A stretch of DNA of 64,000 bases from Heteronotia binoei (GCF_032191835.1 NC_083223.1:259160001-259224000); one strand, 5' to 3'; positions 1-64,000 are shown, counted from the first letter of the stretch. Translations and numbers: made by a program. Notes: a model not told the origin generated them from the sequence alone.

Positions 1-1582
1 CATGCTAGTTTTCTACACACGTGGCTACATACAGAGGACCTGTAAAAAGGAGTTCCTCTGAAGCTTTCAGCTAACCAGCAGGCAACCATCATTCTAGCCC
101 TGCCCAAACTGTCCTTTTGCTCACCCAATGGCATAGTGGCAATGGTTTCCATCAATAGTAACTGGACGGTTATTATGTCTCTGCCCACCTGCCCTTCAGT
201 GCAAATAGCACAATGGATTATTACTGGCTTGCCATCTGTTTTTAAGACTGGATTCTAATTTTTATGGTTTTATGATGTGGTTTTATTGTTCATACTTTTG
301 TTGTGACCCAGCCTGAGCCCGTTTCGGGGGAGGGCAGGATAGAAAATAAATAAATAAATAAATACATAAATTTATCTGCAGGAATGTTCTGTCAGGGAAG
401 GCCCACAGTTCGAAGCGGTACAGACAAGACACAGGGAGAATTAGGCCTCAGGTCATCAGGCCTCTGAGGGAAAATGTACAGATTGCAGACTGCTGAGCAA
501 CAATTTCATTCTGCTCCCACTTTCTAAAATCTAATGAAGAGGCTGGCAAACAACTTCAACACTTAATAGTACTTTTAAAAATAGTTTTGTAGATTTAAAT
601 TAACCATAAAATTAGGCGATCTGTAAGTTTTTGCTGTTTGCATTGGCTTGCCACTCCCCGCCACACAAAATTTCAGGCTACCGGGCTCTCTGGGGAAAAA
701 AGCAGGAAAACATCCCCCTCCACACAACAATTTCTTTTCCAGAGTGGATGGGAGATAGTAAAAAGGGTCTGGAAAATTTTGAGACCACCTGGTGTCAGCT
801 CAAGAAAGTTGGGGGCCTTCACAGGCACCTGGATGTAAGTCCACATAACTGGGAATAGGCAAGGTGTAGAAACTGAGAAGCCCCCCACCCTGCCTCTGAC
901 TTTTTCAGGTGTCCTAAAGATGGCAGTGCCATTAAGCTGGGTGAATGCTTCTAGACGCCTACACTTTCTAGTAGTCTTACCCCAGCTAAGACCTCACTTT
1001 ACCACACTGACTGCTTTTTTGTCAATGTTTCTTGTCTGCCTTCCTATCCCACCTGGAGCACTTTCAGGAAAGAACACAATCCAAACACAATTATTATGCC
1101 ATCTGGATGGCAAAGTGCACGTTTTCAAAGATCCCACCCAAACAGGTGACGTTTTCCTGTCATAAACCCCTCATGGCTGCCATTTTCCCAGTTATGCCAC
1201 CAACTGGTGGCACGGCAGGGAAAATGGTGGCTGTGAGGGGCTGACTAAAGAAGAGTGGATGAAGAAATCCCACATGGAATTTTCACTGCCAATGCATTCA
1301 CAGAGGTGACTGAAGCAACACAGAAAATCCTCATTGTGTGGCAGCAGCACTACCATGGTGGCTATAGATGTGGGAGTGTCAGCTGCCACCACCCTCACAT
1401 TATCCCGCAACTGGCAGTCCCTCCTTTCCGTCACACAATGAAGTCACAGACGCTGTCTTGATCCCAAGCCCCTAATTCTATCTCCATCTGCCAACGCCTC
1501 TAATCCTCAGGGTTTGGCACGGCAGGAAGCAGCTCTCATTGGCCTAAGATAACCCATATCATTTCCTCTTTGAGTTTTTTAC

Positions 1583-1671
1583 CTTCAGCACGTGGTGTCG
1601 GGGAGCTCCAGCTGGAAGACGGAAGAACCAACTTGGACCTTGAATGCAGCCTTTCAAGTTCCAACTGACAC
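1583..1671 (-). CDS. CENP-F-like paralog, coding exon 3 (R-CQLELERLHSRSKLVLPSSSWSSPTPRAE)
   Basis: atcctacag|G acceptor completes AG|G (Arg); G|GTAAAA donor; 89 nt open; CQLELER parallels CENPF CKSELER. Confidence 0.75.
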
Positions 1672-2284
1672 CTGTAGGATTTTTTAAAAAACAATGAGAA
1701 ATGGGGGGGGGGGCGGGGGGAGTAAGGGCTGCAGTCTGAGTGTCACTGTTGGAAGTATTCATCAAGAGCACAGAAACCTCTGTGAGAGAACTGGAGCCCC
1801 ACAGAGAAGTTGCTGTTCGTATAAATATTTTTTTGTAAAAAACAAGACATCTAAAAAGAAATGCCTAGGGCTATAGCTATAACGAAGTGAAGTGTAGCAT
1901 AGCTAAGAGGTGAAACTATGAACCACAAGTTCTGTGTTCAAATCTAACCTCTGCTATAGATTTTGACCCACTGGTCTTGGACAAGTTGCTGATTCCACCC
2001 ACCCCCACAATTCCATCCACCCCCACCCCTGGCCATATGCAATACAGGGATAATAATGATAGTGGCATACCTTACAGAGTTGCTTTAAAGATTATTGAGT
2101 TAATATGAAGCACTTTAAGTTCTCTAAAGCTCTTTATATAAGCGTTGTATTTTATAAAAATAAAAATGTTTCTGCGCTGAGATAAAACCAAATTACCTCA
2201 AAATCAGGTACACTGTGCATGTGTGTGTGTGTGGATAGCATGCTGACAGCCAATCAGTTTGTGGCAACCCAAGGCCCATAGGAT

Positions 2285-2440
2285 TTTAAAGGCAAGAGAT
2301 AAGCAGGGATTGTTTGCCATTGCTTTCCTTTGCACAGCAACCCCAGTTCTCCTTGGTAGACTTCAATCTACTAACCACGGCTAACCCTGCTTAGCTTCTG
2401 AGATCTGATGAGATCAGGCTGGTCAGAGGTATTCTGGCTG
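2285..2440 (-). mobile_element. 5S rRNA-derived SINE (5S-Sauria-like); further copies ~13290-13470, 13750-13930, 24840-24990, 30990-31150, 47600-47700
   Basis: Reverse complement of GATCTCAGAAGCTAAGCAGGG 5S box-A head fused to a ggcaatggcaaac...ccttgaaaa body. Confidence 0.7.
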
Positions 2441-2812
2441 CTATGATTTCCATAGATCATGCAAACTGAGAAAAAAAAAATGGCAAATATCTACTTATTT
2501 TGGGAAATGTATTCCAATTCTACTTAATTCATAGGGAAGAGCAAGCACCAATGCCCAGCCCCATGGTGTTTGGACATACAACGAAACTCTTCCTTCTAAC
2601 TTCTGAAATTTCTCTAAACACTAGCAGGACACTTTCAGTATATACCTGAAAGCTAGAAATATAGTCATTATTTTTAAAAACTGTCTTTTTAAGGGCACAC
2701 AGGTCCTGCAAACAGGTTTGCATTGTGTTCTTTGCAGCAGTAACAAATACTTGCAGCAGCCTTCACTGCCCTTTCGACGCAGATCCCACTGCTGACACCA
2801 GTGTTTACATAC

Positions 2813-3009
2813 CTACGCAGCTCTTCCTCAAGGTCTGCTTGGCGGCGGGTCGCCTGAGCTAGCTGAGCTTCAAGGCAGCCCTGCTGGGCTTCTTTGGCTT
2901 GCAGCTCCTGGGCTAGACGCTGGCGAGCTCGTTCTGTCTGCTCCCGGGCTTCAGCCAGGCTCCGGTTCTGCTGAGAAATGAGGGACCACGAGACTCTCTC
3001 TTCTTCGTG
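2813..3009 (-). CDS. CENP-F-like paralog, coding exon 2 (coiled coil HEEERVSW...DLEEELR)
   Basis: ttctttgcag|CAC acceptor, AG|GTATGT donor, 197 nt; phase 0 matches exon 1; ELQAKEAQ..LEAQL..LEEELRR parallels CENPF ELQVKESQ..EGQL..LEQELKR. Confidence 0.88.
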
Positions 3010-3075
3010 CTGCAAAGAACAAAGGAAGGAGAGCTTCTTAAATGAAGAGTTGCTATGTGCTCAAAAGTTATAGAG

Positions 3076-3400
3076 CAGGGTGGCCAAACTGTGGCTTGGG
3101 AACCACATGTGGGTCTTTCACACATATCATGTGGCTCTCGAAGCTCCCACTACCCTGTCGGCCATCTTGGAGAAGGCATTTCTCTCTTTAAATCATTCCT
3201 CCAAGCCAAGCCAGCTGGCAGCTTGGAGAGTGCATTTAAGGTTAAAGCTGCTTTCTTTTCACCTTTCCCTCCCTCCTCATTTATTTTCCTGCTTTCCTGT
3301 CTTGCAGCTCTCAAACATCTGACGTTCATGTCTTGTGGCTCTCAAACATCTGACATTTATTCTATGTGGCTCTTACTTTAAGCAAGTTTGGCCACCTCTG
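3076..3400. mobile_element. hAT (Charlie-like) MITE; relatives ~13945-14160, 24495-24794, 31583-31878
   Basis: TIR CAGGG(G)TGGCCAAAC / GTTTGGCCACC(C/T)CTG; 8-bp TSDs, e.g. gactaacg/gactaatg at 31575/31879 and gcttagag/gcttagaa at 24487/24795. Confidence 0.85.
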
Positions 3401-4230
3401 CTGTAGAGACATTCCTCTCCCCCAAAATATCATAGCCAGGGCTCTGGTCCTTCTGGATGCGCGCACACACACACATCACATTAAAAGATTAAATGAGAAG
3501 TCCATATGACCCAATGAGACATATTAAGTATACTTGGAAATATTTAAGTTTTGCAATATTTCCTTTTCCATGGTTAGGTTTTCAGTAAGGAATTTATGCC
3601 AAGTAAGAGACACAGAACTGTGGGTGGGTGTACAGTTGCCAGGTCTCCTTTAGCTACTGGTGTGGGGGGGGGGGCAGGAGACATAAGAGTTGCCAGTTTC
3701 AGGTTGGGAAATTCCTGGAAATTCAGGGATGGAGCCTGGGGAGGACAGGCACCTCAGTGGGCCCTCCAAGCAACTATTTTCACCAGGGGAACTGATCTCT
3801 GTAGTGTAGAGATGAGCTGTGATTCTGGGATACCCAGGCCCCATCTGGAGGCTGCCCCCCCAAAGTGTGTGGGATTTCTTTCTCTGGCATCTTGAGGTCT
3901 CGGGACTTGCTTTATTTTGATAAACTCAGAACTGAGATTCTTAACACTGCTGTCACATATTGCAATGCCCAATGAACCCATGGTTTCACAAAGCAACCTT
4001 AGATAAGCTGCTCTCTCACCTACCCCTAGGGGGCTGCCAGCTCTGAGTTGGGACGTAACTGGGGATTTTGGGGGCGCAGCCTGGGGAAGGTGGGGTTTGA
4101 GGAGGGAAGGGACCTCAGCAGGGTAGGGTCCACCCTCCAAAGTTCTTATTTTCTCCAGGAGGGCTGATCTTGGTCATCTGGGGACAAATTCTAATAAAGG
4201 GAGATCTCCAGGTGCCGCTTGGAAGCTGGC

Positions 4231-4727
4231 AACATAAGAGAAGCCATGCTGGATCAGACCAATGGCCCATCCAGTCCAACACTCTGTGCCACAAAGTGGC
4301 AAAAAAACCCAAGTGCCATCAGGAGGTCCACCAGTGGGGCCAGGACACTAGAAGCCCCCACCCCAAGCACCAAGAATACAGAGCATCACTGACCCAGACA
4401 GAGAGTTCCAACAATACGCTGTGGCTAAGAGCCACTGACAGACCTCTGCTCCATATGCTTATCCAATCTCCTCTCGAAGCTGTCTATGCTTGTAGCTGTC
4501 ACCACCTTCTGCGGCAGTGAATTCCATGTGTTAATCACCCTTTGGGTGAAGAAGTACTTCCTTTTATCAGTTCTAACCTGACTACTCAGCAATTTCATTG
4601 AATGTCCATGAGTTCTCATATTGTGAGAAAGGAAGAAAAGTACTTCATTCTCTACCTTCTGTATCCCATGCATAATCTTGTAAATCTCTATCATGTCACC
4701 CCTCAGTCGACGTTTCTCCAAGCTAAA
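4231..4727 (-). mobile_element. CR1 LINE 3' fragment
   Basis: ORF2 C-terminus RRLRGDMIEIYKIMHG...RGHSMKL...KYFFTQRVINTWNSLP...DKHM followed by a 3' UTR ending in a cttatgtt-type tail. Confidence 0.92.
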
Positions 4728-5595
4728 CCCTACCTCCCCCCCCCCTCAGTATCATGGGAAAACACCACCACTAGCATCCCTTGCAGGGAGGATTACTAAA
4801 ATAATGTATATGAACACTTGGGAAATACAAAAGTACCATGCTTTTGCAAGAGCTGGAGAGGCGTATCAGTTACAAATCTGGTTCAGAATCTCGGCCTAAA
4901 CTCACTGTATGTTTTTTTTAGCCACACAGTGGGTACATGTCCCCATCTGAAATTTGAGTAGGTGGCTGCTTTGTTTCAAAGCATAAAATCCAAAAATATA
5001 TGTGGGTGAAGAGTTCTCAAATAGGTTTGTGAAGATTAAAACAATCAGGCTTTACAGAAACACCCTGGTGCATAAAAGAGCATAAAAACTAAATCAAAGT
5101 GAGATTTTAAAAAGCAGAAGTCTTAAAAAGAAGAGCACGAAAACAGTCATTGATGAAATGCATGGGAGGGAGAGGGAATAAGGCAATCTCATTTGATTCC
5201 TAAAGAAAAACAAAACGGGTGTCAAGAAAGTCTCAAATAAGGTTATTCCACAATTGGGAAGCCACCACAGGAAAGTCCCTGTCCCCCTGCCCATCACAGC
5301 TTGCCTAATTTCACAGAGCACATTCTCAGAAGACGACCTCAGAGAACAGGCAGGTTTGTGTGAGAGCTGGTGGCACTTCAGGTAACCATAGTGGCCTTCC
5401 TTAAGGGGCTGCTGTCATGACTGCAGAGACAATGCACATGAAACTCTTTGGAAAAACATGTGAGGAGGTGGCAGGTTGGGTCAGAACGTGAAAGTCTAGG
5501 TTGCACACACAAAGTGGGTTGCAGAGTCTTAAGGGAGCCCTAATGCAAACTAAGTTGCCAGCCAGGTCCCCCCGACAACTGGTGGGGGATAGGGG

Positions 5596-5791
5596 GTAAA
5601 ATTGCCAGCTCGAGGTTGGGAAACTCCTGGAGATTTGGGGATGGAGCTTAGAGAAGACAGGGACCTCATTGGAGTTCAATGCCACAGAGTTCACCCTCCA
5701 GTCCATTTTCTCCAGGGGAACTAATCTCTGTAGTCTGGAGGTTAACTGTAGTTCCAGGGGATCCTCAGGGCCCACCTGGAGGCTGGCATCC
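5596..5791. mobile_element. Short (~190-220 bp) hAT MITE with (TA)GGGTTGCCA-type ends; copies ~3688-3856, 4028-4230, 6149-6343, 7862-8110, 8670-8830, 52040-52200, 55465-55690, 59185-59390
   Basis: Repeated body gggaaattcctggagattt...ccattttctccaggggaactgatctctg...ccacctggagg..ggcaaccct. Confidence 0.75.
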
Positions 5792-5856
5792 CTAACACAC
5801 TATTATTCAACTGCTCGCTCTCTCCTTTTGCAATGCATGGCCTACTTTACAGGGTG

Positions 5857-5977
5857 GTTGTTAGGACAGCAATGAAGATCCTGTGAATTTAGGGGGAAGT
5901 ATCTGTGAGTTTCCTGCATTGTGCAGGGGGTTGGACTAGATGACCCTGGAGGTCCCTTCCAACTCTATGATTCTATG
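5857..5977 (+). mobile_element. CR1 extreme 3' end; similar pieces 14820-15001 (+) and 63332-63385 (-)
   Basis: ggggttggactagatgaccctggaggtcccttccaactctatgattctatga terminus. Confidence 0.85.
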
Positions 5978-6359
5978 ACTACCAAAAATAAATGTATACA
6001 ATGCATTTTGAATGCTACAGAAAAACATGCTTAGCCATCAGTCACAGCCCTGCTATGATTTTTATTCTCCGATGACGCACCAGGCCAGCAGAAACATCTT
6101 TGTGGGCCCACCCCAAAGACAGGGCCCAACTCTTCTGCTCTGACCTTTCCTAATACCTGGAGACCTTGGAGGCGCAGCCTGGAGACAGTGGGGTTTGGGG
6201 AGGCGAGGGACCACATCTTGGTACAGTGCCATAGAGTCCACCCTTCAAAGCAGCCATTTTCTCCAGGGGAGCTGATCTCTGCCATCTGGACATCAGTTGG
6301 TAAAGCGGGAGATCTCCAGGCCCCACCTGGAAGCTGGCAACCCTACCCTTTCCGGTTAC

Positions 6360-6521
6360 CTTCTTTCTCTGCTTGTGCATTATGGCCTCCAGGGTGTCTA
6401 GCTGCACCTGCTTCTGCTGGCGCTCCTTCTGCAAGCGCTCCAAGCGCTGCTCCACCTCGGCTATGGCCCTCAGGGCCTGGACCGGCAGCCCCACCTTCCA
6501 TTCTTCGGCCGGCCAGCTCAT
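6360..6521 (-). CDS. CENP-F N-terminal-domain paralog, coding exon 1 (MSWPAEEWKVGLPVQALRAIAEVEQRLERLQKERQQKQVQLDTLEAIMHKQRKK)
   Basis: ATG at 6521 with an in-frame TAA just upstream; 162 nt (54 codons) ending AAG|GTAACC; aligns gap-free with the recalled human CENPF N-terminus MSWALEEWKEGLPTRALQKIQELE... Confidence 0.88.
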
Positions 6522-7192
6522 GATACCCAATTAGTGCCCCGGCTGGGCCTGCAGTCAGGCTTGCGATGCCAAGGCCTTCTTTTCCCCCACTCTCTCCGTC
6601 CTCCAAGGACAGATTGCTGGGATTATAACGCCAGCAAGGGTTTAGGGCCGCGTCAGAGCTGAAATCCCTCCTACGTCCGACAGCAGACGGGGCAGGAAAG
6701 GGCCAGTCACATGCACCTGACAGGGCCGTTCACAAGGTCATCCTACTCCGGATTTTCAACTCTGGGTTGCACTGGAGGCAATTGGGATTTCGGCCTTCCT
6801 CTCAGAGTTTGCAGGAAGAGTCCAAACTCAGGATGAGGAACAAAGAAACCAGGAGGGTGCTGTTTTCCACAGGACCGCCTTCTCTTCCCATTTGAAATGT
6901 TAAGCCCACCCATTTTTCCGGCATGTTCTTCTGGTCTCCCTCCTTTCTGTGAGAAAGTATGAATGAGGCAAGGGCCACCAATGCAGGCATGAAAAGTAGG
7001 CTTTCCTCCTTGGCGTAGCCAAAGCATAGAGAACGTAAGCAAAGAGCAGGTGAGATCTAACTTGTCAGGGCAGAAGCTGGCCAGTCCTCCGAAATTTACT
7101 GGTTTTGGTTTTCTCCACCGTTAGTTGTCTGGCAGATTTAGGGATTAGAAAAGTGCGCTAGTAATTCTCAATTGAAGATTTTAGGCCTACAG

Positions 7193-7696
7193 TAGGGTTG
7201 CCAAGTCCCATTCAAGAAATATCTGTGGACTTTGGGGGTGGAGCCAGGAGACATTAGGGGTGGAGCCAAGATCAAGGCTGTGACAAGCATAATTGAACTC
7301 CAAAGGGAGTTCTGGCCCTCACATTTAAAGGGACGGCACACCTTTTCAATTCCTTCCATAGGAAATAATGAACAATAGGGGCACCTTCTTTTGGGGCTTA
7401 TAGAATTGGACCCCCTGGTCCAATCTTTTTGAAACGTGGGGGGTATTTTGGGGAGAGGCACTAGATGCTATACTGAAAATTTGGTGCCTCTACCCCAAAA
7501 AACAGCCCCCCCAGAACCCCAGATACCCGCGGATCAATTCTCCATGATTTTCTATGGGAATAAATCTCCATAGAGAATAATAGAGTTCCCAGCAGACATT
7601 TCCCTCCCCTCCCCCCGCTTTCTAATGACCCTGAAGCGAGGGGAGGGCCTCTAAATCGGTGGATCCCCTGCCCCCACCTGGGGATTGGCAACCCTA
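7193..7696. mobile_element. hAT MITE (Blackjack-like TIR TAGGGTTGCCA), 504 bp; relatives 9938-10445 and 44228-45003
   Basis: Both TIRs present; perfect 8-bp TSD GCCTACAG at 7185-7192 and 7697-7704. Confidence 0.9.
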
Positions 7697-9034
7697 GCCT
7701 ACAGTCTCTTTTTTTAATTGAAAAAATTAATAGCCTCCAAGTCCCAGCCCTTGCTTCAACACCCCTAAGCTCCAGGGCTCCACCTCTTCATAGTGGCAGC
7801 CTCAAGAGAGCTGGCAGCTTGACTTAGGCCTCTGAAGCATCATTTATGTTCCAGTAGGGCAGTGCCAACTTCAGGTTGGGAAATTCTTGTAGATTTGAGG
7901 TTGCATTTGAGAATCCAACCTGATATTTTCTCCCGGGGGATTGATCTTGGTAGTCAGGAGATCAATTCTAAGCGATTTCTAAACTCCAGGACCCACCTGG
8001 AAGCTGGCAACTAGGGCTTCCAGCTTTGGGTTAGGAAATACCTGGAGATTTGGAAGGTGGAGCCTGGAGGGGAAGGGGGAGAAAGACCTCAGTATGGTGT
8101 AACTCAGGAGAGGGGAACCTCCGTCCCAAGGGCTGTATACGGCCCTCGAGGTCACTTGGTGTGGCCTTCGGGGATTGCTGGGCCAAACCGAGCCATGTGG
8201 CAGCCTCCCTGGGGCCTGGCTGGCGAGTGAGGATCGTGGGGCCCAGCCGCGCTGTGCAGCAGCCTCCCCAGGGCCAGGCAGGGATCACAAGGCCCAGATG
8301 TACTCTGCAGCAGCCTCCCTGGGGCCTGGCTGGCCAGCCAGAATTGCTGCAGGGCCTCAAAAAGTTACTGTCACAGTTCAGTTTGCACTTGATTATCCTA
8401 GATGATGTGGCCTAATATGCTAATATTAGGGGATGTGGTCTAATATGCTGCTAAGTTCCTGCTGGGCTTTTTTTGCAAAAAAGCCCTGGACCTATACATT
8501 TGCCTTGGGCAGCAGGCCGTGTGTGTGCGTGTTCGCACACCAGATTAGGCTCTTTTCACATGACTTCAAATAGAAAAACAATTATTTGCATTAATTTTTA
8601 TGGCCCACGAATGATGTTATAATATCCATACAGCCCTTGGCAGAAAAAAGGTTCCCCACCCCTGGTATAACTGATCTCCGGCTGGCAGAGATCAGCTTCC
8701 CTGGAGAAAATGGTTGCCTTGAAGGGTGGACTCTATGGCATTGTACCCTGCTAAGGCCCTTTCCCCCTCAAACCCTGCCCTCTCCTGGCTCCACCCCCCC
8801 ACTCTCGAATCTCCAGGTATTTGAAACACAGAACTGGCAACCCTCCAAAGCAGCCATGTTCTTCTGGGGAGCTGATCTCTGTAGTCCCAGGCCCCACCTA
8901 GAGGTTTGTAATCATAAGTACCATCCCTAGTTTGAAACCGCTGTGGGATTCTGGGGAAGGTTTAGCAAGGGACTGAGGCTCAATTCAGGCCCTAACTCCA
9001 TGACAGAAACCGCTTTGGATTTATTGCATCCAAC

Positions 9035-9706
9035 TAGGCTTCCCAACCCTCCCGCCCTGGCGGGGGACCCCAGGATTTCCACCCTCTTCCCCCGCCTTCC
9101 AAAAAATCGGAAGCGGGGGGAGGGGGAAAACGGCGCCGGGGAGCATGGCGAGCCGCCCCATCCCAGAGCGGGCGAGGCTGCCGCGCCGCCGCCGCCCCCT
9201 CCCTGCCCACCACAGCTGCTCCTCTGAGATGGGCCCAGGCTGAGCCCATCTCGGAGGAGCAGCCAAGAGGCGGCAGCAGTGCAGGCAAAACCAGGGGAGG
9301 GCGGAGGCAGGCCAGGAGCATGGCGAGCCGCGAATCCGGGCCCTTCTAGGACCCGGACTTGCCACGCCCCCGGCCCGCCTCCACCCCCCCTATGATTCCA
9401 CCCCAGAGGCGGAGCGGGCGAGGCCGCCACGCCGCTGCCGCCTCTTCTCCACTCGCCGTGGCTGCTCCTCCGATATGGGCTCAGGCTGAGCCCATCTCGG
9501 AGGAGCAGCCACGGCGAGCGGAGAAGAGGCAGCAGCGGCGCAGCAGCGTCGCCCGCTCTGAGACAGGGCGGCTCGCCACGCTCCCCGGTGCCGTTCCCCC
9601 CCTCCCCCCTAGCTCCACCCCAGTGTCTCCTGGCTCCACCCCCAAAGTCTCCTGGCTCCACCCCCAAAGTCCCCAGTTATTTCTGGGGTTGGACTTGGCA
9701 ACCCTA
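9035..9706. mobile_element. GC/CpG-rich hAT MITE, 672 bp
   Basis: Termini taggcttccca / tggcaacccta; perfect 8-bp TSD CATCCAAC at 9027-9034 and 9707-9714. Confidence 0.88.
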
Positions 9707-11191
9707 CATCCAACTTTGACAAGCTTTGCAACATCACTAGTTGTTAACCAACACATCTGCCTCTGGCTTGGTTTGAAACTGCACCACTCAGAGAGGCCAT
9801 TAAAACAAGGTCCCAAGCAGTAGCTTTTCTGCAGAAACTTCCAAGAGTGGGGAAAGTAGTAGCGTCAAAAAACAGGGGCTGAGGGAGCCAAATTTACAAA
9901 CCTAGACCTTGTCTGTCACAACAAGCAAGCCCTAAACTAGGGTTGTGAATTCCCAGGTGGGGGAAGGGGATCCCCCCTGGTTTGGAAGCCCTTTCCCCAC
10001 TTCAGGGGCACCAGAAAATGTGTGGGGGAGAGAGAAATGTCTGCTGGGCACTCCGTTATTCCCTACTGAGACCAATTCCCATAGGGTATAATGGAGAATT
10101 GATCCATGGGTATCTGGGGCTGGGGGCGGGGCGCTGTTTTTTGAGGTAGAGGTACCACATTTTCAGCATAGCATCCAGTGCCTCTCCCCAAAATACCCGC
10201 CACATTTCAAAAGGATTGGACCAGGAGGTTCAATTCTATGAGCCCCCAAAGATGGTGCCCCTATCCTTTATCATTTCCAATAGAGGGAAGGAAGGTTACA
10301 CACATCCCTGTAAATGTGATGGCCAGAACTCCCTTTGGAATTCGATTACGCTTGTCACAACCTTGCTCCTGGCTCCACGCCCAACATCTCCTGGCTCCAC
10401 CCCCAGAGCCCTCAGATATTTCTTGAATTGGACTTGGCAACCCTACCTTAAACTAGGATTTTATTTCTCTTCACCATTTTCTGCAGTCTTACAGAATCCC
10501 TTCACATTGACAGCCTACTTTTAGTTTTTGGCTGCCTTCCACTTTCTCACACTGAACAGCAGCCAGTTAAGGTGGGCAAGACTGGATTTCATATGTACTG
10601 CCCTCCCTAGTGTAGCCATAGCATAGAGGAAGTCAGCGAGGAGCTGGTGGGATCTAATTAGTTAGGGCAGAGGCTGGCCAGTCCTTTGAAATTCATTGTT
10701 TTGGTTTCCACCATCAGTTGTCTGGAAGCTTTGGTGGCTTCCAAAAAGGTAAAAATAAGGGAAGGGTTGGTTGTCCTATCAACAACGTTCACATTGTTGC
10801 TTTGCAAGCAGCTAAAAAAGTCTTCCTGTATTGTCCAACTCTTTTCACAGTGTATTAACCCCTTGCTCACTCTGCGCTATTCAATTTATATTCTCCAGGG
10901 CATTTAACCACTGTATTAAACACAAGATATTGTGTTTATGTACAACTCTTTTTTTATGGAAACAAGAGAAAGGAAGGATTTTATCGGCTATGTTTTTCTT
11001 TATTCCACCCTTCTTCCAAATAACTCAGGATAGTATACTCCTGTTTTACCTTCACCACAATCCTATAAAGTAGGTTAAGCTGGAAGTCTGTGACTGACCC
11101 AAAATCATCGAAGGGCTTCCTACTCTGTCACAGTAACCAATGTACCATGTTTATTAATTCATCTAAAAATTTTCTAACCCACTTGAGATAT

Positions 11192-11403
11192 CATATGAAC
11201 ATATGAAGCTGCCTTATACTGAATCAGACCCTTGGTCCATCAAAGCCAGTATTGTCTTCGCAGACTGGCAGCGGCTCTCCAGGGTCTCAAGCTGAGGATT
11301 TTCACCCCTACTTGCCTGGACCCTTTTTGGAGATGCCAGGGATTGAACCAGCGACCTTCTGCTTACCAAGCAGATGCTCTACCACTGAGCCACCGTCCCT
11401 CCC
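11192..11403 (-). mobile_element. tRNA-derived SINE (Squam2-like); copies 11545-11758 (-), 12218-12433 (+), 31412-31915 (+, interrupted), 42648-42863 (-), 54272-54460 (-)
   Basis: Head gggagggacggtggctcagtggtagagc...ggttcaatcc with A/B boxes; tail ...aggcagcttcatatgttcatatg. Confidence 0.85.
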
Positions 11404-12087
11404 CCAAAAGGTTCCCCACCCCTGGCTTAGAGAGAGTATTGTTCCTGGTCTTTTTCCAACTGGAGATGCTGGGGATTGAACCCAGGACCTCTTGCATGCA
11501 AAGCAGAGGCTTTTCCACTGAGCCACAACCCCTTCAGTATCCTCACATGAACATACATTAAGCTCCCTTAAACTGAATCAGAGCCTTGGTCTATCAAGGT
11601 CAGTATTGTCTACTCAGGCTGGCAGCAGCTCTCCAGGGTTTCAGGCTGAGATCTTTCACATCACCTACTACAAGATCCTTTAGCAGAAGATGCCAGAAAC
11701 TGAACCTGGGACCTTCTTGTATACCAACCAGATGGGCTACCACTGAGCCATGGCCCCTCTGTGGTCCACAGACTGAGTACCGCTGCACTAATGGTTAGCA
11801 CCTTCCTTGTATGTAAGGCAACTTCTGCTTGCAGGAGTCTCTTTGAGGAAAGATAAACTAGAGGAAGTTGCTACCAGTTGGTGGAAGAAATCCATAGAAC
11901 CCACCCCAGAGGATGAATGTATGAAGTTGTGTTCTGTCAGGTCAGACCATTAAACCACTAGGCCAGTTATCACCTACTCTGACTAGCCATGGTTTCCCAA
12001 GGTCTCAGGCAGAGAAACGTCTTTGATTCACAAATGGGCTTGATTCACAGAGGAGACAATCCAGATGCAGAATCAGATGATGCCAGC

Positions 12088-12497
12088 CAATGTCCCCTCT
12101 AAGCTGCAGAGTCTTGTGAGCAAAAATTCTACTTTGTGAGCTACTGGCACTAAAGCTATGAACTGCTGCGCAAATTAGTGTGCTCTGGGGTCATTCTTCC
12201 TGAGCTAAGGCAAAAATGGGGAGGGACGGTGGCTCGGTGGTAGAGCATCTGCTTGGTAAACAGGAGGTCCCAGGTTCAATCCCTGGCATCTCCAGCTAAA
12301 AAGGGTCCAGGAAAGTAGGTATGAAAAACCTCAGCTTGAGACCCTGGAGAGCTGCCGCCAGTCTGAGTAGACAATATTGACTTTGATGGACCGAGGGTGT
12401 GTTTCAGCAGAAGGCAGCTTCATATGTTCATATGTGTGAGCTGGAGGCTAAAAATCTGTGAGCTAGCTCACGCTAACTCAGCTTAGAGGGAACACTG
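12088..12497. mobile_element. hAT MITE carrying a nested Squam2-like SINE (12218-12433)
   Basis: TIRs caatgtcccctctaagctg / cagcttagagggaacactg; TSD atgccagc / gtgccagc. Confidence 0.8.
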
Positions 12498-15400
12498 GTG
12501 CCAGCATAGCACTCATGTTCTGTATGCAGTCAAAGAAATACTTTTGCTTTGAGACTTTGCAGGGGATTGTGATCTGTGGCAGAGAGTCACTCTAGCCAGC
12601 AGCAAAAGAAACAAACATCCTAAGGATACAGGTTCATTTTATCCCACATGGAGTAGCCAGAGCAACAAATGATAAAGCTGAAAATCCAGAGACTGTAGCA
12701 GGTCCCTCACCATCCAAAAAGACAGAACTCTTAATTGTCATCCTTTTTTCTGAAAAGGGGAGTTTGTAATTCTTCCTGAAATATAAGCCAGGGAGTGGGG
12801 CAGTAGAGAGGTGGCATTCTGCCTCAAACAATATTTCCATCATGAAATAAACCAGTGCAGAGTTGCATCCAATAAAATTGTACTGACATCATCAAGTTCT
12901 CAGCTGTCTACCTTCTGTGGTCTAACCCACAGGGTGGATAAAAATGAAAACAATCCAGAACAGTGAAGTGTCAAAAAAATCTGTGCAGTTAAATAATTTA
13001 AAACAGGTCTGTTGTTGAAAGCCCTTCTCCATTGTTTATTAGGAACTTTCATGGAGGGGAGGTGGTTGGTCGAGGGACATGGCCTTTGTAAAGCGGCACC
13101 TCAGTGATGGAACTTTCACAGATAGTTACCCAGAATCTCTGGCAGAGGCATTTATTCATCCACACATTTGGCTGGTTTGTCTTTGGCACTGTCAGATTGT
13201 CTTTGTCTCCCAATATCTATCTCCTTGCCTGCTCTTGTAACGATTTAGGCTACTGATTTAAAAAAAAAAAATTAAGCTTACTTATGAAGATCCTGTAGGG
13301 TTTTCAAGGCAAGGGACATTCAGAGGTGGTTTGCCGTTGTGTTCCTCTGCACAGCAATCTATGACTTCCTTGGTTGTCTTTTTCCCTAAGTACCAACCAG
13401 GACTCAACCTGCTTAGCTTCCACAATCTGACAAGATCAGCCTAGCCTGAGGTATCCAAGTCAGGACAGGCTACTGCTGCTCGACTGTTACCAAAACAATG
13501 TTTTTATTAATTCTTACGATTGCTAAAATAGCACCTTCTTTTATTGATTGCTGCTTTGACCAGCTACCGAGATAGGCTGGAATATAAATGTCCAAAAAAA
13601 GAAGTGGGATTTTATTTTTTTAAAGCTCTTTTTAAATACATTTGGCTAAACAACATGATACAGTGTTGATCCCAAAAACTGACCTACAGAAGAAAGCAGG
13701 TTTGTTATCATATGAAAGTTTGCCTCCCCAGATTCCCAAACATCCGTGTGTGTGTGTGTCGAGTGCCATAAAACTACAGCTGACTTAGGATGACCCCAGC
13801 AAGGGGCTTTCAAGGCTTGTGAGACACAGAGGTGGTTTGCCATCACCTTCCTCTCCAGAGCCTTCCTTGGTGGTCTCCCAAGTACCAGCCCTAATTAGCT
13901 TTTGAGATCTGATAAGGGCAGGCTATATTAGCTCTCAAAGGCCGCACTACCCTGTCGGCTGGCTTGGAGAAGGCATTTCTCTTCAAATCACTTCTCCGAG
14001 TCAAGCCAGCCAGCGGCTTCAAGAATGCATTTAAAGTTGCTTTCTTTCCACCTCTCCCGCCATCTATTTTCCTTCTTTCCCTCCCTCCTTCCTGTCTTGT
14101 GGCTCTCAAACATCTGACATTTATTCTATGTGGCTCTTCTGTTAAGCAAGTTTGGCCAGTCCTGGGCTATACTGTCCCTGCCCACCCATCCCCACATGAC
14201 CACAGAAAGATTCTGAGTCCTTGGGTTGGATTCCACCAAAAGTTTCTATCAGCAATGTACAAATTCTCACCTTTCCCCTCCTGGAGTTGTCCAAATTGCC
14301 CCTCTTCAAAGGGGGCCAGGACAGGGGTCAAGAAGACAGTGGTGAAGGGGGGAGATGCCATGTTTTGCTGCAAGGGTGGAAAATCCAAAAGGCTTGTGCA
14401 TCTGGTAAGAGAAGAAGCTCAGGTCTGGCTAGCTCCAAAATTGTATACATGTATTGAGAGCTTTTTGCCATCAAAAGGAATGGCTTGCTCCAATTATAAA
14501 CAGTGCAGAGAGCATTTTGCCAGCAAAATCCCAGGAGACTTTTGAATCTGGTTAGAGAAGAAGTTTAGGACTAGCTTGCTCCTATTATAAACACTTAAGT
14601 GGTGCTGAGAGGTAAATTCTTGATAACAATAAAAATTAAAAAAACATTCATTAAAAATTAAGAGTTATCCACTTCCATTCAGCTTTGTGTTGTATCTTGT
14701 TATAACTACAATGGTTTATTCCAGGATGAGAGTTTTTGAAGAAAGTAAAGATGCTGCAGAAAGCATTAACAATGAATTGTAATGAGAGGTTGATACCCCT
14801 GAAGGAAACAGGAATACTCCTGAGGAAGTCATTGATGAATGACTCTCCTTCCTTGGAGGTTTTTAAACAAAGGCTCAATAGCCATCTGACAGCAATGAAG
14901 ATCCTGTGAATTTAGCGGGAGGTGTTTGTGAGTTTCCTGCATTGTGCAGGGGGTTGGACTAGATGACCCTGGAGGTCCCTTCCAACTCTATGATTCTATA
15001 ATTTTAAATGAGCTTAGATCTGGGTGCTCACTGGATGGACCTTTCTTGTAATCAGGGGTCATTTTGTAAAAAAAACAGGTTTGTGGAGCTCATTCAGCTG
15101 CACCTACTATTCAATGGACAAGGTGGGAAGGAGGAGGTGGAACTTTCAGAAAGGTTCAGGAGCTGTGCTCCTGTGAGCTCCCGCTGAATCCGAGGCCTGC
15201 TTGTAATGTTGTAAAGTTGGACTTCTTTATAATGCATACAATAGTTTTACAGGACTCTTAAAAAGTTTTACTAAACGTTGTTAGCCTGTATATCACAGTG
15301 TTTGTTTGTTTTTGTATTGCCTATAATATGAACTGTGATCCCATTTTGTTGGTTTTTCTGCAGGGGTGAAGATGGCAAAGCTCTCTTGTTTCAGTGAATG

Positions 15401-16132
15401 GAAACTATCCACAGAATCCAACCCCTTCTTTTAAACCTCTGCTCCGCTAACAGCAGCAGTGTTTCTTCCCCGGTGTGAGGAGCTTCCCTTTCATCCAGGG
15501 AAGGCTCCCTGTGCCGGTGGAAAGTGCTCTCGACTGGGATAAAAGCAGTCTTGAAAAAGGGATCGTTAAGAACGACACACACAAAAGATGCTAACACAAA
15601 CAGACTGTATTGTAAGAGGGGGGAGAAATGGGATCAGCACCAAAACTGCAGTGAGTCTAGTGTAGGACGAAAAAAAGAGGTTACCCCAACCACTGCAGCT
15701 CCGGCTCATGGGGCAGAGGAAGGGGAAGAAGGAAGAGAAAAAACCCCGCCCCAGTTTTGCCAGAATTCTATTTAAACAATGACATCACAGATAAAACTGC
15801 AACCCTCCCCACCCCCACCCCCCAAAACCCCCCTTCAATTAAAGTGCCAGAGTTCTAAGTATACTATTGGTATTCAGGAGACGGCAAGTGGGCAGGGGGA
15901 GGCATGTGGTTCAAGCATCAGGACCCAAAGTGCCAGCAAATGACCAACCAGCCCCACGGCTAAGGAAGAAGCTAGATTTTCCGACTACACAATTTGGGGA
16001 AGGGGCTGCGGCTATAACACTCGGTGCGTCCCCTGCCTCTGAACTGGCCAACTTCCGGCATTGGTAAGGATCCCCCACCCTGCTACCCCCAGGCTTCTGG
16101 TTCCCCCTCCCGCCCAAACCCTCCCATGTTCC

Positions 16133-16301
16133 TCAGTTCTGTGGGGTGGAGTAGAGGCTGTGGTGGTGGCTGCCAGAAACGGCCGCTTGCGAGAAGAGAA
16201 GGGGGGCCGTGGGAGGGTGACCCCCAAACCAGTCCTGCTCGCCGGTGCTGCCGTGGTTGATGGAGCCGTACCAGCTTCCGCTGCTCAGCCGCCCCGTCAG
16301 G
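16133..16301 (-). CDS. GPR137: GPR137 last coding exon (LTGRLSSGSWYGSI...HHHSLYSTPQN*)
   Basis: ctcttctcccttacag acceptor; ends like the mammalian tail PLLFSQ...HHHSLYSTPQT; total CDS 1185 nt = 394 aa + stop. Confidence 0.92.
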
Positions 16302-16992
16302 CTGTAAGGGAGAAGAGCGAGAGAGAGAGAGAGTGAGAGTCATCGTATGGCCTTTGGCAGCATTCTTGGGTTGGGAATCGAGTCTACACAGAACCTCCGA
16401 GTCAGAGCCAGATGAACAATTAGGCCAAGTAGGCACTGGCCTATAAGCCCTTAGGGGCCCTGGGCCAGTTTCTGCCTCCAGTTTCCCCCCTGCTTGCAGC
16501 CCTCCCAGCCTGCACACGTAGCCAGCTACTGAGCCGCTCTTTGCCTGGCTTGCCTAGTGCGGCTGATACTGGCGTCGTCACCAAGGTTGACTCTCTCTGC
16601 TTCTCCCCTGCAGCTTTGTCAAAGGGGCTTTTGAGAAGGTACCTGCAGGCTGCAGAAGGGGCCATGGGCAGCCACTCCAACTCTGAGATAATTTGCAAGG
16701 GGGCCCCTGAGATTTTGACTGCCTAGGGGCTTCCACAGGGTTTAATCCGGCCCTGCTCCAAGTTCAGGCACAGTCTCCCTTTAAATATCTGTTGCCAGGA
16801 GCTGAACAGCAGGGGATTTGTGCTCACCGGAGGCACTGGGTAGGCCAGCTTTGGCTTTTGTCTTAGAGGAACTGGGGGAAAAGCAACTGGAGCCAGTTCT
16901 TTATATGCACACTTCAGGAGCCCTCTGTGACACAAAATCAGAGGGCTGGGATCCTTATGCATGCCTACATACCAGGGAGGACGAGCGGTTAC

Positions 16993-17087
16993 CTGTTGGT
17001 CAGTCCTTCGCTATCACGCTGTCCAGGGTGGTCAAAGAAATAGGAACGGGAGACTCCAAGCTGCCGGTTGAAGACACGGCTGGCACT
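16993..17087 (-). CDS. GPR137: GPR137 coding exon 6 (SASRVFNRQLGVSRSYFFDHPGQRDSEGLTN)
   Basis: ccctgtgtag acceptor, AG|GTAACC donor, 95 nt; SRSYFFD motif. Confidence 0.92.
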
Positions 17088-17324
17088 CTACACAGGGAGG
17101 GAAAAGCCATTAGCAGGAACCTCGCATTCCCTTTCCTCCCTCTCCTCCTGCCCAAGTCCTGGCTGCTCAGCAACTTGTACCCAACGGACTGAAACCGCCC
17201 CTCCTGTCTGCTGGAAGGACACCAGAAGAGCCCTGCTGGATCAGAGCAGTGGCCCATTGAGTCCAGCATCCTGTCTCACATAGTGGCCTCAACCAGTTCC
17301 TCTGGAGGGCCAACAACAATAAGA

Positions 17325-17592
17325 AGATGACTGCAGATTTATATCCCACCCTTCTCTCTGAATCAGAGACTCAGAGCGGCTTACAATCTCCTATATCTTC
17401 TCCCCCCACAACAGACACCCTGTCAGGTGGGTGGGGCTGAGAGAGCTCTCCCAGAAGCTACCCTTTCAAGGAAAACTCCTGCGATAGCTGTGGCTGACCC
17501 AAGGCCATTCCAGCAGGTGCAGGTGGAGGAGTGCGGAATCAATCCCGGTTCTCCCAGATAAGAATCTGCATGCTTAACCACTACAACAAACA
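17325..17592 (-). mobile_element. tRNA-derived SINE (Squam3, gecko-type long variant); copies 19693-19949 (-), 23133-23416 (+), 30677-30940 (+), 35860-36124 (-), 44443-44728 (+), 53310-53410 (+, partial), 60675-61235 (-, interrupted)
   Basis: gagagccagtttggtgtagtggttaag...gggtttgattcccc head, ctcagccccacccacctcacagggtgtctgttgtggg core, gatataaatccaatatcttc tail. Confidence 0.85.
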
Positions 17593-18354
17593 GGGCAGAG
17601 AGGCCGAGGCCTTCCCCTGATGTTGCCTCCTGGCACTGGGATTCAGAGGCTAAGTGCATCTGAATACTGACAACCAGATTTCAATCCAGCCGCACCTGAG
17701 AGACCAACAAGATTTACAGGCTATAAGCTTCTGGGAGTCTGCTCCCTTCGTCAGCTTCTCTTTGTTGAAAGCTCATATTACAAAAATCTTGTTGGTATCT
17801 AAGGTGCACGCGGACTCGAATCTTGCTGTTCTACCACAGACCAACATGGCTACTCACTGCAACTAAATATGGAGGCTCCCTTTAGTCACCGTGGCTAGCA
17901 GCCATGGATGGACCTCTCCACCATGAATCTGTCTCAATTCCCTTTTCAGGATCATGGCCATCACTGTGAGCATTGGCTGCGAATTCCATCATTTAACTAT
18001 TGTGGATTTAATGCATGCCAATTGGTGCTGATTTGGTCAGTACCACGTCTCAGCATCCACAAGAGGAGAAGATTGTGGTGTGGAGAACAGGCTAGTGCCC
18101 TCAACACTGCTAAGATCCGTCTAGCTCTTTTTACTTTCCCCCATGGCAATGAGGACTAGAAACTTGTTCTTTTAAAACAAACAAACCTGAACATACTACA
18201 TTGCATCAAATCTTCAAACATGATTCTGTTCAATATAAAATGCTTGGGGCCAATGGGAAGCCTGGAAACCCAACCCCGCCCACCCAACTTCAGGTCTTGC
18301 TTCCATCATACACTGATCTGGATTACTCCTCTCCAGCCCCACCCCCCCTCTCAC

Positions 18355-18483
18355 CATATCCTGAGCAGGCCGGTGCACCCGGAAGAATCCAACCAACAAT
18401 GCAGTGGGCAGCAGTTCCCAAACGAAGAGGATGAGGCCAAAGACGATGTATCCTTGGTCTCCTAAGTCTGTGATTAGATCTGC
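18355..18483 (-). CDS. GPR137: GPR137 coding exon 5 (ADLITDLGDQGYIVFGLILFVWELLPTALLVGFFRVHRPAQDM)
   Basis: atcacag acceptor, ATG|GTGAGA donor, 129 nt. Confidence 0.95.
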
Positions 18484-20373
18484 CTGTGATGGGAGCAGAC
18501 AGAAGACAGATCAGATCCCCGGTGGAGAGTGGACCTCTGAACCAACACTCCCCACTTTAATATCCCAGTGAGGCTAGCAGGGTAGCATCAGCGGAGCCAA
18601 CTCCACAAGATTTCAGAGACATGAGCCACATGCTATGGCAGAAGGCAAAGTAATGCCCCATGGTTGGAGGGGCAGTGGCAAAGCTAAGGCTGGCATGCAG
18701 AAGTGCCCCAGGTCCAGTCCTCTGGCAAAGGATCTCAGGTAGCTGATATTGGGGGGGGGGGGGGGAGGTACTCCTTTTTCTGACTCTGAATAACTGCTGC
18801 TGGTCAGAGTACACAACTGAGGTAAATGGTCCAAAAGTAAAATTATTTTTCAACCCCCCCCCCTCAAAAAAACATGCCCATCTCCTTCTTCTGTATTTTG
18901 GGTGGAAGCTGCGTGCATACAAAAGTTAGCCAGTCCCCCGGAAGACCAGGTCTCAAGCCATCTAGAGAGAACAGCCAAGTCCCACCCTGGCCAATGGGGC
19001 TATCCATAAATAAACAGAGCATCCTACTGTGTAATTTCTGCATTGTTTAACATATGTTAGTATATCTGCTTTGTTTCCACTTTGTTTTAGATTTTTGCTT
19101 GGGTTTAGTTTTCAGCTATCCTAATCCTACTTACACTGCTTATTGGATGTCCCATTCTATTGATTTGCCATGACTTAGAACAGGGTTTTTTTGAGCCTGT
19201 GGGCACATCTGGAGTTTTGGGAGGGGGTGGTGAGCGCCTCCCTCCAAAAATGGCTTCTGCAAGAGGCAGAAGCAAATGCCAAATGGCTTCTGCAGGAAGC
19301 AGAGCCAAATGGAATGCCTCTCTCTCCTCATGCCTCCTAAAGAAGGAAAGCCTGAAGGGGGAGTGGCCTAAGAACCATGTGGCCTAAGAAGAGCCCAGGT
19401 GCTTACAGCTTCTCCTAATCCTCCAGTGGAAATCTGAATGCAGGCAGCCAATAACAAGCCCTGCCATACGAGAGCTCCACCCACTTCCTGAAAAGCTCAG
19501 AGGACACCAAGAGAAGTCCTGGCAGATGCCACTGACTTACATGGTGCAATCCGCCATGAATCTCAGTGAGAAAGACAGATTAAGTAATGTAAATAAAATG
19601 AATTAAAAAAGAATGAGATTCAAGCATGGTTAGATGGATCATGTCACGGATGGATGCAATTCCACAGGCATTGCCAAAAGTCCCTACTTTGAAGAAGAAG
19701 ATATTGGATTTCTATCCCACCTATACTTTGAATCTCAGAGTGGTCACACTCTCCTTTACCTTCCCCCCCCACAACAGACACCCTGTGAGGTAGGTGGGGC
19801 TGAGAGAGCTCTTACAACAGCTGCCCTTTCAAGGACAACTCCTAGGACCCAAGGCCATTCCAGCAGCTGCAAGTGGAGGAGTGGGGAATCAAACCTGGTT
19901 CTCCCAGATAAGAGTCCGTGCACTTAACCACTACACCAAACTGGCTCTCAAAATAAATTAAAAAGAATGAGATTCAGGCATGGTTAGATGGATCCTGTCT
20001 GGACCAATGCAATTCCACAGGCATTGTCAAAAGTCCCTACTTTGCAAGCTCAGTCCTTCCTAATACCTCCTCTGACGAGGCTGGCTGCAGTTTATACAAC
20101 AAAGAGAAAAAGGCCTTGGAACACGTGCCTTCTCCTGAGTTAGACCCCTGGTCTTTCAACTTACTGTCTGCTCTGACTGGCAGCAGCTCTCCACAGTGTC
20201 AAGCAGAAGTCTTTCACTTCACCTATTTGATCCTCGTAGCTGGACATGCCAGGGACTGGACCTGGAACTCTACATCACCATATCAGATGAGACCTTCCAC
20301 TGGGAAAATGCGCTTCAAAGCTCCGCCCAGAGGAGCTGCAGCCCTGCCCTGCCCATGGCCCAGCTGTGCTCAC

Positions 20374-20523
20374 CTGGTCCGATACGTTGTACCAGTCATA
20401 GTCGAAAGAGTCAAGACGGGTGCGGGAGGAGAGAGCCAAGGCTGCCAGGTTGTAGCAGGCTCGACTGGCGTATAGCAAGACGATGGTGCCACCCATGGCA
20501 GCGGTTTGGCACAGGGTGGTGCC
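20374..20523 (-). CDS. GPR137: GPR137 coding exon 4 (GTTLCQTAAMGG...DYDWYNVSDQ)
   Basis: ttaacag acceptor, CAG|GTGAGC donor, 150 nt; family motifs LYASRACYN and DYDWYNVSDQ. Confidence 0.96.
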
Positions 20524-22657
20524 CTGTTAAGGGAAGAGGCAGGCAGGTAAGGAAGACTGGATGGCCAAGGGGTAGACCTCAGGGTCCACAGCAACAAAGA
20601 TCCTTGCGGCATCTAAAATGCTAGTAAGTTAATTGTGGTGGTGGCCACTTTGCCAGAAGCAAGAGATGGTCAGAAGAACCTAAGAACAGCTCTGCAGGGT
20701 CAGGCCAAAGGTCCATCTAGTCTAGTATTCTGTTTCCCAAAATGCCTTGGGGAAGCCCATCAGCGGGGCATGACAGCAGCATCCTCCTTATCCTGTTGCC
20801 CCACCCCAACGCAACTGGTATTCACAAGTGCACTGCATCTGGGCATGGAGATTCTCCACTTAGCTTCTTTTAAAGATTTTGTAACATCCAGCCTGATGAA
20901 GAGGTCTGGTGAACTTGAAAGCTTGTCCAATGTTTTGTGTCCTTTGGTTGGTCCCTTATAAATGATATTGCATAGATCTTGTTATTTGGATTTTGCATGG
21001 CTGCACATCTTTACCCATCCTCCATATGTGGCCTAGTTTGCATTAACCCACTAAAATTACAGCGACCATCCTACAAGCAAAAACTAGGCCCTCTAGTATT
21101 CCTGGATTGCCAGCATAAGGAAATCAAGTTCATGGCCTTGGGATTATACAACATGACACCAACCAAAGTCATCTCAGTTAAGTTACATGCTGAATACAGA
21201 GAAGGGGAAAACATCACAAGAAGCCAGCAAGAGGCAGAGGTCTGTCACAAGGATCCTCAAAGCACAGACAAATACCAGATCTAATTCAAATGAACATCAG
21301 ATTCGATTCAGGCAGGTGAAACCCATTCCTAGCTAGTTGCCACTGGTAATGAATAAGTGCAGCAACAGTGATAGTCTGCTTAAGGGATAGATAGCTTCTG
21401 TGGCATGATAAATTCCAGTGTGTTAGCTGTGCTAGAGCAACAGCAAAACCGGTATGTTGTGGCGGTACCTTAAAAATGCCAATAGATTTACTGCAGCAAA
21501 AGCTATGGCAGGACTAGAGCTCCTGAACGCATTTGAGGGGCTGTGGTGGTCCACAAAAATTAAATCTGCAAACTCGTTCTTCCATCAAGGGCATAAGAAC
21601 ATCAGAAGAGCCCCGCTGGATCAGACCAGTGGTCCATCTAGCCCAGCATCCTGTCTCACACAGCGGCAAACCAGTTCCTCTGGAGGAACAACAACAGGGC
21701 ACAGAGGCCAAGGCCTTCCCCTGATGTTGCCTCCTGGCCCTGGGATTCAGAGGCTGACTACTTCTGAACGCAGAGGTTCCCTTTAGTCACCATGACCTAT
21801 CCTCCAAAGTGCCATAAAAATCTCCGCTGTCTTTTCTGGAGTGTACCCCAGCCATCCCTGGGTTTTGCTGAAACCAGGTTCCCTCAGTATAAAGTTTGCT
21901 AATGAGCTCAAGATAAGAGACTGTTCAACAAAGAAAAAAGGGTTGGTTTTTATACCCTGCATTTTTTTATCTTAAGGAGATTCAAAGCAGCTCATAATGG
22001 CATTCCCTTCCTCTCCCTCCCACAGGCATTTTGTGAGGGAGGTGGGGCTGAGAGAGTTCTGAGAGAATGCTGACTGGCCCCAGGTCACCCAGCAGGCCTT
22101 ATGTGCAGGAAAGGGAAATCAAATCGAGCTCTCCAGATTAGACTCTGCCTGCTATTAACCGCCACACTGCACCAGCCCCCAGCCATCTTCATCTCCATGC
22201 CAGTCAACCAAAAGGCATTATATTGTTTTTGCCCTGCTTTTTGGCCAAACTTGGCTACCAGAGCAACTTACAGCAATTTTTTAAAAAAATTATGCAAATA
22301 CTAATTTTTTAAAAAAACAACACAATAAAGGTGTCAGGTGGAGGGAGGGACATTCTCAGCAAGTTCTATGCCCAGGCAGGACGGAAGGGATGACGCTAGA
22401 ATCCTCCCACGGCTTTGATGACAGCTGCCAAAGACACTGTATAACCTCCCTCCAGAAATGAAAGTTGGCATGCCCTCCAAGATGAGAAGACAGCCAGCTC
22501 TGGACCTGCAAGGCAGGGTTCAGGTGGTCTTGGGCGGTCTTGGGCAAAGCCTTCATTGCTCACCCCTTTTGTTACTTCAGTGGGTAAGATGGGCGTGGAA
22601 GACACGTCCAGGCCTCTTCTGCCATTCTGAGCGAGCCGTAATCTCAGCAGAACCTAC

Positions 22658-22883
22658 CTTGGCTTCCAGATAGATCCGCGTGGAAGGGGAGCCACGGGCC
22701 ACGAGGCAGAGACACAGCGCGAGAGAGACAGCCCCCAGCACAAACAGCGAGTCGTTGATGAGGACCCGTGCCAGGACCACGGCCCAGGGCTCCGCCCGGC
22801 GTGCCCGCACTAGCACGGCGCATGCCACGTTCACCACCAGGAAGAGGATGCTGGCGCCCAAGCATGCCCCCCGCACTGCCAAC
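22658..22883 (-). CDS. GPR137: GPR137 coding exon 3 (LAVRGACLGAS...IYLEAK)
   Basis: ttcccag acceptor, AAG|GTAGGT donor, 226 nt, phase consistent. Confidence 0.95.
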
Positions 22884-23637
22884 CTGGGAAGGAGAGAAAA
22901 GGATGGAGAAAGTCAGTCACGGCACAGCATGAAGAGCCCTGCTGGATCAGGGTTAAGAGGCCACCTAGTCCAGCGCCATGCCTTCAGCGGAGCCTGAGCA
23001 GATGCTTCTGAGAAGCATAATGACAATAGTCCTCCCAAGATCTGGGCGTTCAGTGGTACACTGCCTCTGAACATGGATGCTCTGTTTACAGGATAGCAGC
23101 CAACAGGCCTCTCCTTGGCCCTGAATTTGTTGAACCAGTTTGGTGTAATAGTTAAGTGCACAGACTCTTATCTGGGAGAACCAGATTTGACTCCCCACTC
23201 CTCCACTTGCAACTGCTGGAATGGCCTTGGGTCAGCCATAGCTCTCGCAGAGCTGTCCTTGAAAGGGCAGCTTCTGGGAGAGCTCTCTCAGCCCCACCCA
23301 CCTCACAGGGTGTCTGTTGTGGGGGAGGAAAATAAAGGAGATTGTGAGCCGCTCTGAGACTCTTAGATTCAGAGTATAGGGCAAGGTATAAATCCAATAT
23401 CATCATCATCTTCTTCCTTAGAAGGCTATCTAAGCTCAAGGCTTCCTAAGATCAGGGTTCCCCATGAGAAGCAAAGGTGTTTGAAGCCAAGCTCTCTCTT
23501 AACATCTTCCCCACCCTTTGCGTTTGCCCCACATTCTCCACTATCCCCCCCCCTACCCCTGCAAGAGGGAATGTGTGGGAAGGAAGGATGTGAGTGTTAT
23601 GATTTACAGACAAAACTGGTCACGCACGGATACTCAC

Positions 23638-23687
23638 AGGCCTCTGGTCAGTTCAGGGCGGTATTTTGCTTTGGCCTTGAAAACCAC
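23638..23687 (-). CDS. GPR137: GPR137 coding exon 2 (VVFKAKAKYRPELTRG)
   Basis: ttccttccag acceptor, CT|GTGAGT donor, 50 nt; matches the VVFKAK..RPE family motif. Confidence 0.93.
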
Positions 23688-25049
23688 CTGGAAGGAAGGA
23701 TTGGGGCCGGGGGGTGGGGGGAGAGATTAGCAGTACACAAGATGCAGGGATTGGGAAGTCAGCTTGAAACAACTGATCCGCCACCCCTCCTGCTGCCCTG
23801 GCCCAAAGCCCAAGAGGATGATAAAGGAGCTCAGTTTCGTCGGCATGGCCTGATACCTACACAGACAGATTCCCCCTCGCACCTAAACTGACAGGGTGGG
23901 AGAAGCCTGCACGCACGCTTCAGCACTCCCTAGGTCCAAGGTGACCTGTCTGCTTGCGCAAGGCCCACTAGGGTTGCGAAACACCAACAAGTAACTCATT
24001 CCAGAAAGGTAAATGACAAGCCCAGATATGGAAGTGACCTTTAGAGCAGTGCTATGGGGTACACAGGTGGGCAGACAGGCACACCTCTTCCTGTTTCTAT
24101 GCGTATGGGAGACGTCAGGGGAGGAGAGGCAAAGCAAAGCCCCTTCTAGATCCTCTCTGCCTTTGTTTTAAGTAATCCTTTTTCTTGTCTCGCAAGGATT
24201 AGAAACATGGCGATTTCAAGCTTGCTGGCTGACTGTGGACACAGAACTGGGTGTGGATTAAGGAGAAAGCCCCACCGCTCTGCAGATCCCTTCTGCAGAT
24301 AACCGGCTCTCAATTACCTATTGTCGAAAAGGGAATAACAAGTGTACCTAAGGGAAAAGCCTCCGGCTCACACGTTTTTGCTATCACTCAGGAAAAATGG
24401 CCCCAGAGCAAACTAATGTATGCAGTAGCTCGCAACTTTAGAGCCAGTAGCACACAAAGTAGTATTTTTGCTCACAAGACTCCACAGCTTAGAGCAAGGG
24501 TGGCCAAGCTGTGGCTCGGGAGCCACATGTGGCTCTTTCACACATATTGTGTGGCTCTTGAAGCTCCCACCGCCCTGGCAGTCAGCTTGCAGAAGGCATT
24601 CCTCTCTTTAAATCACTTCTCCAAGCCAAACCAGGTGGCAGCTTAGATAATGCATTTAAAGTTGCTTTCTTTCCATCTCTCTCCCTCCCTCCCCCATCTG
24701 TTTGCCTGCCTGTCTGCCTTTCTGTCCTGCGGCTCTTAGTCATCTGACATTTATTCTATTTGGCTCTTATGTTAAGCAAGTTTGGCCACCCCTGGCTTAG
24801 AAAGCGCATAGGTCGCAACTGATACACGGTGGCTCCATGACATTCCATCTCATGGGGTTTTCAAGAGATGAGCAGAGGTGGTTGGCCATTGCCTTCCTCT
24901 ACATAGCAGCCCCAGTCTTCCTCAGTGGCTCCCCATCCAACATCTGCCCGTTTAGCTTACAAGGTCTGGCAAAACTGGGCCTATTAGGACTGTTACAACA
25001 GTGCACTACTTAATAAATGGTCTAAGTTATTCACAGATGTTCTTGGGAA

Positions 25050-26395
25050 CCGTTTACACCAACCCTGCAAGGTCGACTATGATCTATTGACCCACCGCCT
25101 TGCCGTCGCCAGAATATGGGGGGGTAGCCTTGCAATGGTTTTCCTCCTTCCTCCGGGGATGGGGACAAAGGGTGATGCTGGGCGAGCAGACCTCCCTGCG
25201 ACACCCACTTATATGCAGAGTGCCCCTGGGAGCTATTCTCTCGTCCATATTATTTAACATCTATATGTGCCCCCTTGCCCAGACTGCCCAAGGTTTTGGC
25301 CTGGGTTGTCACCAGTATGCTGATGACACCCAGCTCTATCTGTTGATGGAGGCAGACCGTCTTCTGCCCCTGAACACCTGTCCGAGGCATTAGGAGCCAT
25401 AGCGGGATGGTTACAGCAGAGCTGACTGAAGTCAAATCCAACTAAGACGGAGGTCTTGTGCCTGAGCCGAGGGGAGGTGGGTTTGTGCACCCAACTCCCA
25501 GCCTTGGATGGCGCTGTTTTAGTGCTGACCCAACAGGTGAAGAGTTTGGGAGAGATCTTGGATGCCTCACTTTCTATGGAGGCCCAGGCCACGGCGGCTG
25601 CCGGGTCTGCCTTCTACCATCTGCGGCAGATCAGGCAGCTAGCACTATATCTATCCCCCCCCAAGACCTGGCCACAGTGACCCGTGCAATGGTCACTTCC
25701 AGACTAGATTACGGTAACTCGCTCTACACTGGCTTGCCCTTGAAACTGATCCGGAAACTGCAGCAGGTGCAGAACGCAACAACTCGCCTGCTGACTGCAT
25801 CACCTGTATGGGTGAGGATGCAGCCGGTGCTCCGTGGCCTGTGCTGGCTGCCTATAGAGTACCGGATCCATTTCAAGGTGTTAGTTGACAAAGCCTTACG
25901 TGGCCTGGGACCAACATACCTGCAGGACCATCTCTTCCTGTATATGCCCCGGAGGTTGCTTCGTTCGGCCTCCCAAGACAGGCTGACTGTCCCCAGCCCA
26001 AGAGATGCCCGTCTTGCCTCTACCAGGGCCAGGTCCTTCTCGGTCCTGGCCCAAACCTGGTGGAATCAGCTCCCTATAGAGATCCGGGACCTACCTGGCT
26101 TGCCTGTAAAATGGAGCTGTTCCACCAGGTCTTCGGGTGAGGCAGCGGGCATCTATCCATTAAATTGGTTGGCCTCCCCTACTGTACTATCCTACCGCAG
26201 TGATTTGCTGCACTGTCCTGCTACACCATCTTATCATATTGTTCTGCTGGATTATTCTGTTGTATTGAAGACTGTAATTGTTTTTTTTATTATGATGCTG
26301 CTGTGATTTTGTGATTTTATTATTTATGTTGTACTCTGCCCTGAGCCCCTATGGGGGAATGGGCAGAATATGAATAAACAAATAATAATAATAGT
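25050..26395 (+). mobile_element. L2-clade LINE 3' portion, degraded
   Basis: RT motifs HQYADDTQLY and TSRLDYGNSLY; aataaac(aat)n tail. Confidence 0.88.
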
Positions 26396-26839
26396 TTACT
26401 GTTACAATTATAACAGGTAGGAGGTCAAGGACAAAAAAGAGCGGCGCCACCAAGTGTATTCATGGCACAGGAGACATTTGAACTAGGAGTCTTTCAATTC
26501 ACAGCTCAGTCTCCTAGCCCTGATGTGGCATTTCCTACCAAGAAACTCTGGCAATGAGTTCAGTTGTAACTCTAATTTTTGCAGTTCAGACAGAGCAAGT
26601 GCCGATTTCTAGAGCTCCCAGACAAAGATACACGTACTCCACTGTTCCTCGTATGCCCATTTCACAGAACCAAAACACACAAGGATTTTGAGCTGAGTAT
26701 GTAGCCTTCATATATAACTAAGGCCCCTCTGGCACTCCTGTTTGCAAACTCTTGCCAAAGAGAGGCCCTTCCAGCCATTTTAATTTGGCGTTTCTACCCA
26801 CAAGCCACCCAGGCCGGCACACCTTCATGAGCATTTTAC

Positions 26840-27205
26840 CTGGGCAAAATAGAGGTTCATGAGGGTCAAGGTGAAGAACTGCAGGCAGACCGGGCAGCAG
26901 TAGAGAAGCCAGAAGAAGAAAGGACCCAAGTGGTTGGCCTTGAGGGTGTTTCTGAAGTAGAAGGAGAAGAGGGTGGTGCGCAAGGCGGCCCAGAAGAGGC
27001 AGAGGAAGAGGAACACAGTCTGGTAGCTGAACTTCTTGTGGCGATAGAAGAGAACCAGCCAGAGCTGGGCGTAGACTGAGAGGAAAAGCAAGGCGTACAG
27101 CGCCGTGTACAATGCCGTGAGCCCAACCTTGACCGCGGGCGGGAAGGCCGGCGTGAGGCGGGAAGCCGGCACAACCGCACTGAGGTTGCTGAGGACTTTC
27201 TCCAT
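26840..27205 (-). CDS. GPR137: GPR137 coding exon 1 (122 codons)
   Basis: MEKVLSNLS...YAQLWLVL...[23 protein letters not shown]...[23 protein letters not shown]; CAG|GTAAAA donor. Confidence 0.96.
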
Positions 27206-28179
27206 CTTGAGTGTTGCGGGCTTGGGTGGGGGGGCTGTCTCCGATTCGGCTAGGAGGGAGTCATTTCCAGGTGTCAGCTGGGCATCAGCAGAGCCTCACT
27301 CGCTTAGACGGAGGAGCTGCCCCCAGCTTCACAGGGGTGTAGGTTACATCCTTCAAGGCTGTGGGAGGCTGACCCTTTCAGCAGCTGAATGAAGGTCTTT
27401 GGGCCAGTTCCATGGAGGGTCTAGACGGGCAAGGAGGGGTGGGCCAAAAGAGCAACGCTTTTGGTGCCCACCCACCTTCTCTGCTACGAAGGCATAGAGA
27501 GGAGAACCGGATCCGATCCTTGGTGCAAAACCCGCCCCAGTCCCTGTAAGTGGGAAGGCAGATCAGACAGCAGTTATGCCAGAAATCCTTGTCAGAAGTG
27601 AGGAGGGGAGGGGGGGATCTATCCTCCAAATTTTAGGATTCCTTTGGGGGGGGGGACCCCCTCTATCCCTAAATCAGAAGCCAGCCAATTTTTAAGGCTG
27701 CTTATTGTCTTATCCCTAATGTCCCTGTCACCGGTCCCTTATTCCAGGCTCTGGCTCTCAGACACCCAGGGTCTCTTGTCCACCAGGTCATGAACCCCTT
27801 TATCCTGTTTCCTCCAGACTCTCGGGCCCCTGAGCCACCAGCTCTCAGATCCCTTCCCCCTGCCTTCCTCCAGGTTCTTGGACACCTGGGTCCCTCTGCT
27901 TCTCCAGTTCTGGGGGGACCTTTAGTCCCTTCCCTTGGACTTCTGGCCCCCTCCCCTCAGATTCTCAGTCGCCTGACATCCCCCTGGAGGAGGCCTAGGC
28001 CTCTGGGTCCCTCTCCTATAGATTGCCTTGGCTAGCCTCAGGCCCTCCCTCGGACGCCTGGGTTCCTCGGTGCTCTTCTGTTGCTCCCCCTCCTCGGCCG
28101 GCCTCCTGGGTCCTTTAACCTTCCCCAGCGGCCTCCTAGCCTCCCTCCCGCCCCCTCGGCAGCCTGGGCCCCTTGGCTC

Positions 28180-28540
28180 TTTCCAGATTCGGCCCCCTCG
28201 GCTGCCTTTCCCCCCCAATTTGGGGGAGGAAAGTCCCCCGGCCTAGAACGCTCCCCAGCTGCCTCAACCCCCGTCAGTTTCCCAGTTACGCCAAAGGCGT
28301 AAGCCCCGCCTCCCCTTTCTCACCGGCTCGGCGAGAGGATCACAACGCCTGCCTGGTCGCCGGCCTCATCCCTTGCGCAAAGGACGTAAGCCGCGCTGTG
28401 AATGGCACTGAACATAGAGTGTTCTGGCTAGAGCGGCCCGGCCGCTTCCGGCCGCCATCTTAACTGTGGGCAGCGGGAGTTCGCCTAGTTTTTTTTTGCC
28501 AGTGCCGAGAGAAGGTGGCCGGAAGGCGCTTTTTTATTTT
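28180..28540. promoter_or_regulatory. CpG-rich GPR137/BAD divergent promoter region with probable GPR137 non-coding first exon (~28325-28470, minus)
   Basis: CpG-dense; YY1-type GCCGCCATCTT 28451-28461; ETS-type CTTCCGG 28445-28451 and CCGGAAG 28519-28525; minus-strand CCG|GTGAGA donor at ~28324. Confidence 0.65.
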
Positions 28541-29329
28541 CTCCCGCTAAGGATCCCATAAACGTTCTACTCAGTAATTATAGCACCATTAATGACCTCC
28601 ATGTATATTACAGAAGTCCTTCCTCGGTTTGTCATTCCAAAGAATTCGCATTACAGAGGCTGCTACAGTTCCCTTGACAGCGATGATAATGGTAATTGCA
28701 AAACTAAAGCCGACTCTCATTGAGGATAACACTTGGGCAGTATGCGATTGTCTATAATAATGGCAATAGATAATCGCATAGGCTTTGACAGATTCTAGCA
28801 CAATAGCCGCATATGCAGTCCAGTGGCACCTTTAAGACACTTTTTCAGATAAAATGAAATGGAAACTACCAGTCGATACAGAGTGAAATATCCACTCATT
28901 TATTTACTTACATTTTATTTATACTTTAAATGTATGCTCTGCTTTTCCAACAGAGATCAAATCGGTTCACAACAGAGAGAAAAGATGAACAACGCAATCC
29001 TAACGCATCCGTCAAAAAGCATTGCTTTAAACGGATTTAAACCATGTTCAAGATTGCATATGCCCCCTTGTACATCTACAATCCTAATGCCTCCTTCTAA
29101 AAACATTGCTTTAAACGGATTTAAACCCTATTCAAGATTGCACATGCAACTGTACATTTACAACCTTAGCAAAGCTGTGGGAAAGCAAAGCAAGAAACTG
29201 GAAGGGGGGGTGGGGGAATTATGCCGCAGGAAGGCACAATTTCGTTAATCTCTCCCTTCCTTTCGCTGTCACTGAAAAGGGAGAGGGAGGAAAGCGATAA
29301 ACCCTGGAAGCGATGGGAGGAGCCGAGGC

Positions 29330-29491
29330 CACTAGGAGGCGGAGCAATCCCCCTCTCCCGTGACGTCAGCGACCTAGATTGGGCACGGAATGTGGCAGTT
29401 CTCCATTGCCCCGGCGACTGTGGCTGGGTCCTTGCTGATGTAAACAGTAAGGGTGGAGGAGAGAGAGAGAGAGGAAGAGACCCCAATTTAG
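29330..29491 (+). promoter_or_regulatory. BAD: Candidate BAD promoter / non-coding first exon
   Basis: Perfect CRE TGACGTCA 29361-29368, reverse CCAAT (ATTGG) 29378-29382, TAG|GTAAGG donor at 29491; TSS not determinable. Confidence 0.5.
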
Positions 29492-30282
29492 GTAAGGCGA
29501 GATGGAGGTGAATGGGTTGCCAATGAAGGCGGAAGGGGGAGAGTCCAGGATTTTGGGAGAGGAGAGATTTAATTTCCAAATCTGGAGAGAAAAGGTGGAG
29601 GATAAGACGACTCCGGAGTGGGAGAGCAAAGCAGGAAGAGGCTGGGAATTTGGGAAAAAGAGTCGTGGAGGGAGTGAAGAGGGGAGATCTAGACTTGGGG
29701 ATATAAGAGCTCATGTTTCAGGAAGGGTTGGAAAAGTAAAGGACGGAGTGGTGATTGGGAAGAGAGCATTAAGGGAAAATGTGAGAGCATTTGGAGCAGA
29801 AGGCTTTTCAAAAGAGGGAGGGCACACCAGTATGGGAGACTGCTAAGGAAGCAGAGAAGTCACCGTGGCTTCCAGGCAAAAGGCCTGGCTTATTCATAAC
29901 CAAGAATTACTGTTAATAATACTTAGTGAGTATGTGGCACTTTCAAGCCTGCCTAGAATTCGCCATTGTTAATTATCTTGGTCATCCTGACAACAACCCT
30001 GTAAAGTAGGCCATAAATTGCTATCAGCCTGCAAGTCATGGGTGTTATGGAAGTGCCTTGCCTAAAGCTACTGAGTTTGCAGCTGAGGTGAGATCTGAAT
30101 TGGGGACTTCTTGGTTCTCAGCCCAGCCCCTCCCTCCTCTCTTTCTTGAGGGGGGGGGGGACACCTCGCTTGTTTTGATGCCTGATCTTTCTCCTCCCTC
30201 TCCTCCTCAGCTGGGCCAGCAACCCTACAGACCCCTGGATAGTGGGAAGCCGGGTATTGGGGGCCATGCCAGCCCCCCGACA

Positions 30283-30436
30283 ATGTTCCACATTCCTGAG
30301 TGCCAGGATGAGGACTCTTTTCCAGCAGAGGAGAAGGAACTGCCAGACCACAAGCTGAACTGGGGGAGACTTTCGGAAGAGGGCAAGGAGCCGGACAGTT
30401 CAGTGCACACTGAGACCACTTCCGCCGGGCCCCAAG
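30283..30436 (+). CDS. BAD: BAD first coding exon (MFHIPECQDEDSFPAEEKE...; exon itself starts at 30211)
   Basis: MFHIPE resembles mammalian MFQIPEF; strong polypyrimidine acceptor ending 30210; CAAG|GTTTGC donor, phase 1. Confidence 0.85.
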
Positions 30437-32595
30437 GTTTGCAACCAGAAAAAATATCCCTTTCCTTGTGCCCCTTATGGAGTGCCCTGGGCAAAACTCT
30501 CTTGTGGCCTCTGTAGATTCTTACTCTCTTTCATTTACTTCTGTTGCTTTGCGCAAATGTATGGCATCACTGTGGACTCCTCATTCATATTCTGTGTGTG
30601 TGTCTTGTTATTTCACATTTTTTGCTCAGGAATTCTCTGTTGCTAGGAAATGTAATTGCAAAAGATCTTGAACTTGAGAGCTGGTTTGGTGTAGTGCTTA
30701 AGTGCATGGACTGTTATCTGGGAGAACCGGGTTTGATTCCCCACTCCTCCACTTGCAGCTGCTGGAATGGCCTTGGGTCAGCCATAGCTCTGGCAGAGGT
30801 TGTCCTTGAAAGGCAGCTTCTGGGAGGGCTCTCTCAGCCCCACCTACCTCACAGGGTGTCTTTTGTGGGGGGGGGGGGGAGGTAAAAGAGATTGTAAGCC
30901 ACTCTGAGATTCAGAGTATAGGGTGGGGTATAAATCCAATTTAAAATATATATATTATAATAACTAAGTGCTGGCAAGTCATAACAAATTTATTGGGACC
31001 CCTCATGGGTTTCCAAGGCAAGAGGTGAGCCACTGCCTTCCTCTGCACAGCTACCCTGGCCTTCCCTGCTGATCTCCCATCCATATATTTACACTGGCCA
31101 GCCGTGATTAGCTTTCCATGCTTTGACAAGCTCAGACTAGTCAGGCTGCTTAGAGACACTGAGACTCACTCTCTTTTGTTCATTTCCTCCTAATCTGCCT
31201 CCAAGTTCAGAGCACTGTATGTGGTTCTCCCTTCCTTGCAAGGACCTTCTGAGATAGGTTAAGTTAAAAGGGAACAAGTGGCACAAGATCTCTCAGGTAG
31301 CCTATTGGCAGAGTGAGCATTTGAACCCAGATCTCCCAGATCCCAGTCTTAATAATCTAACGGATGCCCCACACTGATTCTTTGTATTGCACAGTTAAAT
31401 CACAACAGGGACAGGCTATGGCTCAGTGGTAATCTGCTCGGCAGGCAGAAGGTCCCAGGTTCAATCCCTGGCATTTCCAGTTGAAAGGAGCAGGCAGGCA
31501 GGTGACATGAAAAAAATCTTCCTGAGACCCTGGAAAGCTGCTGCCAGTCTGAGTAGATAATACTGACTTCGATGGACTAACGCAGGGGTGGCCAAACTGT
31601 GGCTCAGGAGCTACTTGTGGTTCTTTCACACATATTGTGTGGCTCTTGAAACCCCCACTACTCTGTCGGCTGGCTTGGAGAAGGCACTTGTTCCTTTAAA
31701 TCACTTCTCCAAGCCAACTGGAGGCTTGGAGAAGGCATTTAAAGTTGCTTTCTTTTCACCTCTTCCTCTCCCATCAATTTGCCTGCCTGCCTTCGTCCTT
31801 CCTTCCTGGCTTGTGGCTCTCAAACATCTGACGTTTATTCTACGTGGATTTTAAATTAAGCAAGTTTGGCCATCCCTGGACTAATGGACTGATTCAGTAT
31901 AAGGCAGGTTCGTGTTTTCAGGAAGTTCCAGTCCAAATTAGGATCTATATGCCTATATCTATCTATAACTATACTTAAATATCACAGTAAACTCTCACAA
32001 TCAAACATGAGATAACAACCGAAGTCCAAATTCATTCAGTCTCATGTAAGCATGTCAATTTCTGACTTCAGTAGCTTATCAAGAGTGGGTAAAGTTACTG
32101 AAGTGGAAATAAGCTACTGAAGTCGGAAATTGACATGCTTACATGAGACTGAATGAATTTGGACTTTGGTTGTTATCTTATGTTTGATTGTGAGAGTTTA
32201 CTGTAACACACACACACACATATATGTATAATTGTATATGAATCCTAATTTGGACGGTTTCACTTTTAAAAGTTTTTTGGAATTCGGTAAATAGTAGCTA
32301 TTTCTTGTGTATGATACTTCATTAATTTTCCAGTTTTTTGGGTTGTTCTTCCCACCTGGAGGCTGGCTACCCTAAGACTGGGTCACCCAGCAAGCTTGCA
32401 TGGTAGTGGTAAGTCCAGGAAGAATCCAACCCTGGACTTTCTGACCTGTGAAAATACTGAATGTGAAAGATGTTGGTCTAGATTGTTTTGTGTGAACAAA
32501 ATGTGTCATGGAAATATAATTAGTAGTCTTTTAGTCTGGTCCTTTTGATACCACAGCTACTGGGATGGGGCTACTGGCCAGCCGATTCTGTAACT

Positions 32596-32944
32596 CAGGG
32601 GTCTCCAACATGGTGCCTATGGATGCCATGGCACCTGTTGACATGTTTTCTGGCACCCAAGAAGTGTTTTTAGAAAGTGGGTGGGGCTAGGTTGAGGTTT
32701 TGCTCAGCAAGGGTTTGATTGGCTATTGGAGATTTGATTGACTGTGCAGATTTTTAAAAATGTTACTTTGGCAGCAGCTACTGCTACAGCACAAAAATCT
32801 TCACTGTGTGACTGAAGTAAAGCTGTGGCAACCATTTTGTGGCTGGCTTTGCCTCCTGAGGCGGCCATTTTGTGGCTGCTGCACCCACTACGCAGTGTTA
32901 GAATTCCAAAGGTGCCCACAAGCTTTAAAAAGTTGGGGACCCTG
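32596..32944. mobile_element. hAT MITE; partial inverted relative ~33530-33720
   Basis: TIRs caggggtctccaac / gttggggaccctg; TSD only partly conserved. Confidence 0.65.
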
Positions 32945-33944
32945 CTCTAGTTAAAGGGAACACCCCACTGATTGGCTGGGTTTTCCGTGGAAAAACTTGT
33001 GACCCTTGCATTTTCATGGCAGTCTTGAATATTTCATTCCTTTACATAAATAGGCCAGCAAGAATCACTTCCCCAGGAGGAAGCTTTCAGAAATGAGTTT
33101 TTTACGAATGAACGAGCACACACACACACGCGTACAAATTCAGTTCTTCTTCCAAGCCGCTCAGAGTACTTGCATCCCCCTTCCCCCACATTGTATCTCC
33201 ACAGCAATTCTGTGGGAGCCAACAATGCCTGATATAACCAGCCAGCTTTGTGGCTGAGGGGGGAATGGATTCAAAACCCAAATTAGCCACCTCTGTAGCC
33301 AGAAGCTTATCTACGTTTTCCCCCAGTGAGGACCTGAGGACCCAAAGCAGCTTACCACATTCCTCCCTCCTCCATTCTGTTTGTCACAGCAGGTCTGTGA
33401 GGTAGGTTACGTTGAAAGAAAGGGCCTCGCTGAGGTCATCCAGCAAGCTTCCATGGTACAGGAGGATTTCAACCTGGGTCTTTCAGATCTTGCCAGACAC
33501 CAGTAATTGCTACACCAGAGATTTCTATCCTTTTGGCGCCTACGGGCACATTTGGAATTCTGACATAGCATGGTAGGCACTGCTACAAAATGGCTGCCAC
33601 AGGAGGTGGAGCCAGCCACAAAATGGTTGCCACAGTTTAACTTCCATAACAGTGTAGATACCTGTGCTGTGGCAACAGCTGCTGCCAAAGCACAGCCAAT
33701 CAGAAGCCATGCTGGGCAAAAGCCTTACCTGGCCCCACTCCCAAAAATCCCTCAGGAACCAGAAAAGATGTCAGTAGGCAGCACTGTGGGCATCATGTTG
33801 GAGATTCCTGCACTACCCAGTTCTATCCAGTACGCCACTCTGTGCCAGAAATGACTAGCATGGGTCTGTGTTCATAACTTGGGTGGATTTATCTGAGTTT
33901 GGGATAACCTCACATGGTTGCATTTCTCCTTTCACCTCACGTAG

Positions 33945-34117
33945 CAGAGCTGCGGCGCCGCATTGGTTCAGACCCGCCCTTGCCAGAGTCAGAGCCACCA
34001 GATGAGGTGGGCACTTTCCGGGGGCGTTCACGCTCTGCCCCTCCCATCCTGTGGGCTGCCCAGCGATACGGACGGGAACTGCGGAGGATGAGTGATGAGT
34101 TCCACGGGGCACTGCAG
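33945..34117 (+). CDS. BAD: BAD exon with 14-3-3 sites and BH3 domain (RGRSRSAPPILWAAQRYGRELRRMSDEF)
   Basis: Near-identical to the BAD signature; tag|CAG acceptor; CAG|GTGAGT donor; 173 nt. Confidence 0.97.
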
Positions 34118-36271
34118 GTGAGTCTGGCGAGTCCCACAGGCTCATATTCCCTGGAGAAAGGATGCATGTGTAGTTTGTGGTGTACATTTCAGAGGGGATG
34201 GCAGCTGAGGGGAGAAAAACACTGAAACAGTTCAGTTGCACATATACTCCATTAAATAATAGTGATTTTGTTGGGGTTTTATTCAGTTTTTATCTTTCTT
34301 TTCTCTTCCATGGGGACCGAAAGCGACTTACATGGTTCTCTTCTCCATTTTCTCCTCATAACTCTTATGAGGTTGGGTAGGCTGCGTGTGTGTGGTGAGC
34401 TTCCATGGCAGAATAAGGATTTGAATTTGGATCTCTGAGATCCAACCACTACACCACATTGTCTAATGAATTTGTCAGTGGTGTGGATCATCTTCTGCCA
34501 ATAATAGCCAGTGACAGTGTTGTATTGACGTTTTTGCTGTTCCATCAGTTATGAACCACCATAAAGGCCTGGTTAAGTAGAAATTCTTGTTGGGAAAGTG
34601 ACTCACTGGCCTACAACCACTGCTATGGCTGTGATTAAAAAAACTAAACAAATCATGTCTCTCTCTCTCTCTCTCTCTCTCTCCACACATTTGGAAGAGC
34701 TGTTCTGATCTGTGTATTTCACATGTACTGTGAATCCAGTTTCACAACCTGGAATAAAACTGAGTAAAATTAAGCTTTCCCACAGCAGTAAACAATATGT
34801 TTCACAACCCACATTAAGAGCTTTTGTAAGCTGCCCAGCTCAGACGGTCAATTAGATGCCTTGGTGGCCATTGTAAGGGCAGAAAGGCAGGATATACATT
34901 TTGTAAACAAAGAAATATTTTCTATTTGAGACACTTTTCAATTTCTCCCCAAAGAGTATACAGAGTTAAGAGAAATCAAATGCCCAAACAGTATAATAAA
35001 TCTACAGTTAACAACCAGAACAACATATCCAAGAACATCTTTGTTCAACTGCCCTGAGACACTACAAAAGGGAAAGGTCTCACCTTCAGAAAAACAACAA
35101 AGCCATACAAATCTCCCACGAGAGAGGGCTACAAAACTCTGAAGCTGCAACAGAAAAGGTCTTGCTTCTCACAGAGGACAGCTTATTACATTTTTATCCT
35201 GCCATTCCTCAAAGAAATTCAGCGCAGAGTACAAGGCTTTCCTTTCCTCTGGTTTTTTAATTCTTCACAACGATCCTGTGGAGTAGTTTAGGCTGACAGA
35301 GTGCGACTGGGCTAGAGATAACCTCCGCCAAAGGTAAAATATTCAACCAGATCTCATTAGTAGATCTTAAAGCATTGCAGGGGAAGAGAGATACAGAAGA
35401 AATGATACCTATGCAGGTCAGGATCCAGACTGCTCCAGAGTCTTTATAGGTTAAAACCAACACATTTTATTCAGCACAGAAACAAATTAGCAAGGCAAGA
35501 CAAACGTCTTTTTAAAAAGGTGATAGCTTAGTTTAAGCAAGATTCTGTCAGAGAAGACAAACTTGACCTGTGTGACCTTGCGTGTAATTAATGTTTTTAG
35601 GTGATGTTCTGAATCATTTGTTGAAAACATTTGGACTTTTCCTGTTTCCAAAGACTCAAGACAGGTTACAATAAAGATAAAAGAACGCTCAATTAGAACG
35701 CCAAAGTTCAGAGATGTGGGCTTTCTGGGAAAATATGATCTGGAAAAACTAAATCAAATAGTTATTTGATTTAGCATAGTTATCTTGAACGTTTAGTAAG
35801 TCAGCTACAAATCCATAAGATATACAGAAACACTGTTGCACAATTTGGATAGCTCACAAAAAGAAGAAATTGAATTTATATTCCACCCTATACTCTGAAT
35901 CTCACAGTGGTCACAATCTCCTTTACCACCACCCCCAACAGACACCCTGTGAGGTAGGTGGGGCTGAGAGAGCTCTTACAGCAGCTGCCGTTTCAAGGAC
36001 GACTCCTACAAGAGCTATGGCTGACCCAAGGTCATTCCAACAGCTGTAAGCAGAGGAGTGGGGAATCAAACATGGTTCTCCCAAATAAGAGTCCACACAC
36101 TTAGCCGCTACACCAAACATGGCTAGGCAGCCCTGCCAGAAACACCTTCAAGTAATATCAAAGCAAATGGTTTGCTACAGCCTTCCAAATATGATACTTT
36201 ATTATCCATCACAGAACATCACCTAAAAACATTAATTACAACCTTGAAACAGCCAAACTTGCCTAATATAG

Positions 36272-37885
36272 TTTAAGCATACCAGGTCAAAAAAATTATA
36301 CGCTGCTTTCATCGATTTGAAGGGTGCTTTTGATTCAATAGATAGAGCCCAACTATGGATCAAGCTAGGTTACCTGGGAATGGACCCTCGTCTGCTGTTT
36401 CTCTTGAGGAAACTTCATTCTAATACCTTTTGCCAAGTGAAATTTTCTTCTAGTGGTGACTTGACTAGTAAAATCCCAGTGTTAAAGGGGGTTAAACAAG
36501 GTTGCGTGCTGGTCCCGCATCTTTTTAATTTATTTTTAACTGACCTGGCACAATTTTTGAACCCTATTAACGGTCATCCGCCTAAACTTGCAGGCCGAGC
36601 GGTCCTCTTATTACTTTATGCCGATGACACTACCATCCTCTCTTGTACAAGAGTGGGCCTGCAAAGGTATTTGAATGCCTTTTATGACTACTGTAATTGT
36701 AATTCACTTTCTATCAATTATGCCAAATCTAAAGTAGTTGTCTTTTCAAATTGCTGGCGCCCACAGAGATGGGTTATTGGCAACTCAACAGTTGAGCAAA
36801 CAAAAAATTTTAAATACTTGGGGATCACTTTTAATCACAAGTTAAGCTGGGTTTCACATCGTAACAACGCCGTCAACTTGGCTAAATGTTCAGCTGCTCA
36901 AATTAAACAGTTTTTCTTTGCAAGGGACAACCAGTTAGTTCCAGCAGCTATTAAAGTGTTCAAAGCCAAAACGCTTGCCCAAATTCTCTATGGTATCCCT
37001 ATATGGATCTCAGCTTTTACCAGGAAAGTGGAGGGCATTCAAGCCTCATTCTTTAGACAAATTCTTGGTTTGCCAAAATGTGTGTCCTACTTTGCTCTCT
37101 GCTCTGAAGTGGGTCAGTCTTTGGTGGAGACAAAAGCCTGGATTGCAGTGTTTAAATTCTGGCTCAAAATTCACTTTAGAACAGATCCTAGCCTTCTTGA
37201 TTGTATGAAAAGAGACCCATATATTTCATCCTGGACAGCAGTGCTTCTGTCCAAACTCAATCAATTGGGGTTAGAGGTAGATGATTTTTCTACCTCTGAT
37301 GAGTCATATATCTTCAGATGTATTAAATTGAGACTGTGGGAATCGGAGGAAACGAAATTACGACCAACTGACTTTTATATTTGCTCTCCAGCTTCCTTAG
37401 GTCTCTATGCTTTCTGTGGCAAAATGCCCAATTATCTATCAGACTTAACCACTCCAAGTCATCGCAGGGTATTTATGTTGGCTAGACTAAATGCGTTTCC
37501 CTCCAAAGTTTTACAAGGGAGATATCAGAGAGTCCCTTTAGCCGACAGACTTTGCTCCTGTGGAGCGAATACTCCTGACTCAATCCAGCATATATTGCTT
37601 GATTGTTCTTTTTAGCATAACTTCCGTAAAGATTTATTTGGCAAGCTTTCTTTTCCCCCAGATTTGTCTATTCTGCCACCCTGTTATTATTTATTGAGTG
37701 ATACTGAGGGGGTGGTTAGTGAGGCTGTGGCAAAATTTCTGGCTGACATCCTTAAATTTAATTCTGACCATGTTTGAATGCATCTATAAGCTCGGTTTCA
37801 TTTTGATTTTATCTCCAATGTTTAAATTTTTATATTCTGTGTATTTTTATCTGAATCTATTATGCCATTAAAGGTTTGGTATGGT
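36272..37885 (+). mobile_element. 5'-truncated non-LTR retrotransposon (RTE-X-like) with RT and C-terminal CCHC-type motif
   Basis: 432-aa ORF with AFDSIDR, GVKQGC, YADD and RLCSCG...HILLDC; frame continues past a single TAG at 37613-37615; (ggtat)n-like tail; clade assignment tentative. Confidence 0.8.
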
Positions 37886-38239
37886 AGTTTAAGCAGAGGC
37901 CCTGCTTTTAAGAAATAGGAAACTGGAAAAAATCAAGTATTTGTAGAAATTGTTCCGCCCCACATCCCTGCCAGAAACACCTCCAAGCAATATCAAAGCA
38001 AACGGTCCACTACAGCCTTCCAAATCTGATATTTTATTATCCATCACAGAATGTCCTCTGAAATTGGACTGGTTTGCATGCCCTGCATAAGACAGAAAGC
38101 TAAGGTGCCCTCCGCGCTTCTTCGGCAAACTATTCCACAGCCCAAGTCCTGCCACTGAGAATGTCCTTGTGAAGGTAGAAAGTGAGCAAACTGATTTAAC
38201 AGGCAGAAGAGCAAAAGGGTGGAATTCACTGCCACAGGA

Positions 38240-38428
38240 GGTGGTGGCGGTCACAAGCATAGCCACCTTCAAGAGGGGTTTAAATAAAAATATGGAGCAG
38301 AGGTCCATCAGTGGCTATTAGCCACAGTGTGTGTGTGTGTGTGTGTGTGTATAAATTGCCACTGTGTGACACAGAGTGTTGGACTGGATGGGCCATTGGC
38401 CTGATCTAACATGGCTTCTCTTATGTTA
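38240..38428 (+). mobile_element. CR1 3' fragment; other CR1 pieces ~17218-17315, 21593-21800, 22930-23130, 49215-49610, 49620-49825, 53725-54186
   Basis: ttcaagaggggtttaaataaa..atggagcagaggtccatcagtggcta...cttatgtt. Confidence 0.8.
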
Positions 38429-38679
38429 AAAGGAACAGATAACAGATGGGAGAATATTGGGAGATGTTGTTTGATAGGCATGGTTGGGGTGCGTCGTCTG
38501 GCTGTGAAAGGCTTCAAAAGAAAAAAACAAAAAACACCTTGAATTAAGCCCTAGCACCAAATAGGTAACCCATACAAATGTTGAAGCACAGATGTTACAT
38601 GTTCTGAGAACCTAACCCCAGAGAAAAGCTTGTGTGCCATGTGCCTTTCTTGACCATTCCAGAAAGGGAATTGTGTTAG

Positions 38680-38870
38680 TCTGCTGTTAACAAAATACAA
38701 CAGAACTCCAGAGGCACCTGGAAAACTCAGAACATTTATTTCAGCCTGGACTTTCGTGGGTCAGAGCTCGCTTCATCAGATGCACTTAAAGAAGTGAGCT
38801 CTGACTCGTGAAAGTTCATGCTGGAACAAACGTTCACATACTTTAAAGTGCCACTGGTCTTCTGTTTTAT
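38680..38870. mobile_element. Penelope-like element terminal-repeat remnant in inverted arrangement; similar remnants ~17730-17860, 20860-20960, 21430-21500, 40500-40600, 42440-42520, 53160-53290
   Basis: ctttcgtg..cagagctc.cttc.tcagat / aagaagtgagctctgactc.tgaaag, matching the recalled reptile Penelope terminal repeat. Confidence 0.6.
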
Positions 38871-39368
38871 CTCAACAACATTTTGTACCATTTGACGCTT
38901 CCGAGTCTTCTTCAAGAGCTGCCCCATGGAGAGTGAGCTGCTGTAGTCCAATATGGAGGTTACCGTGGCATATGACGGCATGGCTAGGCAGCTGAGTATA
39001 GATAGGTCATTGACTTATGAACAAGATGTAATTGAAAGAAGACACTCTTAGCAACAGTGCTAGTTTGTTTGTCAACAAAGCTGTTTCCAAGAGCCCCTTC
39101 ATGCTCTTAACTTGCTTTGGCAGCCACACTCAGGTAGGTTCTCTAGAGAGGCAGGTTCTCTAAGGGAAAACTGAACCCCTTCTAAGGCTGGTAAATCAAC
39201 CGTAGTTAAAGTACTTTTGCCTTCCTACCCAGCATCCCATGTCCTGTCTAGATCCAAATTCTGCTTGTTCATCCTAAGTCACCTGCCACTGGCTGAGGAC
39301 AATTAAAGATGCTGGAGGGGCTTAGATAAAGAAATAGAGAACTGGATGGCCCCTGGATCTGTTACAAC

Positions 39369-39545
39369 CAGAGGTTTTTTTGTAGCAGGAACTCCTTTGC
39401 ATTAGGCTACCCACCCCTGCTGTAGCCAATCCTCCAAGAGCTTACAGGGCTTAGTACAGGACCTGCTGTGAGCTCTTGGGAGGACTGGCTACATTGGGGG
39501 TGTGGCCTAATATGCAAATGCATTCCTGCTACAAAAAAAGCCCTG
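39369..39545. mobile_element. hAT MITE with CAGGGCTTTTTTT-type TIR; relatives 51083-51303 and 61717-61902
   Basis: Perfect 8-bp TSDs: GTTACAAC (39361/39546), GTCATACT (51075/51304), GAAACAAC (61709/61903). Confidence 0.9.
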
Positions 39546-40181
39546 GTTACAACCTCTCAGCCTAACCTACCTCATGAGATTGTTGTGGGGGCAAAGTGGA
39601 AGAGGGGAGAACAATGTGAAAACTTGCTTTGGCTCCCTGATCAGGAAAAGTGGGATACACAGAATGCAAATTTCAGTCTGGCTGCAATTAGGAATCAGCA
39701 TTTTGCCGTACTTTAAGTTTCTACATTATCCTCCAACACTGCATTACAGTAATCTAGCCTAGTTATTTTTGTGTGCCAAGGAGGGGTGTCAGACATCAAC
39801 TGTGCCTCTTTCATCATCCATCGGGGAGACTGAGGTTTTGGGTTTTTTGTTTAAAGAGGTGTGCATCTCTCACCTTAACAAAAAGAGAATTCCAACTCAT
39901 TTTTAAAAGACCACTGCAAAACTGTGACAGAAGGGGAAGTTGATGATGGCTCAGGTGTTAGCCAACAGGTGACCGCGCCAGTTTTTCACATGCTGACTTG
40001 ACCATACCAAAGGCTTGCAAACCACTTCTGTCAGAGTTTGCCCCGAGACAATTCCTACTTCGGTGATGCCTATAAACCCCACCACTTTTTTAAAAAAATA
40101 TTAATTCTGCCTTCAGCCTTAAAAATATATTGAAAAAAGAGAGATCCAAGTGGGCAGCCGTGTTGGTCTGAAGCAGTAAAA

Positions 40182-40372
40182 CAAAGCAGGAGTCAAGTAT
40201 CACCTTTAAGACCAACAAAGTTTTATTCAGAACGTAAGCTTTCGTGTGCTAAAAGCACACTTCTTCAGATGAGGGGTACCTGATCCCCTCGTCTGAAGAA
40301 GTGTGCACACGAAAGTTTACGTTCTGAATAAAACTTTGTTGGTCTTAAAGGCGCTACTTGACTCCTGCTTTG
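40182..40372. mobile_element. Penelope-like terminal repeat, head-to-head palindrome
   Basis: Arms 40182-40276 and 40285-40372 are reverse complements around an 8-nt loop. Confidence 0.7.
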
Positions 40373-40814
40373 AAAAAAGAGAATTCTCCTTCAAGAGGTA
40401 CCAGTTCAGCCACACACCCTGCGAACAGAAGGTGCAAGGAAGCAAAATAACAAAACAAATACAGTCCCCAGCTTAGCATATAATAGTGTTTGTTTGTGAG
40501 GGAACAATGTTGGAGTTCAGTGGCACCCCTAAGACCAACCAAGTTTTATCCCCAGTGTGAGCTTTCATGTGCCAAGCACACTTCCTCAGACAGCATGAAA
40601 TGGAAACAGAATCTTACGTATCTTTTATATCTTACATATAGTGGGTGGGTAGCAAATTAGTATACAGAATAACAATGTTTTTAACCGTTTAAAAGGATAA
40701 TATGCTTAATTATACGGCTGTCATTAGGTTTCTTAACTGTAAAGAGTAATAAATGGAGAGTCTGTTGTTGTGAGGGAGACACCACTTTTCTCTCATAGCT
40801 CGTTTCTCTTGTAG

Positions 40815-40937
40815 AAGCTGCCACGGCCCAAGAGCGCAGGGACTGCCTCACAGATGTTCCGAACATCAGGCTGGAAGGAGACCCTGCATTCCTGGTGGCG
40901 CCGAAGTTCCCCTGGACTTCCCAGAAGTCCTCCCTGA
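40815..40937 (+). CDS. BAD: BAD last coding exon ([14 protein letters not shown]...SWWRR...*)
   Basis: ttctcttgtag acceptor; [12 protein letters not shown] and SWW motifs; total CDS 450 nt = 149 aa + stop. Confidence 0.95.
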
Positions 40938-41249
40938 CCAAGATTTGCTGCTGTTTTCATGAACAAAAGAGGGGTGGGCAATAAGTTGGATCAATGTAGC
41001 ATGTTTTCTTATCCCAAAGTACCCAGGAAGGGTGGGGACCATTCCACAGCACCTCCCCACCCATTCCCCTGGGGGGGGGGGGTTCCTCTTTGCCTCACAT
41101 TATAGTATGACGTGTAACCATTTTACCGCCTGCCCCTTTTACAAGGAATCACAAGCATCCTCTCAACCCCCACTCCAAGTATTCCCCTCCCCCAAAAATG
41201 CAAAAAAACACTGTAGAGAAGAAACCCAGAATTGTTTTTTTTAAATATG

Positions 41250-41255
41250 AATAAA
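41250..41255 (+). terminator. Poly(A) signal AATAAA, probable BAD 3' end (second candidate ATTAAA at 41271-41276)
   Basis: Canonical hexamer ~310 nt after the BAD stop. Confidence 0.6.
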
Positions 41256-41267
41256 TTTGTAAAAGCC

Positions 41268-41273
41268 TTTATT
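41268..41273 (-). terminator. Poly(A) signal AATAAA (plus-strand TTTATT), probable AKR 3' end
   Basis: Canonical hexamer ~220 nt after the AKR stop on the minus strand. Confidence 0.6.
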
Positions 41274-41494
41274 AAAATGCTGTTATTTCTGGTGTATGGT
41301 ATGTTGACACCCATCGCTCAAGGAATTATAAATCCTTCCCCAGGAGCAATTTCCACTGAAGGCTGGCAACAAACTCACTACCAGCTCTGGGCTCCCAAAA
41401 GAAAAGATTTGAAAATTTTATATTCAAGGGGTCTTGAAAGACTTTGAATTCACATTCACAGCCTCCCTCTCCCTTCCCCCTCAACCCTGATCTC

Positions 41495-42359
41495 TTAGAC
41501 CACCCCACTGGGATCCCAACAGTAGTGTTTCCCACAATCCAGTGCTCTCAATTCCTCCATCTCAGTTTGGGTCAAGTTCCAGTTCCAGAGCTGGCTGTTC
41601 TCAGCCACACGGGTTGGGGATGCCGACTTGGGGATGACGCTCACGCCCTGCTGCACAGCCCAACGAAGCAAGACCTGAGCAGGGGTACGCCCTTGCCGTT
41701 CGGCGACCTTCACTACCTCCGGACACCTCACGAGCTGGCCGGTGCCCAGTGAAGAATAAGCCTGTACGTGGATACCCTTCTGGCGACAGAAATCCAGCAG
41801 CTCCGACTGGGCCAGTTCCGGGTGGAGCTCCACTTGAAGAACAGCCGGGGGCACGCGGCAACTTGCAAGCAGCTCCTGGAGGTGCCTGACGGTGTAATTG
41901 GAGACCCCAATGGCCCGGAGCTTTCCAGATTCATGGAGTCTCTCCAGAGCCCGCCAACTCTGTTGTCGACGTTCTCTGTTACCTTTATCTTCTTGAGGGC
42001 GGCCTTGCGTGCCTGGCCAATGGATGAGATAGAGGTCCAGGTAATCGCAGCCCAGTCCCTGCAAGCTATGGAGGCAGGCCGCCTCGGCGGGTCCCTCTCC
42101 ATGGTCTCTTGGACTCAGCTTGCTGGTCAGGAAGATATCCTTCCGGCTGAGACCGTAGTGTGGCAGGAGTTCACGTAGCGCATTCCCTATGGCTGCCTCA
42201 TTGCCGTAGACGGCAGCCGTGTCCACCAAACGGTAGCCGTTCTCCAAAGCAGCATTTAGGCTGAGGCGCACTGTCTCCTTGTCTTGCAGACGGAACGTGC
42301 CCAGCCCCAGGAGTGGCATGGGTGCTCCAGTATTCAACCATATTGTATGTTCTGGTGGC
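41495..42359 (-). CDS. Aldo-keto reductase (glyoxal reductase / YtbE-like), coding exon 2
   Basis: 865-nt exon after a gtgttccttctag acceptor; GLGTF, DTAAVYGNE, TSKL, DLYLIHWPG, IGVSNY, IPKS motifs; Asp-Tyr-Lys-His catalytic tetrad intact. Confidence 0.93.
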
Positions 42360-42889
42360 CTAGAAGGAACACAATTAGGTGGATTAGATTTCCTGCCCCT
42401 CTCTGGGAATGTCGTGCTCAGCAGGGTAAATATTTTGCCATTTCATTCAATGACAGCAGCTTTGACTCTCAAAGGCTGGTACCACGAAACCTGTGTTGGT
42501 CTCTTAAGGTGCGACTAGACTTGAATCGAACTGAGAAGCTGAAACGGAGGCCTCAGGCCCATCAGTCTCCTTTGCAATGAACACCTCTGAATTCGTTCCC
42601 AACTTTTACTTAGAACAGCTTAAAAGACAAGAATATGTATACAATTATATGAACATATGAAGCTGCCTTATATTGAATCAGACCCTCGGTCCATCAAAGT
42701 CAGTATTGGCTACTCAGACTGACAGTGGCTCTCCAGGGTCTCAAGCTGAGGTTTTCCATGCCTATTTGCCTGGACCCTTTTTAGTTGGAGATGCCGGGGA
42801 TTGAACCTGGGAGCTTCTGCTTACCAAGCAGATGCTCTACCACTGAGCCACCATCCCTCCCCTGAAAACAGATTTACTCACACCAAGCC

Positions 42890-44215
42890 TACTCACCCCA
42901 AGCTCAAATGTTTAAAATAATTTGGTCACTGAGATCCCTCACAACTAGAAGCTCAAACAGAGGAAATAATTTGGCTATTAGTTCTGAGGCGTTCATGAGC
43001 TTTTTCACGGATAAAGTCTTGTTGCTCCGCAATGACCTACCTGCCAATTTCGATACAGTGAATGAAATGGAGGCCCCTTGGCCGTCTTTGGGTTCAGTAT
43101 GTGACTCTTTCAACTTGCTCTCTTCTGCCGATGTTGACAGGGTCCTGGGAGATGTTAGACCTACCACTTGCTTACTAGACCCATGTCCCTCGTGGCTGGT
43201 TACAGCTGGTGATGTGAGGACCCAGGGCCATGAAGGAAATTATCAACCTGTCCCTAGGATGTTTCCAGAGGGCCTAAAGGAAGCAGTGGTTATACCACTC
43301 TTAAAGAAGCCATCGTTAGATCCTGTGGATCTGGCCAGTTACTGCTCAGTATCAAATCTATCATTTCTGGGAAAGGTAATTGAGAGAGCAGTAGCTGAGC
43401 AGCTCCAGGGCTTCCAGGAGGACACATCGGTGCCAGATCCATTCCAGTTGGGTTTCCACCCTGGTCACAGGACTGAGATTGTTCTGGTTGCTCTAATCAG
43501 ATGTCCTCCGAATGCGGCTGGATCAAGGCGGGTTGGCACTGCTGTTATTATTGGATCTCACAGCAGCGTTTGATACAGCCAACTATGATCTGTTGACTCA
43601 CTGCCTTGATGACATGGGAATACGTGGCTTAGCCTTAAAATGGCTCTCCTCTTTCTCCACGGATGAGGACAAAGGGTGGCGCAAGGAGAGGATGTGTCCT
43701 CATGACACCCCCTGGTTTGTTGGGTTCCTCAAGGGGCACTCCTCTCCCCTTGCCCAGCTGGTATGGAGTTTTGGGCTAGGGTGTCATCACTATGCAGATG
43801 ACACTCTGCTGTATTTGCTGTTTGGTGACGGATCAACCTCAATCCCGTCATCCTTGGCTGTGGGTTTGGAGGCCGTGGTGGGCTCACTGAAGCAGAGTAG
43901 ATTGAAACTGAACCACTCAAAGATGGAGGTTCTGTGGCTGGGGGGACCAGGGTTGGAGCTGGAGTGTGGGTTTCCTGCTCTTGATGGGGCACCCTCAACA
44001 CCGGCACCAACAGTCAAGAGCTTGGGAGCGACCTTGGATGCCTCTCTTCCAGTGGAGGCCCAGGTCACACATATTGCTAAAACTGCATTCTTCCACCTAC
44101 GCCAAGTCAGGCAACTAGCTCGCCTCCTGTGTCGTTCAGACCTAGCCACGGTAATCCATGCAGTGGTCACCTCCAGGCTAGATTACTGTAATTCACTCTA
44201 CGCTGGCCTACACTT
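42890..44215 (+). mobile_element. L2-clade LINE internal fragment, frameshifted
   Basis: PTTCLLDPCPSW, VIPLLKKPSLDP, LLLDLTAAFDT, HYADDTLLY, TSRLDYCNSLY. Confidence 0.9.
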
Positions 44216-45589
44216 TTACCTGGAAACTAGGGTAGCCAATCCCCAGGTAGGGGCAGAGGATCCCCCTGTTTGGAGGTCCTTCCCCCACTTCAGGGTCATC
44301 AGAAAGCGAGGGGGGAGCGTAGTGTCTGCTGGACACGCCATTATTCCCTATGGAGACCGATTCCCATAGGGTAAAATGGAAAATTCATCCACGGCTATCT
44401 GGGGCTCTGCAGGAGCTGTGTTTTGGGATAGAGACATCCAGTGAGAGAGCCAGTTTGGTGTAGTGGTTAAGTGTGTGGACTCTTATCTGGGAGAACTGGG
44501 TTTGATTCCCCACTCCTCCACTTGCACCTGCTAGCATGGCCTTGAGTCAGCCATAGCTCTGGCAGAGGTTGTCCTTGAAAGGGCAGCTGCTGCAATAGCC
44601 CTCTGCAGACCCACCCACCTCACAGGGTGTCTGTTGTGGGGGAGGAAGGTAAAGGAGATTGTGAGCCGCTCTGAGACTCTTCGGAGTGGAGGGCGGGATA
44701 TAAATCCAATATCTTCTTCTTCTTCTTCAGTGCCTCTCCCCAAAATACCCACCAAGTTTCAAAAGGATTAGACTAGGGGGTCCAATTCTATGAGACTCAA
44801 AAGAAGGTGCCCCAATCCTTCACTATTTCTAATGAATGGAAGGCATTTGAAACATGTGCAGTCCCCTTTAAATGTGATGGCCAGAACTCCTTTTGGAGTT
44901 CAATCATGCTTGTCACACCCTTGGTCCTGGCTCCACCCCCAATGCCTTCCGACTGCACCCCCAAAGTCCCCAGATATTTCTTGAATTTGACTTGGCAACC
45001 CTAATTAATCCTGTTATAAGATGACCAAGGAAAACCTGTATTCTAGCATCGCAAAAGAAAGGGTGAAAGAAGACCGTGAAACACAAGATTGCTGCAGAGA
45101 TTTTCAGCAGAATGGGAGCTGTGGGCTCCGTGTTGAGAAATCACCACAGGGGCCAATTTTGGATTGGTAACACCATGAAAAGGGAGAATGAGCTTCATCT
45201 TTCTCCCTTACCCCTTTTTTGAGCCCAAAGAGCCACAGCCAGCAAAACTCACAGAACTGGGTGGGGTGAGCATTCACTGACATGATACATGATGATCCAT
45301 GTTTCTACCAAAGTTTCTTTATAAAGTTGGGTGTCAAAAAATGGTGTTTTTGTGCCATAGTTTGTGGACCCTGCTGTGAAATGTGATTCGATGTTGCGTT
45401 TCAGAGGATCCAATGATAAGTTTGAATCTGTGAGAGAGCTGAACTTTAGATATCTGATTTCGTAACATGGTGGTGTGGAAATGATTGAGTAAATTTCCAT
45501 GCCAGAAAAAGTGGCCAGCAATGTGATAGGCAAGTAGATGTTGAGTTTGTGGTGCTCACACACAAAGTTTCGAAAATTCATTCTTTGAC

Positions 45590-47575
45590 ATTCTGAGGAT
45601 CCATGGTCCGTAACTCTGTTCTTGCTCCATGGGGTTGCCATGGACCCATAACTTCTGTGGTGCAGACTCTACCCATGGACATGATACATGGTTTGATGTT
45701 GATGTTCGGGTGACCCCGAGCAAAAACCATGGGGATCCATGTGGTTCCATGGTGCAGGACCATTTTTATCTACATGGTGTCACCCCAAAGCTGTGGATCC
45801 ATGGTAATGGGATATAAGTTGTGGCCATTGACATGATATATTACTTGGGATGATATGAAGCAGGAACAGAAAAATCTATTAGGATCCATGGTGCAGAACC
45901 AGTTTTTGCTCCAAGGTGTCACCAAAAAGTTGTGGATCCATGGTTTTAGGATATAAGTTGTGGCTTTTGACATAATATATGACTCCAGGGGGAGCTTGGG
46001 GTGATCTGAAGCAAGAACAGAAAGATCAATTAAGATCCGTGGTATGAAACCAGGTTTTTGGTCCCTGGAACTGCCACGAAGCTGTGGATCCACGATTTCT
46101 GTGGTGCAAACTCTGCCCATGGACATGATATGTGACTGGATGGAGGGGTTGGGGGGATCCAAAGCAAAAATCATGTGGATCCATGAGGATCCGTGGTCCA
46201 AAACCAAGTTTTTGGTCCCTGGCGCTGCCACGAAGCAATGGATCCATGATTTCTGGGGTGCAAACTCTGCCCATGGACATATGTGACTGGATGGAGGGCT
46301 TGGGGGGAACCAAAGCAAAAATCATGTGGATCCATGAGGATCCATGGGCCAAAACCAAGTTTTGCTCCCTGGCGCTGCCATGAAGCCGTGGATCCATGAT
46401 TTCTGGGGTGCAAACTCTGCCCATGGACATGATATGTGACTGGATGGAGGGGTTGGGGGGATCCAAAGCAAAAATCATGTGAATCCATGAGCATCCATGA
46501 TCCAAAACCAGGTTTTTGGTCCCTGGCGCTGCCACGAAGCCGTGGATCCACGATTTCTGTGGTGCAAACTCTGCCCATGGACATGATATGTGACTGGATG
46601 GAGGGCTTGGGGGATCCAAAGCAAAAATCATGTGGATCCATGAGGATCTGTGGTCCAAAACCAAGTTTTTGGTCCCTGGCGCTTCCATGAAGCCATGGAT
46701 CCGATTTCTGGGGTGCAAACTCTGCCCATGGACATGATATGTGACTGGATGGAGAGCTCGGGGGGATCCAAAGCAAAAATCATGTGGATCCATGAAGATC
46801 CGTGGTTCAAAACCAATTTTTTTGTTTCTGGCGCTGCCATGAAGCCGTGAATCCACGATTTCTGTGGTGCAAACTCTGCCCATGGACATGATATGTGACT
46901 GGATGGAGGGCTTGGGGGGATCCAAAGCAAACATAATGCGGATCCATGAGGATCCGTGGTCCAAAACCAAGTTTTTGGTCCCTGGTACTACCACGAAGCC
47001 GTGGATCCACAATTTCTGTCGTGCAAACTCTGCCCGTGGACATGATATAAGAATAGATGGTGAGGCTGGGGGGATCCGAAGCAAAAATCATGTGGATCCA
47101 TGTGGATCCGTGGTCCAAAACCAAGTTTTTGGTCCCTGGTGCTGCCACGAAGCCATGGATCCACGATTTCTGTGGTTCAAACTCTGCCCATGGACATGAT
47201 ATAAGAATAGATGGTGAGGCTGCGGGGATCCAAAGCAAAAATCATGTGGATCCATGAGGATCCGTGATTTGGAAACATGTTTTTTTCAGTGCTGTGGCGC
47301 CACACATTCTTGGAGGCATGATTTTTCTTGTGCTGTCTATAGTCTAAGAGAGGATCTACAACATGATGTTGGTTTGATTTCATTTCACCATAAAAATCAT
47401 ATGAATTCATGAGGATCCGTGCTTTGGAACCCTGTTTTTGCACTGCTGAGGCGCCACGAATTCGTGGAGGCATGATTTTTGTAGTTCTGCCTATAGTCTA
47501 AGACAGGATCTACAGAATAATACTGGTTTTATTTCATTTCAATGTAAAAATCATATGAATTCATGAAGATCCGTG
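45590..47575. repeat. ~154-bp tandem array, ~13 units (8 homogeneous central units at ~46030-47265)
   Basis: Marker caaactctgccc recurs at 46107, 46261, 46411, 46565, 46716, 46870, 47024, 47178. Confidence 0.92.
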
Positions 47576-47994
47576 TAGATCTGACTTTTACCCAGACCCG
47601 TCCAAGGTGTCTTTGCAGAGACAAGTAGTGGCAAACCACCTCTGTTCATCTCTGGCCTTGAAAATAGGATCACCGCAAGTCAGCTGCAAGTTGACAGCAC
47701 TTCACACACACACACACACACACAGAGTCTTTAAGGTGTGTAAGGCACCTATTTAATTTTGCTGCGACAGACTTAACACAGCTGGCATTCCAGAAGACTT
47801 ACTAAGTAGGGGGTGAATCCTCACTGACCTTTGAGAGGCTTGCTTCTAAGCAACCATGTTTAGGACTGTGCCAAAAAAAATATGCAGAATTTTAAAAAGG
47901 TGGGGGCACGATAAGAGCAGGCTTTAAGCGAAGATCAACATAACGGATGCACCGTATGATTTACAAACTGAGCCCCATCACTGATCATAAAAAT

Positions 47995-48136
47995 GGCTGC
48001 GATCACACATGCTAAATAATTCAGTTTCAATCCACTTTCAGTGCACTTCCCAACTGGATTTGGTGGGAACTGAAGTGGCAAAATCCAGTTTGAAAGCGGT
48101 TTGAAACCGCATTATTTAGCATACGGGATCGCAGCC
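47995..48136. mobile_element. PIF/Harbinger-type MITE
   Basis: TIRs ggctgcgatc / gatcgcagcc with complementary tgctaaataat / attatttagca; 3-bp TSD imperfect. Confidence 0.6.
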
Positions 48137-48229
48137 AAAGTGAACAAAAACAGTATTTAAAAGCAAGGGGGAGGGGTGCTTGCAACCACAGGTAGTGCAA
48201 AGTGTTATGCAACGGGAGCCGCCAAATTA

Positions 48230-48620
48230 CTCGACTCACCTCCCCCCGGTACAAAAACAAAATCCCCGTAAGGGAAACCAGAGACTCCTCACCAGGATCC
48301 AGGAAGTTCCCGCACCGCTGGCTGGTTCTGCATGGTGAGACTGTAATCTTGACTCAGTAGCAGAGAGATAGGCGTTCCCGGGCCAGGATGGACAACGCCT
48401 ACTCGCCAATCAGCGCGCAACGCAAAGGGCAGGAGGCGTGGCCCAGAGGGGGAGACTAGAAAAGCGAAAGCAGATACATGGGCCCCGCCGCTGAGCGGGA
48501 AAGGAGATGAGTTTGTGTGCGCATGCGCTTCTGCTGACTTGGCCCTGGTCGTGTGCTGAGTCTGCGCAGTCGTGCGCTCAGTGCGGTGGAGATGTAAAAA
48601 AAAAGGGAAACGCGGCAGAT
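48230..48620 (-). promoter_or_regulatory. CpG-island promoter of the AKR gene
   Basis: NRF1-like TGCGCATGCGC 48518-48528, CCAAT 48406-48410, GC boxes at ~48432 and ~48483. Confidence 0.7.
48293..48333 (-). CDS. Aldo-keto reductase coding exon 1 (MQNQPAVRELPGS-W)
   Basis: ctcaccATG Kozak context in a CpG island; TG|GTGAGG phase-2 donor joins the G of exon 2 in frame; 906 nt total = 301 aa + stop. Confidence 0.8.
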
Positions 48621-49827
48621 AGAAGGGGGGGGGGGAGCTACTGCTTTTTTTGCGTGTAATAAAAATCCATGCAATATATATGTGTGTGTTCAAAAAATCC
48701 ATGCAATATTATATTATATATATGTATTTGCGCGTGCGGGTTCACACAACCCCTATTTACAGGTAATTAAAAAGGGTAGCTACTCGATGGTGCACAGACG
48801 AGCACTGACTTTTGACATGTTTTCAACCCAACTGTAAAATTCTGCACTGGCAAAAAAAGGACTCTGTACATGTTCTGAGAATGTGTGCATAGTGGTGCCA
48901 GAGTGCAGAATGGCTGCCCTTCGTGGCTGAACTTTTCCAGTGCTTGGGAAGATTTTTTTTTTTTTAATTTCAAAGGTTTTGGATGCCTTTTTTTTCACTC
49001 CCAGTAATCTTCAAGATATTTAAATCAGTATGCACAAAGTACCTGCAAGCCTATATTATTTTCTTGCTCAAAATTGTACTGATGCTCCCTCATAACTTTT
49101 TAAAGGGCTAATGCCTTCCAAACCTCTAGGGCCCCATTAAAACAGCAGTACAGCGAAATTACTTTGGGAAGAATGGCTACAGAAGCTCTCCTGGCCTACT
49201 TGGTTTAGAAAAGAGATGACTAAGGGTGGGGAGGGGTGCCATGATAGAGGTTTATTTAATTATATGTGGGGTGGAGAGAGTGGGCAGAGAGAAATGCGGT
49301 ACTTTTCCTTTTCCCAAAATACTAGAACTTTAGGGCATCTACTGACGCTGATGGGCTGCAGATTCAGGACAGACAAAAAGGAAATAATTCTTTACAAGGA
49401 GAACAGTTAAAATGCGACATTCACTGCCAGAGGATACCCACAGGCAGAGAAAGTTTTAAAAGGAAATTGGATAGATTCATGAAGGACAATTCTCTCAATG
49501 GCTACTGGCCATGGTGGCTGAGGGGAACCTCCACATTCGGAGGCAGTCAGCCTCTGAATCCCAGAACCAGGAGGCAACATCAGGGGAGGTGTTTGTACTC
49601 TGTTGTTGGCCCTCCATTTACATAAGAACATAAGAGAAGCCATGTTGGATCAGGCCAATGGCCCATCCAGTCCAACATTCTGTGTCACACAGTGGCCAAA
49701 AAACGCAGATGCCATCAGGAGGTCCATCAGTGGGGCCAGGACACCAGAAGCCCTCCTACTGTTGTTCCCCCCCACAAGCACCAAGAATACAGAGCATCAC
49801 TGCCCCAGACAGAGAGTTCCATCTATT

Positions 49828-50866
49828 TTGTTGTTTTTCAGTCGTACAGTTGAGTCCGACTCTTTGCGACCCCATGGACAAAGTCGCGCCAGACCCTCCT
49901 GTCTTCCACCATCCTCCGAAGTCTGCTCAAATTCATGTTTGTTACATCAGTAGCACTGTCCAGCCATTTCATCTTTTGCCGTCCCCTTCTTCTTTTGCCT
50001 TCTGTCTTTCCCAGCATCAGGATCTTCTCCAGGAAGTGCTCCCTTCCCATTTGGTGGCCAAAGTATTTGAGCTTCAGCTTCGGCATCTGACCTTCCAGGG
50101 AACAGTCTGGGTTGATTTCCCTTAGGACTGACTGATTTGATCTTCTTGCAGTCCAAGGGACTCTCAAGAGTCTTCTCCAGCACCACATCTCAAAAGCATC
50201 TATTCTTCTGCACTTGGCCTTCCTTATGGTCCAGCTCTCACAGCCATACATTACTACTGGGAATACCATCGCTTTGACTATACAGACTTTTGTTGGCAGG
50301 GTGATGTCTCTACTTTTTATTATACTGCCCAGGTTCGCCGTAGCCGTCCTCCCAAGGAGCAAACGTCTTTTAATTTCATGGCTACAGTCATCATCTGCAG
50401 TGATTTTGGATCCCAGAAATGTGAACTCTGTCACTACTTCCATGTCTTCCCCTTCTATTTGCCAAGGTGTGATGGGGCCAGATGTCATGATCTTAGTTTT
50501 GTTGATGTTGAGTTTCAAGCCTACTTTTGTGCTCTCCTCTTTAACCCTCAACAAGAGGTTCTTAAGGTCCTCCTCACTTTCTGCCATTAGTGTCATCTGC
50601 GTAGCTGAGGTTGTTGATGTTTTTCCCGGCAATCTTAATTCCGGCTTGTGCTTCATCCAGGCCAGCATTCCGCATTATGTACTCTGCATTTAGATTAAAT
50701 AAGCAGGGCGACAATATACATCCTTGTCAAACTCCTTTTCCTTTTCTAAATCAATCAATTGTTCCATATCCCGTTCTGACAGTTGCTTCTTGACCCTTAT
50801 ACAGATTTCTCAGGGGACAAGTGAGGTGGTCTGGTACTCCCATCTCTTTAAGGACTTTCCATCTAT
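49828..50866 (-). mobile_element. RTE-BovB LINE, 5'-truncated
   Basis: NINNLSYADD then frameshift; MAESEEDLK.LL.RVKEES.KVGLKLNI.KTKIM and CRRIDAFEMWCWRRLLRVPWTARRSNQS; 3' end ggggtcgcaaagagtcggac. Confidence 0.93.
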
Positions 50867-52734
50867 ACCTTGCGGCTATCACAACTTTAATGCCAGTAGC
50901 TCACGAAGTAGAATTTTTGTTCACAAAACTCCACAGCTTAGAGGGAGCATTGGCTGCCACAGGGACTGTGAGACAGGAGGCTGGACTAGATGATCCAGCA
51001 GGGCTCTTCTTAACATTCTTATATTCCTACCTTCCCCTCCTTCCCTTTCCTGTACTGAAAACAGTAGTTAGAATGTCATACTCAGGGCTGTTTTTTTAGC
51101 AGGAACACACAGCAACGCAGTTCTGGCTGGCTTGGTATCAGTTCCGGCTGGCTTGGTGTCAGGGGCTATGGCCTAATATGCAAATTAGTTCCTCTTAGGC
51201 TTTTTCTACCAAAAAAGCCTGTGTGAAACCATGGTGATGTCAGGGAGAATGGCCTAATATGCAAATGAGTTCCTGCTGGGCTTTTTCTACCAAAAAAGCC
51301 CTGGTCATACTGATGCGAGGGAGAGCCAAATACAAATCACCACCATTATCTTCTCAGTCTAACCTACCTAACAAAGTTGTTATAAAGATCAACTGGAGAG
51401 AAGTGTGCTGAGCTGAATTCTTTGGAGTTAAAATGTACAATTTAATCACATTTCCAAAGTAAGCTTGGGCTGAAAGCCTAGCTTAGGTTTAGAAGGTTGA
51501 GGTCCAAATCTCTCCTTAACCAGAAATGTCACTGGCCTCTGGCACGCAGCCATCTCCCAGCTTAATTTACTTTCCAGTCACGCTGCAAGACTATGAGGAG
51601 AAGGCGATTTATTTGGTCACACATTTGTTTAAAACATTTCTGTCCTGCATCGATAATTGGAATTCTCAAGTTATTATAAAACACAATTAAACCAACACTA
51701 TCAGTGGTAATAAATCCTGACAGCAGAAAACAGCAGTAACGTTTATATACAAATGACCTAGCAAGTACAAGCTGTTAAAAACAAAGAAAAGGACCACTGC
51801 AAGAGCCACTAAGAAAAATATCTATATACTAAAAGGCCAGGACTGCATAAATCTTGGAGAGGAGCCATGGGGAAACAGGAAACTGAATCAAAATAACATA
51901 ACCAACATAGAACAACAGGAAAAGCAATCTCGCTTGACACCAAAGGCCTGGGAAAATGTAAGAACAAAAACAACCTCCATTAGGAGCTAAAAACTGGGCG
52001 GGGGGGAGGGGAGTGCCAATTGAGAAGTGATCGCCTGCTCTAACCAGAGGTCAGTTCCTTTGGAGAAAATGGCTACTGTGGAGGGTGGACTCTACACCAT
52101 TATCCCCCACAGAGGTCCCTCCCTTTCTCAAATCCTGCCCTCTTCAGACACCATCCCTAAATCTCCAGGAATTTCCCAGACTGGAGTCGGCAACCCTAAA
52201 GGGTACAATGGGCACTGACAGGCAATTGGATGTTCCAAGCTTTTGGGAAATGGGTCCAGGGCCGGATGTACCTATTTTTGAAGGGGGGGCAAAGTTAGAA
52301 AATGGTACCCCCCACTACCCTCCCACCATGAAGATCTACCTTTTTGGAGGGGAAAGGGGTGGTGGTGGCACCCCCCCTTGCTCTGGCACCTGGGGCAGCT
52401 GCCCCCTCTGCCCCTCAAGATCTGGCCCGGTGTGGGTCCACCCATCGGCCACTGGAAGAGGAAAGCAGTTTTCCTTCCAAACCCATTTTGAAAGTGTGTG
52501 TAAAGTGAGAACTTTTGTTTTTGCTGGTGGGTGGGGTTTGGATGACAAGAAGAGGTGACCAAGGATCTGGTGTTGTCCATGTGCTTACTTCTGGTTCTAC
52601 TACTTACTGCCTGCTCGACCAGTACAGATAATTACAATGCTCATCGTTCGCCTTCAGTGCTTTGATGCCTGCCCTGGCTGTTTCTGGGCTTAGTGATGAA
52701 AGCAGGTGGTTCTGAAAGGGCCATATGGTTGCCA

Positions 52735-52885
52735 GCAGTCTTGGGCATTACTTAGGACCAAATCCAGGATCGCCCCACCCCTGGTAGGTTCTGAGACCAT
52801 CTGCTCCATAGCACAGTCATTGAGAGCATCAAGAAACTCAATCTCTTTCTCTCGACCAGAACACTTATGCTTATCCCATTACATA
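52735..52885 (-). mobile_element. CR1 ORF2 endonuclease fragment
   Basis: Minus-strand translation EIEFLDALNDCAMEQMVSEPTRGGAILDLVLSN. Confidence 0.8.
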
Positions 52886-55709
52886 TATTGAACTCATCTC
52901 TCATTGTCAATCTCACATACTGCTGTTTTGCTGCTTTCGCATGCTCATACTACTCAGATCAAAGGTTTGCTCAATTTGTTAATTTTACTATTCTGTCATT
53001 GTACCATTTTACATTCTAAACCACTGCTACCAGATAATTTTACTTCACTGTCATTGGTTCTTAAATCTGTGCCATGTTGCATTCTGGGCCACTGCCTACC
53101 AGCTATGTATGGCTCTGCTCAGCTATGTATGGCTTTGCTCATTATGCTGGATTCCTTGTCTGATGAAGTGTGCTTAAGAACACATGAAAGCTTACCTTCT
53201 AAATAAAAATTTGTTGGTCTTAAAGGTGCAACTTGACTCCCGCTTTGTTCAACTGCTTCAGACCAACATGGCTGCCTGCTTGGATCTATCTACTTTTTAA
53301 GCTGGGTAACCTACAAACCAGTTTGGTGTAGTGGTTAAGTGTGCAGACTCTTCTCTGGGAAAACTGGGTTTGATTCCCCACTCCTTCACTTGCAGCTGCT
53401 GGAATGGCAGATTTCAATTGGTGAGAGATGTAAAAGTGATTGCGCCGCTTGGGAGCAGTGACCATAATGTTATTGATTTGTATAAATAGGGAGTTGCCCA
53501 AAAAGACCGCCACAACCACGTTTAACTTTAAAAGGGGTAAATTCTCTGAGATGAGGAGGCATGTGAGGAGGAAACTAGTAAATAACTAGTCCACAATGGG
53601 AATTACGACTCTGGTGTTGAAGTCTCTCCCCTCCCCAAATGTCACCTCCAGCTCCAAGTATTTCCCAAGCTGGAGCTGGCAGCCCTCTTCATATGTCTTA
53701 CTTTGGGCTTTCTGAAAGCATCTATCTGGCCATGAAGGGTGACATGATAGAGGTTTACAAGATTATGCATGGGATAGAGAAGGTAGAGAAAGAAGTACTT
53801 TTCTCGCTTTCTCACAATACAAGAACTCATGGTACTCAATGAAATTGCTCAGCAGTCGAGTTAGAATGGATAAAAGGAAGTACTTAACACATAGAATTCA
53901 CTGCCACAGGAGGTGGTGGTGTCTACGACTTCAAGAAGTGATTGGATAAACACATGAAGCAGAGGTCCATCAGAATTAAAGGAACTCTCTGTCTGGGGCA
54001 GTGATGCTCTGTATTCTTGGTGCTTGGGGGGGGGGGCAACAGTGGGAGGGCTTCTAGTGTCCTGGCCCCACTGATGGACCTCCTGATGGCACCTGTTTGG
54101 GGGGGTTTTGGCCACTGTGTGACAGGGTGTTGGACTTTATGAGCCATTGGCCTGATCCAACATGGCTTCTCTCTTATGTTCTTATGAAAAAGGATGCTGG
54201 ACTAAATGAACTGTTAGTGTAATTACGCAAAGCAATTCTCATATATACATATGTATTTAAAAAGATTAGACCATGAACACATGAAGCTGCCTTATACTGA
54301 ACAGGCCATTGGCCCATCAAAGTCAGCATTGCCTACTCAGACTGGCAGGGTCTCAGTCCAGAGAAAAGTCTTTCCCATCACCTACTGCCTGTTCCTTTTA
54401 ACTGGAGCGGCCAGGAACTGAACCTAGGACCCTACCTGCTCTCCCACTGAGCCACTAACCCTCCTCAGGTTTATGACAGACTCATCTAGCAATGTTTCCT
54501 TTCCGCAGTAACTAAATAAAACCTCCACATCTAGAGGTACTACACCTCTGAATATCAGCTTCAGCCTTCTCTCCATGCCATTTTCCTGAGCCAGGATTGT
54601 CCGGGGGAAGGGCGACATTCTTTGCTTCTTAGAAAGTTGCACATGACTTGATGGGCTATGCATGCAACCCTCAAAGTGGAGCTGGAAAAATGGAGAAGAG
54701 GAGAAAGTTGAAGCTTCTTCTGCAGTGAACTGTGGTCCTGATCCAAGTGTGTTTGGGAACTTAGTTCCCAGCAGAGTGACATGTGGCTGATGGATTTTGG
54801 AAGGAAAATGAGCAAGTTGTGGCTAATGACGTCGGGAGTCAGTGGGAGTACAGCAGAGTGCCACACATGTAAGTGTGTGTAATATGTGCTTCTAGAACTC
54901 CCCTATGGATTTGGTACTCATGCTTCCAGACCTCATCCTGGTTCCATTGAATCATTTCAGCCATTCCTACAGCCAATTTACCTGCTTGATCACTGCTAAT
55001 CAGCTAAGAATACCCCCCTCAGCCCTCTTTTCAGAACCAAGCCGCTCATGCACAGATGTAGAGTGCCTGAAAGCGATCTCAAAGTAACCAACAGGCCCAG
55101 AGGCGCTGTATTTCCATAGCATCTTTTCTGAGACTCGCTCTCAAAGGTGGCTTTTAGCAGCTGAACTCAGCATCTCTGAAGACAAAGCAGGCAGGAATGC
55201 TGAGCCATTTAGAACGCTGCAGCTGCATGAGATGAAAAAAGAAAAGACTTGTATTGCAACAAATTTGTAGAATAAAGACATTCATTTTCTACTTCATTTC
55301 TTTCTCGGCTTGAGTATTGATTCAGAACTGAACATAGTTCCTGATAGAAGAGCAACAAAGATCTAAACAGCCTGGGACTGGGGGAGGGGGGGGGGAAATC
55401 ACCTCAGCTCAAATGAATTTGCCCTCAATTTACGACTGTGTAATTTGCTTGACATACTAGCATTAAATGACATAGGGTTGCCAAGTCTGTGTTGGAAAAA
55501 TACCTGGAGACTTTGGAGGCAGATCTGGGAAAGGGTGGGGTTTGGGGAGGGGAGGTCCTCAGCACAGTACAATGCCCTGGAGTCCACCCATCAAAGCAGC
55601 CATTTTCTCCGAGGGAGCTGATCTCTGCCAGCTAGAGATCAGTTGTAAAAGCAGGAGATCTCCAGGCCCCACCTGGAGGCTAGCAACCCTAAAATGACAT
55701 GAGAATGCA

Positions 55710-58377
55710 TGGCCCTACGATAGCTCAGTCTTGTCAGATTTCAGAAGCCAGGCTAGCCTGATCTCCTCAGATCTCAGAAGCTAAGCAGGGTGTAATGTAC
55801 TGAGTGACGAGACGTGTTGAAGGCAACATGCTTTATTAGCGAGTACATCACAAGGCTAAACAACGCGGGCCAGGTCCCGATTATATAAATACCCCGGAAC
55901 AACCCTCAGTCTGGCCAGGTCTAATCCTGGCCAGTTAAACTTCCTGCCACAGATCTTGATTGGCAGAGCGTATTAGCGGAGCTACATCTGGGGACCAGAG
56001 GACTTCCACTGGTCACCTCAGTAGTGTCCGCTGTGTTGTAACTTCAGGACTGAAATGCAAGACACAACACTCCTCCCTCCTAGTTCAAGACACAAAGTCT
56101 TTCAAGTAGGCTGGTGCCCTGCGTTCCCGGGTTGACCTCCTCGGGGTTTTTTGGGGAGTTGGAGCGGCTGCCGTGACTGGCGGGGCGGCTGGTTCCTCGT
56201 GGTGGGGTGACGCCGGAAAAGGCTGTCCGTCGCCTGTTGCTGTTCCGGAATTTCCTCTTTGGGAGGGGTGCTCCCTCCACTGTGGTGCTCTTCCGCCCGC
56301 ATAGTCAGTGCGGCCGGCATAGGCTGGGTAGCTCCCGGGGGTGTTGCTGTTAGTACTCCCCCACTCCCCGCTCCCTCGATTGCTGTCGGTTCTTCTGGCA
56401 AGGTGCGATGGCACAGCTGGTCAATATGCCTCCTTAGAATCTGGCCCCCCTCTGACGAGACCTCGTAGGAGTGGGACCCGGTGACCCGCAGCACCTGGGC
56501 GGCTAACCACTCCGGCCTGCTTGCAAAGTTCTTTGCGTATACCGGATCCCCTGGAAAGAATCCCCTAGTGGCTTCCCTGGTTTCAGGGGAACTGCGGAAG
56601 TCCATAGCCCAGTCAGGATGCAACCTGTCTAGCCTCGTGATCAACTTCCTCCCCATTAGTAACTCGACAAGGCTTAATCCGGTGACGGGGTTGGGGGTGA
56701 TTCTGTTATCAAATAGGAAGGCTGCCAGGTGGTGATCCCAATCTCCCTGTACAATGTGACCCAGGACCTCTTTAGTGGTGCGCACCAAGCGCTCTGCTTG
56801 GCCGTTGGTGGCTGGATGGAAATGGGTGGACCAAATGTGCTGGATGAGGTACTGATTCAAGAACTTCTGGAATTCCCGGGCAGTGAAAGCAGTCCCATTG
56901 TCCATGACGAGGGTCTTGGGAATCCCATGAGTTCAAAAGATCCTTCACAAAGATCTGACCGCCGCCGCGGTGGAGGTTGAAGCTACGGGAATTACTTCCA
57001 ACCACTTGGTGTCTGCATCGACTAAAAGAAAGAATATTTGGCCCTGGTATGGCGCCGCAAAGTCTAGGTGTAACCAGGACCACGGTCTCCTGTTGGACTC
57101 CCAGCGGTGGACCGGGGCACTGGGCGGATCAGGCCGGGACTCTTGGCAGGGTTGGCACCTTCGAACCCACCCTTCTGTCTCCTCGTCCATCCCCAGCCAC
57201 CATACATAGCTACGTGCCAGGGCCTTCATGTGCACTATCCCTGGGTGTGTTTCGTGTAGGGCTTCCAGCACTTGCTTCTGCAATGGGGGGGGGGGAACCA
57301 CCACCCTGCTACCCCAGAGAAGGCACCCCTTGTGCATGGACAGTTCTTCTCTGCATGATGCGAATGCCCTGAATTCTGCGTCCAATTTGCCCGCAGGCCA
57401 CCCCCTTCCCACTCAGTCTAAAATGTGTTGCGGTCTCTACCCGTGGCCCTAGCTACCTCAGCTGCGTGGAGGGGCCTCTCTGGTAGAGTCTGTATAAGCC
57501 AGGTAGACTGTGGCCATCTCTCCCACCCCTTGATCCCTCTTGTGGAATAGAAATCGGTGGGCGATGATGGATGGCTGGGGCGAGAAGTACCCGGTCAGGA
57601 GTCTATCTCCTCGTATGTTTTCTCCGTGACCTTCGCGGGGGCCAAGAGACCCTTTACGATCTCGAATCTGGCCTCCCCGCAGACACTCTCTTACGGCTAT
57701 CGTCTGTAATCATGTTCGCTCGTAGGTAGCAGTCGACCCACTCCGTGTAGGTCTCCCACCTATCGGGGTTGGCGGGGTCGAACTCTGCAAGGTGGCCCGT
57801 TGTCCCACTTGGGTTAGCCATGGTGGCGGCGGGTGCTTCAGTCTCCCTAGACTGCGTGCCTTCTTCATCTCTGGCCAGGTCAGCAAAGTCCCGCTTTGGG
57901 AGTTACCTAACTAGAATCCCATCCTCGTCGCCACTGTAATGTACTGAGTGACGAGACGTGTTGAAGGCAACATGCTTTATTAGCAAGTACATCACAAGGC
58001 TAAACAACGCGGGCCGGGTCCCAATTATATACATACCCTGAAACAACCCTCAGTGTGGCCACGTCCAATCCTGGCCAGTTAAACTTCCCGCCACAGATCT
58101 TGATTGGCGAAGCGTATTAGCGGAGCTACATCCGGGGACCAGTGGGCTTCCACTGGTCACCTCAGTAGCATCCGCTGTGTTGTAACTTCAGGACTGAAAT
58201 GCAAGACACAACACAGGGCTGCCCCTGGTTAGTACTTGGATGAGAAACCATCAAGGAAGTCCAGGATTGCCACGCAGAGGCAGGCAATGGCAAACCACAT
58301 CTGATTGTCTCTTCACTTGAAAGTCTTACAGGACTGCAGTAGGTCAGCTGTGACTCGGCGGTGCTTTCTACCACCAC
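55710..58377 (+). mobile_element. 5S-derived SINE split by the Gypsy insertion (parts 55710-55790 and 58214-58377)
   Basis: gatctcagaagctaagcaggg | ...cctggttagtacttggat...; the halves rejoin into the 5S internal control region followed by the SINE body. Confidence 0.85.
55791..58213 (-). mobile_element. Internally deleted Gypsy/Ty3 LTR retrotransposon
   Basis: 279-bp LTRs (55791-56069, 57935-58213) with TG...CA termini; 5-bp TSD CAGGG; PBS 57914-57933; PPT 56070-56081; gag start MANPSGTTGHLAEFDP at 57821; integrase HHCC zinc finger and rve core at 56085-57412. Confidence 0.95.
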
Positions 58378-58890
58378 TGAGCAGGGTCAGCTGTGGTTTG
58401 TACTTGGATAGGAAACCACCAATTAAGGACTGTGTTTAGTACTTATTTTATTTCATTATACATAGATGTTATGCATTGTTCCTTTCTGTAATGAATTGTT
58501 TTGATTTCAAGTCAAGTTCATTTTTTTTCTTTTTATGAATTTGATATTATTTTCATCCAGGGTTCCCAACCTTCTTTAGCCGCTGGACAACTTGGAATGT
58601 TGTAAAAGAATAGAAGGCATTGGTCGGGCTGCCCCCACAAAATGGCTGCTAGGAGAACAGGGCCAATAACAAAATGGCTCCCATGAGGGAATGAAACATA
58701 CTACAAAAACAACTGCCATATACAAACCGGCTCAGCCTGAGGCCAATCACAAAGTGGCTGTTATGGGCGTAATTAGCTCTGTTTGGGGAAAGAGACATGA
58801 CTTGGTTTTCGTTTTGAATGAAGGGGAGGATTTATTCCTTGTATGACCACAGGAACTGGTTGCCAAGCCAAGAGACATAAGGAAATCTAT

Positions 58891-59176
58891 GGGCGTTTTC
58901 GCACTGACCTTAATCGGCAGCGACGCCCCTCTTCACCGCGCAGGATCTGCGCGGATTTCGCACCAATTGCCGCGGAGCACCCAGAAGAGCCACAAAGTCC
59001 CGCGGCTTTTGTGGCGCAAATGGAAACTGGTTTTTGGCGGTTTCCATTTGCGCCGCAAAAGCTGCGGGACTTTGCAGCTCTTCCGGGTGCTCCGCAGCAA
59101 TTGGTGCGAAATCCGCGCAGATCCTGCGCGGTGAAGAGGGACGTCGCTGCTGATTAAGGTCAGTGCGAAAACGCCC
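58891..59176. mobile_element. PIF/Harbinger-type palindromic MITE, 286 bp
   Basis: 137-bp arms, GGGC...GCCC termini, 3-bp TSD TAT. Confidence 0.85.
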
Positions 59177-59494
59177 TATGTAAAGTGGCCAACCTCAGTC
59201 TGGAAATTTCTGGAGATTTGGGGGAAGTGCCTGTGGAGGGGGGAATTGGGGGACACCACCTAGAATCAAGGATCTACCACACAGTCTGCCATCTGGAGCT
59301 TCCATTTCCTCCAGGGAAACAGATCTCTGTAAACTGGAGATCAGTTTTAATCCCAGGAGAACACCAGGCCCCACCTGGAGGTTGGCAGCTATAGGCCAGC
59401 CACAGGTACACAGCAGACATATCATGCTTATGTTTTGCTAATCAGTAGGTGCTACCTGAAACTCCTTCCTTAGTTTAGTTAATCTGAAGTGTCT

Positions 59495-60430
59495 GAAGGG
59501 ACGGGGACAAAGGGTGGCAATCAGGGGTGAGCTGTCCCAGAGGCACACACTAGATTGTGGGGTGCCGCAGGGAGCAGTTCTCTCCCCAATGCTATTTAAC
59601 ATCTATATGCGCCCCCTTGCCCAGATTGCCTGAAGGTATGGGTTCGGGTGTCATCAATATGCAGATGACACCCAGCTCTATCTGCTAATGGATGGCCGGC
59701 CTGACTGCGTTCCAGGGAATCTGGACCTGGCATTGCAGGCCGTGGCAACCTGGCTTAGGCTGAGTGGGCTGAAGCTGAACCCAACGAAGACAGAGGTCCT
59801 TTGCGTGGGCCGCGGCGCCCTAGGGAGAGAAATACCTCTCCCGGTTTTTGACGGTGTGCCGCTGAAAGCGGCGCACCAGGTCAAGAGCTTGGGAGTTCTA
59901 CTGGAGCCTTCATTATCAATGGAGGCCCAGATAGCAGCCACTGCCAAGTCGGCGTTTTTTCACCTGAAGTGGGCAAGGCAGTTGGCTCCCTTCCTGGAGC
60001 GCTGGGACCTAGCAACAGTGATCCATGCAACGGTCACCTCAAGATTGGATTACTGTAATGCCCTCTACATGGGGCTGCCTCTGTGCCGAACCCAGAGGTT
60101 GCAGCTGGTGCAGAACGCGGCGGCTAGGCTGTTATTGGGACTCCCGAAGTGGGAGCACATACAGTCGGGGCTACGAGGACTGCACTGGCTTCCAGTTACT
60201 TACCGGGTTCGTTACAAAGTGCTGGTTATTACCTTTAAAGCCCTATATGGCCGAGGACCTGCCTACCTGAGGGACCGTCTTTCCCCATACGAACCCCAGA
60301 GAGCACTGAGGTCAGCAGGGAAGAACCAGCTGGCTATCCCCGGACCAAAGGAGGCAAAACTGCGAAACACTCGCACACGGGCCTTCTCTATCGCAGCTCC
60401 ACACCTATGGAACCAGCTCCCGGAAGAAGT
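59495..60430 (+). mobile_element. L2-clade LINE 3' portion, relatively well preserved
   Basis: QYADDTQLY upstream of a 255-aa ORF with LKLNPTKTEVL, TSRLDYCNALY, RAFSIAAPHLWNQLP. Confidence 0.92.
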
Positions 60431-61076
60431 ATTATTTCTTTTTAAAGGTTTCTAGGGGTCAAACTAGCAACTCTCTAAAACCCTCTAGCAGTGGCAAGCA
60501 GTAAAATGTTCTTCTTCCTCTTGGAAAAAGGGAGGGGAAGTGAAGTCTAGTCACTTGAGTCAACGGGATGCATTCCAAGCAGGGAAATCTCCTGGTGGTG
60601 GAACTGATCTCCAGATGGCAGAGATCTAGTCCCTTATGGGGGGAAGTGGCAGCTTTGGTAGGTGGAACAGAAGAGGAAAAGGAAGATATTGAATTTATAC
60701 CCTGCCCTTTCACTTGGAGTCTCAGAGCAGTTTACAATCTCCTTTCCCTTTGCCTCCCCACAACAGGCCCTGCCACTAGGCAAACTAGGCAATTGCCTAA
60801 GCCACTGGCCTTCAGGGGGCACCAAACTGGGCGCCCTCCATGTGACTCAGTGATGTTATCAGTGCGGGAGGGGTGTGTGTGTGTGCCAGAAGTTAGCCTT
60901 GCCTAGGGTGCCAGAGAGTCTAGGGCTGGCCCTACAGACATCTTGTGAGATAGATGGGGCTGAGAGCGGTCTGAGAACTGTGACTGACCCAAGGTCACCC
61001 AGAAGCTGCATATGGAGAAGTGGGGAATTAAACCTGGGTCTCCCAGATCTGAGTCCACCGCTCTTAACCACTACAC

Positions 61077-61214
61077 CAGAGGTGGCCAACGGTAGCTCTC
61101 CAGCTGTTTTTTGCCTCCAACTCCCATCAGCCCCAGCCATTGGCCATGCTGGCTGGGGCTGATGGGAGTTGTAGGCAAAAAAAACATTTGGAGAGCCACC
61201 GTTGGTCACCCTTG
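61077..61214. mobile_element. 138-bp hAT MITE inserted into a Squam3 SINE head
   Basis: TIRs cagaggtggccaacgg / ccgttggtcacccttg; perfect TSD CACTACAC. Confidence 0.85.
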
Positions 61215-61967
61215 CACTACACCAAACTGGCTCTTGTACCTGCTGAGCTTCTTCCCCTCCTCACCTTCCCCAGGCTCCACCCCTAAAAATCTCCAGCTGT
61301 TTTTCAACCCAGAGTTGGCAACTGTTGTGTATGTGAAGGCATGCCTGGACATATTGAGTGTAAGCGTCTGCCTGGCTCGTTGGGACTGAGCTTGAGCGCA
61401 TCACAATTAAGAGGATCCTAGGATCTGCCAATGAGGATGCATATTCTAATGAAGGATCCAAAAAGGGCACAATCACAGATGAGGGGGCTGGGTTTCTTCT
61501 GCCCCATATATTGCCTCATGTTCTGGTGCTCAGTAATAGTTTGCAGTCACTTAATGCAGATGTTGAATCACTAATAAGGAGCTTTAATCACTACGCAAGA
61601 GCCTCCTCATGCACTGTACCCAGCATTAAATAGCAACCTTAATTCCAAGCCTCCCATGGCAGAATAGTGCAGCTTGTGAAAGCCACTTGACGTTACCTTA
61701 TACTGAGTGAAACAACCAGGGCTTTTTTTGAGCTGAAACGCACAGAAACGCAGTTCTGGCTGGCTTGGCATCAGGGGGTGTGGCCAAACATGCTGGGTTT
61801 TGTCTACAAAAAGTCCTTTGCGAAACAATGGTGATGTCAGGGGGTGTGGCCTAATATGCAAATGAGTTCTTGCTGGGCTTTTTTGGCAAAAAAAACCCCC
61901 TGGAAACAACCGGTAGTCAATACTCACAGCAGCTCTTCAGAACCTCAGGCAGGGAAGCATCTTCCAT

Positions 61968-62750
61968 TTATTTTTATTTCATTTTATTCCATTTATAGCC
62001 TGTCCTCCCCGCTGAGGCGGGCTCAGGGCGGCTTACAGAGACATGTGTATACATGAGTAGACGTAGTAATGTGACAATAAAACCATAAAAACACAGAATA
62101 GTAAAAAAAAACATAAAATACATTTCGGTGCTATGATCTTAAGTTTTAGATTTATAATTCCCTGTAAACCAGATCTTAGGTTGTCCTCTCCGCTGCTGCT
62201 GTACAGCAGATTGCAAGTAGTGGTTTGTGTGTTGTCTAATGGCTAGCAGTCTAATTTACAAATGCCTGGTGGAAGAGACCCTGACCTCTTCCAGCAACTC
62301 ATTCCACCAGCGTGGAGCCACTACAGAAAAGGCTCTGGCTCTGGTTGTCATGAGCCTGCCCTCCTTAGGGCCGGGGATTGTAAGTAGATTTTGTGATCCA
62401 GACTGAAGTGCTCTCCGGGCAACATGTGGGGAAAGGCGGTCCCTAAGGTTTGCAGGCCCCTGGCCATATAGGACCTTAAAGGTGAGAACCAACACCTTGA
62501 AACAAACCCAGTATGCGATAGGCAACCAGTGCAGCACTTTCAGCACAGGTTGAATGTGCTCCCGTAAAGGAAGACCCATTAACAACCTGGCTGCTGTGTT
62601 CTGCACTAGTTGAAGCTTCTGGGTTTGAGACAAGGGCAGCCTCATGTAGAGGGCATTGTAGTAATCCAATCTTGAGGTGACCGTGGCGTGGATCACTGTT
62701 GCCAAGTCGCCGCGTTTGAGGTAGGGGACCAGCTGCCTTATCAGCCATAG
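61968..62750 (-). mobile_element. L2-clade LINE 3' fragment
   Basis: ATVIHATVTSRLDYYNALY...RAFSVVAPRWWNEL; AT-rich tail at ~61968. Confidence 0.88.
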
Positions 62751-63386
62751 ATGATATCACTTTCTACCTCATCCTTTGAAAGGGAGGCGCTGAGGACCGA
62801 ACCTGAGACCCTCGGCATGCAGAGCAGATGCTTTAACACTGAGCTGGAGTCCTTCCCGCATTCTGGCATGGCTTTGGAAGTCCCTTCGCCTAGGATGCCG
62901 GTCTGGACCTCGTCCAGAGGTTTGCCACAAAATCCTTTAATGAAGATTGAATCTGGCTATTCTCTGATTGTTTTCTTTTGCTGATTGCTGTTCTCACTCT
63001 GGTTTGGACTGTAGTTATTTGGTGCTCCTCTTGGCTTGTTTTTATTGGTCTGTAGTCTGAGGGTTGGTTCTTAAAAAAAAAAAAAACCCTGCCGTTTGTA
63101 TTATTTATACTGGTTTACCAATCCTTAGTGTCTGCTTTTATCGTTTTTAATTTTGTAAGATATCCTGAGCGGTAGAGCAGCAGGGCAGATCTGTGCCGCA
63201 GAAAGTCTATCAATATGTCATATATTTCTCAGCCATTCCTCCAGGGACGACTAAGGAAGTAGTAATAGGCCCTTTTATGTTTTCGCTTTCATGTGTTATC
63301 ACTGGGAACCCTTTCATTTCATTCATTTACATAGAATCATAAAGTTGGAAGGGACATCCAGGGCTATCTAGTCCAACCTCCTACAC

Positions 63387-63993
63387 CAGGGGTGTCAAAC
63401 ATGTGGCCTGGGGGTCGAATCAGGCCCTCAGGGGGCTCCTATCAGGTCCCTGAGCAACTGGCTGTCATCTGCTTCCTTCTCCCTCTCTCTTGCTTCCTTC
63501 TGCATCTCAGCTTGCTTTGCCAGGCTTGCTCGATCACACAGGAACTACAGAGCAAAGACTCTGTTTCTTCATTGGCTGAGGCTCCATCCTTGGGGAGGAA
63601 GTGGGAAGGGAGAGCTTGCTTTGCCTGGCTCTCTCAATTGCACAGCAGAGTCTCTTAGCCAAACCTTTCTTCCTTCTATTGGCTGAGGCTCTTCCCCCTC
63701 CTGCTCCCCTGAGAAAGGAAGGAAAGAGCCAGAGCTTCCTTTGCCCAGTTCCCTGGATCTCGGTGGGGGGGGGGGGGATCCAAAGAAAGCACGTTTAAGA
63801 CAGATGAGTACTAATGTTTTAAGCATTTTTTTAAAAAAAATCTTATTTGTGTTTGTCTGTGTCCTTTATAAAGTTTATATCTCTGCTACCTAATCATATA
63901 TGGATACACACACGGCCCAGCTTGACATGACTTGGCCCAACGTCTCATTTATGTCAGATCTGGCTCTCATAACAAATGAGCTGGACACCCTTG
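63387..63993. mobile_element. hAT MITE, 607 bp
   Basis: TIRs caggggtgtcaaac / gctggacacccttg; TSD tcctacac / ccctaca (cut by window end). Confidence 0.8.
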
Positions 63994-64000
63994 CCCTACA

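What the first reader, a model, noticed from the sequence alone, without database searches (positions are those of the whole stretch)
1583..6521. Divergent CENP-F paralog next to GPR137: candidate whole-genome-duplication ohnolog not known from mammals
Seen: three phase-consistent exons (162, 197, 89 nt) encode ~149 aa that align without gaps to the recalled human CENP-F N-terminal microtubule-binding coiled coil, with only ~31/54 identities in exon 1. That looks too divergent for a reptile CENPF ortholog, which I recall being much closer to human in this segment. Established: human CENPF lies beside KCNK2 and near ESRRG (1q41), with GPR137B on 1q42. The paralogous block BAD-GPR137-KCNK4-ESRRA (11q13) has no CENPF-like gene that I know of. 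Inference: this gene sits where the 11q13 sister copy would be, downstream of GPR137, and may be an uncharacterised CENP-F-family microtubule or kinetochore protein retained in reptiles and lost in mammals.
Basis: partly seen in the sequence, partly recalled or inferred. Interest (0 to 1): 0.82.

Follow-up and report, generated by a model that had tools for sequence, protein, structure and literature searches.

The report
Ancient short CENP-F sister gene
The gecko has a real second CENP-F-family gene between GPR137 and a KCNK4-like channel gene; it dates to before jawed vertebrates diverged, was not found in mammals or birds, and keeps only CENP-F's N-terminal coiled coil and its mitochondria (Miro) binding motif.

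Summary
Three minus-strand exons (6521-6360, 3009-2813, 1671-1583) splice into 149 aa that hit Pfam CENP-F_N at E 6.5e-35. They are the first 3 of 11 coding exons of a 763-aa gene. That gene is already predicted in RefSeq as "centromere protein F-like" (Heteronotia binoei). The other 8 exons lie up to 28 kb beyond the window start.

The canonical CENPF (2522 aa) sits 54 Mb away on the same chromosome. Orthologs of the short gene occur in squamates, turtles, amphibians, ray-finned fish (zebrafish-derived name si:dkeyp-115e12.6) and sharks/rays. They form a clade (98/96) apart from CENPF. An AU test rejects a reptile-only duplication (p 0.0001).

Synteny mirrors the CENPF-KCNK2 arrangement: GPR137, then CENPF-like, then a K2P channel, in geckos; carp keeps the CENPF-like to K2P adjacency. 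Gecko dN/dS is 0.29-0.38 overall and 0.03-0.14 at the C-terminus. The ohnolog reading is therefore supported.

No mammal or bird member turned up, but that absence was not tested genome by genome.

My inference on function: the protein keeps the N-terminal coiled coil and an invariant copy of the Miro-binding FADI peptide. It lacks the leucine-zipper repeats, a detectable kinetochore core and the CaaX box. It is probably a microtubule-mitochondria adaptor rather than a kinetochore protein. No paper on it was found, and no RNA evidence was obtained.

The parts
6360..6521 (-). Coding exon 1 of the CENPF-like gene (162 nt, aa 1-54, ATG at 6521, ends in phase 0).
   Evidence: Translation. Exact match to RefSeq model P0164 aa 1-54. 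Same length and phase as exon 1 of the canonical CENPF.
2813..3009 (-). Coding exon 2 (197 nt, aa 55-120 plus 2 nt of a split codon).
   Evidence: The canonical CENPF has its intron at the same place, after aa 120.
1583..1671 (-). Coding exon 3 (89 nt, to aa 150). It is the last coding exon inside the window and marks the end of the N-terminal helix.
   Evidence: The AlphaFold model has a helix over residues 14-132 at pLDDT 87-97.
6522..6998 (-). Conserved upstream region: presumed 5' UTR and promoter of the CENPF-like gene.
   Evidence: Window 6343-6998 aligns to the Paroedura picta ortholog's exon 1 plus upstream DNA at 86.7% over 663 nt, well above neighbouring intergenic DNA. No transcription start was mapped.
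1..1582 (-). First part of intron 3. The gene continues beyond the window start with 8 more coding exons at G000:C1:259159133-259159183, 259157910-259158101, 259154884-259155021, 259142074-259142187, 259137855-259138760, 259136547-259136675, 259132784-259132954 and 259131894-259132031. The last two encode the FADI / PF10490 block.
   Evidence: Exact mapping of P0164 onto the fetched flank. Exon edges may be off by 1-2 nt at split codons.
15409..27295 (-). Upstream neighbour on the same strand: a GPR137-family gene. Its first coding exon lies within 26828-27295, another exon within 20278-20526, and its 3' end is near 15.4-16.4 kb.
   Evidence: ORFs found. The ESM Atlas feature search gives a GPR137_N cluster at score 0.94 with 209 shared features. 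In Paroedura and Eublepharis the gene called upstream of the ortholog carries PF27607 GPR137_N. Collinear alignment with Paroedura. Assignment to GPR137 rather than GPR137B/C rests on recalled sequence only.

Best explanation
This is a functional, ancient paralog of CENPF, here called CENPF-like. It arose before jawed vertebrates diverged, most likely in the early vertebrate genome duplications. It has kept its place in the GPR137 / KCNK4 / ERR-type nuclear-receptor block, which mirrors CENPF / KCNK2 / a second ERR-type gene.

In the gecko it encodes a 763-aa, mostly helical protein. It retains only two CENP-F modules. One is the first ~146 positions of the CENP-F N-terminal coiled coil; the N-terminal end of human CENP-F is cited as one of its two microtubule-coupling sites (reference list of PMC6428352). 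The other sits in a disordered C-terminal tail: an invariant copy of the 42-residue peptide through which human CENP-F binds the mitochondrial GTPase Miro (core FADI; F inserts into Miro's ELF pocket, D pairs with MIRO1 R263).

It lacks the CENP-F leucine-zipper repeats, any detectable kinetochore-core region and the farnesylated CaaX end.

Inferred mechanism: the protein dimerises through its coiled coils, attaches to Miro on the outer mitochondrial membrane through the FADI tail, and links mitochondria to microtubules through its N-terminus. That would make it a dedicated version of CENP-F's mitochondrial function rather than a kinetochore protein.

Shown: gene structure, family membership, age, synteny, purifying selection, motif conservation. 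Inferred: Miro binding, microtubule binding, cellular role.
For: Gene and family. Pfam finds CENP-F_N at E 8e-35 and PF10490 at E 3.7e-19 in P0164 and nothing else. Three intron positions are shared with CENPF: after codon 54, after aa 120, and at G|FADI versus G|FVDV. PMC6428352 places the mouse intron 16/exon 17 junction at the same G2871/F2872 site.

Age. In the careful ML tree the bony-vertebrate CENPF-like clade has support 99/94. With the shark/ray CENPF-like proteins added it is 98/96. The CENPF clade is 88/68, and the tree is rooted on a crinoid sequence. The AU test rejects a sauropsid-only duplication, p 0.00012.

Synteny. GPR137_N gene, CENPF-like, then an Ion_trans_2 gene on one strand in Paroedura; GPR137_N then CENPF-like in Eublepharis; CENPF-like then an Ion_trans_2 gene in carp. 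In the own genome K2P exons lie 40-48 kb downstream. The nearest K2P paralog lies ~450 kb downstream of the canonical CENPF on the same strand. ERR-type split zinc-finger exons occur near both blocks.

Selection. Gecko pairwise dN/dS is 0.29-0.38 overall, 0.19-0.32 for the N-terminal part and 0.03-0.14 for the C-terminal 80 aa.

Motif. Across 32 orthologs from ray to gecko the invariant columns include G717 F718 A719 D720 I721 P722, plus Y705 E706 P707 G709 L710 P711 and R732 R733. The tail is disordered in the model, pLDDT below 50 over residues 635-763. That fits the published criteria for Miro clients: a conserved F/L, an adjacent acidic residue, and a conserved disordered loop (PMC10897228). 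The human 2977-3020 peptide is necessary and sufficient for Miro binding, and G2988A or F2989A abolish it (PMC4538849, PMC6428352).

Complementary pattern. All 10 squamate canonical CENPFs checked lack FADI, and none of the listed squamate CENPFs carries PF10490. Turtle, crocodilian, bird and mammal CENPFs keep it.
Against: No binding, localisation or expression data exist for this protein. Read laying failed, and no indexed RNA run held exon 2.

The PF10490 block is historically annotated as an Rb-binding region and overlaps CENP-F's C-terminal microtubule-binding domain, so the conserved tail could serve another partner.

Reptile proteins keep only the first half of the CENP-F_N profile; the ray and the caecilian keep all 304 positions. 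Microtubule binding by the reptile protein is therefore uncertain.

Mice with CENP-F F2872A are healthy (PMC6428352), so the Miro link is dispensable in at least one lineage.

The CENPF clade has only moderate support (88/68), the lamprey placement is weak (90/53), and the tree rests on 203 columns.
Confidence: 0.6

Rival explanations
1. It is a second kinetochore/corona or spindle protein that works like CENP-F in mitosis.
For: It shares the CENP-F N-terminal domain. The zebrafish ortholog name appears in a G2/M marker module (PMC12891946). That list looks like the standard human G2/M list converted by orthology (my recollection of that list, not checked), so it is weak evidence.
Against: There are no PF10473 leucine-zipper repeats. 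A profile-profile comparison of the ~210 aa upstream of FADI in 27 CENPF-like proteins against the ~310 aa upstream of FADI in 13 CENPFs gives probability 0.1%; I take that CENPF stretch to include the kinetochore core (recalled position). There is no CaaX box: the protein ends in GTGV. It is a quarter of CENPF's length.
Confidence: 0.12
2. The conserved C-terminal block serves pocket-protein (Rb family) binding or nuclear import, making the protein a nuclear cell-cycle or differentiation regulator like the LEK1 fragments.
For: Pfam names the block 'Rb-binding domain of Cenp-F/LEK1'. PMC6428352 notes that the Miro-binding domain partly overlaps the reported Rb-interaction motif. A basic patch precedes the motif (alignment).
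Against: The invariant residues are exactly those shown to matter for Miro (G, F, D of GFAD), and the whole 42-mer is conserved. PMC6428352 begins to report a negative outcome for its Rb test of this region, but the passage I read is cut off.
Confidence: 0.13
3. It is a recent lineage-specific duplicate, or a decaying pseudogene of CENPF.
For: It is much shorter than CENPF, and its middle region evolves fast (dN/dS 0.37-0.44).
Against: Orthologs with the same two-domain architecture exist from rays to geckos. The AU test rejects a sauropsid-only duplication. Three geckos have intact 11-exon ORFs with dN/dS well below 1.
Confidence: 0.02

Closest known systems
CENP-F (mitosin / LEK1), the canonical vertebrate gene
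   Same: It has the N-terminal CENP-F_N coiled coil, with 56/133 identities to the same genome's CENPF. It has the C-terminal PF10490 / Miro-binding FADI peptide. Three intron positions are shared. A K2P channel gene lies downstream on the same strand, with an ERR-type nuclear-receptor gene further on.
   Different: It is 763 aa against 2522 aa in this gecko. It has no PF10473 leucine-zipper repeats, no detectable kinetochore-core region and no CaaX farnesylation motif. The FADI block sits ~45 aa from the C-terminus instead of ~125-130 aa (turtle, bird, cow). Only the first half of CENP-F_N is kept in reptiles. It forms a separate clade that diverged before jawed vertebrates split.
Predicted 'centromere protein F-like' genes in RefSeq, and the zebrafish-derived name si:dkeyp-115e12.6
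   Same: These are orthologs of this gene. They fall in the same clade and share the two-domain architecture; the two geckos and the carp checked also share its neighbourhood. The RefSeq model for Heteronotia binoei is this very gene.
   Different: They are automatic predictions with inconsistent names: rootletin-like, EEA1-like, GRIP and coiled-coil-like, or simply 'centromere protein F'. I found no paper that describes them as a distinct ohnolog or tests a function.
Miro clients that use an ELF-pocket motif (CENPF, TRAK1/2, MYO19, MTFR1/2/1L, VPS13D, Parkin)
   Same: It has a conserved F followed by A-D-I, as in CENPF and MTFR2. There is an adjacent acidic residue. The motif lies in a conserved, predicted-disordered stretch.
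   Different: Binding has not been tested for this protein. Membership of the client group is inferred from sequence only.

Membership tests
CENP-F family | CENP-F N-terminal domain (Pfam PF10481) | tested here: met
   E 6.5e-35 to 8e-35, 121 bits against a cut-off of 37.7. Only profile positions 1-146 of 304 are matched in the gecko; all 304 are matched in the ray and the caecilian orthologs.
CENP-F family | C-terminal conserved block (Pfam PF10490, Rb-binding / Miro-binding region) | tested here: met
   E 3.7e-19, 68 bits against a cut-off of 21, residues 699-737.
CENP-F family | Leucine-rich zipper repeats (Pfam PF10473) | tested here: not met
   Absent from five CENPF-like proteins scanned. 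Present twice in the same genome's CENPF.
CENP-F family | Kinetochore-core / Bub1-binding region upstream of the FADI block | tested here: not met
   hhalign of the upstream regions, 27 CENPF-like against 13 CENPF sequences: probability 0.1%, E 0.61. A remote relationship below this sensitivity is not excluded.
CENP-F family | C-terminal CaaX farnesylation motif | tested here: not met
   The CENPF-like protein ends ...EEGTGV. All 15 CENPFs aligned end in C-x-V-Q.
CENP-F family | Shared gene structure (intron positions and phases) | tested here: met
   Exon 1 is 162 nt and exon 2 is 197 nt in both genes. Both have an intron at G|F of the GFAD motif.
Vertebrate whole-genome-duplication ohnolog pair (CENPF / CENPF-like) | The duplication node predates the divergence of jawed vertebrates, and both copies are present in several classes. 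| tested here: met
   Both genes occur in ray-finned fish, amphibians, turtles and squamates. Cartilaginous fish have both kinds, sampled from different species. Clade supports are 98/96 and 88/68, and the AU test is. Whether this was the first or second round cannot be told; the lamprey placement is weak.
Vertebrate whole-genome-duplication ohnolog pair (CENPF / CENPF-like) | The two copies lie in paralogous chromosome blocks with other duplicated gene families. | tested here: met
   A K2P channel paralog lies downstream of each copy on the same strand. ERR-type split zf-C4 exons lie at C1:259.007-259.012 Mb and C1:202.82-202.85 Mb. An RD3-family gene and STX5 flank the carp ortholog. The names KCNK2/KCNK4/ESRRA/ESRRG are inferred from position and recalled human maps, not from gene trees.
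Miro ELF-pocket clients | A conserved F or L for pocket insertion with an adjacent acidic residue (PMC10897228) | tested here: met
   F718 and D720 (FADI) are invariant in 32 orthologs, as is G717, the equivalent of human G2988.
Miro ELF-pocket clients | The motif lies in a conserved disordered loop. | tested here: met
   The AlphaFold2 model has no secondary structure and pLDDT below 50 over residues 635-763, while the sequence there is the best conserved in the protein. This is a prediction only.
Miro ELF-pocket clients | Direct binding to Miro GTPase1+ELM1 | not testable with these tools
A binding assay is needed.

The most novel reading that the evidence does not exclude
CENPF-like is the dedicated Miro-dependent mitochondria-microtubule linker of non-mammalian vertebrates, and the two ohnologs have divided or traded this job. 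Squamates let the Miro motif of canonical CENPF decay while keeping it perfect in CENPF-like. Turtles keep both. Mammals, and perhaps birds, lost CENPF-like and keep the motif only in CENPF. If true, zebrafish si:dkeyp-115e12.6 offers a clean genetic handle on the CENP-F-Miro function, free of kinetochore roles. The physiological importance of that function is still open after the healthy F2872A mouse.
Probability: 0.35. Interest if true: 0.65.

Novelty: new member of a known kind. Interest (0 to 1): 0.5.

Why it matters
CENP-F is hard to study because one 3000-residue protein carries kinetochore, nuclear-pore, dynein, cilia and mitochondrial functions. This gene is a natural minimal version. 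It has kept only the N-terminal coiled coil and the Miro-binding peptide, under purifying selection, from sharks to geckos. That argues the Miro-binding function has long-term selective value, although mice lacking it look normal.

Fish or lizard cells offer a system to test that function in isolation. The decay of the Miro motif in squamate canonical CENPF, with CENPF-like intact, is a candidate case of function partitioning between ohnologs.

On the practical side, database names for this gene are inconsistent: CENPF, rootletin-like, EEA1-like and others. Orthology-based gene lists may also be conflating it with CENPF, as the zebrafish G2/M module appears to do.

Tried and rejected
RNA evidence. 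No junction or expression evidence was obtained.

Sequencing-run searches. The first search found three metatranscriptomic runs holding 6-7% of the region's words. A second search centred on exon 2 found no RNA holder. The first signal therefore cannot be attributed to exons and may come from intronic repeats.

Solved structures. The C-terminal 80 aa gave only a chance hit.

GPR137 exons. Pfam found nothing on the two ORFs; the ESM Atlas feature search was used instead.

Synteny at greater distance. There are no called neighbours within 10 kb in Gouania. No DNA was available for the ray. The Chrysemys model is not on record.

Third CENP-F_N-like locus on C2. It is rejected as an ohnolog. It is a 224-bp fragment 96.9% identical to canonical exon 1, with a destroyed start codon and a stop.

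Kinetochore-core homology. Not found.

Zebrafish G2/M list. It mentions si:dkeyp-115e12.6, but I reject it as expression evidence because the list looks like an orthology conversion of the human G2/M set.

Literature. Searches for a described CENPF paralog or ohnolog found nothing relevant. The ohnolog-database paper has no held supplements.

The search of earlier findings by words found nothing.

Complex prediction was not run, because no Miro sequence was obtainable under its input rules.
Full report
**What is in the window**

On the minus strand there is an ATG at 6521. It opens a 162-nt exon ending at a GT donor (6521-6360). A 197-nt exon follows (3009-2813), then an 89-nt exon (1671-1583), each with an AG acceptor and a GT donor. 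The phases are consistent.

The spliced 149 aa hit Pfam CENP-F_N at E 6.5e-35 (121.7 bits, cut-off 37.7), covering profile positions 1-145 of 304. Exon 1 shares 32/54 residues with Bos CENPF.

**It is not the CENPF ortholog**

A six-frame search of the window's own genome found two other CENP-F_N-like loci.

- C1:205.26-205.30 Mb holds a complete canonical CENPF. It has two giant coiled-coil exons and 16 mapped coding exons. It corresponds to the public protein P0188, 'centromere protein F [Heteronotia binoei]', 2522 aa.
- The locus on C2 is only a 224-bp fragment. It is 96.9% identical to canonical exon 1 and its 5' flank, its start codon is destroyed and it contains a TAG. It is a recent pseudo-exon and not relevant here.

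The canonical N-terminus is very conserved: gecko against cow is 46/54 in exon 1 and 109/133 overall. The window gene is 56/133 to its own genome's CENPF. Geckos therefore have two distinct genes.

**The whole gene**

A HMMER search of 1.84 billion representatives found 203 proteins with this domain. The best is a 798-aa 'centromere protein F-like' from the lizard Elgaria, 79% identical.

A word-indexed search with that protein returned 31 squamate and turtle proteins of 536-1227 aa. Most carry both PF10481 and PF10490. Among them is P0164, 'centromere protein F-like [Heteronotia binoei]', 763 aa, on a contig of 285,831,653 nt. That is the length of the window's contig.

P0164 maps without mismatch onto 11 coding exons. 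Three lie in the window and eight lie beyond its start, down to C1:259131894. The gene spans about 34.6 kb. So the gene is already predicted by the RefSeq pipeline. I found no paper about it.

**Age of the duplication**

Names recovered for the hits show the same short gene in several groups:

- salamanders (2047-2227 aa) and caecilians (1340-1431 aa);
- bichir relatives and sturgeon (about 2100 aa);
- many teleosts, where UniProt transfers the zebrafish name si:dkeyp-115e12.6;
- as 'CENPF-like' proteins of 1720-1778 aa, a stingray and a sawshark.

Canonical CENPF co-exists with it in ray-finned fish, amphibians, turtles and squamates. For cartilaginous fish the canonical CENPF sampled came from a different species (a catshark).

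A careful maximum-likelihood tree used the N-terminal domain plus the C-terminal block (46 proteins, 203 columns, rooted on a crinoid sequence). The results were as follows:

- The bony-vertebrate CENPF-like clade has support 99/94, and its internal order follows the species tree.
- The shark/ray proteins are its sister at 98/96.
- All canonical CENPFs form a separate clade at 88/68.
- A lamprey sequence joins the CENPF-like side only weakly (90/53).

Forcing all sauropsid sequences of both genes into one clade costs 75.7 log-likelihood units and is rejected (p-AU 0.00012). The duplication therefore predates the split of jawed vertebrates.

**Synteny**

In the gecko the minus strand reads, in order:

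- a GPR137-family gene (exons within 27295-26828 and 20526-20278);
- CENPF-like;
- K2P channel exons 40-48 kb beyond the window start;
- ERR-type split zinc-finger exons about 150 kb beyond it.

Paroedura shows GPR137_N gene, CENPF-like, then an Ion_trans_2 gene on one strand. Eublepharis shows GPR137_N then CENPF-like. Carp shows STX5, an RD3-family gene, CENPF-like, then an Ion_trans_2 gene.

The closest paralog of the K2P exon in this genome (62% identity) lies ~450 kb downstream of canonical CENPF on the same strand. Another ERR-type receptor lies ~2 Mb further on. This matches the recalled human arrangement CENPF-KCNK2-ESRRG against GPR137-KCNK4-ESRRA. The human map is from memory and was not tested here.

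Timing and paralogous blocks together support a whole-genome-duplication origin. Which round cannot be decided.

**It is a working gene**

Three gecko orthologs have intact 11-exon ORFs. Pairwise Nei-Gojobori dN/dS values are:

| Region | dN/dS |
|---|---|
| Whole protein | 0.29-0.38 |
| N-terminal 135 aa | 0.19-0.32 |
| Middle region | 0.37-0.44 |
| C-terminal 80 aa | 0.03-0.14 |

Direct RNA evidence could not be obtained.

**Anatomy of the protein**

Pfam finds only CENP-F_N (first half) and PF10490 in the gecko, turtle, caecilian, carp and ray proteins. The same genome's CENPF has the full CENP-F_N and two PF10473 leucine-zipper repeats, but no PF10490.

The AlphaFold2 model (32-sequence alignment, mean pLDDT 62) shows confident helices at 14-132, 216-278, 323-379 and 483-584, and a short one at 615-634. 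The linkers are disordered, as is the tail from 635 to the end.

Conservation from ray to gecko is concentrated in residues 1-139, two mid coiled-coil blocks (about 326-364 and 497-556) and 672-748. Invariant columns include Y705 E706 P707 G709 L710 P711 V713 V714 G717 F718 A719 D720 I721 P722 G724 C727 P728 R732 R733.

Three intron positions are shared with CENPF. One falls exactly at G|F of the GFAD motif. The mouse intron 16/exon 17 junction also lies there (PMC6428352).

**What the C-terminal block is**

Human CENP-F residues 2977-3020 are necessary and sufficient for direct Miro1/2 binding. [quoted passage not shown] The ELF-pocket motif is FADI: F2989 inserts into MIRO1's ELM1 pocket, and D2991 pairs with R263. 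Clients share a conserved F/L, a neighbouring acidic residue and a conserved disordered loop (PMC10897228).

The CENPF-like tail aligns over this whole peptide and keeps G, F, A, D, I invariant in a predicted disordered region. All three published sequence criteria are met.

By contrast, the ~210 aa upstream of FADI in CENPF-like show no profile similarity to the ~310 aa upstream of FADI in CENPF (hhalign probability 0.1%). I take that CENPF stretch to include the kinetochore core, from its recalled position. The CaaX box is also missing.

I therefore infer a microtubule-Miro adaptor rather than a kinetochore protein. This is inference. The block is also annotated as Rb-binding, and reptile proteins retain only half of CENP-F_N.

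**A complementary pattern**

In ten squamate canonical CENPFs the FADI region is degenerate or deleted: GFVDV in this gecko, GSSDV in Podarcis, absent in Anolis, Pogona and Python. The downstream SPY-ILRR segment is gone as well. Turtle, bird, cow and coelacanth CENPFs keep FADI, and alligator has the close variant FGDI. The precomputed Pfam lists agree.

Squamates thus keep a perfect Miro motif only in CENPF-like. Turtles keep it in both genes. Lineages where I found no CENPF-like keep it in CENPF. This suggests redundancy followed by partitioning, and it needs experimental testing.

**Limits**

- Absence from mammals, birds and crocodilians rests on no such protein appearing among the hits. 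Representatives are clustered at 50% identity, and some short CENPF-like fragments remain unnamed.
- The names KCNK4, KCNK2, ESRRA and ESRRG are positional inferences.
- The phylogeny uses short conserved blocks.

**Verdict**

The gene is a predicted but unstudied member of the CENP-F family. It is of moderate interest, mainly for what it implies about the CENP-F-Miro function.

Noticed in passing
G000:C1:205262548-205297277 (canonical CENPF, outside the window); proteins P0188, P0027, P0187, P0190, P0216, P0197, P0194, P0236, P0189, P0198: All ten squamate canonical CENPFs checked lack the FADI Miro-binding motif, and none of the listed squamate CENPFs carries Pfam PF10490. The region is degenerate (GFVDV, GFSDT, GSSDV) or deleted. 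Turtles, crocodilians, birds, mammals and coelacanth keep it. The CaaX end is kept in all.
   Followed up: partly
G000:C2:95521055-95521278 (locus L005): A 224-bp fragment 96.9% identical to exon 1 of canonical CENPF plus ~59 nt of its 5' flank. The start codon is destroyed and a TAG lies in frame. No other CENPF exons occur within the 60 kb fetched around it. It is a recent fragment copy, not a third paralog.
   Followed up: yes
L030:1-4123 (carp) and L031:2107-3474 (Scleropages): An RD3-family gene lies just upstream of the fish CENPF-like gene, and in carp STX5 does too. As I recall, RD3 sits near CENPF on human 1q32-q41. This may be another duplicated family in the same pair of paralogous blocks.
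   Followed up: no
G000:C1:259006650-259011900; C1:202824928-202852715; C21:51611183-51628290: Three nuclear-receptor zinc-finger domains are split into two exons at the same profile positions. They lie on the same chromosomes as the three closest K2P paralogs (C1:259.11, C1:204.81, C21:41.59 Mb), though the C21 pair is ~10 Mb apart. This fits ESRRA/ESRRG/ESRRB beside KCNK4/KCNK2/KCNK10. No CENPF-like gene was found on C21.
   Followed up: partly
I did not examine it. BAD next to GPR137 would fit the recalled 11q13 gene order.
   Followed up: no
Database names of orthologs: The same gene is variously named centromere protein F, centromere protein F-like, rootletin-like, early endosome antigen 1-like, GRIP and coiled-coil domain-containing protein 1-like, WW domain-binding protein 11-like, testis-specific serine kinase substrate-like and PAN1-like. 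In fish it is often simply 'centromere protein F', which may be why the zebrafish name appears in a G2/M list that looks orthology-derived.
   Followed up: partly
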